Virus record (IMG/VR): IMGVR_UViG_3300033112_000364
Coordinates: 1-63,966 of that record
Length of the DNA stretch: 63,966 nucleotides
Origin: a virus
Strand: one strand, 5' to 3'
The position numbers were made by a program, and so were the translations under genes. How positions within the stretch are numbered: the first letter of the stretch is position 1; each line of letters starts with the position of its first letter. Shown here piece by piece: positions 1 through 63,966 of this stretch. The notes below the pieces were generated by a model. The model ran no database searches, was not told where the DNA came from, and worked only from the letters and a program-made list of their open reading frames with translations.

Positions 1-55
1 TGTATTTGCTTCTGAACTTGTATCAGGAGTGTCGTATCTACCTTCAAGTTGTTCT
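1..55. repeat. Terminal overlap: bases 1-55 are identical to 63912-63966, a circular-closure signature (unique length 63,911 bp)
   Basis: Base-by-base comparison of both window ends. The reading frame of the flanking minus-strand ORF is preserved across the join. Confidence 0.95.
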
Positions 56-3000
56 TCTAATATGCTTGTAGTAACCCCATCACCAACGCCTCGATCTTCC
101 AGTTCTTGAATAAGATTAGAAATTCCACCCCATATAATTTCAAGTCCACCTAAATCAAGAACAAATGGATTTAGTTCCAATTCTCCTTCTTCAACCCTAA
201 CCAACGCCAATGACAATTCTTCTTCTATTTCTCGGAGTGTATCCAAATCCCAATCACCAGGCATATTAGGTAATTCTAAACTTGAATCTAAACCCGAATT
301 TTCAAGTGCATTTTGTGCGTCTCTAATTTGCCCAACTTCATTTTCTGTGAGATTACTCCAAAATGGTTCTCTATCTCGGATTATTTGCATTATGCGAGAA
401 TTCAATCTATCGCGAGTTTCGGGACCGGCATTAACGCTCTGATACATTCTATCCATTAAGTCCCAAAAGTTTTCTATTCTGCTTATGTGGAAATCATCAG
501 GGGTTAAATCCGCATATTCACGCAGATGACGCGTCAAATCAGTGCCAAGATGATCAGCTATAATTTCCAGTTCTGCTAAAACTGAATCACCTCGCTCTGC
601 TGGTTCGGTTTGTGTAGGTGAGGACAAGCTCTCATCGTTGAGAGATTCAACGTTGAGAGCTTCAACAACAACTTCTACTATTCTGTCAGCTCTGACCCGC
701 ATATTAGCATTTGTGGAAAGACTACGAAAAAGATCAATAACCCCACCCCAAGTAAATGTCCCATCTTCACCAAACCTCTCAATCAGATTGGAACGGTGAG
801 CTTCTGCTGCTATCAGCTCAGGCAACCAATAATCGACATAAGCCGTAGCGTTTTCTCTCGTCACATTTCCAACTACCAACTCGCCAGCATAGTTTCTTTG
901 TTGTTGTGTAAGTTCGCTTTCTGCTATGGTAGGGGGTGAGCCTTCCATTTCCTCAAGGGTTCTATCAATCGCATTAGATGCATTGTATAAGTTTTCATCG
1001 TCGAGATATTCACTTGCTTGTTCCCACGTTTCAATTGTATGGATCGTATTACTATTTTCTGCGTAATCTTCTCCAACACGATCTATTATGTACGCTTGAG
1101 GATTACTCCATGCCATTCCCCCTACATTCAGAGAACCTGTTGTGCCTTCGATATCAGGTGTAGGGACACCTTCTGCTTCGAATCTTGTTATCATAGGTTC
1201 TATATTTTCTCTGATAGTTTCAAGTTGATCCATGTAGTGAATATGTTGAAGACTCTCTCTACCACCGACAAAACGGTTGATTACATGAGTGCGATCTCGT
1301 TCAGGAACATTTGTGGTTTCAAAAAATGCAGCTAATTGCTCTCCAATATCTTGGAAGTGAACAAGTGGTAGCAACTCCAATTGGAACTCTGTGCGAAGAT
1401 AATTGCGTATGATATTTTCATAACGAGCTTCTGGCGTTTCTAATGAGATATGATGATCAATAACCTCACCAATTCTGCGGAGTGCGTTAAGATTTACGTC
1501 TTGGTTTCGCATCCTACTTACTTCTAAATCAGCAAGCCACCCTACCGCTTCAAGTGCATGCATAATATTAGACTGATCAGTTTCTGTGATGTGTCCCCAG
1601 AGGCTGTCAGGAGGGCTGGGTTCTGAATCTCTATAATATGGACGCTCTATGTAATCTACTATATCAATATCGGTCAAATCAGAATAGCTACTTTGGTCAA
1701 TATATGATTCACGCAAAAGGTCTATTACATTATCATAAAGACCATCCACATCGTAGTCATAACCGAATTGTTCGCCATAGTTGGTGAATAATTCCTGAAC
1801 CCTGTCTCCAATTGTGTTAACCATGTCTTCAAGTTCATCCTGAACTTCTTGACGTTGTTCTATGGCATGCTCTATATCCAATTCGCCATGATCTATGATG
1901 TATTGGTGAGAGTCGCGTTCAGATTCCAATTCTTCTAATTCTTCTCGAAGTTCTTCAATTGCAGCTTGAGTGTCATCGTATTCTGCCTGAAGTGCCTCTG
2001 CGGTATCACTATCGGGATCAAGGTCTGATAATTGTTCTTCTCTGCTATTTTGTAATGATTCCGAGTCTTCAATTCTGTCCTCTAATTCTTGTATTTCTTC
2101 TTCAAGAGGTTGTATGACATTTTCATATTCATGTTGTGCTTCACTGTCATAAATAACTTCATCGTCTCCGAATTGATCAATCCTGTCTTGGATTTCATCT
2201 AAATCTGATTCCCATGAATGCATGCGATCAAGAACTGCTTGGAAAGTAGTAGATTCATCTACTTCAGAAGTTCTATTGATACCGTCCGCGTCTACGTTGG
2301 GATCTGCGTCTGGAGTAGATGAACGCTCTGATGAGCGTTCTGTGATTTCTGCTTCATCTAACGCGTCCATGACAATTTCATTCAGTTCCACAACAAGCCT
2401 GAGGAATTCAGTTGGCAAATTCTGATAGTCAATAAGACTATCAACTCTATTCATGACTGTTTCCATGAATGGATTTTCACTCTCCATTTCAACATTAGTA
2501 GGGGGTCTACCAACTATATATTGAAATCGGTCACGTGCATAATCGTAGACATACTCGTTGAGATGCATTCTTGTATTATGTTCTTCTTCTTGTGCTTGAA
2601 TGCCTTCAATCCCACTGCTTTCATCCCCACTTTCAACCATTTCAATCCAACTCTCATAAACATCTATGAGGTTTTGTGCAGCTCTGCCTTGCACGGTTGT
2701 TCTAACAACTTCTGGTGTAGTTTGTCCTGGTGTGGTTGTTTGCGTAGCGGGTTGTGTAACGGGGCGTGTGGCTGGTTGTGTAAATTCAGGTGTTATACTA
2801 TCTGGTAATTGCCGTTGCAACACATCTAACAATTCTACTAAATTGTCATACAATTCAATTGCTTCATCATATCTCGTAGAACTGATTTCTGAAGTAGCTA
2901 AATCGCTTGACGCAAGTTCACGAGTTGCATGATCAGCTTCTTCATTGAAATACTCTATAAATCTATTTACAAGTTGATCTATAAAATTTATATTCCAAAG

Positions 3001-5775
3001 TGATGTATCTGTCCAACTTGGATCACCAAACGCATTCGCATTCAAGAATTGAACAGCTTCGTTGATTGTAGATAAATGCACATCAGAAAGCCCCTCATCG
3101 AGTTGACTTTCTCTATTAAATCCTTCAGGAGCTGAGCGAGGCGTGTCTGGTTCTTGATTCCATTCGTTCATTAAATTTTCAAATATAGTTTGTCGGGCTT
3201 CTATGGCATCAAAATTATTATTAGCCATATCTGCTTCTGCCAACTCAGTCTCTCTCTGATTCACTAAATCAATAAGTTCTTGCATTGACATTAAAACAGG
3301 TCTACCTCTACGGTGATCTGTAAAACGCTCGGTATCAGTATTAAATCTGCTACCGCTCATTCGCTCAAACCTATTAGACAAATCGTAAGTGTCAATGACA
3401 CTATTGAGTGTTCTTCTTGTTACGCCATGCGCGCCAGTTAGATGCAGTTCTGTATCAGCAGTAACAAAAAATGGATTATCAGGATGTGTTTGTTGAATAG
3501 GAACTCGGATTTCTCCTTCTCTGCGAAGTCTTTCTTGATCACCTTGAACGATCCTACGCACTTCGTTCATACTGCGGCTCGGGCGATATGTGCTTCCACC
3601 TTCACTTGCTGCGCCTCTTTCCCTTCCTCCCCTACTCTCTGCTATAATAAACTCATGCAGAAAATTTTCATGAGTAATGTAACGGTTCATCAAACCGAAC
3701 AAATGTTGTAGTCCTTCAGGAAAGCGTATGAAACCAGATGGAAGTCCGTGCCTCGATGGAGTTGTAGGAAATGGGGGACTGTCATCATCAGGATCATCAC
3801 TTATTGCTTTATTCAACTCTGTGGTGACAATTTGAAACATGTTGAGATGCCATTTCGAGATTGCATCCTTTATATTATTTATCTCTCTATTATCAGAGAT
3901 GTTTGTGATGTATTCTGGATACGGTATATTGATTTCACCTGAATTGATACCTCTAATAACTCTGTCTAATTCTTCAAGTAATCGGGTTTGTGCTTGGTCT
4001 CTGTTTCGCTCCATCGTTTGACGTGTAATTTCTTCACCCATTTGACGTGTAATTTCTTCACCCTCTCCTAACTGATCTCCATCTTCGGGGTCACCACCGT
4101 GAGACATCGGTGGTTCTTCCCATTCTGGTGCGGGGGGCGGCAATTCAGGATTTAGAGATCGTGTCAGATTTGAAATAAATTGCCCGTAGGATACACCTTC
4201 ATCAATCTGAACATCAGCTATATCGCGAGGAATATCAGCAATATCAGGGAAGCCTGGATCAGTATATGGATTTTCAGGTTCTGTTCTACGCATCGGATTC
4301 GCCCGTGGTGACGTTTCTGGTGGGTCTGATATATTGAATAGGGATTGAGCCTCAGGTGTTAGGTGAGGTCTCAAAACCTCGCTATCCTGACCACGCACAG
4401 TTGATTCAACCTTCTGACCGAACTCACTTTGGTCAAATGTGCCTGGTCTTTGCCACCTGTTATCCACATATTTTCTTTCATACCAGTCTCTGAAACCTTC
4501 ATAAGCCCGTCCCCCGATTTCAAATGGAAGTTGTTCGGGGTTCACATAGTCCGCAAACTTACCCATCGCACTCAAACCTTTTTGAAGTCTACCGAGTGTT
4601 TGTGGAGATGTTCCTTCACCTCGAAGTCCCTGTTTAATCCGAGTTCGGGCAATACCACTTGCCCCTGTCTGTCCGAGCATGCCAGCTGCATCGAGAGCAT
4701 GCACATAAACATCAAACGGGCGTTCTTCTAAAGTTTGTGCAAAAGTTTCGGGATCAAGCCACGCTGATGAAAATGATTCATAGTAGTATTGTAGAAGTGG
4801 TAGTAATGTGGGGGTGTTTTCTCTTGCCCATGCCAGGCGTGTGTTGAGTTGGTTGATCAATACCTGTTCATGTTCCAGTGAGTTTTCGCCATATTTTGCA
4901 ACCACCTTACCTACTTCCTGATCTTCTCGTTCCGCCATATCGCCAGTTCTGCGTAGACGCGTTCCAGTTGGAATACTCAACTGACCGAAAGGCGTACCAA
5001 CACTTCTAATATCGCCTACTTCTACACCGATGCCAAATTGTTCTTGAAATAATGCGATTTCTTTTAGAAGTGTTGGGGATTGCAATGCGAGAACTGGCAA
5101 TCCGATGACGGCATCTCCAAGCCCGGCTACAAAACTATCTGCTAATGCTCGTGGATCAGTGATTCCACGCCCGAAAGCGGCACCAAGACTAACAGATTTT
5201 CGCATACCATATTCGTCAAAAAGTTTATCGTAGGCTTCTTGTGTTTGTCCTCTTTTTCGTTTATATCCAGCCAACAGCTTTGCTTCTTCAGATTGATCGC
5301 GTAGATTTTCTCTGCGGAGCCTCATCGCATTTTCCCAATACTTCTGTCTGCTCTTGAGAGCATAATTTTGTGGACGCATGGGCGCGCCTTGCCACGGGAC
5401 ATCATGAGATCGTTCTTCTAAAGGCAGTTTGAGTTGGGCATCTATATGATCAAGGTAGGATTGATATTGTTTTGTTTTATCATCGCTATGTTCGCGATTC
5501 ACTTGTTCTGTTAATTGTGCTATTGTGTGATCGTAATATTCAAGAAAATCCAACAAGTCTTGACGTTGATTACCTCTTGACTTCAAACGCTCTTGGATAA
5601 GTTCCTGTAACCACAGATCATAATCCATGATCCGTTCTTCAGATTTGTCTGTATCGTATTGATCAAAGCGAACAGGGGCATCAGATTGCATCTTGCGTGC
5701 TGATCTACCAGATGCAATACTTGATGACCCACGTGGTTGAAATGGGTTGATTGAAGATGAGAAAGGATTTCTCAC
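1..5775 (-). CDS. Giant virion-module protein, N-terminal ~1,925 codons. The ORF runs off base 1 and continues at 63911 across the circular junction. Total is ~2,694 aa from GTG 5775, or ~2,666 aa from ATG 5691.
   Basis: I translated the minus-strand frame whose codons start at positions divisible by 3 and found no stop from 5790 down to base 1. The ORF track lists no minus ORF in 1-5700, as expected if the frame never closes inside the window. GTG 5775 overlaps the stop of ORF 5772..6218 (GTGA). The translation is acidic, looks helix-rich, and shows no catalytic motif I recognise. Confidence 0.8.
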   Translation of the reverse strand, partial: MRNPFSSSINPFQPRGSSSIASGRSARKMQSDAPVRFDQYDTDKSEERIMDYDLWLQELIQERLKSRGNQRQDLLDFLEYYDHTIAQLTEQVNREHSDDKTKQYQSYLDHIDAQLKLPLEERSHDVPWQGAPMRPQNYALKSRQKYWENAMRLRRENLRDQSEEAKLLAGYKRKRGQTQEAYDKLFDEYGMRKSVSLGAAFGRGITDPRALADSFVAGLGDAVIGLPVLALQSPTLLKEIALFQEQFGIGVEVGDIRSVGTPFGQLSIPTGTRLRRTGDMAEREDQEVGKVVAKYGENSLEHEQVLINQLNTRLAWARENTPTLLPLLQYYYESFSSAWLDPETFAQTLEERPFDVYVHALDAAGMLGQTGASGIARTRIKQGLRGEGTSPQTLGRLQKGLSAMGKFADYVNPEQLPFEIGGRAYEGFRDWYERKYVDNRWQRPGTFDQSEFGQKVESTVRGQDSEVLRPHLTPEAQSLFNISDPPETSPRANPMRRTEPENPYTDPGFPDIADIPRDIADVQIDEGVSYGQFISNLTRSLNPELPPPAPEWEEPPMSHGGDPEDGDQLGEGEEITRQMGEEITRQTMERNRDQAQTRLLEELDRVIRGINSGEINIPYPEYITNISDNREINNIKDAISKWHLNMFQIVTTELNKAISDDPDDDSPPFPTTPSRHGLPSGFIRFPEGLQHLFGLMNRYITHENFLHEFIIAESRGGRERGAASEGGSTYRPSRSMNEVRRIVQGDQERLRREGEIRVPIQQTHPDNPFFVTADTELHLTGAHGVTRRTLNSVIDTYDLSNRFERMSGSRFNTDTERFTDHRRGRPVLMSMQELIDLVNQRETELAEADMANNNFDAIEARQTIFENLMNEWNQEPDTPRSAPEGFNRESQLDEGLSDVHLSTINEAVQFLNANAFGDPSWTDTSLWNINFIDQLVNRFIEYFNEEADHATRELASSDLATSEISSTRYDEAIELYDNLVELLDVLQRQLPDSITPEFTQPATRPVTQPATQTTTPGQTTPEVVRTTVQGRAAQNLIDVYESWIEMVESGDESSGIEGIQAQEEEHNTRMHLNEYVYDYARDRFQYIVGRPPTNVEMESENPFMETVMNRVDSLIDYQNLPTEFLRLVVELNEIVMDALDEAEITERSSERSSTPDADPNVDADGINRTSEVDESTTFQAVLDRMHSWESDLDEIQDRIDQFGDDEVIYDSEAQHEYENVIQPLEEEIQELEDRIEDSESLQNSREEQLSDLDPDSDTAEALQAEYDDTQAAIEELREELEELESERDSHQYIIDHGELDIEHAIEQRQEVQDELEDMVNTIGDRVQELFTNYGEQFGYDYDVDGLYDNVIDLLRESYIDQSSYSDLTDIDIVDYIERPYYRDSEPSPPDSLWGHITETDQSNIMHALEAVGWLADLEVSRMRNQDVNLNALRRIGEVIDHHISLETPEARYENIIRNYLRTEFQLELLPLVHFQDIGEQLAAFFETTNVPERDRTHVINRFVGGRESLQHIHYMDQLETIRENIEPMITRFEAEGVPTPDIEGTTGSLNVGGMAWSNPQAYIIDRVGEDYAENSNTIHTIETWEQASEYLDDENLYNASNAIDRTLEEMEGSPPTIAESELTQQQRNYAGELVVGNVTRENATAYVDYWLPELIAAEAHRSNLIERFGEDGTFTWGGVIDLFRSLSTNANMRVRADRIVEVVVEALNVESLNDESLSSPTQTEPAERGDSVLAELEIIADHLGTDLTRHLREYADLTPDDFHISRIENFWDLMDRMYQSVNAGPETRDRLNSRIMQIIRDREPFWSNLTENEVGQIRDAQNALENSGLDSSLELPNMPGDWDLDTLREIEEELSLALVRVEEGELELNPFVLDLGGLEIIWGGISNLIQELEDRGVGDGVTTSILEEQLEGRYDTPDTSSEANT
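4017..4063 (-). repeat. In-frame 24-bp tandem duplication inside the giant gene (peptide GEEITRQM/GEEITRQT)
   Basis: tttgacgtgtaatttcttcaccc occurs twice with a 24-bp period (4017-4039 and 4041-4063). Confidence 0.9.
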
Positions 5776-6218
5776 GCTTGTGTTTTGCCCTCAACCCCTC
5801 TATTCTCTCTGTCTTTTTTCCTATCTTCAAGCCACCGCAAACCTGTTTCGAAATGCGTTCTCGCAACAGTGGTATATCGTGAAGGAAAGTTACCAGATTC
5901 AAAGCCACGCATTCTATGCACAAGAATTCTCGCGAGGTCTTCATCTGTCATGCCGTTGACAGGGTTTTCTTTACGCGGTCCCTCTTGCATGTCTACTTGA
6001 CCATGAACAACAAAGCTCGTTTCAACTTCAACTTCGGCTTCTTCATTAGCCTCTACTTGCTCTTTTGTCCTGCGTTTCTTTTTTTCTTTAGATTCTACCT
6101 TTCTAACTATATAGTGGTGACAGGCACCAGAAACGGCATCTGGTGGGTCTGTTGCTACAAGCTGAGTGTATTCATCTTCATGTAAAATTTCTTCATGATT
6201 AGTTTCTTGATCTTGCAT
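5772..6218 (-). CDS. hypothetical protein (148 aa)
   Basis: TAGGAG lies upstream of ATG 6218 and the stop overlaps the GTG of the giant ORF. It has an acidic N-terminus, a KEKKKRRTKE linker and a helical-looking C-terminus. No motif recognised. Confidence 0.7.
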   Translation of the reverse strand: MQDQETNHEEILHEDEYTQLVATDPPDAVSGACHHYIVRKVESKEKKKRRTKEQVEANEEAEVEVETSFVVHGQVDMQEGPRKENPVNGMTDEDLARILVHRMRGFESGNFPSRYTTVARTHFETGLRWLEDRKKDRENRGVEGKTQA

Positions 6219-6289
6219 TTTGTTCTCCTAATATGATAGCACATATCCGATAACGCATAATGCTATTAAAATCAAAAGTCCTATTTCTA

Positions 6290-8767
6290 TCATCGTAAAG
6301 GTTCAACTCTCCGAAATGGATTATCAACTCCAAATGGATTATTGGAATCAAAAATCGGTTTTGGTTTGTTTTGTTCACGCCTACCACGTTCTGTTGAGCG
6401 AGATGTTCGCATTGCTGCGCGAACTCCTACTTTCGGTCTAAATTTATTTTCTTTCATAAATGGAATTACCATGTATTCATTAGCTATCTTAAAATCTTCA
6501 GGAGTGACGGTTACCACCGTGCCATCCCTTTTTACAACATCCCAGCTATGCCCTTCTAACATCCATTTTCTACTTGCATCCGATTTAAGATAGTTATTCC
6601 ACCAACGCTCTCCAACAAATGCTGTTGTCATACCTGCGATTAGTGCAGCGTCTGTAAGCGAAAAAGTCCCCATGCCGACTTTGATACCACCATATCCACC
6701 GCCCATGAATGGAAGCATTGTGCTGATGTGATTCAGTAGTGATAGAAAACTCGGACTATGGACTAATCTATTTACAAATCCAGTAGGTGAGCCTTTTGTC
6801 CACCTACCTTCTTCAGAGAATTTTAATGCAAATTCACCAAGTGATGCAAGTTCTTTCGCCAATTCATCACCAAACAGATGTCGTAACCGATTTTTGTTAA
6901 CTTTATTGAGAGCTGCAATTTCAGATTTCAAACCACCCCAGCGAAAATGTTTTGTGCTACCATTCGCTTTATCGAGAAAACTCATAAGTAGACCTGGTTT
7001 GACCAAATCCCAACCGTTTTTACCCAAGATCACTTTCATATCTTGAATAAAAAACTTTGAAGTATTTTTGTTCAAGAGTTTATTTACAATGTTGTGAGGT
7101 GTGTCTAAATTTCTTCGGATGAATTTGCCAGCGGGTTTATCTTCCAAAATCAATGTTTCTGCATACTCTTTTTTCGCATCTTTGATTGTTTGTGTAAAAT
7201 CTGCTGGGAAATCTGATGGGTTCAGTGCATGTTCTGTTTCTACTAAATCGTAAAAATCCTCTGTTAATGTCTGATAAAGTCGCGACACAGGATCACCACT
7301 TCCGATCGGTTTTAGCCCAGCCTGATGAATTGCTTCCTCAAACTTTTGTCTGAACTCTGTACGAAACTGGTCAAAGTCTCTAATTGTCAATCCATCATTG
7401 GACAATCTGGCAAATGCTTCGCTCAACACTTGCTCTGCTATTTGAATAGATTGACGCGGACCTGAAGAAAGACGAGAGTGGTCATTTTTCAATTTATCCA
7501 ACTCGGCACGTGTTTTAGAAAGCAAAGGAAAAGTGTCAGGATCAATACGTAATTCAACATCTAATGTTTGTGCTATGTCCCCAAACATTTTTCTGAAGCT
7601 CGCATTTTTCCCAGTTTGCCAATTTTGGTATCGCTGTCTGATCGCCCCCCCAACCTCATCAATATCAAAAGTGTTGTTGACGGCAGAATCAAGACCACGT
7701 GCAATATCAATTTCACGATTTGTTATATCATCAAGTGTTTCAGAATATGCTTTTTCAGACCTCTCAAATCTTTGTTGAACAGGTATTGAATCTTCACCAC
7801 CCGTTTGGTGTCGTATCATCTCATTATGTTTTACTGTGGGATTTTCTGATAAAACAATAGCGGGCGTTTGATCTGCTACTGTACCGATTTTATCTGCCAT
7901 CTCTACTGGCGTTTGTGTGGTTTTTAATTTATCGCCAGTCTGCGTATCTCTACCATACACAGCGTTAAAAGGTTTGTTATAGTCTTCTTTAGCGAGATTG
8001 CGATTTTTCCACTTTGCCACTGCTTTTCCAAGCAGACCGCCAGCAACGAAAGGTGCTTCAACTGGATCAGTGTATGGCAAGATCATACCCGCTCTACGAG
8101 TTGCTCTTGCTGCTTTTCCAGTTCCTTTGATTTTCTGAAGGTGTTTGGTATAAGGTAGAACGGTAGAAAGAACACGAAAAGGACGCTCATATAAGGTATT
8201 GAGCAGTTTATCACTGTCTCCCCAAACTGAATATGATTCCCAAAGTATGTTGCCCAGCGTTGGTGCTTCTTCTGCTAATTTCTTGTATGCCTCATCACGC
8301 TGTTTGTAAATGTTTTTGAGAGTAGGATCATCCTTTCTATTTTGCCCAAGAAAACCAGTGCGAGTTCTGTAATGACTTTCAAGCTCCAAGACTTTTGTTA
8401 GAGCTTTGAAAATACCGCCCGGATTGTAGTTTATTTCAGTTATCATTTCTTCTGCAGCATGACCGAGATTGGCTTTTCTAATATCATCTAATTCTTCCCA
8501 AAAAGAGTTCCAAGCGTTTATTGTCCACCTTCCAAATGTTTTCTTTTCAGGGGTTCTTTGGGCATCAGGTATAGCACGGGATACCTTCTCATCTAAAAGT
8601 TGTTGAGTTGCATCGTCAATAGATGTATCTGTTTGTTCAGGTAAGGTGGGAACTTCTGAATCAGGGCGTGCAGCGGGCGTAGGTTGATTTTCGTTTGGCA
8701 CTGGAAGCGTTGGAACACCTTCAATATCTTTTAATAACTCATCAGTAAGATTGTCTATATCGTTCAT
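6290..8767 (-). CDS. large virion-module protein (825 aa), possible internal/ejection protein
   Basis: 4-nt overlap with the upstream ORF. Gly-rich hydrophobic stretches lie near the C-terminus (MLPFMGGGYGGIKVGMGTF, AALIAGMTTAFVG). The C-terminus carries tandem NPF (NNPFGVDNPFRRVEPLR). Confidence 0.5.
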   Translation of the reverse strand: MNDIDNLTDELLKDIEGVPTLPVPNENQPTPAARPDSEVPTLPEQTDTSIDDATQQLLDEKVSRAIPDAQRTPEKKTFGRWTINAWNSFWEELDDIRKANLGHAAEEMITEINYNPGGIFKALTKVLELESHYRTRTGFLGQNRKDDPTLKNIYKQRDEAYKKLAEEAPTLGNILWESYSVWGDSDKLLNTLYERPFRVLSTVLPYTKHLQKIKGTGKAARATRRAGMILPYTDPVEAPFVAGGLLGKAVAKWKNRNLAKEDYNKPFNAVYGRDTQTGDKLKTTQTPVEMADKIGTVADQTPAIVLSENPTVKHNEMIRHQTGGEDSIPVQQRFERSEKAYSETLDDITNREIDIARGLDSAVNNTFDIDEVGGAIRQRYQNWQTGKNASFRKMFGDIAQTLDVELRIDPDTFPLLSKTRAELDKLKNDHSRLSSGPRQSIQIAEQVLSEAFARLSNDGLTIRDFDQFRTEFRQKFEEAIHQAGLKPIGSGDPVSRLYQTLTEDFYDLVETEHALNPSDFPADFTQTIKDAKKEYAETLILEDKPAGKFIRRNLDTPHNIVNKLLNKNTSKFFIQDMKVILGKNGWDLVKPGLLMSFLDKANGSTKHFRWGGLKSEIAALNKVNKNRLRHLFGDELAKELASLGEFALKFSEEGRWTKGSPTGFVNRLVHSPSFLSLLNHISTMLPFMGGGYGGIKVGMGTFSLTDAALIAGMTTAFVGERWWNNYLKSDASRKWMLEGHSWDVVKRDGTVVTVTPEDFKIANEYMVIPFMKENKFRPKVGVRAAMRTSRSTERGRREQNKPKPIFDSNNPFGVDNPFRRVEPLR

Positions 8768-10398
8768 CTGATTAGAGTCCTTTTTCTCCGCAGACTGTCT
8801 ATAAACTCTTGAGCCGTTGTGCCGGGTCTCCGCTCTTTCATTTCTTCAAACATTCCATCAAATTGTGCTTGCGAAATATATCTGATATATTCTTGAGGAG
8901 CAACTTCACCTAAATCAAATTTGAGATTAGTAGTGTAATTTCCCCAATCCTCGCCCATATTCTTCACAAACGTGTCTTTGAGACCTCTCAAAACATTTGT
9001 CATCAAACCGTCTATAATAGCAGTATTCAGCTTATAGTCATTACCGATTTGAGCGAAAATTTGAGTATACATCTCACGTTCTGATTCAGTAACCTGCGCG
9101 CCTGAACGCAATGCGATAAATTCAGTAACAAGGAATTTGATGTCTGAAAACAAAGAGGCGACTTCAGGATCATTAGGTATTATGTCACCCCCAGTTCTCC
9201 TTGCAATTGCCTCAACAAATGCTGTCAGCTTACCCAAATCTTTACCTTGAGATTGTAAAAGATCAATTCTTTTTTGAATTTCAGGAAGATGCACTTGAAG
9301 TATTTCACGAGCGAGCAGATTTCTTTTAGCGATTTCTCCACCAGGTGCATTTTCAAAAATCTCATCTGCTGCTAAAAAAGCAACTGCTTTTTTGTTCTGC
9401 GGATCAGATGCCATCTGTTCAAAAGTTCTACCTCTTAAAAAACTATCAATATCGTGGGCCCACGCTTTTCTGTTACCAACCGGCATCATACTACCGATTT
9501 TACGAATCATGTAGTTATTAGAAAAATCATCTTTGTATTTATTGAAGATTTCCTCTGCTCTCTGCGTGTCTGTTATGCTACCTGGCGAAGGTTCTTTTTG
9601 TAAGATGCGAGGTGAGGTTTTACCGCCAGCGATTTCTGCTTTTTGCTGGTTTTTCCAAGCTTCCCATTCCTCATCTTTCATACCAGCAGGCTTTTCAAGT
9701 GCATCAATAATGTTTGTTTTTGCACCAAGCTCTTGCTCGGTTGTTTCTTCAGGTGTTTTCTGTTCTGGCTTTTCTGTGGTATCACGCATGAACGCTGCAG
9801 CAGGATCAACATTTGAATCAATTTCTTCATTCATTTGTATTGCACGTTGTTCAGGCGTTTGTGCTTTTCCAGTCGTTCTTTCTTGCTGGCGAATTTGTTT
9901 TGGTGTCATTTCCAATTCAGTAGCAAAACTACTGGATTGCACATCATCAGAAGCACCTAATAAAGCAAGTTTGGCAGTCTCAGGAGTTGACGAAGACGCA
10001 GCTTCACGAAAATCCTTTGTTTTGTTGTATAAATCAGGATCAATATCTTTTATGATAGCTGCGAGATAGTCAACAGTTGTATAGTCCTTGTCTTTGACTG
10101 CTGCCACATAAGCATTTTTGAGCCAATGCGATTGTCCCATCTCAACGAGTTGTAGTGCCTGTTCGTGTAGTTTTTCTTTTAGTTTGATTTGTTCTTCTAC
10201 ATTTTTTTTCTGTTCCTTGAGCAAATCCCCCTTCGCTGCCATTTCTGCACGTAGCAAGGCAGCCTCTTGACCAGAGACATCACCATTACCTTTCGCAAAG
10301 TGGGCGTTCATCAGTTCGGTGACGAGATCAGTTGCTGGTTTCGGAGTGGTATCTGCAGCTTGATTACCAGATTGTAATGTGCCTGCTATACTTTGCAT
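8764..10398 (-). CDS. hypothetical virion-module protein (544 aa)
   Basis: Long ORF coupled to its neighbours. The N-terminal half is Lys/Glu-rich and coiled-coil-like. No catalytic motif seen. Confidence 0.5.
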   Translation of the reverse strand: MQSIAGTLQSGNQAADTTPKPATDLVTELMNAHFAKGNGDVSGQEAALLRAEMAAKGDLLKEQKKNVEEQIKLKEKLHEQALQLVEMGQSHWLKNAYVAAVKDKDYTTVDYLAAIIKDIDPDLYNKTKDFREAASSSTPETAKLALLGASDDVQSSSFATELEMTPKQIRQQERTTGKAQTPEQRAIQMNEEIDSNVDPAAAFMRDTTEKPEQKTPEETTEQELGAKTNIIDALEKPAGMKDEEWEAWKNQQKAEIAGGKTSPRILQKEPSPGSITDTQRAEEIFNKYKDDFSNNYMIRKIGSMMPVGNRKAWAHDIDSFLRGRTFEQMASDPQNKKAVAFLAADEIFENAPGGEIAKRNLLAREILQVHLPEIQKRIDLLQSQGKDLGKLTAFVEAIARRTGGDIIPNDPEVASLFSDIKFLVTEFIALRSGAQVTESEREMYTQIFAQIGNDYKLNTAIIDGLMTNVLRGLKDTFVKNMGEDWGNYTTNLKFDLGEVAPQEYIRYISQAQFDGMFEEMKERRPGTTAQEFIDSLRRKRTLIR

Positions 10399-10405
10399 AT
10401 TTCAC

Positions 10406-11251
10406 CTATGGAAGTTGGAAAGCATCTATAAGCCATTGCGCGCCAAATGCTTGTTCTAATAATCCCATTTGCTGTGGGTTGCCCATATACATCTTACCCA
10501 AACGACTCCCCTCGTGAATCTTGTGTTGTGTGATATGTTGTTTTATTTCTTCTTTTGAACTGTTGGCAGTCAACCCAGCAGACATAGATGCATCAGTTCC
10601 TTGCGTAGTTTGCGTGGTTTCTGGTGTTACGACTTTCCCTTCTGCGTCAAATTGAACTTTGCCGAACTGGGTTGGTACGGTAGTGTTCTTGGGGGGTTGA
10701 CCTTCAGTCATCTGATCTTTGCTACCACCACTTTCGTCCTTGTCACCAATACCAAGTGCTTTCCGCAGAGGTGAATCCGTTGTAGCTACATTGAACGCAG
10801 TTGAGGTAACAGCATTTCCTAAAGATGACCAATCTTTCTGTTCTTCTGCTCTATTTGCTTGATCTGTCCAAGCTTCTGCATGAGCGATGTTGTCTTCCAG
10901 TTCTGCTTCTCTATCATCAAGCCAATCGTCTGCTCGTTGACGGACGGCTCTCTCTTGACCACTACTTACTGACTCCGAAAACTCACCACCCAAACCTTTC
11001 GCAGCCATACTCGCAGCTAAAGAATTCCGAACCTCTGCTCCACTCCGTCTCGCTCGTCTACGAGTTGTTCGGGCGGTTCGTTGGAAAGCATCTCGAAACG
11101 GATTAGGATCAAACTTGAATGGATTATCGTCTTGTAATGCTCCAACTATACCACCACCAATTGTTGCGGCTCCAATAAGAAAGGGATTAGCTGATGGTGC
11201 AGCTGCTAATCCGCCCGCAACGCCAGTTGTAAATGCTTTTCTAACTCCCAT
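10406..11251 (-). CDS. Gly/Ala-rich membrane-segment protein (281 aa), possible internal/ejection protein
   Basis: N-terminal segment GVAGGLAAAPSANPFLIGAATIGGGIVGAL is followed by DDNPFKFDPNPF and an Arg-rich patch (RTTRRRARRSG). Confidence 0.5.
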   Translation of the reverse strand: MGVRKAFTTGVAGGLAAAPSANPFLIGAATIGGGIVGALQDDNPFKFDPNPFRDAFQRTARTTRRRARRSGAEVRNSLAASMAAKGLGGEFSESVSSGQERAVRQRADDWLDDREAELEDNIAHAEAWTDQANRAEEQKDWSSLGNAVTSTAFNVATTDSPLRKALGIGDKDESGGSKDQMTEGQPPKNTTVPTQFGKVQFDAEGKVVTPETTQTTQGTDASMSAGLTANSSKEEIKQHITQHKIHEGSRLGKMYMGNPQQMGLLEQAFGAQWLIDAFQLP

Positions 11252-11501
11252 CAGATTCTCCTATATCTAACTTGTTTGTTACCAATGTGTCGTTTTCTTT
11301 AAAACATGAATTACACCGAAAAATAAAGCTCGGTTGCTTTTCTGGTGTAATATATTCTGAAAATGGTAGTCTAATCTTTATACCTTCAAGATCGGTAAAC
11401 ATACATTTGCAGTCTTCACAATGAAACACTTTCCTGTATTCTTGAAGCATTATGTTAAGTTGTTCTTCTGAATAAACCCTTTTTCTTTTTACTCTTGTCA
11501 T
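11241..11501 (-). CDS. small zinc-ribbon-like protein (86 aa)
   Basis: Cys pairs CEDCKC ... CNSC. Confidence 0.55.
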   Translation of the reverse strand: MTRVKRKRVYSEEQLNIMLQEYRKVFHCEDCKCMFTDLEGIKIRLPFSEYITPEKQPSFIFRCNSCFKENDTLVTNKLDIGESDGS

Positions 11502-11787
11502 AGTCTTTTATTTTACCATGCCGTTTCGCATGGCACTCCCCACATAGTGAAATTAAATCTTCCATGTTTTCACGGAAGATACGGTCATAGGTTAGGTGAT
11601 GCACTTGCTTTGCTGGCTTTCCACAATCTTGACAAACTCCCTTATCACGCTTTAGAACCGCCCTACGTATCTCATGCCACTTGCCAGAACGAATGTAAGA
11701 AGCATAGATAGCTGGATTATAGGGAACTCTCGGAGTTCTCGGTAATCTCCGTTTGTTTGTCTTGAGCCAAGGGCGAAGTTTGCTCAT
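11455..11787 (-). CDS. HNH endonuclease
   Basis: CQDCG..VHHLTYDR..LISLCGECHAKRH matches the HNH / Cys-box signature. Confidence 0.85.
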   Translation of the reverse strand: MSKLRPWLKTNKRRLPRTPRVPYNPAIYASYIRSGKWHEIRRAVLKRDKGVCQDCGKPAKQVHHLTYDRIFRENMEDLISLCGECHAKRHGKIKDYDKSKKKKGLFRRTT

Positions 11788-12023
11788 TTTTTCGCACTGC
11801 GGTTTCGCATGATGTAAGGTAATGGTCTACGGTTAGAAGGTGTTCGTTTCTTCTTCTTTTCGTCAGAAAGACGTTGCAAGGGGCGGTTGTAAGTTTCCAC
11901 CTTGACACCTTTCTTCTTATCCTTTAGCGAAACGAATTTACCTGTCTTTTCATCTCTACCGATTGAAAAAGGGTTGCCGTTATTTTTAGGATTCATTTTC
12001 ATCATAGTTCTCCAATGCGTCAT
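11784..12023 (-). CDS. small very basic protein (79 aa)
   Basis: K/R-rich ORF coupled to the HNH gene. It competes with the overlapping ORF 11717..11908. Confidence 0.45.
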   Translation of the reverse strand: MTHWRTMMKMNPKNNGNPFSIGRDEKTGKFVSLKDKKKGVKVETYNRPLQRLSDEKKKKRTPSNRRPLPYIMRNRSAKK

Positions 12024-12516
12024 TTATAATGTCTAATATCCACCCACGCGTATTTTGTAGATGAGTTAATGCTAAAGAAAAAGACCTACCTAAAGGAACA
12101 TAGGATACCAAAGAGGTACCTAACAAATAGCAAGCAGATGAGGTTTGATGACAGAGCATCTCTCGTTGAGAAGCATTGTCAGGGAGTTCCGCAGGATATT
12201 CTAAATCTGTTATGTCAATAGGTTTATATTCTTTGTAATCATTAGCAATCGCTGTGTTGCACCAGCGTTCTGTTTCTCGTAACGAAACAATATAAGCATC
12301 ATAATCCCAGTTATTACCAACGATTTCTTCTGTCAGATGTATCTGATTCACCATCTGAAAAACTTCTCTGATTTTGCTTCTGAAATCATCAAAATCAGAT
12401 TTGACAAGTTTCCAAAGCTTGACTTGTCCTGATTCGTTTGGCGGCTTATAGGTCAAATCGTGCTGCACTCTTGCGAGTAGATTTTCTCGCGCTGTGTTCT
12501 CATTCTGTTCATTCAT
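11986..12516 (-). CDS. hypothetical protein (176 aa)
   Basis: Long ORF in the same-strand array. No motif recognised. Confidence 0.7.
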   Translation of the reverse strand: MNEQNENTARENLLARVQHDLTYKPPNESGQVKLWKLVKSDFDDFRSKIREVFQMVNQIHLTEEIVGNNWDYDAYIVSLRETERWCNTAIANDYKEYKPIDITDLEYPAELPDNASQREMLCHQTSSACYLLGTSLVSYVPLGRSFSLALTHLQNTRGWILDIINDALENYDENES

Positions 12517-12791
12517 ATATCATTCTCCAATTCAATGAGAGGTTCTTTCAAACCTTTCGTGAGTTTACAATGTAAAGTTTTTTTGTAATGCATTTTAACT
12601 GCGTCTACAGCTTCCATATAAGAATTATACTGACATTCAAAATGAATAAAATCCATTTGAAATTGATAAGATTCAGTAAATCGCAACCAGAAAATCCCTA
12701 ACACACGATGCTCAACTAAAAACCTTGTGTTCTGTTTCCATCGCACTACAGGAATAATACGGTACCTTTTTCTCATTGTTTTATTGTCCAA
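12513..12791 (-). CDS. hypothetical protein (92 aa)
   Basis: ORF overlaps its neighbours by a few nt (coupled). Confidence 0.6.
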   Translation of the reverse strand: MDNKTMRKRYRIIPVVRWKQNTRFLVEHRVLGIFWLRFTESYQFQMDFIHFECQYNSYMEAVDAVKMHYKKTLHCKLTKGLKEPLIELENDI

Positions 12792-13240
12792 TTTTCACTT
12801 TGCCTAATTTGATCAATGAGTGGTGTGTCAGGATTAAGTCCGCTTACCCAGCTTGATGAATGTGCTTCTATCCATTCGGTAGTTGGAAAAGTTCCCTCAA
12901 ATCTATAGGCACGGTCATCTATATAGAGAATAGCTGGCGGCTTGGAACTGGGAAACTCTAATCTTCCTATCAGTTCAAAATCTGGTAGTTCAAATGTTCT
13001 GATTCTCTTTCTCCACTCTTGGTCTGCTTTCTCTATGAATGCTTTCATAGCTTCTATGCCACCAGGTTGACCACTTCTTGCTGAATAGACAGCAACCCTG
13101 TAATTTGCGAGGTAGTAGTATAATTGAGATATAGCGTGCGGCACAATAGGGTCTGGTATTACATCAGCACCTTGCCACCCTGAGAGGTAACTATGAATTA
13201 CACCGTCAAAATCTACGCAGATCGTTTTTTTTACTTCCAT
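12773..13240 (-). CDS. HAD-superfamily phosphatase (nucleotidase-like)
   Basis: HAD motif I is DFDGV, motif II is YSARS, a Lys lies in SSKPPA, and motif IV is YIDDRA. Confidence 0.6.
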   Translation of the reverse strand: MEVKKTICVDFDGVIHSYLSGWQGADVIPDPIVPHAISQLYYYLANYRVAVYSARSGQPGGIEAMKAFIEKADQEWRKRIRTFELPDFELIGRLEFPSSKPPAILYIDDRAYRFEGTFPTTEWIEAHSSSWVSGLNPDTPLIDQIRQSENWTIKQ

Positions 13241-13258
13241 TCTTTCTCCCCTTTATTA

Positions 13259-13681
13259 TTACCCAGAGTCTATCACTTCATCATGAAGTTCTATTTTAGA
13301 TAGATCATTAGCAACGTGTATGCCTAAAATAATTTTTTCAAAATTCATGGTGATAGCAATGTCAGCATCTCGGAATAATACTTTGATTTCTCCAAATTCT
13401 TTCAATTGACATTTATACCAAGTTCGTTTCATATTAAGCATTCTTGAGTCTAATCCATCATTCGTAATACTGAAAATACCATTTATATTTAGATTGGTGT
13501 AAATGTGGAATTTCTCAATGTGGGATTCCTCCCAATCTTCCCAATCTTCTCTATTTTCACAATTATCAGAGTCTCTTTGTGGAATCAATTCATGGCATTC
13601 CTCAAGTGTTTTGAAGTCATGCCGTTGCACTTCTTCTATACTCATAATAATTGATTCAGTAAAATTTTCAATAATTTTCAT
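13259..13681 (-). CDS. hypothetical protein (140 aa)
   Basis: ORF in the array with an acidic W/E-rich stretch. Confidence 0.6.
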   Translation of the reverse strand: MKIIENFTESIIMSIEEVQRHDFKTLEECHELIPQRDSDNCENREDWEDWEESHIEKFHIYTNLNINGIFSITNDGLDSRMLNMKRTWYKCQLKEFGEIKVLFRDADIAITMNFEKIILGIHVANDLSKIELHDEVIDSG

Positions 13682-14523
13682 TTGATTCCTGCAAATAGTG
13701 ATAGTTGTTTCGGTTTACACTGCGATATATGCACAATATCAGGACTAAATATCAACACTTCCTCTTTCTTTCTTATATTCCCATCGCCAAGTCTTTTGAG
13801 ATGTAGTTTGGCGAAATCTTCGTAAAGCTCGCGAACGAAAGGCACATCGTTGTAACTCAACATCCATCGTTTACGATCCTTTAACAAATTGAATAAATCG
13901 CGGTGCTTGAAATCTGCATGGTATTCTTTTGAGTTCCCATAAAGACAATCTCGTAGTTGTGAATAAGGTGGATCAAGATACAATAAATGATCGGGGTGTC
14001 TGGCGATGGTATCAAACGCATCACTCACCTGAACTGAAAACCCAGTTATATCAAATTTGGAAACACGATCCAAGACGCCTGGTGTAAGTCGGTCTTTAAA
14101 GTTGGAGCGGAGACTATAATCATTGAATGCAATTGAGCGAAAAGACATTCGGGTTAAAAGGAAGTATAACAATGCACGCTTGTAATTGCACTCTTCTTTG
14201 AAATAGTCTCCGTTATGGATACCAGTGAAATACTCACGTGATTCACTTTTCAACAACTCCACAACATCAACAACAAATTGATTTGGCGATTTTGGGAAAA
14301 CATTCCAAAAATTCACAACAGGTTCAAACTTATCATATCCGATCACCTTGACACCACGAGAGGCAAGATTCAATTCAATCGCACCTCCCCCGAAAAAAGG
14401 TGATACCACCTCTTTTGTGTGAATTGGGAAATACTGCATAAATGTTCTAAATAGCCAGAACTTCCCACCAACGTATTGAATAGGTGAATTCAAAACTTTC
14501 ATCAATTTTAGCTGGGTTCGCAT
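13678..14523 (-). CDS. dam: Dam-type N6-adenine DNA methyltransferase (D12/alpha class)
   Basis: YVGGK near the N-terminus, SAM motif PFFGGGA, catalytic motif LDPPY. Motif order is I then IV. Confidence 0.85.
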   Translation of the reverse strand: MRTQLKLMKVLNSPIQYVGGKFWLFRTFMQYFPIHTKEVVSPFFGGGAIELNLASRGVKVIGYDKFEPVVNFWNVFPKSPNQFVVDVVELLKSESREYFTGIHNGDYFKEECNYKRALLYFLLTRMSFRSIAFNDYSLRSNFKDRLTPGVLDRVSKFDITGFSVQVSDAFDTIARHPDHLLYLDPPYSQLRDCLYGNSKEYHADFKHRDLFNLLKDRKRWMLSYNDVPFVRELYEDFAKLHLKRLGDGNIRKKEEVLIFSPDIVHISQCKPKQLSLFAGIK

Positions 14524-14711
14524 ATTGTCTCAACAATTACAATACCACATTGTTGTAGTTCACATTTCCAAATTTGATATTCAGCAACGTCAATCTCGCG
14601 AGAAAAGTCAACTTTCATCTCTTTTTCTAACTCACGTAATACATCTAAACGGTGATTCCATTCCTCTAAATCACTATGTGGTAGGAAGCGATCAGGATAA
14701 CGAGTAGACAT
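14508..14711 (-). CDS. hypothetical protein (67 aa)
   Basis: Short coupled ORF. Confidence 0.5.
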   Translation of the reverse strand: MSTRYPDRFLPHSDLEEWNHRLDVLRELEKEMKVDFSREIDVAEYQIWKCELQQCGIVIVETICEPS

Positions 14712-14717
14712 TTTTTT

Positions 14718-15044
14718 TTACAACGGGACTTTATCTAAAATGGTTTCAGATACTTTTATGTGATTTACGAGCCACGGGACTCGTATTTTCACATAGTCTT
14801 CACAAATCTGAACAACACTGACAATTTGACCAACACGCAGATTTACTGCTCTATGTGTTCTGGTTTGCTGAATAAAATGATCTTCTGTAATACGAGCATT
14901 ATCACCATCTTTCAACTGAATCTCTTTGAGCCATCGACTTACTGTAGATTTATGCACACCATAATAGTCAGCTGTTTTTCGCTCACTATCAAATTCGCGA
15001 TAGCGTTGCATTAAGTCAAAAGGTATTGGAATCTTTTCTCTCAT
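14718..15044 (-). CDS. helix-turn-helix DNA-binding protein (108 aa)
   Basis: ADYYGVHKSTVSRWLKE is a typical HTH segment. Confidence 0.5.
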   Translation of the reverse strand: MREKIPIPFDLMQRYREFDSERKTADYYGVHKSTVSRWLKEIQLKDGDNARITEDHFIQQTRTHRAVNLRVGQIVSVVQICEDYVKIRVPWLVNHIKVSETILDKVPL

Positions 15045-15071
15045 CTCTATCCTCTAATTTTGATAAAATCA

Positions 15072-15380
15072 TTACCTGTATTCTGATATAGCAGACTGAA
15101 TATTCTTTAGATCGGTTTTTGTGCGAGACAATTCTCTTGTCAGTAACTCAACCCTTGAGCGAAGTTTTTTGTTTTCTACTTCAAGTTGATCTATACCACG
15201 AGAATCACGAATCACTTGCAGTTCTTTCTCTTTCGCTTCCAAACGTTCTCTTATCGTGGTCACTTCATCACGCAGTTTGTTTATCTCTTTTTCTTGGCTA
15301 TCTAAAAGAGACGCTACTTTTTGTGACGTTGTAATAACGTGTTTCTTCTCAGGGTTTCTGTTTCGCAACTTTTCTCGCAT
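15072..15380 (-). CDS. coiled-coil protein (102 aa)
   Basis: Heptad-like E/K/L/R-rich sequence throughout. Confidence 0.55.
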   Translation of the reverse strand: MREKLRNRNPEKKHVITTSQKVASLLDSQEKEINKLRDEVTTIRERLEAKEKELQVIRDSRGIDQLEVENKKLRSRVELLTRELSRTKTDLKNIQSAISEYR

Positions 15381-15546
15381 TTCGTGACCTTTTCTTACGT
15401 TTGCGTTCCCTTTTGGCTGCTGCCCGCTTTAGATAGTATTCACGAGATTCAGCACTTTGTTCACGTTCTTTTTCTTTCGGAAGTGTCGGTGTCATGTAAT
15501 GTGCAGCAGCACCTATGAACAAAAAAAATAAATCGTCTTTTCTCAT
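15349..15546 (-). CDS. small membrane protein with a basic tail; candidate lysis-cassette component
   Basis: Hydrophobic N-terminus (LFFLFIGAAAHYM) followed by a K/R-rich tail. It lies downstream of the endolysin. Confidence 0.35.
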   Translation of the reverse strand: MRKDDLFFLFIGAAAHYMTPTLPKEKEREQSAESREYYLKRAAAKRERKRKKRSRNARKVAKQKP

Positions 15547-15555
15547 AATAATTGT

Positions 15556-15798
15556 TCATTCTACCATCAGATTTAACATTTTCTCACAAGCAAGTCGGAA
15601 ATCATGAAGTTTCGCAAGAGCATTATGCTTAGCTTTTTCAAGATCAGCAGCGTTTTCAGGAATTTCGTCTTGAATCAATTTTTGTGCATTATGAACCCTT
15701 CTCTCAATGGAGACACGGATTTTCTGTGCTGGTAGTGCGTCCTCTACGGCATTCTTCTCATCGTCATGATGATGTGTAATCTTATCTATAATATTCAT
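15556..15798 (-). CDS. hypothetical protein (80 aa)
   Basis: ORF in the array. Confidence 0.55.
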   Translation of the reverse strand: MNIIDKITHHHDDEKNAVEDALPAQKIRVSIERRVHNAQKLIQDEIPENAADLEKAKHNALAKLHDFRLACEKMLNLMVE

Positions 15799-15835
15799 TT
15801 GTTTCCTTCCTTTCAGCGTTGATAAACTTTTCTAA

Positions 15836-16588
15836 TCATGGTTTCAGGTCATTATCCACAACAGATTCTTCTCCAAGAATACTTGATACGTGTGTGTTAT
15901 GTTCTTTCAAATACATTCTCAACATCTGATTAACACTCTTGCGTGTGCCTTGTAGTTCTGTACCTGTTCCGGGATAAAAGTCCAGCCGTTGATCAAGTGG
16001 CATGCTACGCGGATACACATAGAGTTCTACGCTATTGGGATTATCGTGAATATCGATATGCCAGATAGCATTATCATCGGGTAAAGTTTCGTGAGTGTCT
16101 GGTGTTAGATTAGAGACATGCACAACATGATCAGCTTCCGTTTGTGTTTCCGCAGGTATTGGATGCACAGTGCCACTGGAATGACTAACGGCTTCAGCGA
16201 CAATCAAAGATGCAGCAGCTGTAGGTTTCTCTGCTTTGTGTTCAATGAAACTGAACTCATACACGTGAACAATAGTGGTTGTTCCGTCTCTGCCCGGCAG
16301 TCCCGGTGGACCCATATTACCGTCTGTGCCATCGCGACCATCTTTACCGTCTGTGCCATCGCGACCATCTTTACCGTCTGTGCCATCTGCCCCTGTAGGA
16401 CCCGGCACAAGTTGAACGCAAATACTATCAAATCCATCTTGTAGACAGACTGTATCCTCACCTGTACTGTTAAGGTATCTATCCACATCGTCAACCGTTA
16501 ACATGGGGCCCGTATATGGCACATCAGAACAGGCGAACACCAAGAACATCATGAACAAAAGCAAAACACTGATGAGTTTCATAATCAA
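15836..16588 (-). CDS. secreted lipoprotein with a collagen-like G-X-Y repeat
   Basis: Signal peptide plus a lipobox-like LVFAC. It contains GPTGADGTDGKDGRDGTDGKDGRDGTDGNMGPPGLPGRDG. Confidence 0.7.
   Translation of the reverse strand: MIMKLISVLLLFMMFLVFACSDVPYTGPMLTVDDVDRYLNSTGEDTVCLQDGFDSICVQLVPGPTGADGTDGKDGRDGTDGKDGRDGTDGNMGPPGLPGRDGTTTIVHVYEFSFIEHKAEKPTAAASLIVAEAVSHSSGTVHPIPAETQTEADHVVHVSNLTPDTHETLPDDNAIWHIDIHDNPNSVELYVYPRSMPLDQRLDFYPGTGTELQGTRKSVNQMLRMYLKEHNTHVSSILGEESVVDNDLKP
16319..16388. repeat. Perfect 27-bp tandem repeat (2.6 copies) encoding the collagen-like GTDGKDGRD units
   Basis: accgtctgtgccatcgcgaccatcttt repeats head to tail. Confidence 0.95.
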
Positions 16589-16644
16589 ATTCCTTATGTG
16601 AAGTTTGCGGGTGGTAACAGATACCGTCCATTTATTAAAGAGAG

Positions 16645-17439
16645 TTAATCAACATAAAAATACTTTTCTTCTCCAGTATCTATTACAAGAGCAATGTGTC
16701 TATACCTTGAATAGTTTGTTTTAGCAGCATTTGATAACAATAATTCGTTTGATGCTACTTCCCAGTTTTGACATTTTACTGCATCTATAAAATTTACAAA
16801 TTTTTTGAAATGAGGTAAACCAAGATTGAACAGCACATCAACAATAGCTTCTTTTCTAACTTCATCAATTTTATACCATACATCGTCACCCAATATTGAT
16901 ATAGCTGAGTTGACTGTTTCTTTCAGATCGTGTGCCAACAGCAATTCTATATCGTGATTTGAGAGTGGATTAGAAAATATTTGATTAGCAACATCTAATC
17001 TGTTTATATAAACCCTTTGCTGCTTTATCATCGTATTTTCCATAATATATCGTAAGTCTGTATTCGGAACTATTGACAAAAGTTCATCTATTGAAATTCC
17101 GTTGGTTTGGAGTGATCTGCCAACCCCGATTGTAAGAATACCCAACTTGTCTTTATACACTACATTTTTGATACCTTCCTCTACTGACATCAATTTTGTC
17201 AATCTTGATAAAGGTAATTGGGCTTCAACCTCATATTTATCTATATGATAAATATGAGGTGATTCTGTTTCAGGATTAATCTCTATTTCTGCAGAATCAG
17301 GCCCTTGGTCTAATCTATTCAAAATATTATTGATGTTTTGAGCTTCATTTAAGTTTAATATAATAAGAACAGTACTCAACCCTATCACCGTTATTATTAT
17401 TATTATTAAAGAATAATGCCCAATACCTAAATTTTTCAC
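16645..17439 (-). CDS. T4-lysozyme-type (GH24) endolysin with an N-terminal transmembrane/signal-anchor segment
   Basis: EEGIKNVVYKDKLGILTIGVGR aligns with the T4 lysozyme core [21 protein letters not shown]. The N-terminus is YSLIIIIITVIGLSTVLIILNL. Confidence 0.85.
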   Translation of the reverse strand: MKNLGIGHYSLIIIIITVIGLSTVLIILNLNEAQNINNILNRLDQGPDSAEIEINPETESPHIYHIDKYEVEAQLPLSRLTKLMSVEEGIKNVVYKDKLGILTIGVGRSLQTNGISIDELLSIVPNTDLRYIMENTMIKQQRVYINRLDVANQIFSNPLSNHDIELLLAHDLKETVNSAISILGDDVWYKIDEVRKEAIVDVLFNLGLPHFKKFVNFIDAVKCQNWEVASNELLLSNAAKTNYSRYRHIALVIDTGEEKYFYVD

Positions 17440-17447
17440 TGTTTACA

Positions 17448-18149
17448 CTATAAATCTTCATCAGATGAATCATCTCTATCATCAGATGAATCATCTCTAT
17501 CATCAGATGAATCATCTCTATCATCAGTTCCATTAGAACTGTCGTCATCTTCTTCTTGTTCGGGACTTCCGTAGATGCTATTAATGATCTGTTGAGCGAG
17601 CGACATATTCATATCTAAACTCATATCCAGATACTTTGCACCTGCATCAATAAGCATCATAATGCCTTCTGGGGGCAATTGTCGTTTTACAAGGACACGC
17701 CATTTTACGCCTGACCGTGCATCTGTGGAACGTCTTCGCTCATCAGATATAGATGCTTTACCATGAACTTTCACTTTACACGATATAGGACCGTAACCGA
17801 TTTTTGCCTCACCTTCAAATCCAGACTCAGCTGCAGTCTTTGTAGTTTGCTCAGAAGATGTATGCACATCCATGTGTCCTTCTACTTCCCCTTCATCACA
17901 AAGAAAAGGATGCATATTCCGTGCCATATAGCGCGGATATTTTATTTCGAAAGGCAGTACAACTCCCGTATTACCAAGAGGTTGAGATAAATCAAAATCA
18001 AAAGTTCCTGCTTCAAATGCAGCTTTTGTTTTTGCTTCATGAAGGTCTTCGAGGTGTGTCTCACCTTCTGCAAGACTTTCCAAAAACGCTTTGATTTGAT
18101 TACCCATCGTGTTCGCATAATCATTCTGAATTGTGTTGGCTTCATTCAT
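17448..18149 (-). CDS. hypothetical protein (233 aa), paralog of 18173..18613, with an Asp/Ser-rich repeat tail
   Basis: ATG 18149 has AAGGAG upstream; the track start at 18176 overlaps the upstream stop. It shares the motif KRQLPPEGIMMLIDAGAKYL with its neighbour. The C-terminus is DDRDDSS x3. Confidence 0.6.
   Translation of the reverse strand: MNEANTIQNDYANTMGNQIKAFLESLAEGETHLEDLHEAKTKAAFEAGTFDFDLSQPLGNTGVVLPFEIKYPRYMARNMHPFLCDEGEVEGHMDVHTSSEQTTKTAAESGFEGEAKIGYGPISCKVKVHGKASISDERRRSTDARSGVKWRVLVKRQLPPEGIMMLIDAGAKYLDMSLDMNMSLAQQIINSIYGSPEQEEDDDSSNGTDDRDDSSDDRDDSSDDRDDSSDEDL
17459..17527. repeat. 21-bp tandem repeat (3.3 copies) encoding the DDRDDSS units
   Basis: catcagatgaatcatctctat repeats head to tail. 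Confidence 0.95.
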
Positions 18150-18172
18150 CTTTTTTCTCCTTTTAAATAAAA

Positions 18173-18613
18173 TCAACCATCAAGTTGCCTATGAAGTTTT
18201 AGGCACTGTTCGTCTATAAGCATCGCCAGTCCCTCTGGCAATTCCGCTTGTTTCATTAACATCCTGATTTTGATGTGAGACCTCTCTTTAAATATGCCCT
18301 TCTTATTGAATGAGATTTCAACATCACCATCGCCATCTGTATCACCGATAAAATCACAAGGTGTTTCAATTTCAAATTCAAGTTCCGCTGGTAGAAGTGT
18401 GCTTATAGCTCGTAGTATTAAATCTACTGCCGTAATCTCCTTTCCATCGAAACTGACAAATTTGAATTCCTTGAGTTTTTTCACATTTGGATCATCTGTT
18501 TCCTCGAAAAATTGCATTATCTTTTCGTGAAACATATTTGACATGTGATGAGCAAGCTCATTTGGAATATCACCTATTTCACTTGCTACAAAATCCCTTA
18601 GATTTATCGGCAT
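18173..18613 (-). CDS. hypothetical protein (146 aa), paralog of 17448..18149
   Basis: C-terminal IKIRMLMKQAELPEGLAMLIDEQCLKL matches VKWRVLVKRQLPPEGIMMLIDAGAKYL in the neighbour. It also has a DTDGDGD loop. Confidence 0.6.
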   Translation of the reverse strand: MPINLRDFVASEIGDIPNELAHHMSNMFHEKIMQFFEETDDPNVKKLKEFKFVSFDGKEITAVDLILRAISTLLPAELEFEIETPCDFIGDTDGDGDVEISFNKKGIFKERSHIKIRMLMKQAELPEGLAMLIDEQCLKLHRQLDG

Positions 18614-18873
18614 TATATTTTAAACTCCTTTTTCTTTGCTACACGTGATTTATCCAATTTAGACTTATAAACCATGCGCGATGCATAAAATTTAATATCC
18701 GTTAGTGGTGACTCGTTCAATATCCTTTCAAGCTCTACCAGCTCATCTGGATTACCTGTTAGAGTAATATAAGATTTTTCATCTAATAAAACACCATTCA
18801 ATATTCCAATGACATTCACAGAAATCTGATTTTGCAACCTCTTTATTTTTTTTTGATCTCGTATAAATCTCAT
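18613..18873 (-). CDS. hypothetical protein (86 aa)
   Basis: Coupled ORF; its stop shares 1 nt with the next start. Confidence 0.55.
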   Translation of the reverse strand: MRFIRDQKKIKRLQNQISVNVIGILNGVLLDEKSYITLTGNPDELVELERILNESPLTDIKFYASRMVYKSKLDKSRVAKKKEFKI

Positions 18874-19136
18874 TTTACATCCTTGTTATTTTCCTCTATA
18901 CGGTCAATACGTTCAAGAGCTTGCAGTATACCTGGCAAAGCTTGTGCTATATGCCATAAAGCTAATAAACTCATACTGTGCTGAATATCAAAAAACAAAC
19001 CATCAAATAATATCGTAAACAACAATAATAAACCGATACATAATTGAATGTAAGCATTATTTACGATCTGCATGATTACACTATGTCGTTGACGGCCCGT
19101 GTTCATTATCTTCACTTGTTCCTTTGATAAATCCAC
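18870..19136 (-). CDS. small two-helix membrane protein; holin candidate
   Basis: Two hydrophobic stretches (IQLCIGLLLLFTILFDGLFF and LLALWHIAQALPGIL). It lies upstream of the endolysin. Confidence 0.35.
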   Translation of the reverse strand: MDLSKEQVKIMNTGRQRHSVIMQIVNNAYIQLCIGLLLLFTILFDGLFFDIQHSMSLLALWHIAQALPGILQALERIDRIEENNKDVK

Positions 19137-19464
19137 ACCAGATTATTGTAATAAACATGCCAATAAGAGGTATGTAATTGAGAAGGGCAAACCAACCCGG
19201 TCTACTCATATCATGCCAACGCTTAACATTGAGCGATACATGTATCCAGATATACAAAATACCTAAAAGTAAACCAATAGTGAGTTGTTTTGCGTTAAAT
19301 ATCTCTCCAAAAGTAAAATCATGAGGAATACTATAATGCGTAAGGATTATTAACAATTTTGTAACAATAAACGCCAATAAATGCCCGGTCCACCAATCGA
19401 ATCTATTAATTCTTCCATGATGGCTAAACAACAATTTCTCTAAAGGCATGTCTTTTGATTTCAT
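19081..19464 (-). CDS. DUF805-like inner-membrane protein
   Basis: GRINRFDWW ... VKRWHDMSRPGWFALLNYIPLIGMF matches the DUF805 (YhaH/YhaI-type) pattern as I remember it. Confidence 0.6.
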   Translation of the reverse strand: MKSKDMPLEKLLFSHHGRINRFDWWTGHLLAFIVTKLLIILTHYSIPHDFTFGEIFNAKQLTIGLLLGILYIWIHVSLNVKRWHDMSRPGWFALLNYIPLIGMFITIIWCGFIKGTSEDNEHGPSTT

Positions 19465-19473
19465 TTTATCTCC

Positions 19474-20217
19474 TTAAAAACTAAAATTAAGAGCGTTCTT
19501 CCAATGCCAGTTCCACGGTTCAATATCAACATGATGTGTGATATTATCATATTGTATTTCACCAGATATTTCTAAGGCAACAAGATTAATAATTGAAATT
19601 TTGGAAATAGGTAAAATAAGAATTGGTAATACACGTACTTGAAAGTTGTTAAATCTGTGTGTAGGCAAGAATTCTGTTAAAACAGATATGTACGGAAATT
19701 GTAATTCAATATGTGCCTGTGGCCCCCATTCCATATCTGTGTTAACATTGAAATCGGCATGTAGCTCTTCTTGTGCTAACCAAGTGCCAACTCCACCATT
19801 CAATTTAATTGTAGGTTGGTTAATAATATCTACATGGAAAAACATCCCGCCATGAAAAAGTGATTCTTGTTCTGACAAAGTTTTTTTTCCATAACGACTA
19901 TAAAGACGCAATCCAAACATTCCTCGATGATAACCACCTTCTATCCTTGCGCGAATATAATCGTGATGATCGGGTGCTTCATCTCTAAAATGTATCCATT
20001 CCACACCAGCATATCCATTAATAAAATCCAGAGGATATGTTGCTGATAATGTCATTGTTTGTTTGTCATTGTTACCGTGCGTAGATACAGAAAAATTAGG
20101 TCTGTCTTCTACCGAATATTCTGCAAACGCTGGTTGTGATATAACGCCAACAACAAAGGAAAAAACTATAAATATAACACAAAATATAATTTTGAAAAGG
20201 GTTTCACTTAATTTCAT
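19474..20217 (-). CDS. secreted outer-membrane beta-barrel-like protein
   Basis: Signal peptide ends in AFA/EY. The sequence shows an alternating beta-strand pattern. The C-terminal ALNFSF ends in Phe, the OMP beta-signal. Confidence 0.5.
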   Translation of the reverse strand: MKLSETLFKIIFCVIFIVFSFVVGVISQPAFAEYSVEDRPNFSVSTHGNNDKQTMTLSATYPLDFINGYAGVEWIHFRDEAPDHHDYIRARIEGGYHRGMFGLRLYSRYGKKTLSEQESLFHGGMFFHVDIINQPTIKLNGGVGTWLAQEELHADFNVNTDMEWGPQAHIELQFPYISVLTEFLPTHRFNNFQVRVLPILILPISKISIINLVALEISGEIQYDNITHHVDIEPWNWHWKNALNFSF

Positions 20218-20229
20218 AATAAACCTCTT

Positions 20230-21063
20230 TTAGAGTCTAAAACCTATACTACGAAACCATTTTATCATATCTTTATCAGGTATTAGATCGTCTAACATAG
20301 ATATAAATTCTTCATTAGATAAAGTTGAATGGGAATGAACATTATCAAAGACTTTCGCAAATGTGCCTTCCCAGTTGGTTTCAATATATTTGACAATTGT
20401 ATGTGAATAGCGATAACACCATATTGTCAATTCATAATCAGAATAAATTCCAAAACCTTCCGTCCAGTGTTGGACAGCGTTGATTTGATTTTGATCCATT
20501 CGTAAATCTTTTTCAAAAGAATCAAAAACAGGATGCCTCTCTGTATCTGAATAATAGTTTTCATTTAATACAGCGAATCCTTCGTCTGCCCAGGTTGGCA
20601 GAAAAAAAGGAGCAATAAAAGCATGCGTTAGCTCATGTGCGCGTACGTATTCTTTCTTAAACATTTCATAAGGAAAATGCATGGACAATTTGACTATACG
20701 ACCTATTCCTTCAAATGTTTTAGTTGTATAAGCAGAATTTTTACCACCATTTACATACTCAGAAATAGTCACATGTATTTTATGATCTGGTTTAAATCTA
20801 TATCGTTTGTAAAATTCATCAAACAATTTTTCCATGTTAGTTAACGCAATTTTTCTATATGTATCACGCTTTTTCTGTGTATTAAATAGTATATCAGATT
20901 TTATATCATTAGCAAATTCAAAATTAAAATGGATTCGCTCACTATTGCTATTTTCTGATACATCAAGATGTACATCTTTGTCTTGTGATAATATCACAAT
21001 TAATGAAATTAATACAAACAAAAATAATAGCAATACAAATAAAATATATTTTGGGCGTTTCAC
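20230..21063 (-). CDS. membrane-anchored HExxH zinc metallopeptidase-like protein
   Basis: N-terminal TM segment (YILFVLLLFLFVLISLIVIL) and HELTH followed by WADEGFAVLNE. The start codon is GTG. Confidence 0.5.
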   Translation of the reverse strand: MKRPKYILFVLLLFLFVLISLIVILSQDKDVHLDVSENSNSERIHFNFEFANDIKSDILFNTQKKRDTYRKIALTNMEKLFDEFYKRYRFKPDHKIHVTISEYVNGGKNSAYTTKTFEGIGRIVKLSMHFPYEMFKKEYVRAHELTHAFIAPFFLPTWADEGFAVLNENYYSDTERHPVFDSFEKDLRMDQNQINAVQHWTEGFGIYSDYELTIWCYRYSHTIVKYIETNWEGTFAKVFDNVHSHSTLSNEEFISMLDDLIPDKDMIKWFRSIGFRL

Positions 21064-21111
21064 AATAAACTCCTTGTAATGTAATTTTTCAAATATTATG
21101 AAAATAGTTCA

Positions 21112-22179
21112 TTATTCTATTTGTTGGGCTTCTAATACTCCGTATCTTCCCCCATCATCTGATGTTCTGTCATGAATCCACCATAAATTACCTGTTGTTG
21201 GGTTGTAGGTAAGCCCTGCTGGTGGATTGTCGTCTATTTCTATGTCCCTTGATCTTACACGATTTCCTGATGTATCACAACAAAATATCCAAGTCTCTGC
21301 TGAAATATGTGCTTGTAGAATCCAGAAATGACTGTCAGCATAAGTGAGTCCATGTTGTGCATCTGAAAAATAATATCCACTATAATCTCCAGTGTGCTGA
21401 GCTCTTGGTAGTGAGATTGCACCTGACTGCTCCACACCACTTGTTGAGAACTTTCGCAACTGATAATTCCGTATATCCAATCCCCAAATATAAGTGCCAT
21501 CAAATGTTAAAGACTCAATGTAAATCGGATTCTGACTAATCGTATAATCATCAACCAATTCACCCGAACTATTGACCTTGTTCAGATAAGCTTCCGTCCG
21601 ATTATTATTGCCACCACACCACCACCAGTTTGTGCCATCAAAACAGCCCCCCGATGGTCGGATCGGTGATCCATCTGATGAATTAAAACTTTCTAATAAC
21701 TGCTCTACACCTGATATATTGAATGAATTAATATAATCCACTCTCGGAGTTATTCCAACATCTGTAGTATTAAAAATATAGACGCGTTGTGTGGATTGAT
21801 TAAAACCTAAACCCAAAACAATCCGATTCGGAATAAGATTCTCCTGAAAAGCGTGCCTACGTGTAATAGAGAACTCATTAGAATTTACATCTGGCACACC
21901 TTCTTTGTTCGCTGTATATTTTACCGCGATGGTTTGTCCGAGTATTGCTTGATACCGCAGAACACCACCCCTTCTGATACTCCATCCACTTGGGAGTGTG
22001 TATTCTGATGCTAATGAAAAATAAGTCTCATTTCTTGGTTCATTGACATAGTTTCTTGCTCTAACCTGACGATTATTAGAATCTTCGAGTTCTAAATCTG
22101 GTAACTCCTGCCACTCAATTGGAACAGGTGGAGCATCAGATTCCACACGAAGTTCACAAACATCGAAGTAATCTGGCAT
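21112..22179 (-). CDS. tail appendage / receptor-binding candidate with beta-propeller-like C-terminal repeats
   Basis: The N-terminus MPDYFDVCELRVE is shared with the next gene. Repeated W/Y-rich blades follow (YIWGLD.., HFWILQ.., NLWWIHD..). Confidence 0.45.
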   Translation of the reverse strand: MPDYFDVCELRVESDAPPVPIEWQELPDLELEDSNNRQVRARNYVNEPRNETYFSLASEYTLPSGWSIRRGGVLRYQAILGQTIAVKYTANKEGVPDVNSNEFSITRRHAFQENLIPNRIVLGLGFNQSTQRVYIFNTTDVGITPRVDYINSFNISGVEQLLESFNSSDGSPIRPSGGCFDGTNWWWCGGNNNRTEAYLNKVNSSGELVDDYTISQNPIYIESLTFDGTYIWGLDIRNYQLRKFSTSGVEQSGAISLPRAQHTGDYSGYYFSDAQHGLTYADSHFWILQAHISAETWIFCCDTSGNRVRSRDIEIDDNPPAGLTYNPTTGNLWWIHDRTSDDGGRYGVLEAQQIE

Positions 22180-22180
22180 A

Positions 22181-23659
22181 TTACGGGTCCGGTGATATTA
22201 TGTCTTGATCCATATAAAAACGAGGATACCATCTATGAACTAATGGACTATCTGGCACATTAGGTGTAACAATTGTTGCTGTCCCCGTTTTTTGTGCTGT
22301 TTGATCACCCGTATTATCATAAGCTGAAAGCGTGATACGAGGATCATTAGACTCCATAACAGGATTACGGTTGTTATCTGCATCTGCCTGACTTTCATGT
22401 ATAGATACACCAAAACCCCTTGCCGCTGGTACACCTCTCGTATAGGTGAACATCACCATCATTGTTGAATTTTCATTCATGGTGATAACTTCTTGCACAT
22501 CTATTTGAGCAGGAACACGATTCAGAATATCAATATAGAAAACTGATTGCCAATATTCCCAACCAGTATCCGCAAGATTTCTGCGGGAGATGCGAGCTAA
22601 ACCCCATACGCGTTTATCAGCATTTACATAAGGTAGAGTCAAATAAAGAAAACCATTATTAGAACCTGTTCGCTGTTGAGGTGTTGCTGGCGACCACCTT
22701 ATATTATTTGGAATACCATCAGCACTTCCCAATCTATTCCTATTATTCTGTGCATCTGACCGTGAATTATACCAACCAACAAGTTCAAATCTTACCGCAT
22801 AAGGCGCGCCAGACATATAAGAAAAATTTAACACTGAATTCGTGCCTTCTATACCGTATCCACCAGCTAAAAAGATACTGGGTGTAACAGCATTCAGAAT
22901 TGTTAAAGTATAAGTAGCACTATCAACAACAGCATTGTTCTGAACAATTTCTACGCGACCATACCATCTCGTGTCTGCACTAACTGAAGGAAGATTCGTG
23001 CTATACCTTAAACTGCCAGTTCTTTCACGAATAGGTTGGTTCAATAAACCTGCCAAAGTTGATGAGCTCGGTGTAACAACAATTGAAGGTCTATTTGAAG
23101 TAATTGGATTTCTATCAGCTCGCGCATCTGAAAGAGAATTATGAAATGAATGTCTAATCGCTGTTGCAACAGGTGAACCAGCATTATACATCATATTGTT
23201 TATAGAAAATGCTGTGTTTTCATAAGCAGATACATTTTCAGGTATGCTAATTGTTGCTGCAACGGATTGATAAACGCGAACACGTGTCGTTGCTGTAGCA
23301 CTTCCATACGAACTTGTTACTGTCCAAACAATATACCAATCAACATAAGTAGGACTGTCTCCTGATAATGTTGGCATGACAATCGTAACAGGTTGTAATC
23401 CACCACTGTTCGCGGGCCATGTAGACCAGTCTCTTTCATTATAACTTATGTCAGGATTGCTTCCACCTTCGTTTACTGATTGCCTTGAATTGCTTTGTAG
23501 CTGATGTGAGAAATCATTCATTATCGGATAACCGACAACAACACTCACATTTATGTTTATAGATTGACCTTCATAAGCAGTAATATTAGCAGGAGCATAC
23601 ACCTCAGGTCTTCTATTAGCTCTAACGTCCAATCGGACAACATCAACATAATCAGGCAT
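22181..23659 (-). CDS. tail appendage protein with four tandem ~115-aa repeat domains
   Basis: N-terminus is MPDYVDVVRLDVRA. The repeats are marked by SDARADRNP, SDAQNNRNR and ADADNNRNP. Confidence 0.5.
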   Translation of the reverse strand: MPDYVDVVRLDVRANRRPEVYAPANITAYEGQSININVSVVVGYPIMNDFSHQLQSNSRQSVNEGGSNPDISYNERDWSTWPANSGGLQPVTIVMPTLSGDSPTYVDWYIVWTVTSSYGSATATTRVRVYQSVAATISIPENVSAYENTAFSINNMMYNAGSPVATAIRHSFHNSLSDARADRNPITSNRPSIVVTPSSSTLAGLLNQPIRERTGSLRYSTNLPSVSADTRWYGRVEIVQNNAVVDSATYTLTILNAVTPSIFLAGGYGIEGTNSVLNFSYMSGAPYAVRFELVGWYNSRSDAQNNRNRLGSADGIPNNIRWSPATPQQRTGSNNGFLYLTLPYVNADKRVWGLARISRRNLADTGWEYWQSVFYIDILNRVPAQIDVQEVITMNENSTMMVMFTYTRGVPAARGFGVSIHESQADADNNRNPVMESNDPRITLSAYDNTGDQTAQKTGTATIVTPNVPDSPLVHRWYPRFYMDQDIISPDP

Positions 23660-23951
23660 TGTAAATAAACCTATTACTTTGTGTATTCGGTTGATTATTC
23701 ACGCTCATAACGACACCCGATGGAACATAAATTTGCATGCTATTATCTGTAGTAACAGTCACGCAAAATTCTGTTCCATTCCCTATAAAATTGGCAATCG
23801 TTCCCCCAGAAAATTGAATCATATTTTCTGAGAAATTTATTACCCTTTCAGAAAATGTAATTACAATGATATTGTCTCGCAAAACAGATATTATGCAAGA
23901 TGGTATAGGATAAACTACTTGAAAAACAATTGGTATAAAAACATTGTGCAT
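23652..23951 (-). CDS. small Ig-like-domain protein (99 aa)
   Basis: ITFSERVINFSENMIQFSGGTIANFIGNGTEFCVTVT resembles the bacterial Ig-like adhesin domain pattern. Confidence 0.4.
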   Translation of the reverse strand: MHNVFIPIVFQVVYPIPSCIISVLRDNIIVITFSERVINFSENMIQFSGGTIANFIGNGTEFCVTVTTDNSMQIYVPSGVVMSVNNQPNTQSNRFIYNA

Positions 23952-24310
23952 TATGTGCCTTGTTCCACAACAAGATTACCGTATAGAGTCCTTGCTGGCA
24001 CATCAGCATTGACTGTTATATTGATAATTGCTGTGCCTGCTTCCATATCTATATCACGAAATTCGTGAATAAATGAATCTTCATCATTTGCTCCAAGACG
24101 ATCTGTTCGTGCAGCGTCAGTAAACAACTGTAATTGAGAATTTCTAATTTGTGCTTCTGTTATTGGGGGGCCACCTCGCACAAAAGTGCAATTAAACTCA
24201 ACTCCTTGACCAATATAAATTTCAAGATTATTGTCTCCATCAATCGTCAATGTAGGATCAGAAGTCTCTACGATACTAAATTGAACAGGAATAAGGTTTT
24301 GTTCTGGCAT
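23951..24310 (-). CDS. single-copy member of the tail repeat-domain family (119 aa)
   Basis: LQLFTDAARTDRLGAND motif with the same flanking strand pattern as the repeats in 22181..23659. Confidence 0.5.
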   Translation of the reverse strand: MPEQNLIPVQFSIVETSDPTLTIDGDNNLEIYIGQGVEFNCTFVRGGPPITEAQIRNSQLQLFTDAARTDRLGANDEDSFIHEFRDIDMEAGTAIINITVNADVPARTLYGNLVVEQGT

Positions 24311-24322
24311 TTTATGTTCTCC

Positions 24323-25246
24323 TTAAGAAGTCCAGTACTCTGATAGAGGATTGTAGTCATTTGGAATGTTGCTTTTTATTCTATGTGCCATATCACTATG
24401 TGTTAGAATACTTGTTACTACATTAGGCACACGCGAGACATCATCTGCGGTTGAAGTTCCCGTCAAAGACCACCAATCTACCCATATTACACCGAAGGTC
24501 GGTCCTGTCGGAAAACTTGATATGGCAGTTTTTAGATTCATAAAAAACTCTATGTTATATGCACCATCACCATCAGGGTCTAATGTTGATGGGCCCTTAA
24601 TTGCCTCATCAATTACTGCTTCAAGAACAGACCAATCATAAGTTGTTGTTCCAGCAACCTTTTCGTCCCAAAGCAGTTTTATTGTATAGTCCGCAGATTT
24701 CAACCAATACCCTAAGTGTGTTAGAATATCTGGCACTAACGCTGCGTAAGTTGGTGATTCAAATAACCAAGTTTTTACCTGATCTCGCCACTTCTTTATT
24801 TTAGAAATAACGCGTTCTTTTTTCTGTAATTCAGTCAATGCGGTAGGTATCCAACTCGGTGGTGAAGCTGATGCTGTTTCAAGATCACTTGTTTCACCAG
24901 TTGCCAAAAAGACTGAAGCCATAGCGTCATACGTTAATTCTTGGTAGTCAGGAGTTGGTATACCAGTATTTTCTGGCACAAAACAAGCAATCCAAAGATG
25001 CAGATGTTCATTATCTACCATATATCGATATACTAAATCGTCATATCCGTTTGGCGTGACTTCTGAAATCCCTGTTACTGGAGCAGATGAAAAATCGTAG
25101 TCTACTGATAGTATTTGACCACCAGTGGAATACTTTATCTGTAAATTGCGATCCGATCGCAACAATATTTTTCTTACCGTCACACTGATGTTCTGCTCTG
25201 AAATATCATAGTTTCGCAAATAGTTGATATAGAGTTTCGTTGCCAT
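24323..25246 (-). CDS. hypothetical virion-module protein (307 aa)
   Basis: Coupled ORF inside the tail block. Confidence 0.5.
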   Translation of the reverse strand: MATKLYINYLRNYDISEQNISVTVRKILLRSDRNLQIKYSTGGQILSVDYDFSSAPVTGISEVTPNGYDDLVYRYMVDNEHLHLWIACFVPENTGIPTPDYQELTYDAMASVFLATGETSDLETASASPPSWIPTALTELQKKERVISKIKKWRDQVKTWLFESPTYAALVPDILTHLGYWLKSADYTIKLLWDEKVAGTTTYDWSVLEAVIDEAIKGPSTLDPDGDGAYNIEFFMNLKTAISSFPTGPTFGVIWVDWWSLTGTSTADDVSRVPNVVTSILTHSDMAHRIKSNIPNDYNPLSEYWTS

Positions 25247-26412
25247 TATACACCTTTGTATCCTTGAATCTTCCGAAGTAAAATACTACCTGTCACTACA
25301 CCTAATTCAAAAGAGGTATCACTTACATGTCTAATAGTGATATGATTTTTTTTATTGGATACTTCAACATAGGAAAGTTGATGCCACAACTTTCGCGGAA
25401 CTGTCCATAGATTCCTCTTATTTGATCCTGAGTAATTAAAAATAATATGTGAATAATCAGAGAACTTTTTGCCAGCATTCAAGTTGTTAACTGTTTCTAC
25501 CGAAGAAACACCCAGTGTGCCTTCCCACAAAGGGTCTATACTATCTTCGGGATCATGTGCTATAGGCAAGAGAGCATCATTGAGTTTCAGAAACCTACCA
25601 AATCCAGCATTGTTCCTCACTAACACATTAGATTTTTTAATATGACGGACAGTCCAACTTCCATCAAAATCTGCAACATCAAATGTTTCAGTCCAAGTTC
25701 CTGTAAATGTCCATGTGCCATTATTACGGACACCAACAGAGCTGATCTCAAATGCATTCAATTCTCCAAACTGGATACGATCACCAATACCAATACTCGC
25801 TAAATCTGAGCGTTTGTCTGTGCTATCAGAATTGATCTCATTGATTCTGATAGAACCTAACTGAACATACACCTGACCTGTTACAGGTGTGCTTTGTGCA
25901 GTATTTAACCATGAACCGAATGTCTGATATACTCCAATGTCAATGTTAACAGAACCGCTTTCGCCAGATGGCAGATTCTTAACTGAAGATGCGTCTAACC
26001 TTTCTTCACCTTCTAACGATGCCAAGAATGAAACAATATCACGAGCTGTAAGTTTATCTTTTAAAATATTATAAGACAAACGCTCATCATCTTCCAATGT
26101 TGCGAGTAATGTTGCAATCTGTTGAGCAGTAAGCGTGTTACCACCTATTCTTTGCCAATCATCTCCAGCTGCTGATACAAAATCTGCCCCTGTCTCTGTG
26201 TTAATCCAATATTGAGTTAAACCATCAACCTGATCTGTATCAGTTGGATCACGGTCTCTGGCTTGAATAATTGCTTTGGAGAGAGCATTACGAAAAATTA
26301 TAGATGCAATATCGCGAAATCTATTAGTAACAGAGAGTTGAATATTTACTCCACTATTAAAAAGTATATCTTCTGAAATGTCTACAACATCTTCAAGTCT
26401 TCGTTCTGGCAT
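25246..26412 (-). CDS. tail fibre-like protein (388 aa)
   Basis: Short internal repeats (QQIATLLATLEDDERLSYNILKD and RDIVSFLASLEGEERLDASSVKN) and a beta-rich C-terminus. Confidence 0.45.
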   Translation of the reverse strand: MPERRLEDVVDISEDILFNSGVNIQLSVTNRFRDIASIIFRNALSKAIIQARDRDPTDTDQVDGLTQYWINTETGADFVSAAGDDWQRIGGNTLTAQQIATLLATLEDDERLSYNILKDKLTARDIVSFLASLEGEERLDASSVKNLPSGESGSVNIDIGVYQTFGSWLNTAQSTPVTGQVYVQLGSIRINEINSDSTDKRSDLASIGIGDRIQFGELNAFEISSVGVRNNGTWTFTGTWTETFDVADFDGSWTVRHIKKSNVLVRNNAGFGRFLKLNDALLPIAHDPEDSIDPLWEGTLGVSSVETVNNLNAGKKFSDYSHIIFNYSGSNKRNLWTVPRKLWHQLSYVEVSNKKNHITIRHVSDTSFELGVVTGSILLRKIQGYKGV

Positions 26413-27146
26413 CAGATTACCTCTACAAGTCTATTGCCATATCCATCAATTAATCCATACCCATCATCATCTGTCAAGAATGATAATTGTTCTGCAGCAG
26501 AAACAAGCATTACTCCATCTGCATCAATAAGATGATTGCCTTCTACATCAACGACATAAGGTCGTATAGAAGCATCAGGTTCACCTTGCTGACCATCAGG
26601 AATCGGGTCTGTAATAAAAGCAACATAATGCTCACCTTCAAAACGTGGTGTAAAGATTAGATGAAAGAAATGTTTACCTTCTGTTTCAGCTAAATAAGGT
26701 GGATTTATACTAACATCTTGTGGTGTTTGATCCCTTGAAAGAACAGGTGTACCTGCTGTTAACGCTGCAATAGAGGCAAACCACTTCACCCCCCATTCTA
26801 TACCCGGACGACCTAAACCACCTATATTATATTCAAATGGAAGATCATGTTCTATAGGATCACCATTTCTATCTGTGATACCTTGAATTTCCACCTTACG
26901 AATATAGGTTACATCTAATGGAACAACGGCTTCAGTTGAATAGACATTCGTAATATTATAGACTTGTCTATCATTTTTTGACCGTTGTCGTGATAAACGC
27001 TCAAAAGCACGTTTATAAGCTTGTGTTCCTTGTTGGCTTTGAATATAAGATAATGGCTCGCCAAAATACCGGGCAGCTGATGCAGTATCGTGTCCTTCAA
27101 GAAGAATTAACCGAGCAAGGTTATCTACCGAATATGGACGTGGCAT
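26412..27146 (-). CDS. hypothetical virion-module protein (244 aa)
   Basis: Coupled ORF sharing 1 nt with the next gene. Confidence 0.5.
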   Translation of the reverse strand: MPRPYSVDNLARLILLEGHDTASAARYFGEPLSYIQSQQGTQAYKRAFERLSRQRSKNDRQVYNITNVYSTEAVVPLDVTYIRKVEIQGITDRNGDPIEHDLPFEYNIGGLGRPGIEWGVKWFASIAALTAGTPVLSRDQTPQDVSINPPYLAETEGKHFFHLIFTPRFEGEHYVAFITDPIPDGQQGEPDASIRPYVVDVEGNHLIDADGVMLVSAAEQLSFLTDDDGYGLIDGYGNRLVEVI

Positions 27147-27148
27147 CC

Positions 27149-28210
27149 CTAATTACCTCGTTTCAGATATAATGTGCTGGTAATAATAGTTGATGATTGA
27201 GCCTCTAATGTTATCTCAAACATTTCGTGAAGTTCACCATCAGGCATAATACCTTTTAGGTGTGTCCCATCTGTCCTCAGAAAATCAGGTATGTTTACAC
27301 CTTTAACGAAGCCGTTTGCTAATTCGCCTAAATTAATATCTATCGTATCACCTGCTGCGTATTGCAAAAATTCGCAATTTAGAACTGGTTTTTGAATTCC
27401 AACTCCACTCGCTTTCGGTATCTGTCTTAGCGATTTGATTTCTTTTACTGATTTATTTAATCTTACCGAATCTCTAACTGATTTGCGTGGTGATGGAATG
27501 CGTTTCGCTATATCATCAATATCACACAATATTTGGTTTACACACAAAAGCCCAAAAGCTAACGAGTAAGGGTTTTGACCATCAGGACAAAATACTCGCA
27601 AAACACCTTCTTGAAGTGTTTCTGGTTCAGAATTCCAATTAGGCACAGATGGAAAAAACTCTACACGTGGCAATCTTGTTGTATCTGTTAGCATGTTGAG
27701 TCGTAGCTTCGCATCTAACCGAGTAGGATACCACTCTACGTGAAACTCCGTTATTGGTGGATGACCAATTGCATAACGATACATATAATCAATATAGGGT
27801 TCAAGTCTTGGAATAGTTATCTCATCTTCAACAAGATAAATACGCGGTTCAATAGACTCTGTATCTTGAACTATATCTATAACACCTACAGGATTTTCAT
27901 ACCCACCACTCTGTGGTGATGTCAGTCTTACATTGCCATTTTGTAGAATATCAGACTTTGCCAATTTATCTGGCACAGTAGGATTGAATAACGCAACGGG
28001 CAATCTCTCTATATCTGTTAGAGGATTGATGCGTGCATCGGCATCCGAACGGTTCGCGAACCATAACATACGGAAACTTTTTGCCGAAGGATTCCCACGC
28101 TCGTAATGCATAGGAAAAAATCGTGTTTCACCCGGTGTAAGAGGTGCTTCCTCTGGTGACACCACAAAAAACGCACGAGCATAATGTGTTTGACTAATCC
28201 TTGTCAACAT
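27149..28210 (-). CDS. tail protein with two copies of the repeat domain (353 aa)
   Basis: WFANRSDADARINPLTDIERLP and WYPTRLDAKLRLNMLTDTTRLP. Confidence 0.5.
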   Translation of the reverse strand: MLTRISQTHYARAFFVVSPEEAPLTPGETRFFPMHYERGNPSAKSFRMLWFANRSDADARINPLTDIERLPVALFNPTVPDKLAKSDILQNGNVRLTSPQSGGYENPVGVIDIVQDTESIEPRIYLVEDEITIPRLEPYIDYMYRYAIGHPPITEFHVEWYPTRLDAKLRLNMLTDTTRLPRVEFFPSVPNWNSEPETLQEGVLRVFCPDGQNPYSLAFGLLCVNQILCDIDDIAKRIPSPRKSVRDSVRLNKSVKEIKSLRQIPKASGVGIQKPVLNCEFLQYAAGDTIDINLGELANGFVKGVNIPDFLRTDGTHLKGIMPDGELHEMFEITLEAQSSTIITSTLYLKRGN

Positions 28211-28669
28211 CTAAACACCTTGATTATAGGCAAGCACTCCACCCAACAAAGGATTAAACCTTGCACTACCCTCACGCCCTAATCCTATCAATGTGCTGAA
28301 CGCATCCTCATCATTTGTAAACACTAACATCGCAGAATAAGTTGCCATAAGCACAGCAGCAGGTGTTTGGGTCACATCAGGCATTGGTGGTGTAAATGTT
28401 CCGCTCTCAACAGATACACCATTAGCTAAAACACCTTGCGGATCGCGGTCTGTAGGATACGATGCAGAAAATCCGAAATCATCATGTGCTGTATCGTAGT
28501 CCGTACCTAAAATATAGATAAAATCAATTGTAAATGGTATACGCACCCCGCGTCTTGCATGAAATGTTTTGCGTTCATCATCCGCATCAATTTCCAAGTG
28601 ACAAGGTGCGTACATCAAGAGTTCCAAAACAAATATGTCATCACATATTTTTGGCTCTAAAGTTGCCAT
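28211..28669 (-). CDS. hypothetical virion-module protein (152 aa), MAxxxxIC..F N-terminal family
   Basis: N-terminus is MATLEPKICDDIFVLELLMYAPCHL. Compare the next two family members. Confidence 0.5.
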   Translation of the reverse strand: MATLEPKICDDIFVLELLMYAPCHLEIDADDERKTFHARRGVRIPFTIDFIYILGTDYDTAHDDFGFSASYPTDRDPQGVLANGVSVESGTFTPPMPDVTQTPAAVLMATYSAMLVFTNDEDAFSTLIGLGREGSARFNPLLGGVLAYNQGV

Positions 28670-28683
28670 CAGACATTCCTCTA

Positions 28684-29160
28684 TTATGGTGTTCCTGTAT
28701 CCATTGTTAGCGTTCCGCCGATTGTTTCACTGCGTGCTTCCGTATTTTGTGTTCCATAAGTAACGCTTGCGTTTGCATTACAAGCGTAGGAAAGCGTTCC
28801 TGTTTTGAGAGTGCTGGGTCCGCCTGAGAAATCGGGTTTCGTTGGATTGATGATTGGCGCGCCGATGCTCATATTCGCCTGATTGCCCGCATGTAGCACA
28901 CCGTTCATAATTGTTGCACTAAACGATGAATTAGGTTCATGCCCGCCTATCCCAACATAATACTCAAATGCAAAGATAAGTTCTGCACTATTGCCCGGAG
29001 ACAACTCAAATTCTCTATTATCTGTGCCTTGTTCATAATTCACTGTATCTGTACTTGCAGCAGATACACCTCTGACTTCATCTGTGTAATCTACAAAAGC
29101 GAGGTGACAATCTAAAGCTGCAATAATTTCTATCGTAAATGCATCTGTACAAATAGCCAT
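28684..29160 (-). CDS. hypothetical virion-module protein (158 aa), MAIC N-terminal family
   Basis: N-terminus is MAICTDAFTIEIIAALDCHL. Confidence 0.5.
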   Translation of the reverse strand: MAICTDAFTIEIIAALDCHLAFVDYTDEVRGVSAASTDTVNYEQGTDNREFELSPGNSAELIFAFEYYVGIGGHEPNSSFSATIMNGVLHAGNQANMSIGAPIINPTKPDFSGGPSTLKTGTLSYACNANASVTYGTQNTEARSETIGGTLTMDTGTP

Positions 29161-29172
29161 TTTATTTGACTC

Positions 29173-29613
29173 CTATTTTAATTCTATTCCTATGAGTTCT
29201 TTTCTGAGGATTTTACCCTCAAGTTGTTGTTCGGGATCATAATAAGCACACGCAATTGCCATGCGTTGCTTGCCTTTATGGTGAACATCTATGATTTTGT
29301 ACACTTTCATTAACATTCGGATTTGTATATGTGTAAGTTGTTCAGATAACAGAACACATAATTGGTCTTCAAGGAAATCACCTAATACAGGATTGTCTCC
29401 TTCTGCTAACCATGTATTCATCGTTTCGTTGCCGTCAAAATTTACTATCGGGTCTTGTTTACGAAGATTGGGTATTATACCCTTGTTCAATTTACCATCA
29501 TGTTGTATCACAAACACATGGTATCTTTCGGTTAATGTGCCTATATGTTTGACACTCAAGCGAGGATTGAGAAGTAAACATAAAACTCGTGTTGTTTCGT
29601 TTTTTTGCATCAT
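29173..29613 (-). CDS. hypothetical protein (146 aa)
   Basis: Coupled ORF. No motif recognised. Confidence 0.55.
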   Translation of the reverse strand: MMQKNETTRVLCLLLNPRLSVKHIGTLTERYHVFVIQHDGKLNKGIIPNLRKQDPIVNFDGNETMNTWLAEGDNPVLGDFLEDQLCVLLSEQLTHIQIRMLMKVYKIIDVHHKGKQRMAIACAYYDPEQQLEGKILRKELIGIELK

Positions 29614-31028
29614 GCGGGTCCTACTCCTGTTTCTTGTTGTCCAACGCGGAATATACGCGTTATTGTTTCGCCATAGAGCCGAATATCTCCATCTCCCTCT
29701 ACGGTAACAGCACGTGCTTCAATCTGATATACGCCATCAACGAGCGGATACTCATTACCAAACGGATAACACCGTAGCTGATGATAGGGTGATGCATACA
29801 GTTGATCGGGCCATTCAACGTTTGTAGTTACTATATCCACGTTGCTATTCCAATTACTCCACGCTGCATTGCCTCTCTTGGTTCGGAATTCGTAATAATC
29901 AATTTGTAATGCCGATTCAGTTGGTTGTGTAATAGGCACACCATTCCGATATTCAGGTTGGGGCCAATAGTTATGAAAGAAACCATTTGGCACCGTCGGA
30001 TCGCCTAACCAAAAAGGTTGTTCCCATTGCAACCGCCATCGTTCATCTAAAAAATTGGGATCAAAAGGTATTCTCGTGCTATAAACAGACAGATCAAGCT
30101 GTACATTACGCGGATTAGGTATAGGTCTATCTGCTTCTTCTAACACCTCTACGGGCCATGCCAGTCTGATGTTTGTACTGTCCCTGTTCCATACCGTTCT
30201 TTCTTCTTGTGTAGAACCAGGTTTTATCTGAATACCAACACTGAATTCATCATATTCATTCCAAAATACGACGGGTTGTTCACCTTCCTGTTCAATTACA
30301 GGTTGCAGATCACTAATAATTCGTTGTCCTCGTTCAACTGGAATAATCGTTTTGAGTAAATCCCAAAAAACACCGATATTCTCTACAACACGACCTGGAT
30401 ACTCTTTGACTGCTCCTGGAATTCGGTCATATATTTCTGAACCTTCCTCTCGTAAGCGTGACACGATAATTCGTATATCTACTGGCATCTTATTGCCTTC
30501 ATCATCTTCAGGCAAATCCCACTCTACAACCCAGCCATTTCCTAACTTGCGTGCTGTAAGATTAGCAATGACTGCCTCTGGTGTGGTAAAGATAATAAGA
30601 TCAGGTTCAGGTGTAGGCACTTCACCGCGAACAGGTTGATATGCACTTACATCCATCCATACATAATAAAAATCATCACTATCTTCTTCCCATCTTGGCA
30701 CATGTCCATTGATAACGGCTGTAACAACAACATCTTGCTCCTCATCTGCTTCGACATTCACAAGATTCGGTGATTCAGGTGAAATACTAACGACGCGCGC
30801 ACCGCGAGGCACGATATGTCCTTGATTTCCTTCAAATTTCACCTTGAACGGTGCATCTACAAAAGGCGGTTCACCTATAATATATTTTCCACGTGCAGTA
30901 AATTCTTGACCAATTTGCACATCAATTCTATTCGGTTGCATTGGCGTAATATAGGCTTCAACTGGGTCTGCTTCAGACAACGCTCCCACAGAAATATCAA
31001 TGTAAAAATCGTATTCACATATTGCCAT
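29610..31028 (-). CDS. virion-module protein (472 aa), MAIC N-terminal family
   Basis: N-terminus is MAICEYDFYIDISVG, followed by beta-rich, W-rich domains. Confidence 0.5.
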   Translation of the reverse strand: MAICEYDFYIDISVGALSEADPVEAYITPMQPNRIDVQIGQEFTARGKYIIGEPPFVDAPFKVKFEGNQGHIVPRGARVVSISPESPNLVNVEADEEQDVVVTAVINGHVPRWEEDSDDFYYVWMDVSAYQPVRGEVPTPEPDLIIFTTPEAVIANLTARKLGNGWVVEWDLPEDDEGNKMPVDIRIIVSRLREEGSEIYDRIPGAVKEYPGRVVENIGVFWDLLKTIIPVERGQRIISDLQPVIEQEGEQPVVFWNEYDEFSVGIQIKPGSTQEERTVWNRDSTNIRLAWPVEVLEEADRPIPNPRNVQLDLSVYSTRIPFDPNFLDERWRLQWEQPFWLGDPTVPNGFFHNYWPQPEYRNGVPITQPTESALQIDYYEFRTKRGNAAWSNWNSNVDIVTTNVEWPDQLYASPYHQLRCYPFGNEYPLVDGVYQIEARAVTVEGDGDIRLYGETITRIFRVGQQETGVGPA

Positions 31029-31036
31029 GTCAAACC

Positions 31037-31222
31037 TTAATATGTGCTTGAAGGTGAATCATCATCATAATCTATAGCAGACGTATCTATTGCAATTAAC
31101 CATCTGCCAACACGGACAGGCATTAACCTAATAAGATTAGGATTTGAATTTATTCTGATAGCAGTTTTCAGCCCGTTCAGTGTTTTTTTCTTATTAAACC
31201 TTATTGGTTTCATTGAACACAA
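31037..31222 (-). CDS. hypothetical small protein (61 aa)
   Basis: Short ORF filling a gap; weak evidence. Confidence 0.3.
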   Translation of the reverse strand: MCSMKPIRFNKKKTLNGLKTAIRINSNPNLIRLMPVRVGRWLIAIDTSAIDYDDDSPSSTY

Positions 31223-31602
31223 CCAATCAGTAAAGTCTCATTACACGCATTAACGAGACTTTCAGATATATTGTAAAGAAACTCGTATATTTCCAACACG
31301 TCTTTATCAACCATTTTAAGAAAAGGTTGGTTTACAAGAAAATATTCAATATCATCAAGATTTTCAATTATATCAGATGGAATCAGATATGTGTCGTTCG
31401 CAACGTGGATAGCATCCGCAGGCGATTCTGCTACGTGCAAGATAAGCAGTGGCATTTGATTCAAGAACTGACTTTCCAAAACACGCTGTCCATCAAACAA
31501 GGAATCTTTGACCTGTTCTTTAATTGGTTTAATTCCAACAAGATAAGAATCATTCATGAGATCAGATTGTCTGTGCTGAAAATATGTGATTTTATCTATC
31601 AT
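31210..31602 (-). CDS. hypothetical protein (130 aa)
   Basis: Coupled ORF downstream of the glycosyltransferase cassette. Confidence 0.55.
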   Translation of the reverse strand: MIDKITYFQHRQSDLMNDSYLVGIKPIKEQVKDSLFDGQRVLESQFLNQMPLLILHVAESPADAIHVANDTYLIPSDIIENLDDIEYFLVNQPFLKMVDKDVLEIYEFLYNISESLVNACNETLLIGCVQ

Positions 31603-32582
31603 TAGCGTAGTACTCCTGTGAATTGTTTTAGAAATGCTTCATAGCTGACATTATCTTTCACCCATTTTCTGTTCCATGTAGCGATAGCAGCGTATTCTTC
31701 TTCTTCTGCTATCATCAGATCAATGTCGTCAGAACTTGTGCTGCAATGCCGTTCTGCTTTCAATCCGTGTTTACCAGCAATCACAGGTAAGCCTGTTGCC
31801 ATCATTTCAGCGTATGCTTGACCGAAACACTCATGCGTTGCCAGCCACAACCCAAACATGTTTTTTTGCATAGTGCGTGCAACTTCCATTTGAGATAAAC
31901 TCGGATAAAAATTGTCTGTTACACTTTTGAGTTCAGTTTCAAGCTGAACTGAAGGATCACTTTTATCAGGTTTTGACCACAAGCCCGCAGAACCGATATA
32001 AGTTGTTGAAATTCCTTTGTCTTGGAATGTCTTGAAAGCATCAATAACTGCCTTAACATTCTTGATCCAACTAACATGCCCCGTAGCAACGATGGAATTC
32101 TCTTTGACTGGATCATGCGGTGGCATAAACACGTCCATTGGAACTGGATCGCATAGGATAGCATCGGGTGTAATATCGTAATAAGAAAAGATATTTGCTT
32201 GATACTGGCAGTTGCAGGTGATTTTATCAAAAGTGTTTAGCACAGCATCTCTAAACTTTGCTTCCCACCGCATCACTTCAAATTCAGAACAGACGAGAAT
32301 AAGCATCCGATTGTTAAGCTTACCGATCTCCGTTATCTTCTCCCAATGCTCGTTGTCATCTTCGTTATACAACTTGAACCACAACGGCTCTACCAAAACA
32401 ACAGGTGCATCAATATCATTTGGATCATCGGTGAGTTGTGTGTAGTATTGCTGACCTAATGCTTCTACAATGCGTTGCGTTTTGACTGCCATACCGCCAC
32501 CGAAGCCTTGATGTTCAGGGCGTTGATGTAGGTTATAGTCGTGCCATTTCTTGCATGTGACGTAAGATACCATATAGTTCAT
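31602..32582 (-). CDS. GT-B (GT1/GT4-type) glycosyltransferase
   Basis: ECFGQAYAEMMATGLPVIA matches the E-x7-E motif. ATG 32582 makes an ATGA overlap with the upstream stop and GGAG lies upstream. The track start is 32600. Confidence 0.7.
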   Translation of the reverse strand: MNYMVSYVTCKKWHDYNLHQRPEHQGFGGGMAVKTQRIVEALGQQYYTQLTDDPNDIDAPVVLVEPLWFKLYNEDDNEHWEKITEIGKLNNRMLILVCSEFEVMRWEAKFRDAVLNTFDKITCNCQYQANIFSYYDITPDAILCDPVPMDVFMPPHDPVKENSIVATGHVSWIKNVKAVIDAFKTFQDKGISTTYIGSAGLWSKPDKSDPSVQLETELKSVTDNFYPSLSQMEVARTMQKNMFGLWLATHECFGQAYAEMMATGLPVIAGKHGLKAERHCSTSSDDIDLMIAEEEEYAAIATWNRKWVKDNVSYEAFLKQFTGVLR

Positions 32583-33283
32583 CTTGAGTTCTCCAACCAA
32601 TGCGTTTTATACCATTCATGCCGTATTACCGATGGATACAAGGAATAGACACCATCTCCTTGCATTTTTTTGATACCTTGTTCCATCAACCAATATCCAG
32701 TAGACTTTGCTTCTGCAAGCAGCATTGTTGCCCCCGCAGGTGTAATAAGTGTGCCATAATCGCCAAATGCAATTTCTTGTGTGATGCGTGTAAATACATG
32801 GTGCGTATCTTTCAGCGTAACAGGCACAGGTTTCTCAAATCTGTGTGTTGCTGGTGTATACCTACCAAGCTGAACAATCCTCATGTCCTGTTTATGTTGA
32901 TACAAGAGTGCATGTGCCACAGCTTCTAAATCCCAAAAATCAATGTTCAACATACAATCATCGAGAATGAACAACGCACAGGTCTGTATCTCATCGCGAA
33001 TAGTGCGAATAAGCGAAAGATAGCTCCACATGATAGCGACTTCAATGGCGATATTGGGATGTTTCCAGTCGTCAGCGTAATGAAACTCACCAAAATGCTC
33101 AAAACCATCGGCAACAGCAGCTTCCGTAATCTCTTTCAGGGGTTTGTTGCGTCCATCTTTGGCAGGATAAAGTGTGATTATTTCCTCTGGCACATTCTGC
33201 GTTAGTAAATTACCGATTGTGATACCTGCCCGCATCACTTGATCTTCAAGGTTCAGGATAAAGACTTTTTCTATAGCTGGCAT
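32579..33283 (-). CDS. GT25-like (LPS-type) glycosyltransferase, paralog of 34253..35035
   Basis: The N-terminus EKVFILNLEDQVMR resembles the GT25 start. It shares AAVADGFEHF with AAIADGFPSF in the paralog. Confidence 0.5.
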   Translation of the reverse strand: MPAIEKVFILNLEDQVMRAGITIGNLLTQNVPEEIITLYPAKDGRNKPLKEITEAAVADGFEHFGEFHYADDWKHPNIAIEVAIMWSYLSLIRTIRDEIQTCALFILDDCMLNIDFWDLEAVAHALLYQHKQDMRIVQLGRYTPATHRFEKPVPVTLKDTHHVFTRITQEIAFGDYGTLITPAGATMLLAEAKSTGYWLMEQGIKKMQGDGVYSLYPSVIRHEWYKTHWLENSR

Positions 33284-34287
33284 ATTGCTTCCGCCCTTTT
33301 TCTTCCAATTGTTGTATTTCCGAATGCTGAAGAAAGCACATCAAGACAATCCTGATGCCATTCCTTTTCCCAATCAAATCCATTTGTGGTGTAGATATGT
33401 GATAGTGTGGACTCATGATCCCAATCTTCATATACCCACAATGTTTTGGGATCAAACCCGTGTAATCGTGTAGATGTTCCCAAAAGAAATATTTCTAAAA
33501 TCGTTGTTTCTAAAGATGAATATTTTGCGAGTTTGAAAAACATATCGTGAAAGTCTTTATTGTTTCGCAAACTCTTTGGAAATCCAACGAACCATCCGCC
33601 AATCACAGGGCTTTCTTTTGTGTTATCTAACATTGTATCTTTTATTTTTTTATCAGGATATATTTGTTCTGTAGTATCCCAGAATTGGTCGTAAGTTTTC
33701 AGATAACGTTCCATGTGTTCAATCGCCCATATAGGTGGGCGATCTTCTTTTAAATATGGTGGGTTTGCTGTGTAAATTTTATCCTCCATATTTTGTTGTT
33801 GAAGTTTTTGAAAAAGTCTGTATTTTTCTTTGCCTAAAAATGGATAAGAATCCACATCTAAAACAAGTAATGAATCGTAATCGTTGAAAACTTCCTCAAA
33901 TATACCAGCCCATTTTACTGCAAATTGCATAGGTTCAGGCTGAGAGTAAATCACACGTAAATGCAAAGGAACATTCGCTTTGTCAAAAATATCCATAACG
34001 ACTGAGGCATTCTTTTCTCCAATCAGAAAATATGTGGGAATACCTTCTTCTATAGCGTCAGTTGCTTGGATATATTTTAAAGCTGTCCAGACAGATGCGC
34101 GAGCCCACATAGCATGATTATGACATGCAGTGTCGCTTGCATCTATGAGAAAAATAGGCAGAGCGACTGCAATAGTATTCTTATATTCATAATCAAAGCA
34201 ATCTGAAACACTTTCTGTTATTTCAGGCAATCGTGATATATGTGCTCTATGTTCAACGTTGTTCATGTTCACCCATCCGATAAACAC
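33271..34287 (-). CDS. putative transferase of the glycosylation cassette (338 aa)
   Basis: LLVLDVDSYPF is a DxD-like motif. The gene sits between glycosyltransferase genes. The start is uncertain (34287 or 34266). Confidence 0.4.
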   Translation of the reverse strand: MFIGWVNMNNVEHRAHISRLPEITESVSDCFDYEYKNTIAVALPIFLIDASDTACHNHAMWARASVWTALKYIQATDAIEEGIPTYFLIGEKNASVVMDIFDKANVPLHLRVIYSQPEPMQFAVKWAGIFEEVFNDYDSLLVLDVDSYPFLGKEKYRLFQKLQQQNMEDKIYTANPPYLKEDRPPIWAIEHMERYLKTYDQFWDTTEQIYPDKKIKDTMLDNTKESPVIGGWFVGFPKSLRNNKDFHDMFFKLAKYSSLETTILEIFLLGTSTRLHGFDPKTLWVYEDWDHESTLSHIYTTNGFDWEKEWHQDCLDVLSSAFGNTTIGRKRAEAICQL

Positions 34288-35035
34288 TTAAATGTTCAAA
34301 ACCTCTAAAACCACCAAAATCATCATACCCTTTAGCATGTGTAGTCATACTGGTCGAATGAGGGATATACGTCACAGAAAGTTCTTCGGGTAACGTCCAA
34401 ATACCTTCCACATCTTTCCACTTAGAAAATCTTGGATCAGACTCTATCTCAACAAAGAAAGTGTCCAGTCCAGTAAATTCGTCTGCATAAGGCGATGCCA
34501 TGATCCAGTCGACAAATCGTGGGGTAATAATTATTGCCTGATCATAGTTGTGATTGGTAATGCCTTTGAAGATCATGTGATTGAAATTACCATAGCCATC
34601 TCTATTCCAATCTTTGAGGCTGGTATAAGATAATAAGTTTAACAAACGCCATTCTTCATCAAATCCATCTAATCTACCTGTAATGTGTTCATACCTATCA
34701 AACTTCATACGCAACAACACATCGTCATGAATGATCATCGCACATTCACCATTTTCTTTGATCTTTCGCCAGAGATGCATGTATGCCCATTGCTGTGCAA
34801 CACATCTGAAAGTCCAACTTTGCGATTCGTTTTTGTTCACATTTTCAAATGATGGGAATCCATCTGCGATGGCAGCATCACAAAGATCGTTGATGTTGCC
34901 ATAATCCTCAAAATCAGCACCATAGAAAATCTCTATACGATCTATCGGAACACCCATCGTAAATAATCCACCCAAACAGATTAGCATCCGATCGCGTGCA
35001 CGGTCTATTGTGAATATATAAACTTTATCTATCAT
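34253..35035 (-). CDS. GT25-like glycosyltransferase
   Basis: IDKVYIFTIDRARDR at the N-terminus, an IIHDDVLL motif, and paralogy with 32579..33283. Confidence 0.5.
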   Translation of the reverse strand: MIDKVYIFTIDRARDRMLICLGGLFTMGVPIDRIEIFYGADFEDYGNINDLCDAAIADGFPSFENVNKNESQSWTFRCVAQQWAYMHLWRKIKENGECAMIIHDDVLLRMKFDRYEHITGRLDGFDEEWRLLNLLSYTSLKDWNRDGYGNFNHMIFKGITNHNYDQAIIITPRFVDWIMASPYADEFTGLDTFFVEIESDPRFSKWKDVEGIWTLPEELSVTYIPHSTSMTTHAKGYDDFGGFRGFEHLSVYRMGEHEQR

Positions 35036-36042
35036 GATAACTCCAATGCTCTAACAGCGTATTTCGCTGTTTGTTGATGTTGATATGTTTCAGAATTGAC
35101 ATGTGATACAATGTCTCGGTCAGTCAGTTCATTGAGTTGGGGTGCAAGCGATTTACCATAACCACCGATGACAAGAATCTGTTCATCATGAGGCACTTTC
35201 ATAACATCAAGAGCCTTGAGAATAGAAAGCATATCCTGCTGTGTTATCGGATTAGAAACTTTCATTACCATCTGTTTATGAAAACCACCGTTTGCCGTAA
35301 TCGTCCAACGCACACCAGCAAGTGCTTCCAATTCGCTTGGTATGAAATCAATCTCAGGGTAACTAATCACTAACCATGTACCAGCAATGATAATAGGTTT
35401 GGGATCAAAGACAGAAATACAACTATGATCATGCCCACCAGCAAACACTCTTACACCCTCTTTTGTTTTGCCAACAATCGTGCTTGGACTGATAAACTTA
35501 TCTGAAAACGGCAATGTGTTAAAACACGGCAGATAACTGGCTTTGTAGGTATCAAACACTTGCATTGCCCATTCCCGTTGTCTCAGATTAAAGAGACCGC
35601 TATTCGCTGCGTGTGTTAACTCCCATGTATCGATAGATACATCACAGAGTTCACTCGCAATATATGTGGAAACAGGTAAAACAGTTAATAAATCATAGTA
35701 ATTGAAAGTCAGTAGCGTTTGAAAAACAGAACCGATGTCACGATCTATATGTGTTGGTGTGCCTGTTATCTGATAGAAGTTTTCACGCACTGGTGTCAAA
35801 GCGTATCTCGGACTGTAAACAACGTTATCGTAAATGATGCTCTCACCGAAACTGATAGGGAATATAGCCTCATAACGAAACTTATCAAAGTGAGAGATAA
35901 CTTCTCGTACGCATGCTTTCAGTTTCTCAGCAGACCGAATGTCCGTAGGCACTTTGTAATCAGCAATTAGGTGCAACGATGCATCAAATAGATAGCCTTT
36001 CGTATACGAGCAGCCGATGTCAAGTATCAATACTTTCTTCAT
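35032..36042 (-). CDS. FGGY-family-like carbohydrate/polyol kinase
   Basis: ILDIGCSYTKG (phosphate-1), AGGHDHSCIS, AGTWLVIS and VIGGYGKS, in FGGY/ASKHA order. Confidence 0.65.
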   Translation of the reverse strand: MKKVLILDIGCSYTKGYLFDASLHLIADYKVPTDIRSAEKLKACVREVISHFDKFRYEAIFPISFGESIIYDNVVYSPRYALTPVRENFYQITGTPTHIDRDIGSVFQTLLTFNYYDLLTVLPVSTYIASELCDVSIDTWELTHAANSGLFNLRQREWAMQVFDTYKASYLPCFNTLPFSDKFISPSTIVGKTKEGVRVFAGGHDHSCISVFDPKPIIIAGTWLVISYPEIDFIPSELEALAGVRWTITANGGFHKQMVMKVSNPITQQDMLSILKALDVMKVPHDEQILVIGGYGKSLAPQLNELTDRDIVSHVNSETYQHQQTAKYAVRALELS

Positions 36043-36499
36043 ACAGCATTCCTATTTTCTTGAGGTATCCTGATGTAGAAATATACTGTTCACTGAGTCT
36101 TTCTAATAACACTCTTTGAATACCATATTTTTCCAAAACACCTTCAAGTGGACAAGTTTTATCTTGTCCTTGTGCCAAGATATGAGGACGAACCTTATCA
36201 ATAAGTTCTATTTGTGCCAAGTCGTTGTGTTCAATACACACTTCTATTGGAACATTTGCAGGATCAGGACATTTTAATCCGTAAATATGAACCTTATTCA
36301 CGTGACGATTAGATTCAATAATTTTCTTGCGATGCTCAGCAGGAAATATCGGTTCACGTTTCTTGTAAGCTCTCAAGATATTGTCACTCGCAACACCGAC
36401 TGTCAAGTGTGTGCCTAATTTAGAAGCCTGTTCATATAAATCGCAATGTCCTAAATGGTAAAGATCAAAACAACCTACAACAAGTATTCGCTTTTTCAT
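36020..36499 (-). CDS. cytidylyltransferase-family nucleotidyltransferase (TagD / RfaE-domain-II-like)
   Basis: GCFDLYHLGH is the HxGH motif. LYEQASKLGTHLTVGVASD, EHRKKIIESNRHVNKV and ISTS align along the B. subtilis TagD sequence as I remember it. Confidence 0.8.
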   Translation of the reverse strand: MKKRILVVGCFDLYHLGHCDLYEQASKLGTHLTVGVASDNILRAYKKREPIFPAEHRKKIIESNRHVNKVHIYGLKCPDPANVPIEVCIEHNDLAQIELIDKVRPHILAQGQDKTCPLEGVLEKYGIQRVLLERLSEQYISTSGYLKKIGMLYEESIDT

Positions 36500-36573
36500 T
36501 ATTTCAAAAAAATAGAATATATGACAAAAATGATTATAACAAAATATGTCCCATAAACAATCCCTTTAAACAT
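36499..36573 (-). CDS. possible 24-aa hydrophobic micro-protein (MFKGIVYGTYFVIIIFVIYSIFLK)
   Basis: ATG 36573 has AGGAG/TAGGA upstream. Its TAA stop shares 1 nt with the cytidylyltransferase ATG (TAATG). It is below the size cut-off of the ORF track. Confidence 0.3.
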   Translation of the reverse strand: MFKGIVYGTYFVIIIFVIYSIFLK

Positions 36574-36585
36574 TCCTAATGTCTC

Positions 36586-36984
36586 CTAATGCTCATTCCA
36601 CGGTGGACAGTCAGCGTTAGTAGGATAAAAATTTAGAGTAGTTCCATCACGTCTTGTTATAATGAAGTAATTCCTACCTTCATCATCTGTTTCAGATGGT
36701 GGTAAAGAGGTATGATGATATGCTACTAAAAATACCCATACAGTTCGAAGAGCATCAGATGATCCAGATGACATTGCCTCTTGAAAATTAGAGTCCATCT
36801 GATTAGCTGCTCGGGTTAATTTGTTTGTGAGGCTGCCACCAGTTATTGCAGGATTAAATCGTGCAACAAGTGAATTAACTTCATCAATCACATTAGGATT
36901 TAAAGCTTGATTTTCCAATATTGAATTTATAACAGTTACAGTAAAATCTGCTACTGCTTGCCCATTGTCATTTGAAGCCGCCAT
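36586..36984 (-). CDS. hypothetical protein (132 aa)
   Basis: ORF in the array. Confidence 0.6.
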   Translation of the reverse strand: MAASNDNGQAVADFTVTVINSILENQALNPNVIDEVNSLVARFNPAITGGSLTNKLTRAANQMDSNFQEAMSSGSSDALRTVWVFLVAYHHTSLPPSETDDEGRNYFIITRRDGTTLNFYPTNADCPPWNEH

Positions 36985-37005
36985 AAAAGTTAATTCTCCT
37001 TAATA

Positions 37006-37209
37006 TTAAATTTCGCCCCAGAAGTCTCCGGGACAACTGCTGATATTGTGCATTGTTTGAACTTCATCATTCATAGACGCTAATTTAGACATTATCTGTT
37101 CATCAAGAGTCAATCGACAATCCCCGTCAATGTCCCAATACTCGTCAGCAGAAACATAACGCTGTTCTTTGAATGACCACATCATTCCTGATTCTTGATT
37201 TTTATGCAT
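37006..37209 (-). CDS. small protein with an EF-hand-like loop (67 aa)
   Basis: DIDGDCRLTLDE fits the 1-3-5-12 positions of an EF-hand loop. Confidence 0.45.
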   Translation of the reverse strand: MHKNQESGMMWSFKEQRYVSADEYWDIDGDCRLTLDEQIMSKLASMNDEVQTMHNISSCPGDFWGEI

Positions 37210-39389
37210 TAATTTACTCCTATATATAAATCATTAAATCTCGGTATTTCTTCAGTTCCTTTGATATGAACCCGAACTCGAACATCAGCTTGAACGAATG
37301 TGCCAAGCCTGAATTTGTTTCCCGCAGAAACTGAATATTCTTTCCAATCTGACATCCCTCGTTCTGTTTCTACCCGCATTTCTACGGTCTGCGGGCTATC
37401 TTCTGGATGTGCCAAAACAACTTCAGAAACGCGAGAATAGCGAGGTAATTCCACATAGTTTGTTACCCACAACCATTCTGTTTCATCAGAAGCTTCTCCG
37501 TTATACAATTCTACAACTTGATTGTCAACAAGAGCGTATAAAATATCTTCATCACCATCACCCCCGACGCTATGTAAGATTGAAGTTATGGCTACATCCC
37601 AAATTGTCCAATAGTTTCTTTGTAAATCAAGAATGTATGTGCGATCACCGAGCATGAGATGATAACGAGATTGCCATATTTCTGCACGTGCTGCCCTAAT
37701 TTCATCATCAGTGGCTTCATCTAAAAAAGGTTGAATGCTCAAAGACATTTCTTCTGTTTGTAGGGCGTGGTCACCACCGAGAGAATAAACTCTGCGATCA
37801 GTGTCAAGATAAAATGTCATAGAACCAAAGGAAACGATACTATGAGGTGAGCGAGTGCCTTTTCCATTGATCCCACCAGAAGCGTCAATATCAGTTTCTG
37901 GACTAATTTCTAACTGGAAAATACCCGTGATAATCTGTTGTCCTTTTATTGTCCTTATCGCGTGAGGGAAAAAGACGTAGATGCCCCCGCTTGGTGGAAT
38001 AACGTGCATCGCTTGCACGCGAGCATTCCAACTTCCCAGTATGCGAATTGCGTGAGGCAACCTGTGATCGTCATAGGGCATTACTTCAGGACGATCAATA
38101 TAACTAAATCGGATTACGTGCAAATCTGCATCATAACCCCAAATTCTGCCCGCATAAGCCAGAATATGACGCAAGCCTCGTTGGTCTGGTTCGGTGTGAA
38201 ATTCCTTTGTCCGCAGGTAGTCGAAAGGGTCTGCGGGACGCTCATCAGTCCATGAGAAAGTTGAAGGTATCGTAAAACTCAAACTCAATCGCTTTGCAGC
38301 GTTGATGTATGTGAAATCAAAGGGAATGTCTTTAGGCTCTTTGACATTAGTTCTACTGCCCAAACGCTTGGCATAAAATCGAATTTGATCACACCAAGTT
38401 GGAATGTCTTCAGAATAGCCAGTAATGTTTATTGTTGCATCGGTTCTGGTTGGCAAGTTCAAATTTGTAGATGCTACAACTCGGATTTGAGAAATCGGTG
38501 AGGGTGGTGATTCAATTCCATGCTTGCTGGAAGCATAGGTATAACAAATCGCATAAATACCACGTCTAAAACCTTGACCTTCTATCAAATCCCCACCGTC
38601 AATGATGTCTTCTACGAATTCTTCTTCTTCATCGAGATCATCTATAAGGGTGACTTCTTGAACATCAAAAACTTGTGCTTCGTCATCACTATCCAAATAG
38701 GATACTGACGGAAAATAACCAGCTTGAGCAACTTGCTCACCTACATCGTTATTACCATCCCAAACAAATTCGCTGTTGCCAGTCGGTAGAGTGTAAAATC
38801 CTTCATGTCCTTCTACAGCTTCAGGGTTTTCATTAGGTAAAAGTGTTCTTACCAAAATGCCAGCAGAGTTGAAAATCTGAACGCGAACTCTGCTGTTTGT
38901 AGCACAAGCAATCCGAACTGATCCACCATCTTCATTGAAACGAGTAGGATCAAGTTGAACTGCTACAATACCAGTTACACCCTGACGACTAATAACTAAA
39001 GAAAGGTTGGGAGCTGATTCGGGTTGTGGTAGTTCCCAATCATATTCAGTATTTGAATCGGCGTCGAACCACCCATTTCGTGAGGATTGACTGGGATCAG
39101 CGATAAATAGTCTTCTACCAAACAGAGCGTATGTGGCTTGCGTATCTATGCGTTTGTAGCGTGATACGCCGTCGTAATGTCTATCACCTACAAAATGAGC
39201 AACAACCAACTGACCACGAGTCCCTTCAAATCGCTGGGAACTGGAGATATATCCTTTCCGCAGAACAGAGCGACCTTCGTTGTTGATCTCAACATTCACA
39301 AGTTTGTAAGGTGCGAGGCGATTACCTTGAAAGCCAGCAGACGCTTCAAGACCATATCGCAATTCACTCGCTTTTATCGGTGTTGCCAT
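37209..39389 (-). CDS. large virion structural protein (726 aa) with a FlgD-type Ig-like insertion
   Basis: VRVQIFNSAGILVRTL...GNSEFVWDGNNDVGEQVAQAGYF matches the FlgD_ig pattern. The gene lies after terL. Confidence 0.5.
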   Translation of the reverse strand: MATPIKASELRYGLEASAGFQGNRLAPYKLVNVEINNEGRSVLRKGYISSSQRFEGTRGQLVVAHFVGDRHYDGVSRYKRIDTQATYALFGRRLFIADPSQSSRNGWFDADSNTEYDWELPQPESAPNLSLVISRQGVTGIVAVQLDPTRFNEDGGSVRIACATNSRVRVQIFNSAGILVRTLLPNENPEAVEGHEGFYTLPTGNSEFVWDGNNDVGEQVAQAGYFPSVSYLDSDDEAQVFDVQEVTLIDDLDEEEEFVEDIIDGGDLIEGQGFRRGIYAICYTYASSKHGIESPPSPISQIRVVASTNLNLPTRTDATINITGYSEDIPTWCDQIRFYAKRLGSRTNVKEPKDIPFDFTYINAAKRLSLSFTIPSTFSWTDERPADPFDYLRTKEFHTEPDQRGLRHILAYAGRIWGYDADLHVIRFSYIDRPEVMPYDDHRLPHAIRILGSWNARVQAMHVIPPSGGIYVFFPHAIRTIKGQQIITGIFQLEISPETDIDASGGINGKGTRSPHSIVSFGSMTFYLDTDRRVYSLGGDHALQTEEMSLSIQPFLDEATDDEIRAARAEIWQSRYHLMLGDRTYILDLQRNYWTIWDVAITSILHSVGGDGDEDILYALVDNQVVELYNGEASDETEWLWVTNYVELPRYSRVSEVVLAHPEDSPQTVEMRVETERGMSDWKEYSVSAGNKFRLGTFVQADVRVRVHIKGTEEIPRFNDLYIGVN

Positions 39390-39405
39390 CTTATTATCAT
39401 TTTCG

Positions 39406-39801
39406 TTAATAGTGATTGACCTCTAATCTAAAGTATTTGCCAATCGGATTATACCAGATACCTGTTACCGTCTGTTTTCGCTCTTTTGTTTCACCGTTAT
39501 CTTCTTGCACAGCAACACCCATAGGATACACTGAATCTTCGTTACACTTCTTGATCAGTTTGTCTATGGTCTCTGTGGTAGGTGATAAGTCAAACTCACT
39601 ACCTTTCACAACCACTCCATTCTCTTTCACATAAGAGTTGAAGGGGTTGTGATTACGCATCACGATGTCGTATGTGCCGTCGGGAGCGGTGCTGCGGACA
39701 TCTAACTCCATGTCCTCTCTATCGGTGTCAGGTGGATAGTCGTAGAGCATGATCCCCCAGTCAACAGGTAAATCCATGTCTTCATATTCTTTTATCGTCA
39801 T
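39406..39801 (-). CDS. hypothetical protein (131 aa)
   Basis: ORF following the terL stem-loops. Confidence 0.6.
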   Translation of the reverse strand: MTIKEYEDMDLPVDWGIMLYDYPPDTDREDMELDVRSTAPDGTYDIVMRNHNPFNSYVKENGVVVKGSEFDLSPTTETIDKLIKKCNEDSVYPMGVAVQEDNGETKERKQTVTGIWYNPIGKYFRLEVNHY

Positions 39802-39815
39802 TTTTCACCCCGGCC

Positions 39816-39853
39816 CTGAGTAAGACAATTGGGGAGTAAATGGTCTTACTCAG
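39816..39853 (-). other. Perfect 11-bp stem-loop (ctgagtaagac / gtcttactcag, 16-nt loop)
   Basis: Inverted repeat read directly. No U-tract follows on either strand. Confidence 0.8.
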
Positions 39854-39860
39854 AGTTGGT

Positions 39861-39892
39861 AGGGAAAGATGAGGGGTTGACTCCCTTTCCCT
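39861..39892 (-). other. Second stem-loop (agggaaag..ctttccct, with an inner gag/ctc extension)
   Basis: Inverted repeat read directly, immediately downstream of the terL stop. Confidence 0.7.
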
Positions 39893-39900
39893 ATAAGATG

Positions 39901-41814
39901 TTAAAATTCATCAAGGTTTATACCTAATCCTTCAAAAGCGTCAAAACCGAACCCCAAGCCACCATGTTGCTCATGTTGTTCAGGATATAAAATCGCATGA
40001 TCTGTCTGTTCCTGTTCAATCCGTTTTTCGCGAGCAGTTTTGGGATCAGATAATGCGAGATGTCCTAAAATTGCACTGCCAAGAGCGATAACCCTATCAT
40101 CGTAGAAACCTAACTCGCTATCTCCAGGCTTGCGAGTTTGACCCTTTCGTTTTGCCATCGCCCGGACATTACCCTCACTCACACCAGTACCTTCAGTTTT
40201 TTTCCAAATATACTGGTTCATTTCACGAATGGTTTCAATGTCAAATAACCGAATTGTTTTGTTGAGTATCTGATACCGCATTTTTTCAACCATGTCTATG
40301 TGCGTTCTCGGATTGTTGTTCCAACCATAGTCTTTGTTGGTATCTCCTGAATTTGGGAATATCGCATCATGTGTTAGGATACTGTGCGCGCCCCAGCGAA
40401 GCAACGAATCAATCACGGTAATACCAGCATCGTTATTCTCAATAACCCAAAATCCCTCGTTATACCATTTCCAAAGCATGAACGCTTGCTCTGCGAACTG
40501 AACGGGAATGAGGTTGCGAGACTCATATCCACGCAATACTGCTACCTGTTTGAATGGATTGCGTTTTATGACCTGGAGAGAACAATAACTATCTTTACCA
40601 CGACTGGTATCAACACCTAACACATAATCACCGTCTGGATCGGGTTCTTCTTTCACCCTGATGATGCCAGGTTTTACATTCAAAAATAATGGCGATTTGT
40701 CCTCAAATGCGGGTTTGTCAATGTCCATTTCCCCTTCGAGAATTGGATCACTGACATCTTTTTCATGATACCACTTCAAAACAATCGGATCAAACACATT
40801 TTTATCAGTGTGTAAAAATGCTTCTTCCGCAGTTGATGGATACTCTCTGTAGAAATCCAAAAGTGTGATTGAGTTGAGTTTCCATCTTCGCCACTTCAAA
40901 TTTTCAAGTTCAATCTTATAGTGAGTATCACCAACAGAAACCCCATCAAGATTTAGCAGTTCTTGTTCGTTTCCCCAGCGCGGATGCTCATTTTGTGTAA
41001 CACTCATCTGAAATTCACGTTTTTCTTTTTCATTCTCAAATTCATGCCAGTAGTTCGGATGTAGATACCACGCGAGAAATAATGATTGGAATATATCATC
41101 GCCTTCCTCTGCTCGTTGCCAACGCCTATGAAAATCATCATCGTAGGCTTGAGCTGTGGTTTCCATAAAAATACCTGAATTTGCTACTTCGGGAATTGTA
41201 GGTGAAATCGCACCCATAAACTTTGGCAGGTCTTTGTAATACGCAGCTTCAGAGAGATGAAGATAATCCATCGCCCGTCCACGTATCTCTTTTTCGTGTT
41301 CACAAGCCAGAAATGAATTTGTCGCGAGCAGCCTGTGTCCACCCCTTTCATTTCTTTTCTTTGCGAGAGACTGCAACTCTTTTGGCAACATTTGTAGAAA
41401 TGTCAAATAATACTCATAGATATGTTCTGATGAACCCTCTTTCTCATGTGCGGCGACAGCACATCTCAAGTGAGGCTTCATGAACATTAGAACCGTCAAA
41501 ATCGCAGCTATTAGACAAGAAATCCCCAATTGACGGGCTTTCAAGATAATAATGCGAACTGGAAGTCCCGCACGAATCATCGCAAAAAACTGCATCAATA
41601 ACAATTTTTGACCAGGTGTCAGTATGAGGGGACCAAACTCGTTACCACCGTATAGCTGCACTTTAAAGAAATTATTAAGAATCGCTTCAAATACATCTAT
41701 ATCTTCAAGTATTATAGGATCGCGAGCGAGAAGGAGTTCAATAAGATCAGAGAGAAATTCTATCTGCTCATCAGAAAGCTCATCTGAGTCGAACCCATTG
41801 CGGATCACTAACAT
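39901..41814 (-). CDS. terL: terminase large subunit
   Basis: Walker A-like ILKARQLGIS, Walker B-like DYLHLSEA, and nuclease-domain VLGVDTSRGKD. The size is 637 aa. Confidence 0.85.
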   Translation of the reverse strand: MLVIRNGFDSDELSDEQIEFLSDLIELLLARDPIILEDIDVFEAILNNFFKVQLYGGNEFGPLILTPGQKLLLMQFFAMIRAGLPVRIIILKARQLGISCLIAAILTVLMFMKPHLRCAVAAHEKEGSSEHIYEYYLTFLQMLPKELQSLAKKRNERGGHRLLATNSFLACEHEKEIRGRAMDYLHLSEAAYYKDLPKFMGAISPTIPEVANSGIFMETTAQAYDDDFHRRWQRAEEGDDIFQSLFLAWYLHPNYWHEFENEKEKREFQMSVTQNEHPRWGNEQELLNLDGVSVGDTHYKIELENLKWRRWKLNSITLLDFYREYPSTAEEAFLHTDKNVFDPIVLKWYHEKDVSDPILEGEMDIDKPAFEDKSPLFLNVKPGIIRVKEEPDPDGDYVLGVDTSRGKDSYCSLQVIKRNPFKQVAVLRGYESRNLIPVQFAEQAFMLWKWYNEGFWVIENNDAGITVIDSLLRWGAHSILTHDAIFPNSGDTNKDYGWNNNPRTHIDMVEKMRYQILNKTIRLFDIETIREMNQYIWKKTEGTGVSEGNVRAMAKRKGQTRKPGDSELGFYDDRVIALGSAILGHLALSDPKTAREKRIEQEQTDHAILYPEQHEQHGGLGFGFDAFEGLGINLDEF

Positions 41815-43099
41815 AATCTATGTAATCTCCGTCTAAATCAATGTCAACAATTCCACTTTCATCGCGAGAGCTGAGGTTCATTTTGATATTAGTGATGTCT
41901 CTTTCAAATCTGGCATCTAACTGCGGAGAAACACCCTCAGGGTTTAATTTATCATGCAGGTATATTTTACCGCGAGAATAAACTGCCTCAAGATATTCGT
42001 TGGGGAACTCACAAATAGTTTGATCGTTTTTCAACTTGCGAGGAGTGCGAGCATAAGTGTTAAGCATTCGGTCACGACGCTGCGTAGATAAACGCACTTG
42101 AGAAATCGGAAATACTGAACCATCATCACGAACTGCTTGCACCTGATAGGGAATGTTCTGTTTAAACTGGACAGGAAAATTGTATCCTGTATCACTGATT
42201 TTCAAAGGATTCCAACCTTCACGAATACCATCGCGACCAATCTCACTGGGACCGAAAGCGTTCATCACAAGCATACCATCTTCAAATACACGAAATAAAA
42301 TCACCTCGTCATCTTCATAATCCGACGGCACCTCATTTATTTTTATACTCATACCGCGAGTATTCACCACATCATCAGCATTGACCATGAAATTATCAGG
42401 CTCGCCATTATAGATTATCTTGTCGGTTGTTGTTACGCGAGGATAGGTTTGCAATGCCCACCGATTTTCCTCTTGAGTTGCAATACCATAAGAATCATTA
42501 CGAACAAACGCATTGCTTCGCCCCCCCTGCAATCCATCTACTACAACACGCCCAGATTCAAATGAAACAACCTCGCCTTGAGAATCATCTGTGATATTGT
42601 GGACAATATCGCCAACGCGCACGCGAGAGAAATCCCCATTCGCATCTATCAAAATGTTCTCGTTGCTCTCCTCAACAGCACCTTCCGAAATGTAAACTGA
42701 AGTCATACCTTGATAATCATAATACTGAATCACCCCACCAGAAATCGGTCTATCAATATGTCCACGCACCGATTTGATTGTGCTGCGTTTCATTGGATAG
42801 GTTTGAGAACCCCGAACATAACGCAACTCCTCAACAGCGATAAAATCTTCTTCCAAAGCATATATGTTTTGACCAGATATAACAGGAATTTCGGAGTCTA
42901 ATCGAATAAGTGGATAGGTCTCGGGATTGTAAATCAGTAATGAAACTTGATATTGAGCATCATTCAACGCTTCAAGAAGTTCATCATAAAGTTCGTTTTC
43001 ACGATTTTCTTGATACTTGTATTTTCCCCAAGTCCCCTCAAGCGGTTCACCCATTCTACGCCGCAATCCATTCTTCATTTGACGTGCTGTTGTTGCCAT
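41780..43099 (-). CDS. virion-module protein (439 aa)
   Basis: ATG 43099 has an AGGGGA RBS and lies 11 nt after the upstream stop. The track start at 43321 adds 74 implausible residues that overlap the upstream gene. Confidence 0.55.
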   Translation of the reverse strand: MATTARQMKNGLRRRMGEPLEGTWGKYKYQENRENELYDELLEALNDAQYQVSLLIYNPETYPLIRLDSEIPVISGQNIYALEEDFIAVEELRYVRGSQTYPMKRSTIKSVRGHIDRPISGGVIQYYDYQGMTSVYISEGAVEESNENILIDANGDFSRVRVGDIVHNITDDSQGEVVSFESGRVVVDGLQGGRSNAFVRNDSYGIATQEENRWALQTYPRVTTTDKIIYNGEPDNFMVNADDVVNTRGMSIKINEVPSDYEDDEVILFRVFEDGMLVMNAFGPSEIGRDGIREGWNPLKISDTGYNFPVQFKQNIPYQVQAVRDDGSVFPISQVRLSTQRRDRMLNTYARTPRKLKNDQTICEFPNEYLEAVYSRGKIYLHDKLNPEGVSPQLDARFERDITNIKMNLSSRDESGIVDIDLDGDYIDYVSDPQWVRLR

Positions 43100-43109
43100 A
43101 CTATGTCCC

Positions 43110-43577
43110 CTATGTGCCTGGTGCTTGATACAATTCAATAGCGAATGTTGTATCTTGTAAATTATTATTTGAATTTGTAGCACAAAAAAAGATATTATAT
43201 AGAATGTGTTTACCGTTTGCCTCATCATACATAAGTGGATGTGTGATATTGATTTGCCCAGCTTCTTCAAAATCAAATGAACCACCAATATGTTGAAGTT
43301 GCCTTGTAGCACCAGAACCAATAACCTTCAAGTGATCTTTTTCATAAGCATAGTGAACAAAGCAATTTCTACCTAAACAATGAATTTTCCAACCCGTTAT
43401 ACCTGTGTCAAATCTCCAATCTTCAGTAACATTCTCTGCCACCATTACAGATGCTAAACTACCAATTATTTTTTCCGCTGCTTCTTCATTCGTATCTGCC
43501 GACACAATCTCTTGTGTCGTTACTTTGCCAATACGACCACGAGTTGGTCTACTATGACCAAAATTTGTAACTGCCAT
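43110..43577 (-). CDS. hypothetical head-module protein (155 aa)
   Basis: ATG 43577 lies just downstream of the hairpin at 43588-43612. Confidence 0.55.
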   Translation of the reverse strand: MAVTNFGHSRPTRGRIGKVTTQEIVSADTNEEAAEKIIGSLASVMVAENVTEDWRFDTGITGWKIHCLGRNCFVHYAYEKDHLKVIGSGATRQLQHIGGSFDFEEAGQINITHPLMYDEANGKHILYNIFFCATNSNNNLQDTTFAIELYQAPGT

Positions 43578-43587
43578 AATTAAAATT

Positions 43588-43612
43588 ATAGGGGACAAAA
43601 TGTGTCCCCTAT
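43588..43612 (-). terminator. 10-bp perfect hairpin after the capsid-region gene; possible partial terminator
   Basis: ataggggaca-aaatg-tgtcccctat, followed on the minus strand by AATTTTAATT. Confidence 0.45.
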
Positions 43613-43624
43613 ATCCTCTTTACT

Positions 43625-44434
43625 TTACATTTCTGTGGGAATTGTCCACTCAACTGGCATAATACCACTATCAGTGAGGTCTTGACCTTCTTTGATCAGA
43701 TGAGCGACAACTGGTTTGGGATTAATTGTAGATGAACCACTCTCAACAATATCAGGCATTAATGCCAATTCACCATCAGCCGCTTGGATAAATGGTGTAC
43801 CATCTTGAAGATCTGTCCCACCACTATCACTACCATCAACAGCCGTAGATGATATACCAGGACCGATGCCCCATGATTGCAGCCATCCATATTTGCCTGA
43901 CGTGATTGTCTCAACCTGAGATGCACCAACGGCAATAGAAGCCCCAGCAGTGCCAACCACACAATTCATATATTTATGACCAATCATCATCACAGTATTT
44001 GAAGCAGCAAATGAAAATTTGATGGGTCGATCTAACATCACTTTTACTTTGTGTGACGCGTCTTTCGCTTCATTTGAATAAATATAGAAACGTTGACCAG
44101 CACCAGGACCCGATGTCACCAAGAGAATTCCGCGAGCAAAGTCATCTTTTGCCACAGTATCAGTAGATTCTACTGTGAGAGTCAATTCTTGCTGCCCACT
44201 TGAACCACCATCTGCAGTCGTTGCTTGAAACTTTTTGCGAGATGTGTCCCAAAGTTGACCTACACCTTTCGTTGATGCAGCACTAAAACGACATAAACGG
44301 TAAGCAGCGAAACGATTATAATCCTTTACCAGCGATCCAACAACTGAGCCATTTGGGGCGCTGTCGTGGAGCTGATATAAACCCTCGTAAAATTCGTCAG
44401 GAAGTCCACGTCCGAGGTCTGCTATTTGAATCAT
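43625..44434 (-). CDS. second capsid-region protein (269 aa): decoration or alternative shell protein
   Basis: ATG 44434 has a perfect AAGGAG upstream and lies 11 nt after the upstream stop. The protein is Gly/Ser/Thr-rich and beta-rich. Confidence 0.4.
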   Translation of the reverse strand: MIQIADLGRGLPDEFYEGLYQLHDSAPNGSVVGSLVKDYNRFAAYRLCRFSAASTKGVGQLWDTSRKKFQATTADGGSSGQQELTLTVESTDTVAKDDFARGILLVTSGPGAGQRFYIYSNEAKDASHKVKVMLDRPIKFSFAASNTVMMIGHKYMNCVVGTAGASIAVGASQVETITSGKYGWLQSWGIGPGISSTAVDGSDSGGTDLQDGTPFIQAADGELALMPDIVESGSSTINPKPVVAHLIKEGQDLTDSGIMPVEWTIPTEM

Positions 44435-44445
44435 CGTATATCTCC

Positions 44446-45573
44446 TTATGCACCAAGACCTTGAGTCGTGGTAATGCGTCCAGTTGAACAACGCTGAGTA
44501 CATAGATACTGATATTCTATTTCAGCGGTCACCTTCAGAATCTTTTGATTCCAAGAGCGAGTAATGTCAAGCAAATCAGGAAATCCATGCTTATACTGCA
44601 TACGTTTCTTGACAACACCTTGCTTCCAAAAATAAACTGTTTTGTCATCCGTGAAAGTTGGATCAGTGTAAAACTTCAAGCGTAAACGCCTATGGACAAA
44701 TTGATCTGTAGCACCTAACTCAACATCAGAAGCACTATTACGTCTGCGTTGGGATGAACCAGTATCTCCGCCTTGATCAGCAAACTCTGCAGCCATTGTG
44801 GGCCATTCCAACGTTTGCGTATAACGATTTCTACTCATCAGAAAGATTGTCCACGGACGATTACTCATCGGTTTCTCTGCCATCTGTTCCATAGCAGCAA
44901 TGTCATCGCCAGCAGCAATATAATCTTGAAGTGAAATGTCACGAGTAAGATGCTTATGTAGAGGATTCCACAGATATGGGAATATTCCCATCAACGCTGA
45001 CTTCCAGTCTGCTATCTCCAATTCGTTATATGAAAGATTAGCATATTCTGTGTCAGGTTGTGTGATGATGTCAATCCCTTGTGGACTTTCACGACCTTCC
45101 TCGTCAGTGAGGTGATTGAAAAAATGCCTCGCACAATTTTTGATCAACGTTCTTCGCATGTTGCGAAAACGAGGTGCAAGCATATTGACAAGCGTGTTAC
45201 GCGAACCCGAAGGCACATTCCGCAGCACATCATTACGTTGTTCTAAATCTGAAATCTGAAACCTTCCCAAGTTTCGCTGAATTTCGCGTGCTGCAAGGTT
45301 TAGGTAAGTGAGAGAATACGCCCAAGGTAACTCAAAATGTTCGTAAGGATCGAGAAACTCGTCACCGATTGTGTCCCGTGAGCCAGGATCACCAAGCTGG
45401 AACATCTCGTCCTTATGTAAAACCGAACCACTCGCTACGTCACCAGGCTCGACCATCATGTTTTCATCACGATCAAACATAGTCCACGTTGGTGTGCCGA
45501 TTGTGTGAATATCTTCATTCAGATCACGCGCACCATTCGCGATGGTATATTTGGCAAGACTATTCAATGCCAT
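44446..45573 (-). CDS. major capsid protein candidate (375 aa)
   Basis: It lies directly downstream of the scaffold-like gene and is preceded by a structured leader. I saw no diagnostic motif by eye. Confidence 0.5.
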   Translation of the reverse strand: MALNSLAKYTIANGARDLNEDIHTIGTPTWTMFDRDENMMVEPGDVASGSVLHKDEMFQLGDPGSRDTIGDEFLDPYEHFELPWAYSLTYLNLAAREIQRNLGRFQISDLEQRNDVLRNVPSGSRNTLVNMLAPRFRNMRRTLIKNCARHFFNHLTDEEGRESPQGIDIITQPDTEYANLSYNELEIADWKSALMGIFPYLWNPLHKHLTRDISLQDYIAAGDDIAAMEQMAEKPMSNRPWTIFLMSRNRYTQTLEWPTMAAEFADQGGDTGSSQRRRNSASDVELGATDQFVHRRLRLKFYTDPTFTDDKTVYFWKQGVVKKRMQYKHGFPDLLDITRSWNQKILKVTAEIEYQYLCTQRCSTGRITTTQGLGA

Positions 45574-45619
45574 TGTTTGTTCTCCTAATAGGATTGAATA
45601 ACCAAGCTTACAGACGGAA

Positions 45620-45647
45620 GCAAGCAGAGCTGTAAGTCTCTGCCTGC
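45620..45647 (-). other. 10-bp stem-loop (one G-U pair) in the leader of the capsid candidate, with an alternative overlapping 7-bp pairing (45607-45613 with 45630-45636)
   Basis: gcaagcagag / ctctgcctgc and cttacag / ctgtaag, read directly. Confidence 0.6.
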
Positions 45648-45669
45648 ATCCCAGTGGTCTAATTGTAAA

Positions 45670-46590
45670 TTATGAAACGGGTGAAGGTAACGTCATCTCC
45701 TCAGCGATATTAGCATCAAAGGTTTCCCATATCTCGTTTGCCACCGCATCCCGCTCTTTCTCGGATTTAGCGTTGTCAAACTTATCTTGGAGTGTGTCCC
45801 TTAATGATTTACGCCTTGAAGTCGGCGGTGAGTCAGGCGAACCATTAGGAATATAACCGCTGTCATCAGAAAGGGTAGCACTGCGTTCCTGTCTCCGACG
45901 GTGTGCAGATGAATGGATAGTCAAGATTTTGTGCGCGCCGATCTCATCACCAGAATCCATCTTCTCACGATACTGATCGTATTGCTCGCGATTTAGTCCA
46001 TAAGTAGTTGCATACTGCTGGTAGCGATCATCGTCTGCTTTCAATCTTCTGTTCTCCGCTTCGGATGCTCTCAACTGTTGTTCAACAGACTTTGAATGTT
46101 TGACAGTCCTACTTGTAGCGTCATACATACGCTCAAATGCCTTGCGAGCATTCGGATCAAGTTTTGTCATATCAATGTCTGAGAAGTCGACATCCTCTAA
46201 ATCAAATGTATTATCGTCATCGTCAGGCTCATCAGTGTTACGACGGGTTCTACGGCTTGTTTGATCATCTTGATCATCCCCTTGCTTACGAGCTTTGAGG
46301 CGTTCGTTTTCTTCCTCAAGTTCTCGTATGCGTCTGCCGTCTTGAGAGATTTTATCATCAGCTGATTTTTTCCTGTCTCGGTATTCAGCTTCTATCTCCT
46401 CTAATTCCTTACGTTCTGCTTTGGTGTATCCTTCATCATCTGGCTCGTCATCATCATCGGGGTCAGCGTCATCGACGGTGTCCGAATCATCAGAATCGGG
46501 AGTGTCCAAATCATCAGAATCATCGGGGTCAGCGTCATCGACGGTGTCCAAATCATCATCAAATTCGGGGTCAGTCCTACGGTTCTTCAT
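45670..46590 (-). CDS. scaffolding-like protein (306 aa) with an extreme poly-acidic N-terminus
   Basis: Asp-rich repeats (TVDDADPDDSDD / TVDDADPDDDDE) and a charged coiled-coil body. The gene lies immediately upstream of the capsid candidate. Confidence 0.5.
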   Translation of the reverse strand: MKNRRTDPEFDDDLDTVDDADPDDSDDLDTPDSDDSDTVDDADPDDDDEPDDEGYTKAERKELEEIEAEYRDRKKSADDKISQDGRRIRELEEENERLKARKQGDDQDDQTSRRTRRNTDEPDDDDNTFDLEDVDFSDIDMTKLDPNARKAFERMYDATSRTVKHSKSVEQQLRASEAENRRLKADDDRYQQYATTYGLNREQYDQYREKMDSGDEIGAHKILTIHSSAHRRRQERSATLSDDSGYIPNGSPDSPPTSRRKSLRDTLQDKFDNAKSEKERDAVANEIWETFDANIAEEMTLPSPVS

Positions 46591-46623
46591 TTAATTTCTC
46601 CTTCTTGAAATTATATGATAATT

Positions 46624-46652
46624 AGTGTAAAACAAGAAAATATGTTTGTCAA
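46624..46652 (-). promoter_or_regulatory. sigma70-like promoter (TTGACA, 17-nt spacer, TACACT) upstream of the scaffold-like gene
   Basis: The reverse complement of 46647-46652 is TTGACA and that of 46624-46629 is TACACT. It shares the TTGACAAACA box with the promoter at 48 kb. Confidence 0.5.
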
Positions 46653-46660
46653 GTAAAAAA

Positions 46661-47146
46661 TTACTCTTGTTCTAAATCGGGGTTGTCAACCTCTTTATCA
46701 GGTTGCGGAATGGGGGCTTGCACGGGTTGTTCTGGTGGTTCGGGCAATGGCACATAAACACCTATCAGTTGGAGTGAGTGTTCATTCTGAAGTGTTCTCA
46801 AGTTGATAGACTCACATATCCTCGTTATGATGTCTGCTTCAGAGAATACACCGGTCGCTACGCCAAAGAAGTCCTTCAGCAATTCATTACAAAAGATGAT
46901 AGCATTCGGTGTACCAACACTCTCTGCGGAAAGAAAGAATGTGTCCTGAAACACTACATCTTGACTTGAATACTCCACAGGGATTACCAGGCGAGGATAC
47001 TCTGGCAAGTAATCACTCATTGATACATAAGCGTCAATCAACGCCACTTGGTAGAACTGTAGACATTGTAAATCACGGGCGATAAGGATAAACTGGTTGT
47101 CTCTATCCTTGTCGTTGAGGGTCATAAGTATTTGTGCTTCTATCAT
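46661..47146 (-). CDS. hypothetical protein (161 aa)
   Basis: ORF in the array. Confidence 0.6.
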   Translation of the reverse strand: MIEAQILMTLNDKDRDNQFILIARDLQCLQFYQVALIDAYVSMSDYLPEYPRLVIPVEYSSQDVVFQDTFFLSAESVGTPNAIIFCNELLKDFFGVATGVFSEADIITRICESINLRTLQNEHSLQLIGVYVPLPEPPEQPVQAPIPQPDKEVDNPDLEQE

Positions 47147-47412
47147 TTTCTAAAGTGTATCGGTTCGCCTTTTTGGACTTTACCAGTGAACACCTTTACA
47201 GGCAGTCCAAGCATATCGGCAATCGTTGTGTTGTTCTCTTGTGCTACTTTGAACAGTGCTTCTGCGGAAGGTGGAGTTAGCCCGTGTTCAGGCAATCCAT
47301 ACCAAGACGAGCAAACACCACGCTCGGTATCAGCAAAGAAACCGCTATCAATGTTGTTTAGTTCCCACGCAGTTTGGTAGTGAACAATTCTATCAAAATA
47401 AACTCTTATCAT
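47143..47412 (-). CDS. hypothetical protein (89 aa)
   Basis: Coupled ORF. Confidence 0.55.
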   Translation of the reverse strand: MIRVYFDRIVHYQTAWELNNIDSGFFADTERGVCSSWYGLPEHGLTPPSAEALFKVAQENNTTIADMLGLPVKVFTGKVQKGEPIHFRK

Positions 47413-47458
47413 TGTTTTTCACCAATCCATAGCCAAAAATAGTGTTGTATAATAACAT

Positions 47459-47938
47459 TTATATAACACTATCGCCCGCACCTTTGACTTTCTCAAGATT
47501 TTGTTTGACACGATTACGAGCAATCGCAACCTTGTCAACATCTACTGACACGGGCGTGTCAACATCTTCAACTACATCTTGAACTTGTTTGCGATAGCGT
47601 CCGTAGCGTTCAGGATAGCGTCTCTCCAAGAACCAAGCAGCAGCTTGCCAAGTGCCGTCATCTGCCGCGGTCTGAATGCGTGCGATCATTCGTTCTTCAA
47701 CCTTTGCTTGTGCTTCATTATCACGATGATAGAACACAACACACAACTCATCGTAAGTGGACAACTCATTCTCTTTCCAAGTGCCGTCGTCGAGGTTCTC
47801 AATCACACGCTGGGCATTATCACGCCAGCGAATGCGAGATGTCCGATGAATACCTGAAGCACCGCAAGCACCTTCATAGCTGAGACCTTTCTCAATGCCC
47901 GCACAATAGGTCTCAATCAATTCATTTGAGAGTTTCAT
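47459..47938 (-). CDS. terminase small subunit candidate (HTH protein, 159 aa)
   Basis: N-terminal HTH-like segment (ACGASGIHRTSRIRW) and WQAAAWFLERRYPERYGR, a motif I associate with small terminases. It is the first gene after a strong promoter. Confidence 0.5.
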   Translation of the reverse strand: MKLSNELIETYCAGIEKGLSYEGACGASGIHRTSRIRWRDNAQRVIENLDDGTWKENELSTYDELCVVFYHRDNEAQAKVEERMIARIQTAADDGTWQAAAWFLERRYPERYGRYRKQVQDVVEDVDTPVSVDVDKVAIARNRVKQNLEKVKGAGDSVI

Positions 47939-47979
47939 TGTTTATTCCTTTTTTTTGCAATTAGTGATGTATTTGACCT

Positions 47980-48009
47980 ATTTTACACCAATTTTAGAGT
48001 GTTTGTCAA
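47980..48009 (-). promoter_or_regulatory. sigma70-like promoter (TTGACA, 18-nt spacer, TAAAAT)
   Basis: The reverse complement of 48004-48009 is TTGACA and that of 47980-47985 is TAAAAT. Confidence 0.6.
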
Positions 48010-48036
48010 AACATTTTTGATAATACCTGACAAACA
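48000..48036. promoter_or_regulatory. 9-bp perfect inverted repeat (TGTTTGTCA, 19-nt spacer, TGACAAACA) overlapping the -35 box; candidate operator
   Basis: Both arms were read directly. Confidence 0.5.
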
Positions 48037-48083
48037 TAGACTATGACTAAATTAAACCACAGGTATACATTTTCAGTTTGACG

Positions 48084-48485
48084 CTACACATTGGCATTGT
48101 GTGATTTTCTATATTGATCAAGTAATTCTAATACTTGATGTGGTTTAGCATACATTGTGTGAATGTTCATATCTTTCGCTTTCTTGATTTCTTCTTGAAC
48201 GCCAACTGACTCTTTCCAGCCGTCCATTTGAACGACAAGCAGAGCATCACAACAAAATAAGAATGTCATATCAAAGTGTATCCAATTTACTTCTCGCTCA
48301 AGTTCTTGTGCGAGAACGTGTGTGTAGGTGATTGGTGTGTACGGCACAACATCAACAAATGCGTTAATAATCTTTCTTGTGATGTTTGTGATTTCTTGGT
48401 AGCGTTGCTCTTGGACTGCCTCGTCTTTGTGTGTGTATGGTGAGGCAACATAAACTAATTTGGCTGTTTCAGGTCTTGAATTCAT
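48084..48485 (-). CDS. DUF1937 / nucleoside 2-deoxyribosyltransferase-like protein
   Basis: VYVASPYTHKD ... QMDGWKESVGVQEEI fits the DUF1937 pattern as I remember it. Confidence 0.5.
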   Translation of the reverse strand: MNSRPETAKLVYVASPYTHKDEAVQEQRYQEITNITRKIINAFVDVVPYTPITYTHVLAQELEREVNWIHFDMTFLFCCDALLVVQMDGWKESVGVQEEIKKAKDMNIHTMYAKPHQVLELLDQYRKSHNANV

Positions 48486-48497
48486 TATATCTCCTCA

Positions 48498-49364
48498 TTA
48501 AAACATTTTGATTTGTTGTAGGTTTAGTCGTTCCTTACAGAGTTCTATAGCTTCTGGCTTTTCATCAATGCCAATATATCTACGGTTGAGCATATCAGCT
48601 GCGATGATTGTTGTGCCGCTACCACAGAACGGGTCTAATACAAGGTCATTTTCCGCAGAAGATGACCTGATCATTCTCGCATATAATGCGAGTGGCTTTT
48701 GAGTTGGATAATCAACTCGCTCTTTTGATTTGACAAATTCAATTGTCCACACCGTTCGTTGTCTCATGAGCGTTCCTTTCTCACATTCAAGTTTGAGATT
48801 GTGTAACGCTTCATCGTTGTGTTGAACATACTTTGTATAGAATAGAATAGTATTGTGATTGACTGTGAACCGTCGTTTTGTACATGGCATTGGTATTTTA
48901 TTTGGATAGTGCCAAATAATTTCAGAGTTGAACGCACCTTTATCTTTGAAGATTTTATTGAGTATAATACGCCACACGTGCGTTGTTCTGTAATCAATGT
49001 GCCAATAAAACCCACCGCCCCATTTGAGTACACGATACAACTCACGGACAGTTGGTATCATTTGCATAAAATAAAATAGTTCCTTCGGACTACAAAAATG
49101 ATGTAGGAAATAGAACTCATCATCTTCATATTTTTTGTGAAATGCTTCAACAGCATCAAACCATTTAGACTTATCGTTAGTATAGTCTCCAGTTTCGAGA
49201 AAATCATCTTGATATGTGACTCCGCTTGGTTGTCTCCAAGACAGCAACGCCCTATTTTGAATCCGTCCTGTGTTGAACGGTGGGTCTGTGCATATTAGGT
49301 CTACACTCTCGTCCGACATATTTACTAACACATCAAGATTATTTGCTACAAGTAAATTATTCAT
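48498..49364 (-). CDS. beta-class N6-adenine / N4-cytosine DNA methyltransferase
   Basis: The catalytic motif TDPPF lies near the N-terminus and the SAM motif LDPFCGSGTT near the C-terminus (order IV then I). Confidence 0.85.
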   Translation of the reverse strand: MNNLLVANNLDVLVNMSDESVDLICTDPPFNTGRIQNRALLSWRQPSGVTYQDDFLETGDYTNDKSKWFDAVEAFHKKYEDDEFYFLHHFCSPKELFYFMQMIPTVRELYRVLKWGGGFYWHIDYRTTHVWRIILNKIFKDKGAFNSEIIWHYPNKIPMPCTKRRFTVNHNTILFYTKYVQHNDEALHNLKLECEKGTLMRQRTVWTIEFVKSKERVDYPTQKPLALYARMIRSSSAENDLVLDPFCGSGTTIIAADMLNRRYIGIDEKPEAIELCKERLNLQQIKMF

Positions 49365-49953
49365 AAATCCGTGACCACCGCTCTGGATGTTCCTTTTTTA
49401 GTTTTTTCATTCTTTGCTCGTCTTCATCTCGTATGTGCTGTTCCCATTTGTCCGCAGGAATGATGTCGATTGTCACCAGTTTGTAATTGATGATACAAAC
49501 TTCTTTGGCGGGTGTCTCACCGTGTATGTATTCATATATTTTATTGAATACATACTGGCTCGTAATGACAGCAAATATCTTGCCATCTTTAATAACACAA
49601 TGTGAGAAATGTAAATCAGGGTAACACAAACCGTATGGAAACGGCCCTCCTCTTTGTTCAAGTTCCTCAAGTAGAGTTGCTAAATGTTTATCAGGAATTT
49701 GGTGATACTTTGCCTCATTCCAGTTGATTGTAGTGTTCATTTGCGTTTGGTTGCGATGTATCCATTCCTCTCTTACTTTAGGATCAAGAGTTCTTGGCAT
49801 TACATATTTCCACTTGCCTTGCGATCGGAAACTATCTGCTGCAGAGCAAGTGTCAAAATGTGATGTGCCGTCAACATTGAACGGATGTCGTTTACCGAAT
49901 TTGAAATCCCAGTAAATAGGTTTCTTACAACCTTTGCAGTTAGTTGTTTTCAT
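49357..49953 (-). CDS. zinc-ribbon-containing protein (198 aa)
   Basis: ATG 49953 has GAGGTG upstream. It contains CKGCKK...HFDTC. Confidence 0.55.
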   Translation of the reverse strand: MKTTNCKGCKKPIYWDFKFGKRHPFNVDGTSHFDTCSAADSFRSQGKWKYVMPRTLDPKVREEWIHRNQTQMNTTINWNEAKYHQIPDKHLATLLEELEQRGGPFPYGLCYPDLHFSHCVIKDGKIFAVITSQYVFNKIYEYIHGETPAKEVCIINYKLVTIDIIPADKWEQHIRDEDEQRMKKLKKEHPERWSRIYE

Positions 49954-49961
49954 TGTCCACC

Positions 49962-50273
49962 TCACATAAAATGACGCATATCATACGACTCAAGCATCCA
50001 TTCGTATTGAATTGGGAAATAAGCCAATTTTTCTATTTCTTCTCGTATGACATCAAGGTTCGGTTCTCCGTGCTTCTCTGACATATACCAAAGCACCTTT
50101 TGTTGTTCAGTCTCAGACAATGACTCCCAGTCAACGAGCCACATCAATTTTTGTTCGCCAGCAATGTTTGCTGAAACGGGAGTATACTGTCGTAATGGAA
50201 TAAGTTCAGGATTGTCAAAAATATGTCCTATTTTTTTTTTTCCATCTTCTGTTAATGGACGAAAATGAGCCAT
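49962..50273 (-). CDS. hypothetical protein (103 aa) containing an A11 coding homopolymer
   Basis: ORF after the iteron region. There is a T11 run on the plus strand at 50231-50241. Confidence 0.6.
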   Translation of the reverse strand: MAHFRPLTEDGKKKIGHIFDNPELIPLRQYTPVSANIAGEQKLMWLVDWESLSETEQQKVLWYMSEKHGEPNLDVIREEIEKLAYFPIQYEWMLESYDMRHFM

Positions 50274-50431
50274 AATTTACCTCTTTTGAAATTAAAAATT
50301 TAAATTGCTGATTCCTTGTTTCATAGTTGTTTAATCTTGTTGTTTAAGAGTTGTACAAGGGGGTGAAATTGACGAATTGCCCCCGCACCAGTCCACGACT
50401 GCTCTAATCGGTGTTGGGAAAAATCTTTAGG

Positions 50432-50565
50432 GTTGCGAAATGTGTATATATGTGCGAAATTTCAACGCTAACAGGGTTTTGCGTTGCGAAATGTGTATAT
50501 ATGTGCGAAATTTCAACACCCCCTTCCAGAGTTGCGAAATGTCAACGCTGTTGCGAAATGTCAAC
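50432..50565. repeat. Iteron array: 35-bp unit x2 (50432-50466, 50483-50517) and 16-bp unit x2 (50531-50546, 50550-50565); candidate replication origin or operator set
   Basis: gttgcgaaatgtgtatatatgtgcgaaatttcaac x2 and gttgcgaaatgtcaac x2. The GCGAAAT core occurs 6 times. An AT-rich tract lies at 50291-50306. Confidence 0.7.
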
Positions 50566-50589
50566 ATCAATGCCATATTGTGAAAATGT

Positions 50590-50913
50590 TTATTCCTGCC
50601 CGTTCTTGAAATGTTTTACGAAAACAACATTTCCAACGATTTGCTCAAGGACGTGTGTTTCCAATAATCCATGTTCATTGAGTGTATCTACCGCTCGCTT
50701 CACACCCGATTTTGATGCTCCAAGCCTTTTAGCGATAGACGTATAGTTCATAATATCCTCGCCAATCTTTCTTTTGATTGAGCCATTATCAACCTCAATG
50801 TTGAGCTTGATAAACAGATAAACTTGCATTGTAAGTCCTGAAGCATTAATTTTTGCAAGTTTCTGTAGTTCCTTCTCATCATAAGTTCCATACCTCATAT
50901 TTGAGAATTTCAC
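50590..50913 (-). CDS. winged-helix DNA-binding protein (107 aa); candidate iteron-binding initiator or regulator
   Basis: YTSIAKRLGASKSGVKRAVDTLNEHGLLE is wHTH-like. The gene ends where the iteron array begins. Confidence 0.4.
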   Translation of the reverse strand: MKFSNMRYGTYDEKELQKLAKINASGLTMQVYLFIKLNIEVDNGSIKRKIGEDIMNYTSIAKRLGASKSGVKRAVDTLNEHGLLETHVLEQIVGNVVFVKHFKNGQE

Positions 50914-51407
50914 CCGCCATCTCCTTCTAACCAGTTATCCACACTTTCATAGTCTGGATTGATTTCTTGAGATGCTTCCTCTCGCTCGCGTTCAAAGATG
51001 TCCTGATTAGATTTTACTCTCTCAATCATTTCTTTTACATCTTCTCTATTTGCGAAAAGTGGAAGTTTACCAGTGAATTCTTCAATTTTTATCGCTGACT
51101 TGGCGAGAGATACTAAATTTGATTTCATCGCGCGTTTATGAGTGCGTGTTTTCTCATTGTATTTGAATTCGTAATGTTTCCAAAACTTTCCTGATCCCTG
51201 ACGCATCGTAAACTGCCCTTCGATTCTGTCGTTGACATATCCGAGCAAGTCGTTCACAAGAAAGAATAGGTCTGAGCCTGGATAAATTGTTTCTTGTACG
51301 TTATCGGGAAACTCACAGGATAACGCTGTTATTACTCTCCGAATCACGTGACACATCTCTTTGAAAGAGTATGCTTCATCATCATTAATTGGCACATAGT
51401 TATTCAT
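50910..51407 (-). CDS. hypothetical protein (165 aa)
   Basis: Coupled ORF. No NTPase motif seen. Confidence 0.6.
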   Translation of the reverse strand: MNNYVPINDDEAYSFKEMCHVIRRVITALSCEFPDNVQETIYPGSDLFFLVNDLLGYVNDRIEGQFTMRQGSGKFWKHYEFKYNEKTRTHKRAMKSNLVSLAKSAIKIEEFTGKLPLFANREDVKEMIERVKSNQDIFEREREEASQEINPDYESVDNWLEGDGG

Positions 51408-51427
51408 AGTATGTATCTCCTACATTA

Positions 51428-51685
51428 TTAGAGTTTGATCTTGGTAATATCTTGGTCAAAATAAGCAATCGGTATTTGATAGTATTCAGACAAGATCAAG
51501 AGTGATTCATAGCTGGGAAACCTTTTAGCATTTTCCCATCTCGACAAAGCACTTTCACTCAACCCTGTCTTTTTTGAAATTTCAACATTGGTGACATTTT
51601 TCTGTTTTCTCAAAAATATCAGGTTTGTCGCCATCATCTTTTTACGCGTTCTTGTTACTCTCATTCGTTTGGAACTTTTAGACAT
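51428..51685 (-). CDS. XRE/Cro-type helix-turn-helix regulator
   Basis: VTNVEISKKTGLSESALSRWENAKRFPSYESLLILSEYY. Confidence 0.75.
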   Translation of the reverse strand: MSKSSKRMRVTRTRKKMMATNLIFLRKQKNVTNVEISKKTGLSESALSRWENAKRFPSYESLLILSEYYQIPIAYFDQDITKIKL

Positions 51686-52382
51686 TTTCTCTCCTTATCT
51701 GCGGTATTGCTTGTTGAGCAATGTATTTTGAATAGGGTGGTGGCACAGCCTCACCCACTTCAGAATATGTAAATTGATATTTGAAAGGAATACCCATAAC
51801 CCATTTTGATTTCCACAATGGAGGTCTCCCTTTCAGTCCCATACGCTTTCTTCTGTAAAAATGTGTGTTGCTACACATTGATTTTGTCACCGTGATGCAA
51901 CTGCTCGGTGTGTTCCCAAGAGGGAGTCCCCAGCACCAAAACGATAACTCAAAATGCCGCCTTCGCCACAACCTATGAAGTCCTAATGTGCCAGCAAAAG
52001 CCTGACCAGTTAGGATTAGGTCTGGGCGGATGGGTGCTTGTGGCACATTCTCAATAATTGTGATTGGGTGTGGGAGCAATAAATCTCGCGTTTGTGGTAT
52101 GAAATTCATATCTTTATATTTCTCTCGGTTTCTCTGCGATCCAGTCCCTTTAGAGAATAACTGACATGGTGGTGATGCCCAAACGAGATCAAAATCTGAT
52201 AACTTTACTGGCGGATTGAGAGCATCACCTAAAATGAAGTTGCCTGGATAATGTTTATGCATTTTATTATCTATACCAACCACTTCAAATCCAGCTTGCA
52301 TCAGACCGATAGCAGCACCACCACCACCACAAAATAAATCAAGAGCGAGTAATTTATTTGAGTTCATCACGGATTTTCTCAA
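51678..52382 (-). CDS. DNA cytosine-C5 methyltransferase (compact, 234 aa)
   Basis: Motif I DLFCGGGG, motif IV SPPCQ, motif VI ENV. Confidence 0.85.
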   Translation of the reverse strand: MRKSVMNSNKLLALDLFCGGGGAAIGLMQAGFEVVGIDNKMHKHYPGNFILGDALNPPVKLSDFDLVWASPPCQLFSKGTGSQRNREKYKDMNFIPQTRDLLLPHPITIIENVPQAPIRPDLILTGQAFAGTLGLHRLWRRRHFELSFWCWGLPLGNTPSSCITVTKSMCSNTHFYRRKRMGLKGRPPLWKSKWVMGIPFKYQFTYSEVGEAVPPPYSKYIAQQAIPQIRRENV

Positions 52383-52803
52383 GTGTTTTCATTTCAAAGT
52401 CGGACACATTGAGGTTAATAGATACACCTTTCCCGTACGGGTGGTTTGTAGTTCCATGCCACGAGCAGATAAAAACTTCATAGTTCCAAGTGCCTTTAAC
52501 ACCAGCGAAGCGAATATCAAACCCTTTTTTGATTAGATACTCTGCCTTTTCGTAATCGGACATATCATCGGACAAATGAACATCAAGACCTTCAAGTTCA
52601 ACAATACGCCTGTCAATAGCAGCTATTCTTTTCCTGAACTTTGTTATCTGCTTGTGGTTTCCGTGCTTCATTACCTCTTGTAATGCGAATGATTCAATTG
52701 AGCGTTCATCAAGTAGTTCCATCAATTTCTGCTCATCTTCTTCAAGCATCTCCTGAAGTTGTTTGGCAGCTTCATCAATGTGGGGTGTAAGTTCATCTAA
52801 CAT
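52354..52803 (-). CDS. hypothetical protein (149 aa)
   Basis: ORF in the array with a coiled-coil N-terminus. Confidence 0.6.
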   Translation of the reverse strand: MLDELTPHIDEAAKQLQEMLEEDEQKLMELLDERSIESFALQEVMKHGNHKQITKFRKRIAAIDRRIVELEGLDVHLSDDMSDYEKAEYLIKKGFDIRFAGVKGTWNYEVFICSWHGTTNHPYGKGVSINLNVSDFEMKTLEKIRDELK

Positions 52804-52939
52804 AATGACTTTTCTTTCCTTTTCTTATTGAGAAAATTCTATCTGCTATCTCTTGCCACGCAAATATACATTCAAATTTTGTCATTCCATTTTGCATGCA
52901 AAAAACAACAAATGCTTTGTAAATATTCCCTGTATTCAT
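52793..52939 (-). CDS. possible 48-aa small protein (below the track cut-off)
   Basis: ATG 52939 lies 1 nt after the upstream stop with AGGA upstream. Its stop overlaps the next gene start by 11 nt. I translated it by hand: MNTGNIYKAFVVFCMQNG... Confidence 0.35.
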   Translation of the reverse strand: MNTGNIYKAFVVFCMQNGMTKFECIFAWQEIADRIFSIRKGKKSHYVR

Positions 52940-52940
52940 A

Positions 52941-53225
52941 CTATCCTATCATATAATAGCACATCGTTGAGACGCGGCGGTTCGGAAACTTGATAAGAGA
53001 AGATGTAATCACCTTCTCTTGCTTCAACAAATTTATTTGAGCTTGAATGCGTCTGAATGACGAAGCTGGTATTTGATTCTTGAAGCCCAAATACTCAACG
53101 ATTTGCTGGGTTGTAAATAGAACTGGACACATCAACGCCAGCTCACTATGTATCAATACCTGTGCTTTGACGAACATTGAGGATATTTTTTCCTTCAATT
53201 CTTCATCTGTCAATTCATTTATCAT
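52941..53225 (-). CDS. hypothetical protein (94 aa)
   Basis: Coupled ORF. Confidence 0.6.
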   Translation of the reverse strand: MINELTDEELKEKISSMFVKAQVLIHSELALMCPVLFTTQQIVEYLGFKNQIPASSFRRIQAQINLLKQEKVITSSLIKFPNRRVSTMCYYMIG

Positions 53226-53500
53226 ACTTCACCTTCAACAAAAAGAAGGATAAATGGAGAATAAGGTTTTGAGTTATCTTGTTTTTTGTAAACCCTACCT
53301 TTTAGTTGTCCAGGCTCTTTCTCCATCTTCTCGATGACCCACTCACCGGGTATCATCTCTCCATCAATTGTTGCTCTGTGAGTTGCCATCTTTTTGAACA
53401 TTCCTATCACATCTGTACCTTCAAAAACACCATCGCCACACTTCACATGCCTCTGAACAGAAACATTATATTTGTAAACTTCCCACCTATATTTCCACAT
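53222..53500 (-). CDS. hypothetical protein (92 aa)
   Basis: Coupled ORF. Confidence 0.6.
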   Translation of the reverse strand: MWKYRWEVYKYNVSVQRHVKCGDGVFEGTDVIGMFKKMATHRATIDGEMIPGEWVIEKMEKEPGQLKGRVYKKQDNSKPYSPFILLFVEGEV

Positions 53501-53781
53501 TACATCACCTCAACTAACTCAAATTCAATGAAATAGTGTTTACGTTGCGTGTCATTCCAGTTATGCAAATTGAGAGAATGATACACATTGTAAAATTCGT
53601 TCCAGGAATAAAAGCCCTCTTTATTTGCTATTACGTCTTTTGTCTCACGATCCATGTGAATAGGCTTTGTATTTGGTAAGTGCCACGTTGTGATTGTTTC
53701 ACTTCCATTCCAAATCCACACATTAAGAATACGCAGTTTAGCAAAGCGAGTCTCTTTCCTTCGCCCGCTCGCAGCATACAC
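53500..53781 (-). CDS. hypothetical protein (93 aa)
   Basis: ORF in the array. Confidence 0.55.
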   Translation of the reverse strand: MYAASGRRKETRFAKLRILNVWIWNGSETITTWHLPNTKPIHMDRETKDVIANKEGFYSWNEFYNVYHSLNLHNWNDTQRKHYFIEFELVEVM

Positions 53782-53811
53782 AATCGCACCGACTTCGGAC
53801 GGTTTTCTACG

Positions 53812-53967
53812 CTACAAGCGAGCTGTCATTGTCTTAAGACGCTTTACGATTTTTTCTGGTGTGTCTCCTGTGAACTGTAGCGGTTGCCCTGTAGTTACTT
53901 CTACAGAGCAGCCGCTTGGCTTGCCGTCACAGTAGCGTTGAAATGCATCCCATTTATTCATCGTCAT
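53812..53967 (-). CDS. possible 51-aa small protein (below the track cut-off)
   Basis: Hand translation MTMNKWDAFQRYCDGKPSGCSVEV... fills an otherwise empty 172-nt gap. Its start overlaps the end of the upstream gene. Confidence 0.35.
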   Translation of the reverse strand: MTMNKWDAFQRYCDGKPSGCSVEVTTGQPLQFTGDTPEKIVKRLKTMTARL

Positions 53968-54175
53968 ATCCTAATTTTATTTCAGGTAGTTCAGGTTCTA
54001 AAGTAAATTTCCCACACCATTCTGTTTTACTAACTTCAGGAAATCTGGTCACCAGCCCAAGGTCACCAGGATCACGCGAAAATTCAACAAAGGTTGGTGG
54101 ATTGATCCTACATTCACCGAGTTCACCAGTTCTGTGGTGAAAATACTTGCAACTTTTACATGTCCTTTTTGCCAT
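53954..54175 (-). CDS. small Cys-rich (zinc-binding-like) protein (73 aa)
   Basis: CKSCKYF...ECRINPP...WCGKF. Confidence 0.55.
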   Translation of the reverse strand: MAKRTCKSCKYFHHRTGELGECRINPPTFVEFSRDPGDLGLVTRFPEVSKTEWCGKFTLEPELPEIKLGYDDE

Positions 54176-54204
54176 AATAAAATCAAGGGAGGTTGCCCTC
54201 CCTT
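54176..54204 (-). terminator. GC-rich 8-bp hairpin plus U-tract; possible intrinsic terminator or translational control element
   Basis: aagggagg-ttgc-cctccctt, followed on the minus strand by GATTTTATT. It abuts the start of the next gene. Confidence 0.45.
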
Positions 54205-54213
54205 GTCCTTTTG

Positions 54214-54492
54214 TTACGCACTTGGCGTGCGTTGACCTTGATCGTCATCTTCTTCTTCAAGTTTGAAACCCAACTGCGTTCCAGGCTTCCTCTCATCATC
54301 TTTCAGTTTTGAAATATGCAAAGAAACCTGTTTGTCTCTCAAAAGATCAAACAGAGCGATGATAGCATCTTCATCATCATCGTCTGTAATCGGAACGTTG
54401 ATGTTGATAGCAGCATACCGATCATGCGACATATCGCCATCTTTGTTATACTTCGCAGATTTAATAAGCACCTGCTTCAGTTCAGCAATCAT
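54214..54492 (-). CDS. acidic hypothetical protein (92 aa)
   Basis: ORF in the array. Confidence 0.6.
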   Translation of the reverse strand: MIAELKQVLIKSAKYNKDGDMSHDRYAAININVPITDDDDEDAIIALFDLLRDKQVSLHISKLKDDERKPGTQLGFKLEEEDDDQGQRTPSA

Positions 54493-54497
54493 TGTGA

Positions 54498-55001
54498 TTA
54501 CTCCTTGCCATTATAGACATTGACAGCACGAGTTTTGAGTAAACCAGCAATCGCAGTTGCACCAGCATCAGCAACGTGCCAGTTCATCACCTTTGTGCCA
54601 GTTAGTTTAAAAACAAAACTGCTCACTGTACGCTTATCAGCTTTGCCACCACACCCACACGCAGCTTTGACCTGTTGAGGTGTGAAAAAATCGGTTGGCA
54701 ATCCCAATTGTTCAGCGGCAAGTGAGCAGATATAACATACTCCCGCAGTTGTGAGGCAGCTCGACGGATTATTATTGAAAAAGACCCGTTCCACTGCCAC
54801 GATGTCAAGTTGGTGCTTGTGTATAACTTCAACAACAGATGAATAAATCTCTTGCATCCGCTTGGGTTCGGTATCTTCACCATTCGTTTTGATGATACCA
54901 GAATCAATCATATCAAAAGCACCACGACTACTACGAGAGACTATTGCCCAGCCCGTATTTGCAAGGCCTGGGTCAATACCCAAAGCTTTCATTGTCTTCA
55001 T
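54498..55001 (-). CDS. ruvC: RuvC-type Holliday junction resolvase
   Basis: LGIDPGLANTGWAIV, VAVERVFF and HVADAGATAIAG align with the catalytic Asp/Glu/Asp blocks of RuvC. Confidence 0.85.
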   Translation of the reverse strand: MKTMKALGIDPGLANTGWAIVSRSSRGAFDMIDSGIIKTNGEDTEPKRMQEIYSSVVEVIHKHQLDIVAVERVFFNNNPSSCLTTAGVCYICSLAAEQLGLPTDFFTPQQVKAACGCGGKADKRTVSSFVFKLTGTKVMNWHVADAGATAIAGLLKTRAVNVYNGKE

Positions 55002-55226
55002 TTATTCTCCATAGCGAATTAGATTATACAATCTTTCAAGGACTGCTTCTTCTAATATGGTTGCAACATTTTCAGATTTGATGACATCTAATACTTCATC
55101 ACAAGCACTATCAACATCTTCAAAATCAGAAATGATTCCTGCGATCTCGTTCATAAAATCATATTCGGAGAGTTCCATTGCTCCAATATCTCCGACAATG
55201 ATGTTTTCAAGTTCTTTGACGTGCAT
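55002..55226 (-). CDS. acidic hypothetical protein (74 aa)
   Basis: Coupled ORF. Confidence 0.55.
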   Translation of the reverse strand: MHVKELENIIVGDIGAMELSEYDFMNEIAGIISDFEDVDSACDEVLDVIKSENVATILEEAVLERLYNLIRYGE

Positions 55227-55235
55227 TGTGTTCTC

Positions 55236-55607
55236 CTAAATTGGATGATCCTCGTTATCGTCTTCAACTACATAGTCTTCAATTTCATGAGTATGAGTAA
55301 ATGTGAAATCATACTCGCCAGAGAGGATATTAGCAAGCACACGCCTACATTCCTCTTTAGTTCCAGTATGTAACTTATCACGAGAATCTACCGCTGGGTA
55401 GTCAATAAATGACCCAGAGAACCCATAACCCCAATATACATAGAGTTCATAGACATCATCATCATCTGTGAAATAATAACTCCTACCGTCACTATATTCA
55501 GAATGCTTCTTTTCAACCTTGTAATACTTGTCGTGTGGTCTAAACACGAAACCACCGATTTCTGCCCAGCAATCGTAGGTGGTGTCAAAATCAATTTTAT
55601 CTTTCAT
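55236..55607 (-). CDS. hypothetical protein (123 aa)
   Basis: ATG 55607 forms an ATGA overlap with the upstream stop. The track start is 55622. Confidence 0.6.
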   Translation of the reverse strand: MKDKIDFDTTYDCWAEIGGFVFRPHDKYYKVEKKHSEYSDGRSYYFTDDDDVYELYVYWGYGFSGSFIDYPAVDSRDKLHTGTKEECRRVLANILSGEYDFTFTHTHEIEDYVVEDDNEDHPI

Positions 55608-55951
55608 ACTACACTTCTCCACTTCTTGAGCATCTCAATGACATACTCAAGATCGGTTAGTTTGTTGTTTTGCCACATTCTCGTTTGGACACTCTTTCTT
55701 GTGAAAAACTCAAAACTGATACATTTGAGTTTATCAATCTCTTGTGTCCATCTTGGGCGTGAGATCGGGTGAGATCTGCCGTCTGAATTGAGTTGTTTAT
55801 CAGCATATTTGATAAGTTCAACACCAGTCAATTCCATTTTCCAGTATGCCTCAAGGACATCAACCTCAAGGGCTAAAATATCTAAAGCTATAGCAATCAA
55901 CTCATCATACGCTTTTGAAATCTTGAGACGTAATACAGGTTTCAAAGTCAT
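55604..55951 (-). CDS. hypothetical protein (115 aa), first gene of the minus-strand early array
   Basis: AGGAG lies upstream of ATG 55951. It is adjacent to the divergent intergenic region. Confidence 0.6.
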   Translation of the reverse strand: MTLKPVLRLKISKAYDELIAIALDILALEVDVLEAYWKMELTGVELIKYADKQLNSDGRSHPISRPRWTQEIDKLKCISFEFFTRKSVQTRMWQNNKLTDLEYVIEMLKKWRSVV

Positions 55952-56114
55952 TGACTTTCTCCTATGTTTCAGTTAAAATATAAATAGTCAAAAGGTATTT
56001 GCGTGCCATAAGACTATCACACGGGAATCACACCGATTCCCATTTCTTTTAAGTATAACACCACACTTGCCAGTTGTCAAGAGAAAATGTTGATTTTTTT
56101 ATATAGGAGAAAAA

Positions 56115-56900
56115 ATGCGTATATCATTTCTTTCAGATAATCATATTTTACCAAGCATGCATAGCACAGACGAATTGGGACTCACACACAAAATTGTGTT
56201 GGTTGATTTAGACTGGATAACACATGAGCGATTTCTTGAACTTCGAGAATCAAAAAAAATGTGTATTGGCTACATCACCTCACCGAAACTCAACGGTTGG
56301 CATCGGGATCACCGAACTTCTGTATTGGGTTATATGAGCGGCGTTTATGCTGCGAGCGAGTATCTCAAGAATCAACTCGCAACTCTCAATCATGAAATCG
56401 GATTACTCCCATTCCCAGTTTCTGCGGACATACACAAGCCAACAAAGAAAGAGAAAAAGTTATTAGTGGTAGGAGAACCAATCACAGTAAAAGGAAAAGA
56501 AAACCACGCAGAAAACATTGAGCCAGTCCTTCAAATCTTTATAGCACTAAAAGAATTTGGCTTTGAAAACGCCATCGCATCAAATCCAACAGCATACTTA
56601 TTAGCAGAATGTTGGGGGTTTATAGATATGTCCCGCAGTAGCAGATTGCCAACACATTTTATCACTGCGGGAATATGTGGGTGTTGGTGTTTTGTATGGT
56701 CTTATCACGCTTATGCAGACAAATATCCGATTCATCGCTTCGCTAATCCAGAGCATGCAGTTGAACAAATTATGACATGTTATGAAAATTCCGAAGGCAA
56801 AGCCAACATGGATTTTCGCAAGTATATGTCAAAATTACACGGATTTTCAACATTTGAGAAGAACCTAAAAATTATTGTCAACAAAATTATTTTTAATTAA
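56115..56900 (+). CDS. hypothetical protein (261 aa), first gene of the plus-strand operon
   Basis: AGGAG RBS. I could not verify any motif. Confidence 0.65.
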   Translation: MRISFLSDNHILPSMHSTDELGLTHKIVLVDLDWITHERFLELRESKKMCIGYITSPKLNGWHRDHRTSVLGYMSGVYAASEYLKNQLATLNHEIGLLPFPVSADIHKPTKKEKKLLVVGEPITVKGKENHAENIEPVLQIFIALKEFGFENAIASNPTAYLLAECWGFIDMSRSSRLPTHFITAGICGCWCFVWSYHAYADKYPIHRFANPEHAVEQIMTCYENSEGKANMDFRKYMSKLHGFSTFEKNLKIIVNKIIFN

Positions 56901-56913
56901 TTTTTATTTACAC

Positions 56914-56942
56914 TTGACAAATGGCAAGATTTGTGATACAAT
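56914..56942 (+). promoter_or_regulatory. strong sigma70-like promoter (TTGACA, 17-nt spacer, TACAAT, with an extended -10 TG)
   Basis: ttgaca at 56914-56919 and tacaat at 56937-56942, with tg at 56934-56935. Confidence 0.65.
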
Positions 56943-56968
56943 AATTATATAAAAAATTACATAAGAAG

Positions 56969-57172
56969 GTGAAAAGTGTGTTTAGTGGAATAAGAATAAC
57001 AATTAATGAAAATCGTCTATACGAGGTTGAAGTTATGGAAGGTACGTCATATCTTCACATCGGTAACTACGAAACTCGTAAAGAAGCGTTCAGAAAAGCG
57101 AGACAGATTTTTAATGCTGAAGCAGAAGTTGAAAGCATTAGAGAGCAATCGCGTCAAGAACGCGTGAGATAA
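56969..57172 (+). CDS. hypothetical protein (67 aa, GTG start)
   Basis: AAGAAGG lies upstream of the GTG. An imperfect GC hairpin follows at about 57190-57210. Confidence 0.5.
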   Translation: MKSVFSGIRITINENRLYEVEVMEGTSYLHIGNYETRKEAFRKARQIFNAEAEVESIREQSRQERVR

Positions 57173-57228
57173 ACCCCCAAAGGACAGGGGCGGGCAACCG
57201 CCTCTGATAAAAGCAGATAGGAGATACT

Positions 57229-57816
57229 ATGTTTGATTTATTTCTAAATCCCACAATTGATACAGACAGATTATCAGATTTTATTCAGCGGTGCGGTGAT
57301 AAGAACACAGAAGTGTTTTTTTACCATACAGGCAAAAATATTCTTTTGTTCGCTAATTATGTCTCATCAGTTGTAGCTGGTACATCGCACATTACTAATG
57401 TTGTTTTATGCTTTAATCGAGATGTAGGTGTAGTAGAAGCACAAATCGTTCATGATGCTATCCAAAAATGGTTGAACGATTTGGAAAGAGAGATCAAGTT
57501 CAACGCATTCAAGGACATTCCAAACTACATCTACAAAATGGTGGAATTTCAATTTGCACTTGAAGAAGGTGACATCGCTACCGCAGTGCAAACCTGTATT
57601 GATTCAATCAATAAATTGCGTAATCGTTTACCGCGAAAAACCAACCTCGCTCAATACTTTATTGATAAAGTTTCTATTCATCCAGAGACTGCGAAATATC
57701 TCGCTCAACCCCGTGAACCAAAATACCATGCCTACGAAACTTGGAGATTATCAGCACAAGAAACCGAACACTTTACCGTTCTCATCAAAAATCATATCAA
57801 GGAGATACAATCATGA
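57229..57816 (+). CDS. hypothetical protein (195 aa)
   Basis: TAGGAG RBS. Confidence 0.65.
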   Translation: MFDLFLNPTIDTDRLSDFIQRCGDKNTEVFFYHTGKNILLFANYVSSVVAGTSHITNVVLCFNRDVGVVEAQIVHDAIQKWLNDLEREIKFNAFKDIPNYIYKMVEFQFALEEGDIATAVQTCIDSINKLRNRLPRKTNLAQYFIDKVSIHPETAKYLAQPREPKYHAYETWRLSAQETEHFTVLIKNHIKEIQS

Positions 57817-58010
57817 TGAAAGTGTTTCTCAAACCAGGTGAGCCTCTTTTCACATGGAATCACAGAATAGAAGGAGACAAAGTAATAATCACCGTGACAC
57901 AGAAACTACCAAATTGGAAACCTGTAAAGGAGAAAGAAAACGATGAGTGTAGTATTGAGACCACTCCCACAAGCCACAATAGACCATGTAAAGCAGATGA
58001 TAGAGAATAA
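57813..58010 (+). CDS. hypothetical small protein (65 aa)
   Basis: ATGA overlap with the upstream stop and AAGGAG 8 nt upstream. Its 3' end overlaps the next gene by 68 nt. Confidence 0.45.
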   Translation: MMKVFLKPGEPLFTWNHRIEGDKVIITVTQKLPNWKPVKEKENDECSIETTPTSHNRPCKADDRE

Positions 58011-58842
58011 GGAAAAATACCAGATACTCTCGCTGGGTGGGGGTGTGCAATCGTCTGCTTTATGGCTAATGAACATGATGGGACTGATAGAACCTCGGGC
58101 AGAGTTTGCCATCTTCGCAGATACAATGTGGGAACGGCAAGGAACTTATGATTACTTGGACTATCTTGATGAGCAAGCAGAACAATTCGGATTTCCACCG
58201 ATTATGCGTGTGTCAGCTGGGAACATCAGAGACGATATGGTGAACGATGACTCCGCACAACACCAACACATGCCTTTTTATACTGACAGTGGTTCTAAAG
58301 GAGGTGGAATGCTCAATAGGCAATGTTCTGGTATCTATAAAATATCAGTTGTGAAAAGAGAAGTTAGACGCATCTTTGGTATGAAGAAACGAGTCCAATG
58401 GATCGGATTTTCTATGGACGAACTCTCAAGACGCAACGATGAGAACTTCCCACAGTATATACAACCTCGCTACCCACTACTTGATATGCGGTGGGACAGA
58501 GACGCATGCTACAAGTGGTATAAAGACAATGACCACCCCATACCCATCAAAACAAGTTGTGTGGGGTGTCCTTTCCGTTCTGATGGTGAATGGTGGGATA
58601 TGCGAGTAAACCACCCTGAAGAATGGAAAGAAGCTTGTGATTTTGATAATGAAGTCAGACCGAAACACTGCAACAGACCGAGGGTGAAACAACTTCAACT
58701 TGAGATGTTTCCAGATGATGTTGAACCACCTTCGTTTGAGCTATTTATTCACCGTTCTATTTCACCGCTTGAAACTGCAAAACTGAATGCAAGTTGTAGA
58801 GATGGTGACCAGATAGAATGTGGTGGGGGGTGTCACATATAA
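57943..58842 (+). CDS. PAPS-reductase-family (PP-loop ATPase-like) protein
   Basis: LSLGGGVQSSALWLM is PP-loop-like (SGGxDS-type), plus the Cys motifs CVGCPF and CGGGC. Confidence 0.55.
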   Translation: MSVVLRPLPQATIDHVKQMIENKEKYQILSLGGGVQSSALWLMNMMGLIEPRAEFAIFADTMWERQGTYDYLDYLDEQAEQFGFPPIMRVSAGNIRDDMVNDDSAQHQHMPFYTDSGSKGGGMLNRQCSGIYKISVVKREVRRIFGMKKRVQWIGFSMDELSRRNDENFPQYIQPRYPLLDMRWDRDACYKWYKDNDHPIPIKTSCVGCPFRSDGEWWDMRVNHPEEWKEACDFDNEVRPKHCNRPRVKQLQLEMFPDDVEPPSFELFIHRSISPLETAKLNASCRDGDQIECGGGCHI

Positions 58843-59195
58843 TGAAAAAAGTATTTCAAAAGATTAATTGGATAATTAACCGCTTTCGTAAACCCAGCGA
58901 GAACAAATGGGAAAAATATGATGTGCGTCTTATCACTTTTACCGAATTAATGTCTACTGGAAAAAGAATAAATCACCGAATGACAATATCAGGTAATCAG
59001 ATGACATGCTCACTCATAGAACATATTATCAGAAGGCAAAAGTGGATTTCAAAATATGACTCAACAACTTTGAGAACAGAGTCTGAATTTGAGTTGCTGC
59101 GTGGTAGTCCACCAAATAAAATTGACTCTGGTAAATATGCTCAAACGCTATTAGAAGCAGCACAAACCAAGCAGGGATTTGCAACAAAAACTTGA
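58842..59195 (+). CDS. hypothetical protein (117 aa)
   Basis: TAATG overlap with the upstream stop. The alternative track start is 58818. Confidence 0.55.
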   Translation: MKKVFQKINWIINRFRKPSENKWEKYDVRLITFTELMSTGKRINHRMTISGNQMTCSLIEHIIRRQKWISKYDSTTLRTESEFELLRGSPPNKIDSGKYAQTLLEAAQTKQGFATKT

Positions 59196-59246
59196 TTTAA
59201 ATGTGTTAAAGTGCTATGCTATGGGAAAAAATGAAAGGAGATTGAT

Positions 59247-59543
59247 ATGAAAGCCCGAATTTACTTGAAAGGACTTGCAGCAACTATTGCTGGAGACACA
59301 AATTTACCTGTTTCAACAGTAATGCGAGTTTTAAATTCATACCATGATAATGTCATTGATTGTGTATCAGATGGCATTCCAGTACAGATTACTGGGTTTG
59401 GGAAGTTTGATCGGAAACATCGTTCCGCACGGAATGTCCGCAACCCACAAACAGGCGAAATGATGACGGTTGAATCGAAAGACGTGCCACATTTCAGTGC
59501 TGGTAGCGAATTCAAAAAAAGGGTTGACAGCATAGGAGAATAG
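59247..59543 (+). CDS. HU/IHF-family DNA-binding protein
   Basis: GFGKFDRKHRSARNVRNPQTGEMMTVESKDVPHFSAGSEFKKRV matches the HU/IHF arm signature. Confidence 0.9.
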   Translation: MKARIYLKGLAATIAGDTNLPVSTVMRVLNSYHDNVIDCVSDGIPVQITGFGKFDRKHRSARNVRNPQTGEMMTVESKDVPHFSAGSEFKKRVDSIGE

Positions 59544-59635
59544 CGGTATAATAAGAGTCTACATTATTATTGGTGAACATAGAGTGTGAAAAGTTCGGAA
59601 TTCCACAGTGAGCCACTTGGCACAGTATGTATTCT

Positions 59636-61594
59636 CTAACCCACAGGCGTCGGTAGGGCATTCCCTTCCGACGCTTGTTGGTTTTGAGACATTCCTTCTG
59701 TCATCTGTTGTAGCATTCCAAGACCACCCCCACCAGCTTGTTGTATTTCTGCATCCATCTGTGCCATGAGTTCCCTTGCTTGTAGCATCTGTTGGACTTG
59801 TTCCGCAATCGGTATGCCCGGCACTAACGTTTTAGTCATCGCTTCCATTTGTGCCATCCACTCCTCAGGCATCTTATCGCTCATTTCCGTCAACTTCATA
59901 AATGTTGCTGGCGGGATCAATCCCATATTGTACATGATCATATAGATATTCCACTCGCCCGAAACCGTCGTTGACGGCAACATCGCTTTACTATCTATCT
60001 GAACATCAAATTTCAAGTCTGCCATAGCAAGATCAATGTTTGGATACTCATCAAGTCCTAATCGCTCTGAATAAAACTCATTAGCAAAATCTGTGTGTTT
60101 TTGCATCATCATCGTTTCAAGATTCGCAGCGTTCAAGTGTCCAACATCAAGCATGCGAGCATATTCTGCCATCAACGTGTTTGCTGTTTCTAATAAAGTT
60201 TGAGCGTGAATACCAGATTTTACCGAAGACGGAGCGATACCTGATAGGATACCTTGAGGATCACCAGAAAGCTCACGTGTATATGCTACCTCGTTCTGCA
60301 TCAAATTATGAACAGATGATCCCACATCGCCAGGCTCTATCTGTTTGATTCGGTTACGAGAAATAGCGTCATGCTCCACATACATCAAAATGTTAGACTT
60401 CATAGAGAAGTTCTTACCTTGAACTGCTCCACGCTCTGCCATCCATTGAGTGTATGCATTAGCCCTCACATTTTTACCGATTGCGTTGTAGCAAATGTCT
60501 ATGAAATCTTGAGTTCCTATGATAGTATCTACGAGAGAATATCCACCCGCCCTATCACTCATTGGATCATGACAATGACACACGATCGGATACAACCCCA
60601 TCAAGTCGGGGCCCTTGTCTTCCTCTTTCATACCATAAGGGATTGCCCAGTCGTTCACAAGTATGAATAGACGAGCGCGCGTGTCCTTCCTCTGCGGGTT
60701 TTCTCGCATCTCCTCAACATCACCGTCAAAGTTCAAGAGGTCAGGAACGCCTGGATTCCAAAAGAATGCTTTCACTGGATATGCTGGCATCTCCCGTTTG
60801 ACTTCAACCTGATCATCTGCTGCATCGCTCGTTGTCCAATATCTGCGTATCATAGACGCATCATCGAGATAATTCTTTTCAGAATCACCCCCCATATAAT
60901 CTCTCTCTGCGAGACCATATCTTGCATAGATTTCAGCTGCAGACATCTCAGTCTGAACTCTGATATATCTTGAATCCCAAAAAGTAGAAATATCTTTGGC
61001 TGCAGGATCAAGTAAAACCTGATGACGATATGCTAATCTCGGATTGACAACCGTTCCTCGCCACATATCTTGCCTGACACTATAGACGGTAAATGCCATC
61101 CCGTCTATTAGAGACATCTCAACCTGTCTCTTTTTGAGAACTTGCTCTTTCCTCATCTGTCGTTCAAGTTTGACAGCATCATTCAATTTTGTAGCAACAA
61201 CACGATTTTCATAATCATTCTGATAGAACATATCCTCGTATGCGAACTCGCCCATCGCATCGGGACGCAGTGCTTTGATTTGTGCCTCAGGTGCTGCACG
61301 TGAAAGCAGAGCGGTGAATTGCTGCACTTTTGGTTTGATGACATCTTTATGTAGTATTGTGTTGTTTGAATACTGCTCCAGTTTGCCTCGCACATTTCTT
61401 GGAGCATTCCGCAGAAGATGAGGCATATCACCCCGAACATACGAGTGATTGCGAATAGAATTATCAATATCACTTGCAGCTTCTTCTAAAGCCATACCTT
61501 CAAGATGTAGTAGTGCTTGCCGCATATCTTCAACGGTTGTTATTTGTTCGAGTGGTTTACGAATACCATCTCCGTGCGTAACAATACTATGCAT
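59636..61594 (-). CDS. portal protein candidate (652 aa)
   Basis: The size fits, and the Gln/Met/Ala-rich C-terminal tail resembles that of T7-type portals. It starts 7 nt after the giant gene stop. No diagnostic motif was verifiable by eye. Confidence 0.55.
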   Translation of the reverse strand: MHSIVTHGDGIRKPLEQITTVEDMRQALLHLEGMALEEAASDIDNSIRNHSYVRGDMPHLLRNAPRNVRGKLEQYSNNTILHKDVIKPKVQQFTALLSRAAPEAQIKALRPDAMGEFAYEDMFYQNDYENRVVATKLNDAVKLERQMRKEQVLKKRQVEMSLIDGMAFTVYSVRQDMWRGTVVNPRLAYRHQVLLDPAAKDISTFWDSRYIRVQTEMSAAEIYARYGLAERDYMGGDSEKNYLDDASMIRRYWTTSDAADDQVEVKREMPAYPVKAFFWNPGVPDLLNFDGDVEEMRENPQRKDTRARLFILVNDWAIPYGMKEEDKGPDLMGLYPIVCHCHDPMSDRAGGYSLVDTIIGTQDFIDICYNAIGKNVRANAYTQWMAERGAVQGKNFSMKSNILMYVEHDAISRNRIKQIEPGDVGSSVHNLMQNEVAYTRELSGDPQGILSGIAPSSVKSGIHAQTLLETANTLMAEYARMLDVGHLNAANLETMMMQKHTDFANEFYSERLGLDEYPNIDLAMADLKFDVQIDSKAMLPSTTVSGEWNIYMIMYNMGLIPPATFMKLTEMSDKMPEEWMAQMEAMTKTLVPGIPIAEQVQQMLQARELMAQMDAEIQQAGGGGLGMLQQMTEGMSQNQQASEGNALPTPVG

Positions 61595-61601
61595 ATCTCA
61601 C

Positions 61602-63966
61602 CTATGCGAAAGGATTAGCCCTTTGGCTAACCTGTCTATTTTGAATTTGAAATGGATTTTTTGATTGAGTTCGGTCTCCAGCATCAGGCTCACCATCAGT
61701 ATCATCTATAAAACGATGAATGACGCGGTTAAGTAAGTCAGAAAATCTTTGTAGTTCCCCGAACTTTACATCACCCATGTGCCAGTGACCCATAATGTTT
61801 CTACGCAATTCTTCATCTTCTGGCACTTCAACATCTAATAGCATTTCTGCTGGAAATTCAGAAACGATTTCAGGATCACTCACAAGCTGTTCGGTCTTGT
61901 AATCAGAACCTTCAAATTGTGCAGGTGTTCTCGGATTTTTACCTCGCACGACTTGCACAACCTGATCGAAATTTCGGGTTGCGTCTATGATGTCTGATGC
62001 ATCTTTTCCATGAAAAGATGGTAACACATATCTTGCCAAATCGGCAATATCGCGAACCACATAAATTCCGTCAGAACGATAAGAGTCTAATTCTTCACTC
62101 CATGTAATACCTTCATCCTCAAGTATTTCGTGAGTTCGTTGTTCTAACCAAAAATCATCTTCAATGATATAATCATAGAGCATAACTTTTAGTCTTTCTG
62201 GGTCAGGCATATCATTTTCACTGTAACCTTGTTCTTCTAAAAATTCATCAAGTCTGTCTTGATCTGCTAAAAAGTCATTTACTTCACCTATTACAAGCTG
62301 ATCAAACGTATGATCAATATAACTTCTCTCGCCCATCCAGCCTGTTGTTTCCCTTCTGCCTCGCGTATCAATGCGGAAGAAAATGTCCTCTGCGTTGTCC
62401 CACTCGCTCAGCTGAGAACGGGTCACTTCTTCTGTATATGTGCTGGCAGAAGCCCGATCAAATCTGCGTTGCATGACTTCTCCAAGCAGTTTGCTTAAAG
62501 CAGTATAAGCTGGGATTTGTCCTTCGTAAAAAGATTTTCTATCAAGTAAGTCTAAAAACGCTCTGGTTGGTGTATGACTTCTTGGATTAGTATTTAGATA
62601 ATCAGAAATTACACGTAGATCAGGATCACTTGTATCTAACTCGCCAGCATTGAATTGCTCAACAATATCTTTAGCTATCGCTTTCTTCGCGAGTTCTTTG
62701 AATTCTGTGTCCCCAAGTTCTTCTTGGTTCGCGAGTTCGGTTTCCCAAGGGCGGACCCCTTGAGTTTCTTCTGTATCAGCTCGCGTATCGCCTGCTGACG
62801 CGCTCGCTTGACCCGTTCCTGTATTCGCATTTGATCGTTCATTTGTTGTGTCTCCTAATTGGTCTCCATCGGCGGGGTCACCGCCATAAGAGCCTGGTGG
62901 TTCTTCCCAGTCGTCATCATCAAGTCGTGGAACTTCACCAGCAGGAAATCTTTGAGTGAAATTATACGCCATACTTCGTAATCGTTGTTCAATACTCAAA
63001 CTCTCGTCATCGGGAACTGGAACTGTCCTACCAAATGAATTTGAATAATAATAACCATCAGCGCCTTCCCACAGGTCTTGAAGTATTTCAATGTCAAATA
63101 GAACATCTTCAAGTTGTGCGTCTGCGTGTTCGGGGAAAAGTTCTTCAATAACGGACGAAAGTGAATATACTAAATCTTCTAATACTTGATCTTCAAAATT
63201 ATCAGCAATGCTGAATGAGCCATTAGCAGATTGATATTCATTGATCACATCTCGTAGACGCTGCAATCTCTCACGATGTGCTGTCTCTTGATTTGCTCTA
63301 TTTGTTACAGTAGATCGTTCTGATCTTATGCTTTGTATTATGTCTGCTTCATCTGATCTACCTGCTTCATTCAATATGCTTTGTAATTCTGACAGGCTCA
63401 AGAATTCCCAGTTTTCTAATTCTTCGAAATTTCGCACACTTTCGTACATTCTCAAGAGGCGTTGATCTATCAATAGACGAAGTGACGATCTTTGTGGATC
63501 GTCATCTGGTAGGAAGTTGCCAAGAATACGTTGTGCATTGAGAACATCAAAATTGGTTGGCTCTACCATATTTGATTGAATCAATCCAAACCGATTTCGG
63601 TGTTCTCTTACAGAGTCGTTCTGTTCAATAGTATCAAGCACCTCTATGACTCTTGTTAGGTATTCTCCGTCACCTTCGGCAACTTCAGGGCGAGGAAACA
63701 TCTCTAAAAGTCGTCCAGCTGCCATATTAGCAAATCTATGTCCTGATTCTGAATCTGTATCATTGATAAGATAATCAATTATTTCTTGCCAAGTCTGCAT
63801 ATTGTCGGGCAGATTCATTTCTGCTGCCATTTCAGGCGCTGTTGGAGAAGCACCATCACCAAACTGCAAAGCACCACCGTAGCCTACCAGCGTGTGTGTG
63901 TTTGGCGGGAGTGTATTTGCTTCTGAACTTGTATCAGGAGTGTCGTATCTACCTTCAAGTTGTTCT
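61602..63966 (-). CDS. Giant virion-module protein, C-terminal part (770 codons on the circle; continuation of 1..5775)
   Basis: The frame is open from the window end to stop 61602. The track start at 63869 is only the first TTG after the window edge. The upstream residues ...EQLEGRYDTPDTSSEANTLPPNTHTLVGYGGA are in frame with the 1..5775 translation through the 55-bp overlap. Confidence 0.8.
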   Translation of the reverse strand, partial: EQLEGRYDTPDTSSEANTLPPNTHTLVGYGGALQFGDGASPTAPEMAAEMNLPDNMQTWQEIIDYLINDTDSESGHRFANMAAGRLLEMFPRPEVAEGDGEYLTRVIEVLDTIEQNDSVREHRNRFGLIQSNMVEPTNFDVLNAQRILGNFLPDDDPQRSSLRLLIDQRLLRMYESVRNFEELENWEFLSLSELQSILNEAGRSDEADIIQSIRSERSTVTNRANQETAHRERLQRLRDVINEYQSANGSFSIADNFEDQVLEDLVYSLSSVIEELFPEHADAQLEDVLFDIEILQDLWEGADGYYYSNSFGRTVPVPDDESLSIEQRLRSMAYNFTQRFPAGEVPRLDDDDWEEPPGSYGGDPADGDQLGDTTNERSNANTGTGQASASAGDTRADTEETQGVRPWETELANQEELGDTEFKELAKKAIAKDIVEQFNAGELDTSDPDLRVISDYLNTNPRSHTPTRAFLDLLDRKSFYEGQIPAYTALSKLLGEVMQRRFDRASASTYTEEVTRSQLSEWDNAEDIFFRIDTRGRRETTGWMGERSYIDHTFDQLVIGEVNDFLADQDRLDEFLEEQGYSENDMPDPERLKVMLYDYIIEDDFWLEQRTHEILEDEGITWSEELDSYRSDGIYVVRDIADLARYVLPSFHGKDASDIIDATRNFDQVVQVVRGKNPRTPAQFEGSDYKTEQLVSDPEIVSEFPAEMLLDVEVPEDEELRRNIMGHWHMGDVKFGELQRFSDLLNRVIHRFIDDTDGEPDAGDRTQSKNPFQIQNRQVSQRANPFA
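63912..63966. repeat. Terminal overlap, second copy of bases 1-55
   Basis: Exact identity, read directly. Confidence 0.95.

What the first reader, a model, noticed from the sequence alone, without database searches (positions are those of the whole stretch)
1..5775. Hidden giant gene of about 2,694 codons crossing the circular junction and coupled to the portal gene
The first 5.7 kb looks empty in the ORF track, which shows only short plus-strand shadow ORFs there. The minus strand is one uninterrupted frame that exits at base 1 and re-enters at 63911, ending at 61602. That is 8,085 nt, about 12.6% of the genome. Its probable GTG start overlaps the upstream stop (GTGA), and its stop lies 7 nt before the portal candidate ATG, with GGTGAG in between. 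The translation is acidic and looks helix-rich, and I recognised no catalytic motif. It follows three other large proteins that have Gly-rich membrane segments. A packaged cargo, ejectosome or inner-body role is plausible, but this is inference. The size approaches that of N4 vRNAP or P1 DarB, without their motifs being visible.
Basis: partly seen in the sequence, partly recalled or inferred. Interest (0 to 1): 0.85.

Follow-up and report, generated by a model that had tools for sequence, protein, structure and literature searches.

The report
Giant lysine-free phage ejection-type protein
A real 2,694-codon gene, hidden because the contig is cut inside it, most likely encodes a new kind of giant protein that this short-tailed phage packs into its head and shoots into the host ahead of its DNA; it has odd features, including 1,673 consecutive residues without a single lysine.

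Summary
Removing the 55-bp terminal duplicate gives a 63,911-bp circle. Its minus strand carries one 8,085-nt ORF (5775→1, 63911→61602; 2,694 aa, 308 kDa, pI 4.35). An independent assembly is 100% identical across the junction, and homologues align across it.

Only three other phage lineages (62.8–64.8-kb contigs) have a relative. It always sits in the same place: proteins of ~300, ~580 and ~790 aa, a small gene (a Tad1 anti-defence homologue in three of four lineages), the giant (1,525–4,307 aa), then a P22-type portal.

The giant has no Pfam, PHROG, PDB or cultured-phage match, only coiled-coil NCBIfam hits, and no RNA-polymerase motifs.

Its anatomy:
- a conserved N-module, partly paralogous to the upstream 825-aa protein;
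- conserved linker motifs at module borders;
- a shuffled, helical, acidic middle with no lysine in 1,673 residues;
- a conserved C-module;
- tandem NPF motifs at both termini, also found in neighbouring proteins.

The four-gene block has no cysteine. The proven ejection proteins of N4, T7 and P22 have one between them. One relative carries sigma-factor-like domains instead of the acidic middle.

Best reading: a new family of giant virion-internal ejection proteins that deliver an exchangeable payload. Packaging itself is untested.

The parts
1..5775 (-). Giant gene, 5' part (codons 1-1925). GTG start at 5775-5773.
61602..63911 (-). Giant gene, 3' part (codons 1926-2694 plus TAG stop at 61604-61602).
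63912..63966 (.). Exact duplicate of bases 1-55. This is the assembler's overlap that marks a circular contig, not biology.
   Evidence: junction verified in independent contig L077
5772..5775 (-). GTGA: start codon of the giant overlapping the stop codon of the Tad1-like ORF (translational coupling).
   Evidence: the same 4-nt overlap occurs in L001
4246..5775 (-). N-module (aa 1-510), the only part conserved in all four lineages at 31-43% identity. It contains 21 of the protein's 36 lysines (aa 28-455).
5740..5769 (-). N-terminal tandem NPF (aa 3-12, NPFSSSINPF).
5065..5190 (-). Conserved Gly-rich apolar segment (aa 196-237, ..RALADSFVAGLGDAVIGLPVLALQSP..). Candidate membrane-active element.
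4471..4827 (-). Core of the N-module (aa 317-435), similar to aa 164-259 of the upstream 825-aa protein.
   Evidence: hhalign probability 82%, E=1e-5; tblastn of P0002 against its own upstream gene, E=8e-5
4051..4125 (-). Linker motif copy 1 (aa 551-575, EWEEPPMSHGGDPEDGDQLGEGEE). Lies at the border between the N-module and the first middle module.
1..3807 (-). Lysine desert, first part (aa 657-1925). Acidic, amphipathic-helical, fast-evolving and shuffled modules.
62700..63911 (-). Lysine desert, second part (aa 1926-2329).
1768..2367 (-). Acidic coiled-coil stretch (aa 1137-1336).
   Evidence: sub-threshold SMC/Rad50 coiled-coil hits in NCBIfam
3469..3477 (-). Internal NPF (aa 767-769), conserved in P0001.
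2467..2475 (-). Internal NPF (aa 1101-1103).
163..171 (-). Internal NPF (aa 1869-1871), conserved in P0001 (NPFVLDLGG / NPFVMDMTG).
62847..62921 (-). Linker motif copy 2 (aa 2256-2280, DDDDWEEPPGSYGGDPADGDQLGD). Lies at the border between the middle and the C-module.
61722..62819 (-). C-module (aa 2290-2655), conserved in three of four lineages at 38-42% identity. Invariant FRID.RGRRE..GWMGE and YRSDGIYVV.
61671..61715 (-). Degenerate third linker (aa 2658-2672, RFIDDTDGEPDAGDR). It aligns with a full linker copy in P0001.
61605..61661 (-). C-terminal tandem NPF tail (aa 2676-2694, KNPFQIQNRQVSQRANPFA). All four lineages end in NPF[AV].
59636..61594 (-). Portal gene, starting 7 nt after the giant's stop. 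Last gene of the long minus-strand transcription unit.
   Evidence: phrog_156, E=5e-16; PF16510 P22_portal in orthologues
5772..6218 (-). 148-aa Tad1 (Thoeris anti-defense 1) homologue, coupled to the giant's start.
   Evidence: profile against PDB entries 7UAV/8KBH, E=4e-20; phrog_2428, E=6e-24
6290..8767 (-). 825-aa Cys-free protein with a Gly-rich segment (aa 681-713) and a C-terminal tandem NPF. Putative ejection protein.
   Evidence: weak phrog_770 'DNA transfer protein' hit, E=0.002
8764..10398 (-). 544-aa Cys-free protein. Putative ejection protein. Two of its orthologues (L001, L004) carry an internal NPF.
10406..11251 (-). 281-aa Cys-free protein with an N-terminal Gly-rich transmembrane-like segment that contains NPF, plus two more NPF. 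Putative ejection protein.

Best explanation
The ORF is a genuine late gene of an uncultivated short-tailed phage that has a P22-type portal and an SU10-type adaptor. It most likely encodes the largest member of the phage's set of internal virion (ejection) proteins.

Proposed mechanism (steps 1-4 are inferred, not shown):
1. The protein is made at the end of the late operon, translationally coupled to the Tad1-like gene before it and the portal gene after it. It enters the procapsid near the portal. The tandem NPF motifs at its two ends, which the neighbouring 281-aa and 825-aa proteins share, serve as the common docking or incorporation signal.
2. At infection the 281-, 544- and 825-aa proteins and the N-module of the giant leave through the tail and build the conduit across the envelope. 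The N-module has a Gly-rich apolar segment and is partly paralogous to the 825-aa protein. This is what T7 gp14/15/16 and N4 gp51/52/50 do.
3. The rest of the giant is a string of helical modules joined by conserved linkers. It is threaded into the cell as a payload that acts before any phage gene is expressed.
4. The payload is exchangeable. In this phage and two relatives it is a lysine-free, cysteine-free, strongly acidic helical array with no recognisable enzyme. My guess is a non-enzymatic binder or decoy used in host takeover or anti-defence. In a fourth relative it is a set of sigma-factor-like DNA-binding domains.

Absence of cysteine fits passage in an unfolded state through the oxidising periplasm. 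Absence of lysine points to avoidance of some lysine-directed chemistry in the host or in the DNA-filled capsid.
For: SHOWN
- The gene and the junction are real. Homologues align across the junction.
- Synteny is conserved in four lineages: ~300-aa, ~580-aa and ~790-aa proteins, a small gene, the giant, then the portal. The portal is identified by phrog_156 and PF16510. The large terminase (TerL) and an SU10 adaptor are also present.
- The 281-, 544-, 825-aa and giant proteins contain 0 Cys in 4,344 residues, in every lineage. The other ORFs average 1.12% Cys, giving P of about 1e-13 for the giant alone.
- The experimentally established ejection proteins show the same pattern while their neighbours have Cys. 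N4 gp50/51/52 have 0 Cys in 4,294 residues. T7 gp14/15/16 have 1 in 2,261. P22 gp7/20/16 have 0 in 1,309.
- NPF is the most enriched tripeptide in the giant: 7 observed against 0.24 expected, P about 7e-9. It sits at both extreme termini in the window's giant and in P0001, and at the C-terminus in all four lineages (P0002 lacks the N-terminal copy). It recurs at the C-terminus of most 825-aa orthologues and the N-terminus of the 281-aa family, but hardly anywhere else among 89 ORFs.
- The N-module core is similar to the upstream 825-aa family (hhalign 82%, E=1e-5).
- Module borders defined by homology coincide with the linker motif, and module order differs between phages.
- Relative P0002 has Sigma70_r4 / r4_2 domains (E=1e-40) and phage sigma-factor PHROGs where the acidic middle would be.
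- N4 has the same layout, with smaller ejection genes followed by the giant at the end of the late operon.
- The sequence is helical and amphipathic with a coiled coil.

FROM THE LITERATURE
- Podoviruses encapsidate three ejection proteins that lack cross-family sequence similarity. In Schitoviridae the third is the giant vRNAP, built as a membrane-spanning N-terminal domain, a payload and a C-terminal domain, with a beads-on-a-string architecture (PMC13434306).
- A 2,811-aa protein of Stx phage phi24B is abundant in virions and is proposed to be an ejection protein (bioRxiv 10.64898/2026.04.10.717836).
Against: - There is no direct evidence that the protein is in virions or is ejected.
- There is no detectable homology to any known ejection protein, vRNAP or polyvalent protein. 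The only family-level hint for the block is a weak phrog_770 hit in one member (E=0.002).
- Structure prediction failed: pLDDT 54 and 41 with only 3-4 sequences. The membrane role of the N-module therefore rests on one moderately hydrophobic segment.
- Scaffolding proteins of T7 and P22 are also Cys-free, so that signature does not separate ejected proteins from proteins that merely leave or fill the capsid.
- The function of the acidic payload is a guess.
- The arginine content (7%) argues against a simple 'avoid binding DNA' explanation for the missing lysine.
Confidence: 0.6

Rival explanations
1. Processed polyprotein or 'cargo train'. The giant is cut at the conserved linkers (..PPGSYGG-D|P-..GDQLGE), and perhaps at NPF sites, into an N-module piece (about 63 kDa), a middle piece (about 195 kDa) and a C-module piece (about 48 kDa). 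The pieces would act separately. This refines the main explanation rather than excluding it.
For: The linker is a highly conserved motif of about 20 aa found only in giant genes. There are 2 good copies plus 1 degenerate copy here, 6 in P0001 and 3 in L006. Every copy lies at a border between homology blocks. It contains Asp-Pro, the most acid-labile peptide bond, and NPF contains Asn-Pro (general protein chemistry, my knowledge). Polyvalent phage proteins are proposed to be processed before or after packaging (PMC5512222).
Against: No protease was found among the 40 ORFs scanned, and P22/SU10-type podoviruses typically lack a prohead protease. The linker could equally be a flexible hinge, a docking site or a recombination joint. 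No self-processing domain was detected. The motif is degenerate in P0002.
Confidence: 0.2
2. Internal core, scaffold or inner-body protein that organises or spaces the packaged DNA but is not delivered into the cell.
For: The protein is acidic, helical and Cys-free like the scaffolding proteins of T7 and P22. It is encoded next to the portal. Contig length is constant (62.8-64.8 kb) although the giant gene varies from 4.6 to 12.9 kb.
Against: A structural spacer should keep its size. Here the protein varies 2.8-fold and its modules are shuffled. The sigma-factor-like payload of P0002 makes sense only inside a cell. The N-module paralogy and shared NPF motifs tie it to the putative ejection block.
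Confidence: 0.12
3. Non-virion late protein. A giant acidic decoy or DNA mimic, or another anti-defence factor, that acts in the producing cell and is not packaged.
For: It is translationally coupled to a Tad1 anti-defence homologue. It has no enzyme domain. Its acidic, helical, Lys-poor and Cys-free composition resembles small DNA mimics such as T7 Ocr (my knowledge of the Ocr sequence, not tested here).
Against: Anti-defence factors are needed early, yet this gene is second to last in a transcription unit of about 60 kb, inside the virion module and in front of the portal. The Cys-free signature and NPF motifs are shared with its structural-block neighbours but not with the Tad1-like protein, which has 1-3 Cys.
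Confidence: 0.1
4. External fibre, whisker or head decoration.
For: Several ORFs in the structural region are also lysine-poor (21112-24310, 28211-31028, 36586-39389). These may be surface or tail proteins (function not established), so lysine depletion could mark exposed virion parts.
Against: Hydrophobic periodicity is purely helical, with no beta-type signal. There are no fibre, collagen or beta-helix domains. The only ORF with collagen/tail-fibre PHROG hits is elsewhere (15836-16588). The sigma-like payload in P0002 is incompatible with an external role.
Confidence: 0.04
5. Artefact: a non-coding open frame, a chimeric junction or a mis-assembly.
For: The ORF is absent from ORF tracks and from protein databases as a full-length entry. 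Only fragments of 2,073 and 770 aa are on record.
Against: The chance probability of the open frame is about 1e-76. Protein-level conservation is found on both sides of and across the junction. An independent contig is identical across the junction. Giants are syntenic in three other lineages.
Confidence: 0.01

Closest known systems
N4 gp50 virion RNA polymerase and its ejection partners gp51/gp52 (Schitoviridae)
   Same: Both are giant proteins (2,694-4,307 aa here against 3,500 aa). Each is encoded after the smaller ejection-type genes at the end of the late operon of a short-tailed phage. Both are tripartite: an N-terminal putative membrane part, a payload and a conserved C-terminal part. 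Both have a modular beads-on-a-string design (PMC13434306). All proteins of the block contain no cysteine.
   Different: There is no sequence similarity (BLAST E>0.3; no PDB hit). There is no T7-like polymerase motif B or any polymerase domain. N4 gp50 has 6.3% Lys, a longest Lys-free run of 82 residues and no NPF. Here the portal gene follows directly, and a Tad1 gene is inserted before the giant.
Large polyvalent proteins of phages (Iyer et al. 2017, PMC5512222), e.g. phi24B gp47 and P1 DarB
   Same: Both are giant multi-module proteins encoded among virion genes, predicted or shown to be packaged and delivered with the DNA. Both have variable module content between relatives and a conflict-related context (Tad1 is next door here). 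The window's TerL is distantly (24%) related to that of Stx phages, which carry such a giant.
   Different: None of the defining domains was detected in the window's giant or in P0001: MuF, LPD families, metallopeptidase, ADP-ribosyltransferase, helicase or methylase. There is no similarity to the Stx-phage 2,796-aa protein, which has 6% Lys, 2 Cys and no NPF.
T7 gp14/gp15/gp16 and P22 gp7/gp20/gp16 ejection proteins
   Same: Both are a consecutive block of late genes of increasing size. Both are helical and Cys-free. A small first member carries a transmembrane-like segment. The largest member comes last.
   Different: There is no homology. The last member here is 2-4 times larger than gp16. 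No transglycosylase domain was found. The NPF and linker motifs and the lysine desert are unknown in those systems.
Lysine deserts (PMC10169902, PMC10665810)
   Same: Both are long, evolutionarily conserved stretches devoid of lysine with arginine retained. In the literature they are interpreted as protection against lysine-directed conjugation (ubiquitin, Pup) and were noted in phages of pupylating Actinobacteria.
   Different: Those phage cases are in GC-rich genomes, where lysine is rare anyway. Here the genome is 40% GC, the desert has GC3 of 28%, and the other ORFs have 5.5% Lys. A desert of 1,673-1,988 residues in a phage structural-module protein was not found in the literature searched.
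Tad1, Thoeris anti-defense 1 (PDB 7UAV, 8KBH). Applies to the upstream ORF only.
   Same: The 148-aa ORF and its orthologues match Tad1 chains at E=4e-20 over about 80 residues of the C-terminal half.
   Different: The N-terminal half is divergent and carries a Lys/Glu-rich insert. The position, inside an ejection-gene block and start-stop coupled to a giant gene, has not been described to my knowledge.

Membership tests
N4-type virion RNA polymerase (Schitoviridae gp50) | Central T7-like single-subunit RNA polymerase domain with motifs T/DxxGR, A, B (R-x3-K-x6-7-YG) and C | tested here: not met
   No motif B in any of the three giants. The only conserved TxxGR string lies in the C-module, without partner motifs. 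No Pfam or NCBIfam polymerase hit. No PDB sequence hit, although N4 RNAP structures are in the PDB. BLAST against gp50 gave E=0.37.
N4-type virion RNA polymerase (Schitoviridae gp50) | Giant protein encoded after the two smaller ejection proteins at the end of the late operon | tested here: met
   Gene order 281-544-825-(Tad1)-giant here against gp52-gp51-gp50 in N4.
N4-type virion RNA polymerase (Schitoviridae gp50) | Encapsidated in a few copies and ejected into the host | not testable with these tools
   Needs virion proteomics and infection assays.
crAss-like virion RNA polymerase (two-barrel, gp66 type) | Double-psi beta-barrel domains with a conserved DxDxD catalytic loop | tested here: not met
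   Four DxDxD strings occur in this Asp-rich protein, but none lies in a block conserved with the homologues. No PDB or Pfam hit. No beta-type periodicity.
Large polyvalent proteins (PMC5512222) | Two or more recognisable conflict or effector domains in one chain (MuF, LPD1-39, zincin peptidase, ART, SNF2 helicase, methylase, PBECR and others) | tested here: not met
   Pfam-A gave nothing at E<=0.05 for the window's giant and P0001. PHROGs and NCBIfam gave only coiled-coil or sub-threshold hits. Relative P0002 does carry several Sigma70_r4 HTH domains.
Large polyvalent proteins (PMC5512222) | Encoded in a virion / portal-terminase context and variable in module content between relatives | tested here: met
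   Adjacent to the portal in all four lineages. Modules are shuffled or replaced.
Podovirus ejection (internal virion) proteins, as a functional class | Consecutive late genes, alpha-helical, with membrane-active segments | tested here: met
   Block 11251-5775 plus the giant. Helical predictions and periodicity. Gly-rich apolar segments in the 281-aa and 825-aa proteins and the giant's N-module.
Podovirus ejection (internal virion) proteins, as a functional class | Cysteine-free composition. This is an empirical signature that I derived here from N4, T7 and P22, not a published criterion. | tested here: met
   0 Cys in 4,344 residues here, in all lineages. The nine reference proteins have 1 Cys in 7,864 residues. 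Scaffolding proteins share this feature, so it is not specific.
Podovirus ejection (internal virion) proteins, as a functional class | Located inside the capsid and released before the DNA | not testable with these tools
   Needs proteomics, bubblegram cryo-EM and ejection assays.
P1 DarB-type antirestriction protein | Helicase and DNA methyltransferase domains | tested here: not met
   No such Pfam, NCBIfam or PHROG hit and no Walker A motif.
Self-processing giant toxins (MARTX CPD; FrpC Asp-Pro self-processing module) | Cysteine-protease or Ca-dependent self-processing domain next to the cleavage site | tested here: inconclusive
   The linker contains Asp-Pro, but no processing domain was detected. 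The protein has no Cys at all, which excludes a CPD. Cleavage itself is not testable here.
Tad1 (upstream 148-aa ORF) | Sequence homology to Tad1 structures | tested here: met
   E=4e-20 against 7UAV/8KBH. A local Pfam scan gave no hit, although the precomputed tables list PF24729 for the L004/L006 orthologue.
P22-type portal (downstream ORF) | Match to a portal profile | tested here: met
   phrog_156, E=5e-16, over aa 129-639. PF16510 in orthologues. The local Pfam scan of the window's copy was negative.

The most novel reading that the evidence does not exclude
The family is a phage 'effector train', a chassis for injecting exchangeable cargo. The chassis has an N-terminal conduit or anchor module and NPF docking motifs shared by all ejection proteins. 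Cargo modules are separated by a conserved Asp-Pro-containing linker at which the chain is cut, or at which modules are swapped by recombination. In most members the cargo has been purged of every lysine and cysteine. That would let the protein survive a lysine-directed host defence (ubiquitin-like or other conjugation and degradation of incoming phage proteins), or avoid cross-linking to DNA during long storage in the capsid. In one member the cargo is a pre-made sigma-like factor that reprograms host transcription on entry. This would be a mode of host takeover and defence evasion distinct from N4's packaged polymerase.
Probability: 0.15. Interest if true: 0.85.

Novelty: new variant of a known kind. 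Interest (0 to 1): 0.68.

Why it matters
Giant proteins that short-tailed phages pack and inject are under active study. Examples are the N4 polymerase, the 2,811-aa protein of Stx phages and crAss-phage cargo. Open questions are how they are recruited into the head, how they pass a 3-4 nm channel and what they do on arrival.

This family offers sequence-level handles on all three questions:
- a short motif (NPF) shared by all putative ejection proteins, which could be the recruitment signal;
- a conserved linker that delimits modules;
- a natural payload swap, from an acidic array to sigma-like domains, which implies delivery of function.

The lysine desert is the longest I am aware of in a phage protein. 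It sits in an AT-rich genome, where composition cannot explain it. That makes the idea of lysine-directed host attack on incoming phage proteins directly testable.

The case also shows a practical blind spot. The largest gene of the genome is missing from ORF tracks and from protein databases, because circular contigs are cut inside it or low-coverage long reads break its frame.

Tried and rejected
1. Homology searches for the giant found almost nothing.
- Pfam, PHROGs and NCBIfam gave only coiled-coil noise. PDB sequence searches with the whole protein and with N- and C-module profiles gave nothing.
- tblastn against 50,697 phage genomes gave no match with the N+C modules, the 825-aa protein or the portal. 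Megablast of bases 1-20000 also gave nothing.
- A profile search of 1.84 billion representative proteins found only the three relatives already known.

2. Searches for related loci with the N-module found none in IMG/VR, JGI metagenomes or GTDB genomes.

3. A degenerate DNA pattern for the linker motif found 0 matches in IMG/VR. It found 70 in JGI metagenomes, all chance matches in GC-rich DNA with no tblastn support.

4. AlphaFold2 gave pLDDT 54 for the C-module and 41 for the N-module. Neither model is usable, and Foldseek against the PDB gave nothing below E=1.

5. A halophile host as the cause of the acidic, Lys-poor composition is rejected, because the other ORFs have normal Lys (5.5%) and normal pI.

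6. Base composition as the cause of the lysine desert is rejected. The desert has GC 41% and GC3 28%, like the rest of the genome.

7. Homology to the giant of Stx phages, whose TerL is the nearest cultured relative, is rejected.

8. P0003, a 498-aa stand-alone N-module, first looked like evidence that the gene can be split. This is rejected. L004 and L006 are 3x and 5x long-read contigs of one phage, and their frame breaks lie at different places. At one stretch where both contigs are broken (L006 4848-5290), the Lys-free acidic sequence continues in successive frames.

9. Promoter and terminator scans inside and around the giant found nothing above the shuffled expectation.

10. No protease was found among the 40 ORFs scanned. 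Not every small ORF was scanned.

11. Profiles of the 281-, 544- and 825-aa families against PDB sequences found no relative.

Full report
1. THE OBSERVATION

The window ends with an exact 55-bp copy of its first 55 bases. This is the usual mark of a circular contig from a k=55 assembler, so the unique sequence is 63,911 bp. On the circle, the minus strand has a single stop-to-stop frame of 2,699 codons, running 5790→1 and then 63911→61602. The first start is a GTG at 5775. The ORF is therefore 8,085 nt, or 2,694 aa: 308 kDa, pI 4.35, 19.9% D+E, 1.3% K, 0 C, and 12.65% of the genome.

The tool's ORF list shows only the 755-aa tail of it, because ORFs that run off an end are not listed. The GTG overlaps the TGA of the upstream ORF (GTGA). 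The TAG stop is followed by 7 nt and then the ATG of a 652-aa ORF.

The junction is real. Contig k141_1803697 from ENA assembly ERZ27234780 (64,004 bp, cut elsewhere) is 100% identical and gap-free over 5,595 nt spanning it. Protein alignments with relatives also cross it.

The GTG start is supported by alignment of the homologues from residue 1.

2. SURROUNDINGS

Nearly all genes lie on the minus strand, from about 55,950 down to 5,772. Then come the giant and, last, the 652-aa ORF. That ORF is a portal (phrog_156, E=5e-16; PF16510 P22_portal in its orthologues). A large terminase (39901-41814) and an SU10-type adaptor (41780-43321) identify a short-tailed phage. TerL is only 24% identical to its nearest cultured relatives, Stx phages and Vibrio phage douglas. 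The portal and 20 kb of DNA find nothing among 50,697 phage genomes.

Upstream of the giant lie ORFs of 281, 544 and 825 aa, followed by a 148-aa ORF. The 148-aa ORF is a clear Tad1 (Thoeris anti-defense 1) homologue, E=4e-20 against PDB 7UAV/8KBH.

3. RELATIVES

Three searches of a 5.8-billion-protein collection and one exhaustive HMM search of 1.84 billion representatives found only three other lineages:
- P0001: 4,307 aa, on a 64.8-kb contig.
- P0002: 1,525 aa, on 62.8-62.9-kb contigs from a sponge metagenome.
- One phage seen in two low-coverage long-read contigs, L004 and L006. There the gene is broken by frameshift errors but can be followed for about 3,600 codons, from L006 2713 to 13532.

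In all four lineages the order is the same: a protein of about 300 aa, one of about 580 aa, one of about 790 aa, a small gene, the giant, then the portal. The small gene is Tad1-like in three lineages and an HTH protein in P0002. No relative was found in IMG/VR, JGI metagenomes or GTDB genomes by pattern scans.

4. ANATOMY

(a) N-module, aa 1-510. It is conserved in all lineages at 31-43% identity. It is predicted to be helical, and it contains a conserved Gly-rich apolar segment at aa 196-237. Its core (aa 317-435) resembles aa 164-259 of the upstream 825-aa family (hhalign 82%, E=1e-5).

(b) Linker motif, consensus D-D-P-D-I-P-G-S-Y-G-G-D-P-x-x-G-D-Q-x-G-E. Copies lie at aa 551-575 and 2256-2280, with a degenerate copy at 2658-2672. 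P0001 has six copies and L006 has three. The motif occurs only in giant genes and always at borders between homology blocks.

(c) Middle, aa 657-2329. It is about 23-34% identical to parts of P0001 and L004/L006, and the blocks are in a different order in each phage. It has a strong alpha-helical hydrophobic periodicity (z about 5-6) and a coiled coil at 1137-1336. Net charge is about -14 per 100 residues.

It has not one lysine in 1,673 residues: 0 AAA and 0 AAG codons, while Arg is 7.2%. The other ORFs have 5.5% Lys, giving P of about 1e-41. The desert has GC 41% and GC3 28%, like the genome, so composition is not the cause. P0001 has 3 Lys in 3,200 residues, with a longest Lys-free run of 1,988. 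L006 has 1 Lys in more than 3,200 residues. N4 gp50, T7 gp14-16, P22 gp7/20/16 and the Stx-phage giant have normal Lys.

(d) C-module, aa 2290-2655. It is conserved in three lineages, with invariant FRID.RGRRE..GWMGE and YRSDGIYVV strings. Its fold could not be predicted (pLDDT 54).

(e) NPF. The giant has seven copies against 0.24 expected (P about 7e-9), making NPF by far the most enriched tripeptide. Two copies sit at the extreme N-terminus and two in the last 19 residues. All four giants end in ..NPF..NPF[A/V]. NPF also ends most members of the 825-aa family, lies in and after the transmembrane-like segment of the 281-aa family, and occurs in two orthologues of the 544-aa protein. It is nearly absent from the other ORFs.

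(f) No cysteine. The giant and the 281-, 544- and 825-aa proteins have 0 Cys in 4,344 residues, in every lineage, against 1.12% in the rest of the genome.

5. WHAT IT IS NOT

- There is no Pfam, PHROG or NCBIfam domain beyond coiled coil, and no PDB relative by sequence.
- There are no T7/N4-type polymerase motifs, no conserved DxDxD and no Walker A.
- There is no similarity to N4 gp50 or to the Stx-phage giant.
- It is not a halophile-type protein, because the rest of the proteome is ordinary.

6. WHAT IT MOST LIKELY IS

The best-supported reading is a giant internal virion (ejection) protein, the last and largest of a four-protein set. Two kinds of evidence support this.

Shown here:
- the conserved position of the gene in front of the portal;
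- the coupling to its neighbours;
- the shared NPF motifs;
- the paralogy between the N-module and the 825-aa protein;
- the cysteine-free signature.

I checked the cysteine signature against the experimentally established ejection proteins. N4 gp50/51/52 have 0 Cys in 4,294 residues. T7 gp14/15/16 have 1 in 2,261. P22 gp7/20/16 have 0 in 1,309. Their neighbours do contain Cys. The gene layout also mirrors N4, where gp52, gp51 and the giant gp50 close the late operon.

From the literature:
- Ejection proteins of different podovirus families lack sequence similarity.
- In Schitoviridae the third ejection protein is the giant vRNAP, with a membrane-spanning N-terminal domain, a payload and a C-terminal domain.
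- Its beads-on-a-string design is thought to allow passage through the roughly 35 Å channel (PMC13434306).

The strongest hint that the variable part is delivered cargo comes from P0002. There the N- and C-modules are followed by a phage sigma-factor-like segment and four to five Sigma70 region-4 HTH repeats, ending in the same NPF tail. A transcription factor encoded at the very end of the late virion operon makes sense if it is carried into the next cell.

Inferred, not shown:
- packaging;
- ejection;
- NPF as a recruitment or docking signal;
- the N-module as part of the conduit;
- the acidic array as a binder or decoy.

I put 0.6 on the ejection-protein reading.

7. RIVALS

- Processing at the linkers into about three pieces. 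This is compatible with the main reading (0.2).
- A non-ejected inner core or scaffold (0.12). The 2.8-fold size variation and the sigma payload speak against it.
- A non-virion late anti-defence decoy (0.1). The late position and the signatures shared with structural neighbours speak against it.
- An external fibre (0.04).
- An artefact (0.01).

8. THE LYSINE DESERT IS UNEXPLAINED

It is conserved across lineages that share only about 25% identity. It is confined to the payload, and it spares arginine. A plain charge or DNA-repulsion argument therefore fails, and the cause should lie in the chemistry of the epsilon-amino group. Candidates:
- Escape from lysine-directed conjugation or degradation in the host. 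This is the interpretation given to lysine deserts in eukaryotes and in phages of pupylating Actinobacteria (PMC10169902, PMC10665810).
- Avoidance, together with the missing Cys, of nucleophiles that could cross-link to DNA or to reactive Asp/Asn-Pro sites during storage.
- Resistance to a Lys-specific protease.

None of these could be tested here.

9. NOVELTY AND SCORE

The kind, a giant packaged or ejected podovirus protein, is known. This family is new in several respects:
- four lineages only, with no homologue anywhere else in about 6 billion proteins;
- the NPF termini shared across the block;
- the module-delimiting linker;
- the payload swap;
- the Tad1 gene coupled to its start;
- the lysine desert.

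I rate it a new variant of a known kind, with interest 0.68. The most novel reading not excluded is an effector-train chassis with lysine-purged cargo as a counter to lysine-directed host attack. I give that about 0.15 probability.

Noticed in passing
window 5772-6218 (-): The 148-aa ORF whose stop overlaps the giant's start is a Tad1 (Thoeris anti-defense 1) homologue, E=4e-20 against PDB 7UAV/8KBH. It is conserved at the same spot in L001 and L004/L006 and replaced by an HTH_3 protein in L002. An anti-defence sponge gene inside an ejection-gene block is unusual. The local Pfam scan missed it, although precomputed tables list PF24729 for the orthologue.
   Followed up: partly
window 21112-24310, 26412-27146, 28211-31028, 36586-39389, 46661-47146 (-): A subset of ORFs in the structural region is also strongly lysine-poor (0-2.1% K; for example the 492-aa ORF has 2 Lys with a 348-residue Lys-free run). 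The terminase, the portal, the adaptor, a possible coat protein and the 281/544/825-aa proteins have normal lysine (3.7-8.1%). None of the lysine-poor ORFs has a database match, so it is unknown whether they are surface or tail proteins.
   Followed up: partly
N4 (L079), T7 (L080), P22 (L081) and window 5775-11251: The established ejection proteins of N4, T7 and P22 are essentially cysteine-free (1 Cys in 7,864 residues), while neighbouring virion and replication proteins contain Cys. The window's four-protein block shows the same pattern. This could be a useful homology-free marker for ejection proteins. Scaffolding proteins share it.
   Followed up: partly
L002/L003 10001-14578 (P0002): The 1,525-aa relative carries a phage sigma-factor-like segment plus 4-5 Sigma70 region-4 HTH repeats between NPF motifs. 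One further HTH segment (aa 845-905) is 72% identical to a separate small gene of the same phage (L002 17809-17991), which suggests the payload was built from the phage's own regulator gene.
   Followed up: partly
L001, L002/L003, L006 and window (whole contigs): Contig lengths are nearly constant (62,769-64,824 bp), although the giant gene ranges from 4.6 to 12.9 kb. Other gene content must compensate, as expected for a fixed capsid capacity.
   Followed up: no
L004 6339-17700; L006 2713-13532: In 3x and 5x long-read contigs of one phage the giant gene is split into 3-5 called ORFs by frameshift errors at different places. Database entries such as the 498-aa P0003 and the 811-aa P0004 are fragments, not genes. 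The two contigs also differ by a 297-bp in-frame indel inside the giant.
   Followed up: yes
window 59524-59552 (+); 56052-56080 (-); 56914-56942 (+): A perfect sigma-70 consensus (TTGACA-17-TATAAT) lies on the plus strand just past the 3' end of the portal gene and points antisense into it. Two 11/12 matches with an extended -10 TG lie in the plus/minus switch region near 56 kb. One of them, at 56052-56080 (-), precedes the long minus-strand unit. They suggest a bacterial host with standard sigma-70 promoters. Overall counts do not exceed the shuffled expectation.
   Followed up: no
window 31602-32600 and 36020-36499 (-): A glycosyltransferase-like ORF (phrog_2170, E=2e-8) and a heptose kinase/adenylyltransferase-like ORF (phrog_7878, E=8e-15) sit in the middle of the structural region. 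Possible roles are virion or DNA glycosylation, or host surface modification.
   Followed up: no
window 45670-46590 and 44446-45573 (-): An acidic (pI 4.4), Cys-free 306-aa ORF lies directly upstream of a 375-aa ORF and the adaptor and terminase genes. The pair looks like scaffold plus major capsid protein, but neither matches any profile.
   Followed up: no
window 15836-16588, 16645-17439, 13678-14523, 59247-59543: Other annotated genes: an ORF with an N-terminal transmembrane segment and a collagen-like/tail-fibre repeat; an endolysin-like ORF (phrog_7, E=8e-7); a DNA methyltransferase (phrog_56, E=3e-36); and an HU-like DNA-binding protein (PF00216, from the precomputed table of L077).
   Followed up: no

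Follow-up and report, generated by a model that had tools for sequence, protein, structure and literature searches.

The tripeptide Asn-Pro-Phe (NPF) is a short linear motif shared by the proteins encoded just before the portal gene of an uncultured podovirus-like phage known only from metagenomes, a finding well supported because the motif passed both the enrichment and the conservation checks. The motif resembles an address label common to these proteins, for which no phage counterpart has been described. We tentatively propose, at somewhat less than an even chance, that the conserved NPF is a multivalent docking motif, which would load ejection proteins via a common procapsid receptor. The DNA analysed is the whole stretch of 63,966 nucleotides of the IMG/VR record IMGVR_UViG_3300033112_000364 (hereafter the window). 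The window ends share a 55-bp direct repeat, which indicates a circular genome of 63,911 bp. The block genes and motifs located below all lie on the minus strand, and positions are those of the window.

Enrichment of NPF near protein ends

Across 89 ORFs (20,824 aa), NPF occurs 15 times against 2.0 expected (Poisson 4.3e-9). It is the most over-represented tripeptide of all (runner-up, Poisson 2e-5), and the highest count reached in 1,000 composition-matched per-protein shuffles was 7. Thirteen of the 15 copies are confined to a single operon block, of which the portal gene is the last, and are distributed over four proteins, namely a 79-aa basic protein, a 281-aa protein, an 825-aa protein and a giant protein of 2,694 aa. 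Eleven copies stand within 60 residues of a protein end, as compared to 0.9 in the shuffles, and 8 of the 13 block copies stand within 25 residues (binomial 5e-8). An earlier note on this DNA had held that the terminal pairs of neighbouring proteins do not look random, single triplets occurring elsewhere by chance, as in TerL. Both statements are borne out: the two stray copies, one in a 131-aa ORF (39406-39801) and one at residue 419 of TerL, are as many as chance would give (about 2).

The specificity bears on all three positions of the motif. First, NP is followed by F in 13 of 25 instances in the block, versus 2 of 54 in the remaining proteome. Second, 13 of the 25 xPF triplets of the block begin with N. 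Third, 13 of its 27 NxF triplets have P in the middle. NPF is followed by any of several residues (R, L, V, K, S or A), with polar or basic rather than acidic flanks. The corresponding DNA pattern was found 15 times in frame, versus one or two times in the other coding-strand frames, and the codons vary; selection acts on the peptide, not on the DNA.

NPF-carrying proteins encoded upstream of the portal gene

The 281-, 544- and 825-aa genes immediately precede the end of the portal operon; their order mirrors that of the P22 genes 7-20-16, and this cassette is syntenic in six relatives (L001-L004, L006 and L009). Judging from sequence and gene order, the carriers are distant relatives or positional counterparts of P22 gp7, gp20 and gp16; they are most probably packed in the head and ejected into the host. 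That the carriers are of the P22 ejection type fits a role of NPF in virion incorporation or docking. The operon's last gene encodes the portal protein (652 aa; 59636..61594; phrog_156 at 5.3e-16), and the syntenic portal genes of relatives match the Pfam P22_portal family. The portal is only a candidate NPF receptor. No coat protein could be confidently assigned among the proteins scanned, and no prohead protease was found among about 40 phage proteins scanned, which are part of the ORF set.

The 825-aa protein (6290..8767) is a gp16-like ejection ("DNA transfer") protein, as suggested by phrog_770 and hhalign comparisons. Its own match to phrog_770 reaches an E-value of 0.002 only; 10 of its 31 clear homologues match phrog_770 (best E-value 3.2e-11), and its family aligns with P22 gp16 over 185 columns (hhalign probability 50.5%, E-value 1.6e-4). 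The kinship is distant and transitive, with a similarity found at the level of family profiles. The protein terminates with NNPFGVDNPFRRVEPLR, which presents the tandem NPFGVDNPF (6314..6340) 7-15 residues from the C-terminus, and its homologues in L001, L002, L003, L004 and L006 possess one or two NPFs 2-13 residues from theirs. The C-terminal tail is predicted to be disordered (AF2 models residues 801-825 as coil, at a pLDDT under 50). In the wider gp16-like family the last residue is E or Q in 38 of 55 members; the C-terminal tip is constrained and, therefore, the end matters in all lineages.

The 281-aa protein (10406..11251) is the positional counterpart of P22 gp7, as suggested by gene order and a Gly-rich hydrophobic segment; a direct sequence match to gp7 was sought and none was found. 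Its three N-terminal NPFs (residues 22, 43 and 50; 11096..11188) flank the Gly-rich segment. The SANPF copy is retained in L001-L003 and reads NPY in L004 and L009, FDPNPFR is invariant across L001-L004, and DDNPF occurs in the window and L001 only. The 544-aa protein (8764..10398), the positional counterpart of gp20, has no NPF in the window. In its homologues a single (Q/E/D)ENPF lies inside the protein, near residues 200-227, and the aligned stretch reads EEIDSNVDPAAAF here, indicating that the motif was lost. Consequently, a cargo protein need not bear the tag. The very basic 79-aa protein (ORF 11784-12023) carries an NPF at residue 17 (11967..11975), within a motif, NPFx[IV]GRDxxTG[KR]F, which is conserved in L001, L002 and L003 and absent from L004.

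Since the 55-bp terminal repeat closes the circle, the giant is a single ORF of 2,694 aa spanning the window ends, the first 1,925 codons of which occupy 1..5775, while the remainder (61602..63911) comprises 769 codons and the stop at 61602-61604. The portal gene starts 8 nt past this stop codon. The giant starts with the GTG at 5775, this start codon and the upstream stop sharing bases in GTGA; its N-terminal peptide is MRNPFSSSINPFQPRG, and it terminates with SKNPFQIQNRQVSQRANPFA. The terminal peptides quoted in the earlier note for the 825-aa, 281-aa and giant proteins were all found in place; for the giant, translation agrees with NPFs at the N-terminus from GTG 5775 and at the C-terminus (61602-61665). 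Its first NPF (residues 3-5, MRNPF; 5761..5769) is NPF in L002 and L003, and NPV in L006. The second (residues 10-12; 5740..5748) is aligned with NPV in L003 and has no equivalent in L002 and L006; it is a variable second copy. The C-terminal pair consists of an NPF at residue 2677 (61650..61658) and another at residues 2691-2693 (61608..61616), one residue before the stop (NPFA*). Two homologues, P0006 and P0007, also possess two terminal NPFs, spaced 6-12 residues, and both end with NPFV*; an NPF…NPF[A/V] C-terminus is found in three giant homologues. The giant has its N-terminal (about 440 aa) and C-terminal (about 400 aa) domains in common with homologues of 4,307 and 1,525 aa. No Pfam domain was matched in the giant, in which no binding or polymerase domain was recognised.

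The giant also harbours three internal NPFs, which, like the N-terminal NPF of the 79-aa protein and the size of the genome-wide enrichment, had escaped the earlier note. The first, at residue 767 (PIQQTHPDNPFFVTADTEL; 3469..3477), is aligned with an NPF in L002 (residue 698) and L003 (residue 1151), and has a similar context in L006 (residue 433). The one at residue 1101 (2467..2475) may be due to chance or be lineage-specific, as it is not kept in L002. The context of the third, at residue 1869 (EGELELNPFVLDLGGLE; 163..171), is shared with L002 (residue 1736, EGEIELNPFTMDSTGLQ) and L003 (residue 1649, VEGNPFVMDMTGFE), both with an NPF.

Conservation of NPF in related genomes

The terminal NPFs are kept in related genomes, a point that the earlier note had proposed to check: they stand at matching protein ends across six related metagenomic genomes of 24-65% identity, and the surrounding tails are unalignable. 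The enrichment recurs in each related locus, with NPF counts of 7 versus 0.35 expected in L001, 7 versus 0.57 in L002, 12 versus 0.89 in L003, and 8 versus 0.46 in L004. The copy number ranges from one to three, with F swapped for Y or V at some sites, a turnover typical of short linear motifs. One of the relatives comes from a sponge metagenome.

Multi-copy tags, like a C-terminal NPF on the gp16-like protein, were found only in the giant-encoding genomes (the window and L001-L006), whereas in L007, L009 and L010 no giant precedes the portal and NPF is scarce or absent. The more distant gp16-like homologues, from genomes with no giant, do not possess a C-terminal NPF, and the ejection proteins of T7, N4 and P22 have no NPF, indicating that the tag is clade-specific. 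Our literature searches agree with the earlier note that no described phage system uses such a tag. A scan of IMG/VR for NPF...NPF[A/V] followed by a stop retrieved the same tail on phage SSB or gp2.5-like proteins (L047, phrog_378; L074, phrog_112). Finally, in relatives a small SprT-like HExxH protein, a candidate peptidase, is encoded just upstream of the block; in the window genome the HExxH core of this neighbour is deleted and the NPFs are retained.

Possible roles of the NPF motif

The earlier note had proposed a short linear motif serving for procapsid incorporation, portal docking or maturation cleavage. Its general form stands, owing to enrichment and conservation; of the three functions, cleavage is the least attractive. 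In the docking mechanism that we tentatively favour, NPF would act from flexible tails at either terminus, and from a few linkers, of the gp7-like 281-aa protein, the gp16-like 825-aa protein, the giant and the small basic protein, as well as of the gp20-like protein in relatives, with two or three copies being common. The Asn-Pro turn would hold out the Phe to a single pocket that serves all of them within the procapsid during assembly; this receptor could be the scaffold, the coat (on its inner face) or the portal. A common receptor would allow all cargo proteins to be co-loaded, tandem copies would add avidity, and the tags would stay on rather than being removed. We infer the common receptor, the binding during head assembly and the presence of the carriers in virions. 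P22 offers a partial precedent, in that its scaffolding protein recruits the ejection proteins into procapsids by way of unknown signals, the portal being dispensable (PMC8402733). However, P22 gp7 and gp20 are incorporated via their N-terminal regions, not short terminal tags, which argues against the docking mechanism (PMC8402733). So does the internal position of some giant NPFs, in conserved and perhaps folded sequence.

A stronger form of the proposal, that a single tripeptide label read by one procapsid or portal pocket sorts the whole ejected proteome into the head, is rather doubtful. If true, the smallest sorted protein would be the basic one of 79 aa and the largest a giant of 300-480 kDa, and the label would be portable, in that a few residues on either protein end could suffice for loading into a podovirus capsid and delivery.

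As the gp16-like relatives from genomes with no giant also have no C-terminal NPF, the tags could serve the giant, not the capsid. In an alternative that we regard as unlikely, though it deserves attention, NPF organises the ejection machinery instead of loading the capsid: the tails of one protein would dock on folded domains of another, the giant being a conceivable hub, or else engage the portal or tail lumen, and the tags would fix the exit order or assemble a channel in the host envelope after ejection. The confinement of the gp16-like C-terminal NPF and multi-copy tags to genomes with the giant, and the scarcity or absence of NPF in L007, L009 and L010, which have no pre-portal giant, speak for it, as does the location of the sequence encoding the giant's C-terminal pair, directly upstream of the portal gene. 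Furthermore, ejection proteins unfold and thread through the tail, for which their ends are natural leaders (PMC13434306). On the other hand, few genomes were sampled, the giant has no recognised binding domain, and the 281-family protein of the giant-less L009 keeps an N-terminal NPY and FDPKNPF, indicating that the giant is not the sole reader of the motif.

It is improbable that NPF mimics a host ligand, the tips docking onto a host protein after ejection. The C-terminal tips of E. coli SSB and T7 gp2.5 are partner-docking elements, the terminal Pro-Phe tip of SSB recruiting partners, and there may be a resemblance to the disordered translocation domains of colicins, which bind TolB or OmpF. 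The NPF...NPF[A/V] tail of phage SSB or gp2.5-like proteins in IMG/VR and the probable delivery of the carriers into the host are in line with such mimicry. However, many NPFs are N-terminal or internal, the Phe carboxylate is free at no terminus, and the flanks are non-acidic.

Less probable still is a proteolytic or autocatalytic processing at Asn-Pro, which would trim the protein ends and cut the giant, with its internal NPFs, into modules. Asn-Pro bonds self-cleave in FlhB/YscU (NPTH) and reovirus mu1, a host protease removes 20 N-terminal residues from P22 gp7, and in relatives the gene that immediately precedes the block codes for the SprT-like HExxH protein. However, cuts so near the termini (three residues from the N-terminus, or a single residue from the C-terminus in NPFA* and NPFV*) would free no more than trivial peptides, a spacing of three residues between tandem sites is hard to reconcile with cleavage, and the NPFs persist here despite the deletion of the neighbour's HExxH core. 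Moreover, autocleavage needs structured loops, and the motifs stand in tails predicted to be disordered.

As to chance, composition or a DNA-level artefact, such as a nucleotide repeat near gene ends, it accounts for the 2 of 15 copies at background (TerL and the 131-aa ORF) and is otherwise effectively refuted by the shuffles (Poisson 4e-9; no shuffle above 7 copies), the enrichment in related loci, the frame-specific occurrence with varying codons and the conservation in six other genomes.

Comparison with known systems

The block NPFs do not match the Asn-Pro autocleavage motifs of the FlhB/YscU (NPTH) or mu1 type, as the residue following NPF is variable and the tails are predicted to be disordered. 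In N4, the giant multi-domain vRNAP gp50 is ejected with the smaller channel-forming proteins gp51 and gp52 (PMC13434306). Our phage similarly encodes a giant alongside smaller putative ejection proteins; however, N4 gp50-gp54 have no NPF and the present giant has no recognisable polymerase domain.

In T4, a short terminal peptide, the capsid targeting sequence (CTS), common to the internal proteins IPI-IPIII is enough for prohead loading, and these proteins are ejected later (PMC8402733). Both systems place a short terminal peptide on several small or basic proteins, which are internal in T4 and putatively so here. However, the CTS leader, some 10 residues long and always N-terminal, is removed by the prohead protease, whereas NPF is unrelated in sequence, often tandem, and found at either end as well as internally. 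With C-terminal and internal copies, and no prohead protease among the about 40 proteins scanned, NPF is not a T4-type CTS.

SSB (…DDDIPF) and T7 gp2.5 use a Pro-Phe tip on a disordered tail to dock partners, and phage SSBs in IMG/VR end with NPF…NPFA. The SSB tip needs Phe as the last residue after an acidic run, whereas NPF is followed here by at least one residue and is often N-terminal. As the giant ends with NPFA and its homologues with NPFV, the flanks are polar or basic and the carriers have no OB-fold match, NPF is not an SSB tip.

In the eukaryotic ligands of EH domains (Eps15, epsin, intersectin), NPF is usually multicopy and disordered, and the Phe of the Asn-Pro turn enters a pocket (PMC2238750). 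The NPF core is identical here, and it is likewise multicopy in a disordered context. However, the EH system is eukaryotic, cytosolic and endocytic, as opposed to the putative internal virion proteins of a bacterial virus, and no EH or EF-hand Pfam match was found in the proteins scanned, which are part of the proteome. As a remote variant, NPF could mimic eukaryotic EH-domain ligands, given the relative from a sponge metagenome.

There is also a relationship to P22 in gene organisation, even though P22 gp7, gp20 and gp16 have no NPF, P22 has no giant fourth protein, and its recruitment operates via larger N-terminal regions and the scaffolding protein. The two phages share a small-medium-large three-gene cassette in the head-gene neighbourhood, Gly-rich hydrophobic segments, and the distant homology of the 825-aa family to gp16/phrog_770.

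Lastly, the cargo-loading peptides of encapsulins are disordered-tail motifs, shared by cargoes, which fit into a pocket lining the interior of a shell of HK97 fold (PMC7355545). Encapsulins are not phages, and their peptides are Gly/Ser/Leu-rich as opposed to NPF; in both systems a short motif, borne here by a predicted disordered tail (825-aa protein), is common to several proteins, in the present case four to five.

NPF enrichment ahead of the portal

The Asn-Pro-Phe tripeptide (NPF) occurs 15 times in the window versus 2.0 expected (89 ORFs, 20,824 aa), and it ranks first in over-representation among all tripeptides (Poisson 4.3e-9; 2e-5 for the runner-up). The earlier note, which regarded the paired terminal NPFs of this region as non-random, had asked for a comparison with composition-matched shuffles, and the NPF count of 1,000 per-protein shuffles never exceeded 7, as compared with 15 in the window. 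Thirteen of the 15 copies are spread over four proteins of the block preceding the portal, namely a very basic 79-aa protein, a 281-aa protein, an 825-aa protein and a 2,694-aa giant, and the remaining two, one in TerL and one in a 131-aa ORF, correspond to the chance expectation. The block copies are strongly biased towards protein ends, eight of the 13 falling in the 25-residue zones at the termini, which comprise 5% of the residues (binomial 5e-8). Each of the three positions of NPF is specific; F follows NP in 13 of the 25 dipeptides of the block versus 2 of 54 in the rest of the proteome. All the peptides quoted in the earlier note are present and the sites it listed are correct, but its count was too low, the giant having seven NPFs (residues 3, 10, 767, 1101, 1869, 2677 and 2691) and the 79-aa protein one (residue 17).

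At the nucleotide level, 15 copies of AAYCCNTTY stand in the coding frame; the two remaining frames of the coding strand hold 1 and 2, and the complementary strand holds 8. The 15 in-frame copies use mixed codons (AAT or AAC, all four CCN, TTT or TTC). A DNA-level motif was rejected as the source of NPF on this frame specificity and these mixed codons; selection acts on the NPF peptide.

Genome organization and nature of the NPF carriers

The first and last 55 bases of the window are an exact direct repeat (1-55 and 63912-63966), so the assembly closes into a circle of 63,911 bp; the repeat is the overlap left when a circular or circularly permuted genome is assembled. An ENA contig of 64,004 bp is the same genome opened elsewhere within the giant gene. 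Searching 50,697 cultured phage records with the 825-aa protein and the portal (tblastn) revealed no cultured phage resembling it.

The minus strand carries nearly all genes, and the NPF region is the terminal part of one long operon, which comprises on that strand, in order of transcription, the genes of the 79-aa protein (12023-11784), an HNH protein (11787-11455), an 86-aa remnant ORF (11241-11501), the 281-aa protein (11251-10406), a 544-aa protein (10398-8764), the 825-aa protein (8767-6290), a 148-aa protein (6218-5772) and the giant. The start codon of the latter, GTG 5775, overlaps the stop codon before it (GTGA), and the gene crosses the junction to stop at 61602. The portal gene (61594-59636, minus strand) lies 8 nt beyond; its product matches phrog_156 (5.3e-16) and its syntenic counterparts in relatives match Pfam P22_portal. 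The genes of TerL (41814-39901) and an SU10-adaptor-like protein (43321-41780), both on the minus strand, lie outside the NPF block. A candidate scaffold gene is located at 45670-46590, and two ORFs, 44446-45573 and 43625-44503, are candidates for the coat. Elsewhere, the genome carries three DNA methyltransferase genes (13678-14523, 48498-49364 and 51678-52382, minus strand; one of the three is Dam/MethyltransfD12-like in relatives), a PAPS-reductase-like gene (57943-58842, plus strand) within a short plus-strand block, and a gene (15836-16588, minus strand) for a 250-aa protein with a hydrophobic N-terminal leader and a collagen-like Gly-X-Y run (GPTGADGTDGKDGRDGTDGKDGRDGTDGNMGPPGLPGRDG).

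The 825-aa protein weakly matches phrog_770, "DNA transfer protein" (E 0.002), which is also matched by 10 of its 31 clear homologues (best 3.2e-11), and hhalign matches its family profile to P22 gp16 across 185 columns (probability 50.5%, E 1.6e-4). The gene order 281-544-825 parallels P22 genes 7-20-16, and the 281-aa and 825-aa proteins contain Gly-rich hydrophobic segments resembling those of P22 gp7. From this distant homology and synteny, we treat the block as the probable ejection-protein set of a podovirus-like phage, supplemented by the giant and the small basic protein. In the AF2 model of the 825-aa protein (mean pLDDT 66.8), residues about 260-650 form a confident helical core, and the tail 801-825, which bears both NPFs, is coil (pLDDT <50). 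This model has no structural neighbour in the PDB (Foldseek; nothing below E 0.3), the gp16-like family profile retrieved nothing from PDB sequences, and Pfam gave no credible domain for the giant, 544-aa and 281-aa proteins. The giant has a conserved N-domain (residues 1-440) and C-domain (residues 2265-2672).

Several features of these genes deserve mention in their own right. The 1,525-aa giant homologue P0007 (10001-14578 of the related locus L004) has sigma-70 region 4 and HTH Pfam matches near its C-terminus, directly before its NPF pair, which hints that the giant family may bring a function in transcription or DNA binding to the host. A second short repeat of the giant, WEEPP(M/G)S(H/Y)GGDPxDGDQLG, is present in two copies (residues ~552 and ~2260; nt about 4060-4120 and 62850-62910, minus strand), and the 4,307-aa homologue P0006 has five copies of DPDIPGSYGGDPxxGDQ(A/L)GE (residues 966, 2463, 3171, 3683 and 4092), a repeat also found in the relative L006. 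The repeat may delimit modules or serve as a further docking or processing motif. The 148-aa ORF, located inside the ejection-protein operon and devoid of NPF, is Tad1-like (phrog_2428, 5.9e-24; weak precomputed Pfam match to Acb2_Tad1_hairpin), and over its C-terminal half it shares 40-47% identity with proteins of Bacillus phages, two of them bearing the annotation Tad1 (anti-Thoeris sponge). It has homologues in L001-L003, and L004 and L006 have an HTH-fused version instead.

Conservation of NPF in related genomes

Six related metagenomic genomes or fragments were recovered with word-indexed protein searches, one exhaustive profile search and contig look-ups. Their identity to the window is about 65% (L001), about 38-50% (L002), 28-42% (L003, L004 and L005; L004 coming from a sponge metagenome) and about 25% (L006). 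NPF is enriched in L001 (7 observed versus 0.35 expected), L002 (7 versus 0.57), L003 (12 versus 0.89) and L004 (8 versus 0.46), and among the 34 genes of L003 and the 22 of L004 it is limited to the same block, except for one non-conserved copy in the L003 portal.

Conservation of the terminal NPFs, which the earlier note wished to see verified, was found at the 825-aa tails and the giant ends. The tails of the 825-aa family have NPF alone in common: …NNPFGVDNPFRRVEPLR in the window, …DNPFGTTNPFRIQQPVE in L001, …GDSNPFRQ in L002, …LNNPFGGRVVE in L003, …GGNPFLRIEQ in L004 and …NRNPFMREVQ in L006. Three giants end with an NPF pair, the second copy being one residue from the end (window, …KNPFQIQNRQVSQRANPFA; P0006, …NNPFEQRQSRNPFV; P0007, …GNPFLSGRPQLQYSPSNPFV). 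At the N-terminus of the giant, three lineages have M-x-(R/K)-NPF and one other has NPV; of its internal sites, 767 and 1869 are kept in context and 1101 is not. As for the 281-aa family, FDPNPFR is invariant across L001-L004, SANPF is replaced by NPY in L004 and in the more distant L009, and DDNPF is limited to the window and L001. The small basic protein has NPFx(I/V)GRDxxTG(K/R)F in four of five genomes, and the 544-aa family has one internal ENPF in all four relatives examined, which is lost in the window. A tiny core strictly kept, a variable copy number, occasional conservative replacements and unalignable flanks jointly make up the evolutionary signature of a short linear motif.

This motif appears to be restricted to one clade. 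In a set of 64 remoter members representing the gp16-like family, NPF lies near the C-terminus of the four closest alone, and three more distant lineages (L007, L009 and L010) have no giant ahead of the portal and little or no NPF. The L009 protein of the 281-aa family retains NPY at the N-terminal site, with FDPKNPF further along. The internal or ejection proteins of T7 (gp13-16), N4 (gp50-54) and P22 (gp7, gp20 and gp16) have no NPF. Across the wider gp16-like family, the C-terminal residue is E or Q in 38 of 55 full-length members, 20 of the 55 ending with V-E or V-Q, and the end is often preceded, a few positions upstream, by an aromatic residue (…GGYKPIPVE, …DNFFVE, …ERFLVE). P22 gp20 (10069-11484 of L008) likewise ends with …KFTVE. 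Ends of this kind may act as a C-terminal tip signal common to the ejection proteins of podoviruses. Since this tip is constrained across the wider family, NPF looks like a clade-specific elaboration of an end important in all lineages.

No further relatives emerged from IMG/VR scans with the portal and a gp16-like sub-alignment, or from two JGI metagenome scans with the 281-aa and 825-aa family alignments. A DNA-pattern scan of IMG/VR for NPF…NPF[A/V]-stop gave 74 matches versus a rough chance estimate of about 60, and the believable ORFs among them were SSB or gp2.5-like, ejection proteins being absent; the ejection-protein NPF tag was therefore not found beyond this clade. Three such SSB/gp2.5-like genes of unrelated phages (L047, 7413-7913, minus strand; L074, 826-1542, minus strand; L072, 999-1931, plus strand; phrog_378, phrog_112 and phrog_2367, respectively) encode disordered C-terminal tails with two or three NPFs, ending with NPFA. 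Such tails resemble an NPF-based variant of the C-terminal docking tip of SSB.

Possible functions of NPF

NPF is thus established as a peptide-level, end-biased, multicopy and conserved motif on predicted disordered tails of co-encoded ejection-protein-like proteins. The statistical and comparative case for it is solid, and its function is what we infer. A single common reader would be the simplest mechanism accounting for NPF on different proteins. As all the carriers would need packaging, we tentatively favour the reading that NPF serves as a tag recruiting each of them into the procapsid. The selection and loading of ejection proteins by podoviruses are poorly understood, even in P22, where recruitment requires the scaffolding protein, the portal is dispensable and the signal is undefined (PMC8402733).

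A possible, less probable role is the organization of the ejection machinery, or a giant acting as a hub, since multicopy tags and the giant occur together; L009, which lacks the giant, nevertheless has tag-like motifs. Docking onto a host protein after ejection would be in keeping with the NPF…NPFA tails of phage SSB/gp2.5-like proteins, the tips of which are partner-docking elements, but we find it improbable, as the motifs of the window do not form Phe tips at the C-terminus and are in many cases N-terminal. Even more doubtful is a proteolytic or autocatalytic processing site, which is unattractive where the motif lies one to three residues from an end, and where it is in tandem. In relatives, a SprT-like HExxH protein of about 150 aa (HEL[IVL]HLHF) is encoded directly upstream of the 281-aa family (L001, 6931-7404; L002, 6925-7350; L003, 3667-4125; L004, 3717-4196). 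In the window, the 86-aa ORF is its remnant, made of the first ~24 residues and the C-terminal zinc ribbon; the metallopeptidase core is deleted and the NPFs are still there, so this neighbour was rejected as an obligatory processing enzyme. Chance and a DNA signal are excluded by the shuffles, the enrichment in L001-L004, and the frame and codon counts.

Significance and comparison with known systems

No account of phage NPF tags emerged from our literature searches, in which the NPF matches were eukaryotic EH-domain papers only. We rate NPF as a candidate type of terminal docking or targeting peptide for capsid cargo, carried by a phage clade that is uncultured and has not been described before. 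A very short conserved motif, present in several copies at the ends of all ejection proteins of a clade, would offer a concrete, mutable handle on loading, would suggest a single receptor for cargoes of 9 to 480 kDa and, if portable, could serve as an engineering tag to package foreign proteins in phage heads. It would also bring a bacterial-virus case to the short-linear-motif concept, the examples of which have so far been mostly eukaryotic or from eukaryotic viruses.

In form, NPF has the same sequence as the EH-domain ligand of eukaryotes and is similar to the Pro-Phe tail tips of SSB, but it appears to belong to neither. Common terminal tags are carried by several cargoes in the case of both the T4 internal proteins (PMC8402733) and the encapsulins (PMC7355545). 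In proposed function, the closest systems are the T4 capsid-targeting sequence and the encapsulin cargo-loading peptides, to neither of which NPF appears to belong, and its occurrence on the small, highly basic 79-aa protein is reminiscent of the T4 internal proteins.

Follow-up and report, generated by a model that had tools for sequence, protein, structure and literature searches.

Why should a phage surround its endolysin gene with genes whose products are directed to the bacterial envelope? The question is raised by a block at positions 15349-21063 of the IMG/VR virus record IMGVR_UViG_3300033112_000364, from which a stretch of 63,966 nucleotides (positions 1 to 63,966, hereafter the window) was analyzed. 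An earlier note on this DNA had described the block as an island of envelope-targeted genes, and proposed for it a non-canonical lysis system, superinfection exclusion or receptor masking.

An envelope-targeted block beside the tail-fibre genes

The genes of the block all lie on the minus strand and are either close-packed or overlapping. Transmembrane (TM) or signal segments occur in 6 of its 11 crude gene calls vs 4 of 76 elsewhere (Fisher p=1.5e-4), which bears out the existence of an island, and the credible membrane proteins of the phage are all encoded inside it. Out of seven export or membrane signals initially counted, six are real. The seventh, a supposed TM protein of 65 aa with a basic tail (15349..15546, minus strand, pI 10.7), is unsupported: its hydrophobic stretch spans just 13 residues, under the TM threshold, no homologue was found in related phages, and the gene itself is doubtful. 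Promoter-like sites in the block show no excess over shuffled sequences, and terminator-like sites only a slight, non-significant surplus (8 vs 4.7, sd 2.1).

Directly upstream, two tail-fibre-like genes of 355 and 492 aa (21112..23659, minus strand) close the structural module, and fibre genes occupy the same place in six related phages. The lysis block always adjoins tail-fibre genes in these genomes, and since morons classically occupy that place as well, linkage by itself does not tell a lysis component from a passenger. Neither an integrase nor a repressor was found among the window proteins scanned, and the defence-system models gave 0 matches.

The anchored muramidase and its partners

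The endolysin (16645..17439, minus strand) is a GH24 or T4-type muramidase, with a Phage_lysozyme match over the Pfam cut-off, a match to T4 lysozyme across residues 82-255 and the catalytic residues E88-x8-D97-x5-T103. It carries an N-terminal TM segment followed by a linker of ~55 aa, and this anchor, with 68% of I/L/V/F/M, is strongly hydrophobic, unlike classical SAR domains. We compared the locus with nine distinct related phage contigs, in which all endolysins, including a non-homologous one, show an N-terminal TM segment and a linker of ~50-60 aa, whereas an “SPH” motif in the linker is common to the seven GH24 copies.

The small holin-like protein (18870..19136, minus strand; likely start at ATG 19106, 78 aa) has two TM segments, and its C-terminus is charged. 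It matches no holin family in profile searches, and each of the nine loci has a homologue of it within the lysis block, upstream of the endolysin gene. Its gene is overlapped by the 3′ end of a gene for a DUF805 inner-membrane protein (19081..19464, minus strand; E 2.3e-21, three hydrophobic segments), which directly precedes the holin-like gene in seven of the nine. Such an arrangement recalls the pinholin/SAR-endolysin cassettes of phages 21 (S21-R21) and P1 (Lyz), and that of phage Mu, wherein the gene of a small two-TM protein lies upstream of that for a Sec-exported, N-terminally tethered GH24 muramidase with the E-x8-D-x5-T triad. The block differs from all of them in the absence of spanins, in a holin-like protein outside the holin families and in its extra conserved partners, DUF805 and a DUF2589 pair, and from the SAR endolysins in an anchor that is not Gly/Ala-rich and is followed by the long linker.

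The DUF2589 protein (17448..18176, minus strand; likely start at ATG 18149, 233 aa) lacks a signal peptide, and its poly-acidic C-terminal tail is encoded by a perfect 21-bp repeat (x3.3). Its 146-aa neighbor (18173..18613, minus strand), without a Pfam match of its own, shares with it a C-terminal strand and a “PEG” helix. The two had been called a paralog pair, which holds for the C-terminal 32-50 residues (BLASTP, 38% identity, E 7e-7; hhalign, 85%, E 6.6e-6 across 32 columns) but not for the rest; they are better described as a DUF2589 protein and a shorter relative. In three sister phages (L004, L010 and L015) an aerolysin-like protein takes the slot of the pair, which suggests a membrane-permeabilizing role for the latter by analogy. 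A fourth phage, L013, encodes an aerolysin-like protein directly downstream of the protease discussed below and upstream of the holin-like gene. No homology between DUF2589 and the aerolysin-like family was detectable, and an amphipathic hairpin in DUF2589 was non-significant against shuffles. A contig of cellular appearance (L100) also has two DUF2589 genes, which stand beside the gene of an anchored GH25 muramidase.

Two further soluble proteins are encoded in the block. One is basic (18613..18873, minus strand; 86 aa, pI 9.8) and has no assigned function; among related loci, its gene is kept in that of L002, the closest relative, and in no other (L003 has the same genes). The other is helical (15556..15798, minus strand; 80 aa), and its homologues directly follow the endolysin gene in four phages (L004, L010, L012 and L015). 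Here, a gene for a collagen-like lipoprotein separates the two.

A tethered zinc protease and an outer-membrane barrel

The first gene of the block (20230..21063, minus strand) encodes a protein with an N-terminal hydrophobic helix (residues 7-25, 19 residues, KD 3.61), a HELTH motif at residues 143-147 and a downstream E161. Its AF2 model (pLDDT 91) is matched by Foldseek to the catalytic domains of the M1, M9 and M61 families, and M60-like Pfam matches are found in its bacterial homologues, while its own score falls under the Peptidase_MA_2 cut-off. On this predicted structure the protein is a gluzincin zinc peptidase, sharing with clan MA(E) the thermolysin-like catalytic fold and the HExxH motif with a downstream Glu in “W-x-x-E-G-F-A”. 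It differs from M1, M9, M61, Peptidase_MA_2 and M60-like enzymes in its minimal catalytic unit of ~230 aa, an HExxH-E spacing of 13 residues, the lack of a GxMEN motif and its tethering through a lipoprotein or TM anchor. Residues H143, E144, H147 and E161 are invariant across 49 sequences of the family. Most homologues have lipoprotein signal peptides, whose place is taken in the window copy by a TM/signal anchor without Cys; a periplasmic location holds for either anchor, so the substrate of this predicted protease, which keeps all its catalytic residues, should be a protein of the periplasm or envelope.

The next gene (19474..20217, minus strand) encodes a protein with a Sec signal peptide ending in AFA, a mature start EYSV and a C-terminal aromatic beta-signal (ALNFSF), modeled by AF2 as a 12-stranded outer-membrane (OM) barrel (pLDDT 86.5). 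In the PDB it is matched best by KdgM and NanC (target-normalized TM-scores of 0.66-0.69), and among viral proteins by a phage DUF481 barrel (0.61). With these and YdiY-like barrels it shares size, 12 strands and short loops, but a profile search gave no Pfam membership, and the family (33 cluster representatives) is phage-borne in the 10 of 10 distinct contexts examined. A phage-encoded OM barrel is less unusual than first thought, since annotated viral protein sets already include many “outer membrane protein” barrels. The lambda morons Lom, an 8-strand OM barrel, and Bor, an OM lipoprotein, likewise lie beside tail-fibre and lysis genes; the present barrel differs in its 12 strands and its KdgM/NanC/DUF481-like fold outside Pfam families, and no promoter or terminator of its own was evident here. 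Since the more distant members of its family are encoded far from lysis genes in other phages, we would rather read the protein as an accessory of the moron type, independent of lysis and serving as a surface protein or channel. It is unlikely to be an enzyme, as the family has no conserved polar residue.

Profiles, predicted structures and motifs thus agree with the earlier calls of a metallopeptidase, an OM barrel, a DUF805 protein, an anchored T4-type lysozyme and a collagen-like lipoprotein, and the expected signals and barrel topology are present.

Possible disruption of the outer membrane without spanins

The protease, the holin-like gene and an anchored endolysin form a single block in all nine related loci, most of which also include the barrel and DUF805. 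The block is kept in L014, where gene order is shuffled and the stop of the protease gene runs into the start of the endolysin gene, and in L013, where the endolysin has been swapped for the non-homologous anchored one. Such conserved synteny supports a link between protease and lysis cassette. A canonical spanin is absent: across all frames of the window, the only credible lipobox ORF is the collagen-like protein. According to a preprint, spanins are missing in ~15% of phages of Gram-negative hosts, which need another mechanism (bioRxiv 10.1101/515445). The phiKT gp28 “disruptin” described there also comes from a phage of a diderm host with no recognizable spanin and with unassigned small genes in its cassette; our phage differs in having no conserved cationic amphipathic peptide (the doubtful basic 65-aa ORF occurs in this phage only), the candidates being instead the zinc protease, the barrel and the DUF2589 or aerolysin-like proteins.

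The tethered gluzincin, with or without the barrel, could stand in for spanins, cleaving OM-peptidoglycan tethers or OM proteins after muramidase action. In L004, L010 and L015, whose translated genes were read, the protease is the only lipoprotein seen in the block. L012 and L014, however, encode further small lipoproteins, possibly of a spanin type, the barrel is missing from two of the nine blocks, and the cellular homologues of the protease are conserved chromosomal lipoproteins beside a sulfatase and an LPS heptosyltransferase, with no lysis genes. We consider a dedicated spanin substitute of this kind possible but doubtful. The conserved tie of the protease to a spanin-less cassette leaves the proposal of non-canonical lysis viable; the barrel fits it less well. 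For the protease by itself, the role that we would tentatively put first is to weaken the envelope ahead of the final lysis step.

The probable host lineage and other readings of the block

Candidatus Poribacteria is a phylum of diderm sponge symbionts. Among 150 cellular relatives of the protease, the best 80 all belong to Candidatus Poribacteria or to unnamed MAGs, and for these best 80 of 150 the full context aminotransferase-sulfatase-protease-p204-GT9-GroEL is present in 52 of 80 Poribacteria genomes; the sulfatase is retained in most of the remaining neighborhood patterns listed, and so is p204, a lipoprotein with a weak F5/8-type-C match below the threshold. Judged by this one gene family, the phage most likely infects a member of this phylum, and the protease gene appears to have been captured from the host lineage.

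Such a setting could mean that protease and barrel copy or extend nutrient acquisition by the host, the former degrading glycoproteins of the sponge matrix and the latter taking up the acidic products. The M9 collagenase matches, the M60-like homologues, the acidic-sugar channels closest to the barrel and the variable, accessory-like position of its gene among phages would all suit this idea. Nevertheless, the inner-membrane-type anchor of the window protease leaves extracellular substrates out of reach, the phage proteins lack an N-terminal segment of ~55 aa found in the cellular ones, the similarity of 12-strand barrels carries no substrate information, and the genes sit within a late, close-packed fibre/lysis unit without signals of their own. 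A host-fitness function is thus unlikely.

More doubtful again is the destruction or hiding of a receptor by the exported protease, the barrel or the collagen-like lipoprotein (15836..16588, minus strand; signal peptide with lipobox VFAC, 14 G-X-Y triplets, likely start at ATG 16582). T5 Llp and phi80 Cor are lipoproteins encoded beside receptor-binding genes that act in this way, and the block, rich in envelope proteins and including lipoproteins, begins directly after the fibre genes. Among the phages compared, the collagen-like lipoprotein is found in this one only, and a perfect 27-bp repeat in its gene suggests rapid variation. However, no block protein resembles any exclusion or defence protein, a late operon offers poor timing, and the protease family stays while the fibre genes differ (L002, L013), which argues against receptor-specific co-evolution.

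We would give little credit to the gluzincin as a release factor that cuts the muramidase linker between anchor and catalytic domain. The anchored endolysins of the nine loci, the SPH motif, an anchor too hydrophobic for spontaneous SAR-type release and the gene overlap in L014 would fit, and phage Mu reportedly has a “releasin”, a dedicated release protein for its anchored endolysin. But the reading is pure inference, the motif may just mark the start of the folded domain, and an enzyme on a 55-aa tether could reach peptidoglycan uncleaved. Finally, that these are misread virion components is highly improbable in spite of the adjoining fibre genes and the many tail-fibre PHROGs matched by the collagen repeats, since those matches are confined to the G-X-Y repeat, the ~150-aa C-terminal domain has no phage homologue, the homologues of the block proteins are exported proteins and no virion parts, and proteins with Sec signals, lipoboxes, a BAM-type C-terminal signal or a transmembrane barrel fold cannot belong to a virion that is assembled in the cytoplasm.

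A probable lysis core with interleaved accessory genes

The locus is probably best explained as a late lysis/envelope block of a novel tailed phage of Poribacteria, where a spanin-less lysis core, deduced from anatomy and synteny, is interleaved with envelope accessory genes. In this core, the GH24 muramidase would be Sec-exported and kept at the inner membrane by its N-terminal anchor, until the two-TM holin-like protein, possibly together with the overlapping DUF805 protein, depolarizes or permeabilizes the membrane and so activates or releases the enzyme, following the logic of pinholins and signal-anchored endolysins; the cytoplasmic DUF2589 pair may be a dedicated partner of the anchored muramidase. 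The accessory genes would then provide a zinc endopeptidase from the host lineage, tethered to the membrane and facing the periplasm, and a phage-specific 12-strand barrel inserted into the outer membrane through the BAM pathway of the host; to these, this phage alone would add a collagen-like lipoprotein of the outer membrane.

A block of envelope genes beside the tail fibres

Between 15.3 and 23.7 kb of the window every gene lies on the minus strand, and the genes are close-set or overlapping. Two tail-fibre-like genes (21112-22179 and 22181-23659) precede an island (15349-21063) that encodes, in this order, a zinc protease, an outer-membrane barrel, a DUF805 protein, a holin-like protein, an 86-aa protein (p86, 18613-18873), a short DUF2589-like protein, a DUF2589 protein, a muramidase, a collagen lipoprotein, and two small ORFs of 80 aa (p80, 15556-15798) and 65 aa (p65, 15349-15546). 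An earlier note had counted seven genes with export or membrane signals in this island. Six of them were confirmed by a Kyte-Doolittle scan for hydrophobic segments combined with inspection of start sites, and the seventh, p65, was dropped as a TM protein, its hydrophobic stretch of just 13 residues being too short to pass. On crude gene calls, TM or signal segments occur in 6 of 11 genes of the island and in 4 of the 76 outside it (Fisher p=1.5e-4), an enrichment which indicates that the original observation is real and non-random. The four calls outside the island, that of the large terminase (39901-41814) among them, are probably false positives.

No tRNAs were found in the window, and most of the large ORFs outside the island match nothing in Pfam or PHROGs, apart from three DNA methyltransferases (D12-class N6-A, N6/N4 type and a C5-cytosine fragment) and a RuvC-like resolvase, located at 13678-14523, 48498-49364, 51678-52382 and 54498-55001. 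An iterated profile (E 5.9e-41) identifies a 353-aa protein (27149-28210) and the 492-aa tail-fibre-like protein at 22181-23659 as distant paralogues. A nucleotide search of GenBank phages gave no match apart from the collagen repeat, and for barrel, protease, DUF2589 protein and lipoprotein C-domain alike, tblastn against 50,697 GenBank phage records revealed no homologue. Scans of IMG/VR with the barrel and protease returned one contig, and with DUF2589 none.

Conservation and rearrangement in related phages

Exact-protein look-ups and pattern scans yielded nine distinct related phage contigs, whose gene orders were established by iterative profile comparison of all island proteins with their ORFs. 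In the window phage and in these relatives, the lysis block always directly adjoins the fibre genes. One relative (L002) keeps a core of the window type, the protease being followed by an insert of four small His-rich genes, and another (L007) carries the DUF2589 version plus extra inserts. In three more (L004, L010 and L015), a signal-anchored protein of a 298-aa type comes ahead of the protease, and p86 and the DUF2589 pair are replaced by a 317-aa protein. The barrel is absent from the block of L012. The order in L013 is protease, 317-aa protein and holin-like genes, followed by a non-homologous anchored endolysin, and in L014 it is barrel, holin-like gene, a 240-aa protein and protease, the stop codon of the latter overlapping the muramidase start. 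Despite such rearrangement and endolysin replacement, protease, holin-like gene and anchored endolysin stay linked; the collagen lipoprotein and p65 were found only in the window among the phages compared.

Several accessory elements accompany these blocks. The His-rich genes (L002:8767-9990; L007:6671-8707 and 9722-10362) encode small proteins with tracts such as HHEHNEHH and GHGHHGHGGH, which may bind metal; in runs, they separate the zinc protease from the barrel or come directly after the latter. A helical module of ~30 aa, with the motif LHKAGV..(I/V)xDE(V/I), appears either as a holin-like fusion (C-terminal halves of L004:11147-11626 and L014:8676-9260) or as one to three free-standing small genes adjoining (L012:12338-12842, L013:11918-12615, L015:12322-12540), with fusion to a small lipoprotein in L012. 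Sugar-modifying genes (sulfotransferase, glycosyltransferase, epimerase, CTP-transferase and methyltransferase_21) also form clusters in related phages, a few kb beyond the downstream end of the lysis block (L004:16501-19310, L012:16286-20022, L014:14634-18379) or, in a phage without the block, downstream of the barrel gene (L096:11125-16312).

A zinc protease with relatives in Candidatus Poribacteria

The first gene of the island (20230-21063, minus strand) was described as a TM-anchored, HELTH metallopeptidase-like protein, a description that our results support. The protein combines HExxH with a downstream Glu as third ligand (E161), and of its 53 homologues, 49 were compared and show no variation at H143, E144, H147 and E161. 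An AlphaFold (AF2) model built from the homologue alignment (pLDDT 91) predicts a thermolysin-like catalytic fold resembling the catalytic domains of M1, M9 and M61 gluzincins, with ERAP2, tricorn F3, LTA4H, Vibrio collagenase and M61 as top Foldseek matches (probability 0.96-1.0, query TM 0.42-0.51). Peptidase_MA_2 (PF13485) scores 16.7 bits, under its 32.4 gathering cut-off, and some bacterial homologues have precomputed matches to PF13485 or PF13402. By its motif and fold, the protein is a gluzincin zinc metallopeptidase of clan MA(E). It is not an M1 aminopeptidase, as it lacks the GxMEN motif and its HExxH-E spacing is 13 residues instead of HExxH-x18-E. Its single strong N-terminal hydrophobic segment is a Cys-free anchor of 19 residues, unlike most or almost all homologues, which start with a lipoprotein signal peptide (..G/A-C).

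A scan of cellular genomes, taking one genome per species, found 150 relatives of the protease, and the best 80 of these 150 (L016-L095) all belong to Candidatus Poribacteria MAGs (77 named) or to unnamed MAGs. In 52 of these 80 the full context is conserved: aminotransferase, sulfatase, protease, the lipoprotein p204, a GT9 heptosyltransferase and GroEL (also L005/L006:4623-8874 among the cellular protease loci). The match of p204 to an F5/8-type-C-like domain is weak and sub-threshold. A 71-kb contig binned as Poribacteria bears one close homologue of the phage type. From the distribution of these relatives and their conserved context, the host phylum is likely Candidatus Poribacteria, and the phage gene was likely captured from the host.

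A phage-specific outer-membrane barrel

Next to the protease, a protein with a signal-peptide-like N-terminus is encoded at 19474-20217 (minus strand), and its proposed identity as an OMP beta-barrel was borne out. Sequence inspection gives a cleavage site AFA|EY and a terminal F, the aromatic end of a C-terminal beta-signal after a Sec signal peptide, and the AF2 model has an even number of 12 strands (pLDDT 86.5). The top PDB matches are all outer-membrane barrels, the best being KdgM, NanC, OmpG, the invasin beta-domain and FapF. The likeness to KdgM/NanC lies in the fold only, since no Pfam or NCBIfam match places the barrel in that porin family by sequence. In a viral structure library, where many other phage proteins already carry an outer-membrane protein annotation, the best match is a DUF481 barrel from an uncultured phage.

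A word-indexed search returned only two homologues; scanning 1.84 billion representatives with a full profile gave a family of 33 members, each some 235-245 aa long, starting with a signal peptide and ending in F or W. Gly is the sole conserved residue type across 29 of them, which, together with weak matches to OMPLA and PagL, argues against an enzymatic barrel of the OMPLA, PagL or LpxR type. Three distant relatives are on phage contigs away from any lysis gene, suggesting a mobile accessory gene, and no barrel homologue occurs near the protease genes in the 80 Poribacteria or MAG contexts. Most simply, the barrel is an independent accessory outer-membrane protein.

A signal-anchored muramidase without spanins

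The muramidase (16645-17439, minus strand) reaches 25.2 bits for Phage_lysozyme (Pfam cut-off 22.3) and can be aligned with residues 5-155 of T4 lysozyme, including the triad E88-x8-D97-x5-T103. Glu and Asp are kept in all seven aligned GH24 copies, Thr being replaced by Ala in one (L012). With its one N-terminal TM segment, it is established as a GH24, signal-anchored lysozyme of the T4 type, just as had been proposed. SAR endolysins have a weakly hydrophobic TMD, rich in Gly/Ala/Ser/Thr and thereby able to leave the bilayer, whereas this anchor is strongly hydrophobic (68% I/L/V/F/M, 23% G/A/S/T, KD 2.96), and the enzyme is therefore better termed signal-anchored, not demonstrably SAR. The linker that joins anchor to catalytic domain contains an SPH motif in each of the seven GH24 endolysins of the phage group (alignment A8).

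The holin-like gene (18870-19136, minus strand) likely starts at ATG 19106, judging from its relatives. Its product has two hydrophobic segments and a charged C-terminus, and the reading as a 2-TM protein stands. Topology and endolysin-proximal position would suit a class II or pinholin-like holin in nine of nine loci, and no holin family of Pfam or PHROGs matches the protein. The DUF805 assignment of the neighbouring three-segment inner-membrane protein (19081-19464, minus strand) proved correct (PF05656, 76.8 bits vs a 25.7 cut-off, E 2.3e-21), and its matches in GenBank phages are to Acinetobacter phage records only.

The collagen lipoprotein (248 aa; 15836-16588, minus strand) also agrees with its earlier description: it scores 31.5 bits for Collagen (cut-off 27.2), has 14 G-X-Y triplets, and carries a signal peptide with a predicted lipobox VFAC (Cys18 counted from ATG 16582). 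A scan of all ORFs of at least 30 aa, from each start codon and in the six frames of the window, left it as the only credible lipobox ORF. It lacks the C-terminal TMD of a unimolecular spanin, and a coiled-coil type-II inner-membrane protein, which in two-component spanins accompanies a small, often embedded outer-membrane lipoprotein, was not detected, so that canonical spanins of either kind are absent from the window. Two perfect tandem repeats, one in this gene (27-bp x2.6, 16317-16387, DGTDGKDGR units) and one coding for the acidic tail of the DUF2589 protein (21-bp x3.3, 17458-17527, DDRDDSS units), suggest by their perfection a recent expansion or contraction.

The DUF2589 pair and its aerolysin-like alternative

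DUF2589 (PF11655) is recognized in the 242-aa protein (17448-18176) at 24.0 bits against a cut-off of 23, and in 8 of its 19 homologues. Its 146-aa neighbour (18173-18613) has no Pfam match and is at most a putative member of the DUF2589 family, hhalign giving 85% over 32 columns only. Of the paralog pair formerly proposed, what holds is a C-terminal element common to both proteins; the rest of their sequences is not shared. The amphipathic beta-moment of the DUF2589 hairpin does not exceed that of shuffled sequences (non-significant), and we discarded it as an argument.

The DUF2589 profile found one metagenome locus, in a 138-kb cellular-looking contig (L100) with MFS, TPR-regulator and MscS neighbours. 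There, 5566-8158 encodes in a row a DUF2589 protein (E 1.5e-41), a 94-aa protein, a second DUF2589 protein (E 2.8e-21) and a TM-anchored GH25 muramidase (E 2e-38). A DUF2589 pair thus lies beside a membrane-anchored muramidase twice, of GH24 type in phages and GH25 in L100. The strongest sign of a functional tie between the pair and the muramidase is this recurrence with another muramidase family, which also suggests that DUF2589 pairs may be general partners of anchored muramidases.

The 317-aa cytoplasmic protein of sister phages (L004:11616-12569, L010:11622-12632, L013:10959-11921, L015:12530-13480) scores 23.2 bits for Pfam Aerolysin, just under the 24.3 cut-off, and its best PDB sequence matches are marginal, to natterin-like aerolysin domains (E 0.058 and 0.5). 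It fills, in L004, L010 and L015, the slot between holin-like gene and endolysin held in the window by the DUF2589 pair, and in L013 it directly follows the protease, upstream of the holin-like gene. Comparison by hhalign gave no homology between the two families.

A putative lysis cassette and its implications

We regard the gene identities, export signals, conserved linkage, spanin absence and Poribacteria link as established, and we infer that the block is a lysis cassette built on a signal-anchored muramidase, in which the 2-TM holin-like protein would act as the trigger and the DUF2589 pair, or its aerolysin-like alternative, as a muramidase-coupled partner. Periplasm-facing, lipid- or TM-anchored and with its catalytic residues kept, the protease should cleave an envelope protein. 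The role we prefer for it, with well under an even chance, is weakening of the envelope as the last lysis step; release of the anchored muramidase, nutrient acquisition and receptor modification are the other candidates.

A bolder proposal, which we consider improbable, is that a diderm host is lysed without spanins by components new to lysis. A membrane would be permeabilised, alongside the anchored muramidase, by beta-hairpin proteins of the cytoplasm, namely the DUF2589 pair or the aerolysin-like protein that can take its place, and the host-derived periplasmic gluzincin, with or without the phage-specific 12-strand barrel, would break the outer-membrane layer. The position beside fibre genes is also a classical moron site. 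Promoter and terminator brackets of the moron type were rejected: promoter-like sites show no excess over shuffled controls, and the terminator-like sites (8 vs 4.7 in shuffles, sd 2.1) are a slight, non-significant surplus. A defence or exclusion system was set aside, PADLOC giving no match to the window. Virion structural proteins were rejected on account of signal peptides, lipoboxes and the barrel fold.

Phage lysis cassettes with neighbouring envelope accessory genes are already known, as are annotated phage outer-membrane barrels. What is new is the particular composition, the absence of spanins, the host-derived gluzincin kept in the cassette, the association of DUF2589 with muramidases, the aerolysin-like alternative in the same slot and the Poribacteria host link. 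Literature searches gave nothing useful on DUF2589, on aerolysin or barrels in lysis cassettes, or on lysis by Poribacteria phages.

To our knowledge, Candidatus Poribacteria has no cultured member and no isolated phage, and the protease gene ties to this phylum a group of uncultured sponge-metagenome phages (~60-95 kb). The work also delimits a family of 12-strand outer-membrane barrels that is specific to phages, and the muramidase pairing would provide a first functional handle on DUF2589. Should the spanin-less proposal be true, DUF2589 would be a widespread, muramidase-coupled family of membrane-permeabilising proteins, used by cells too. The island supplies concrete candidates for the missing outer-membrane step of spanin-less phages.
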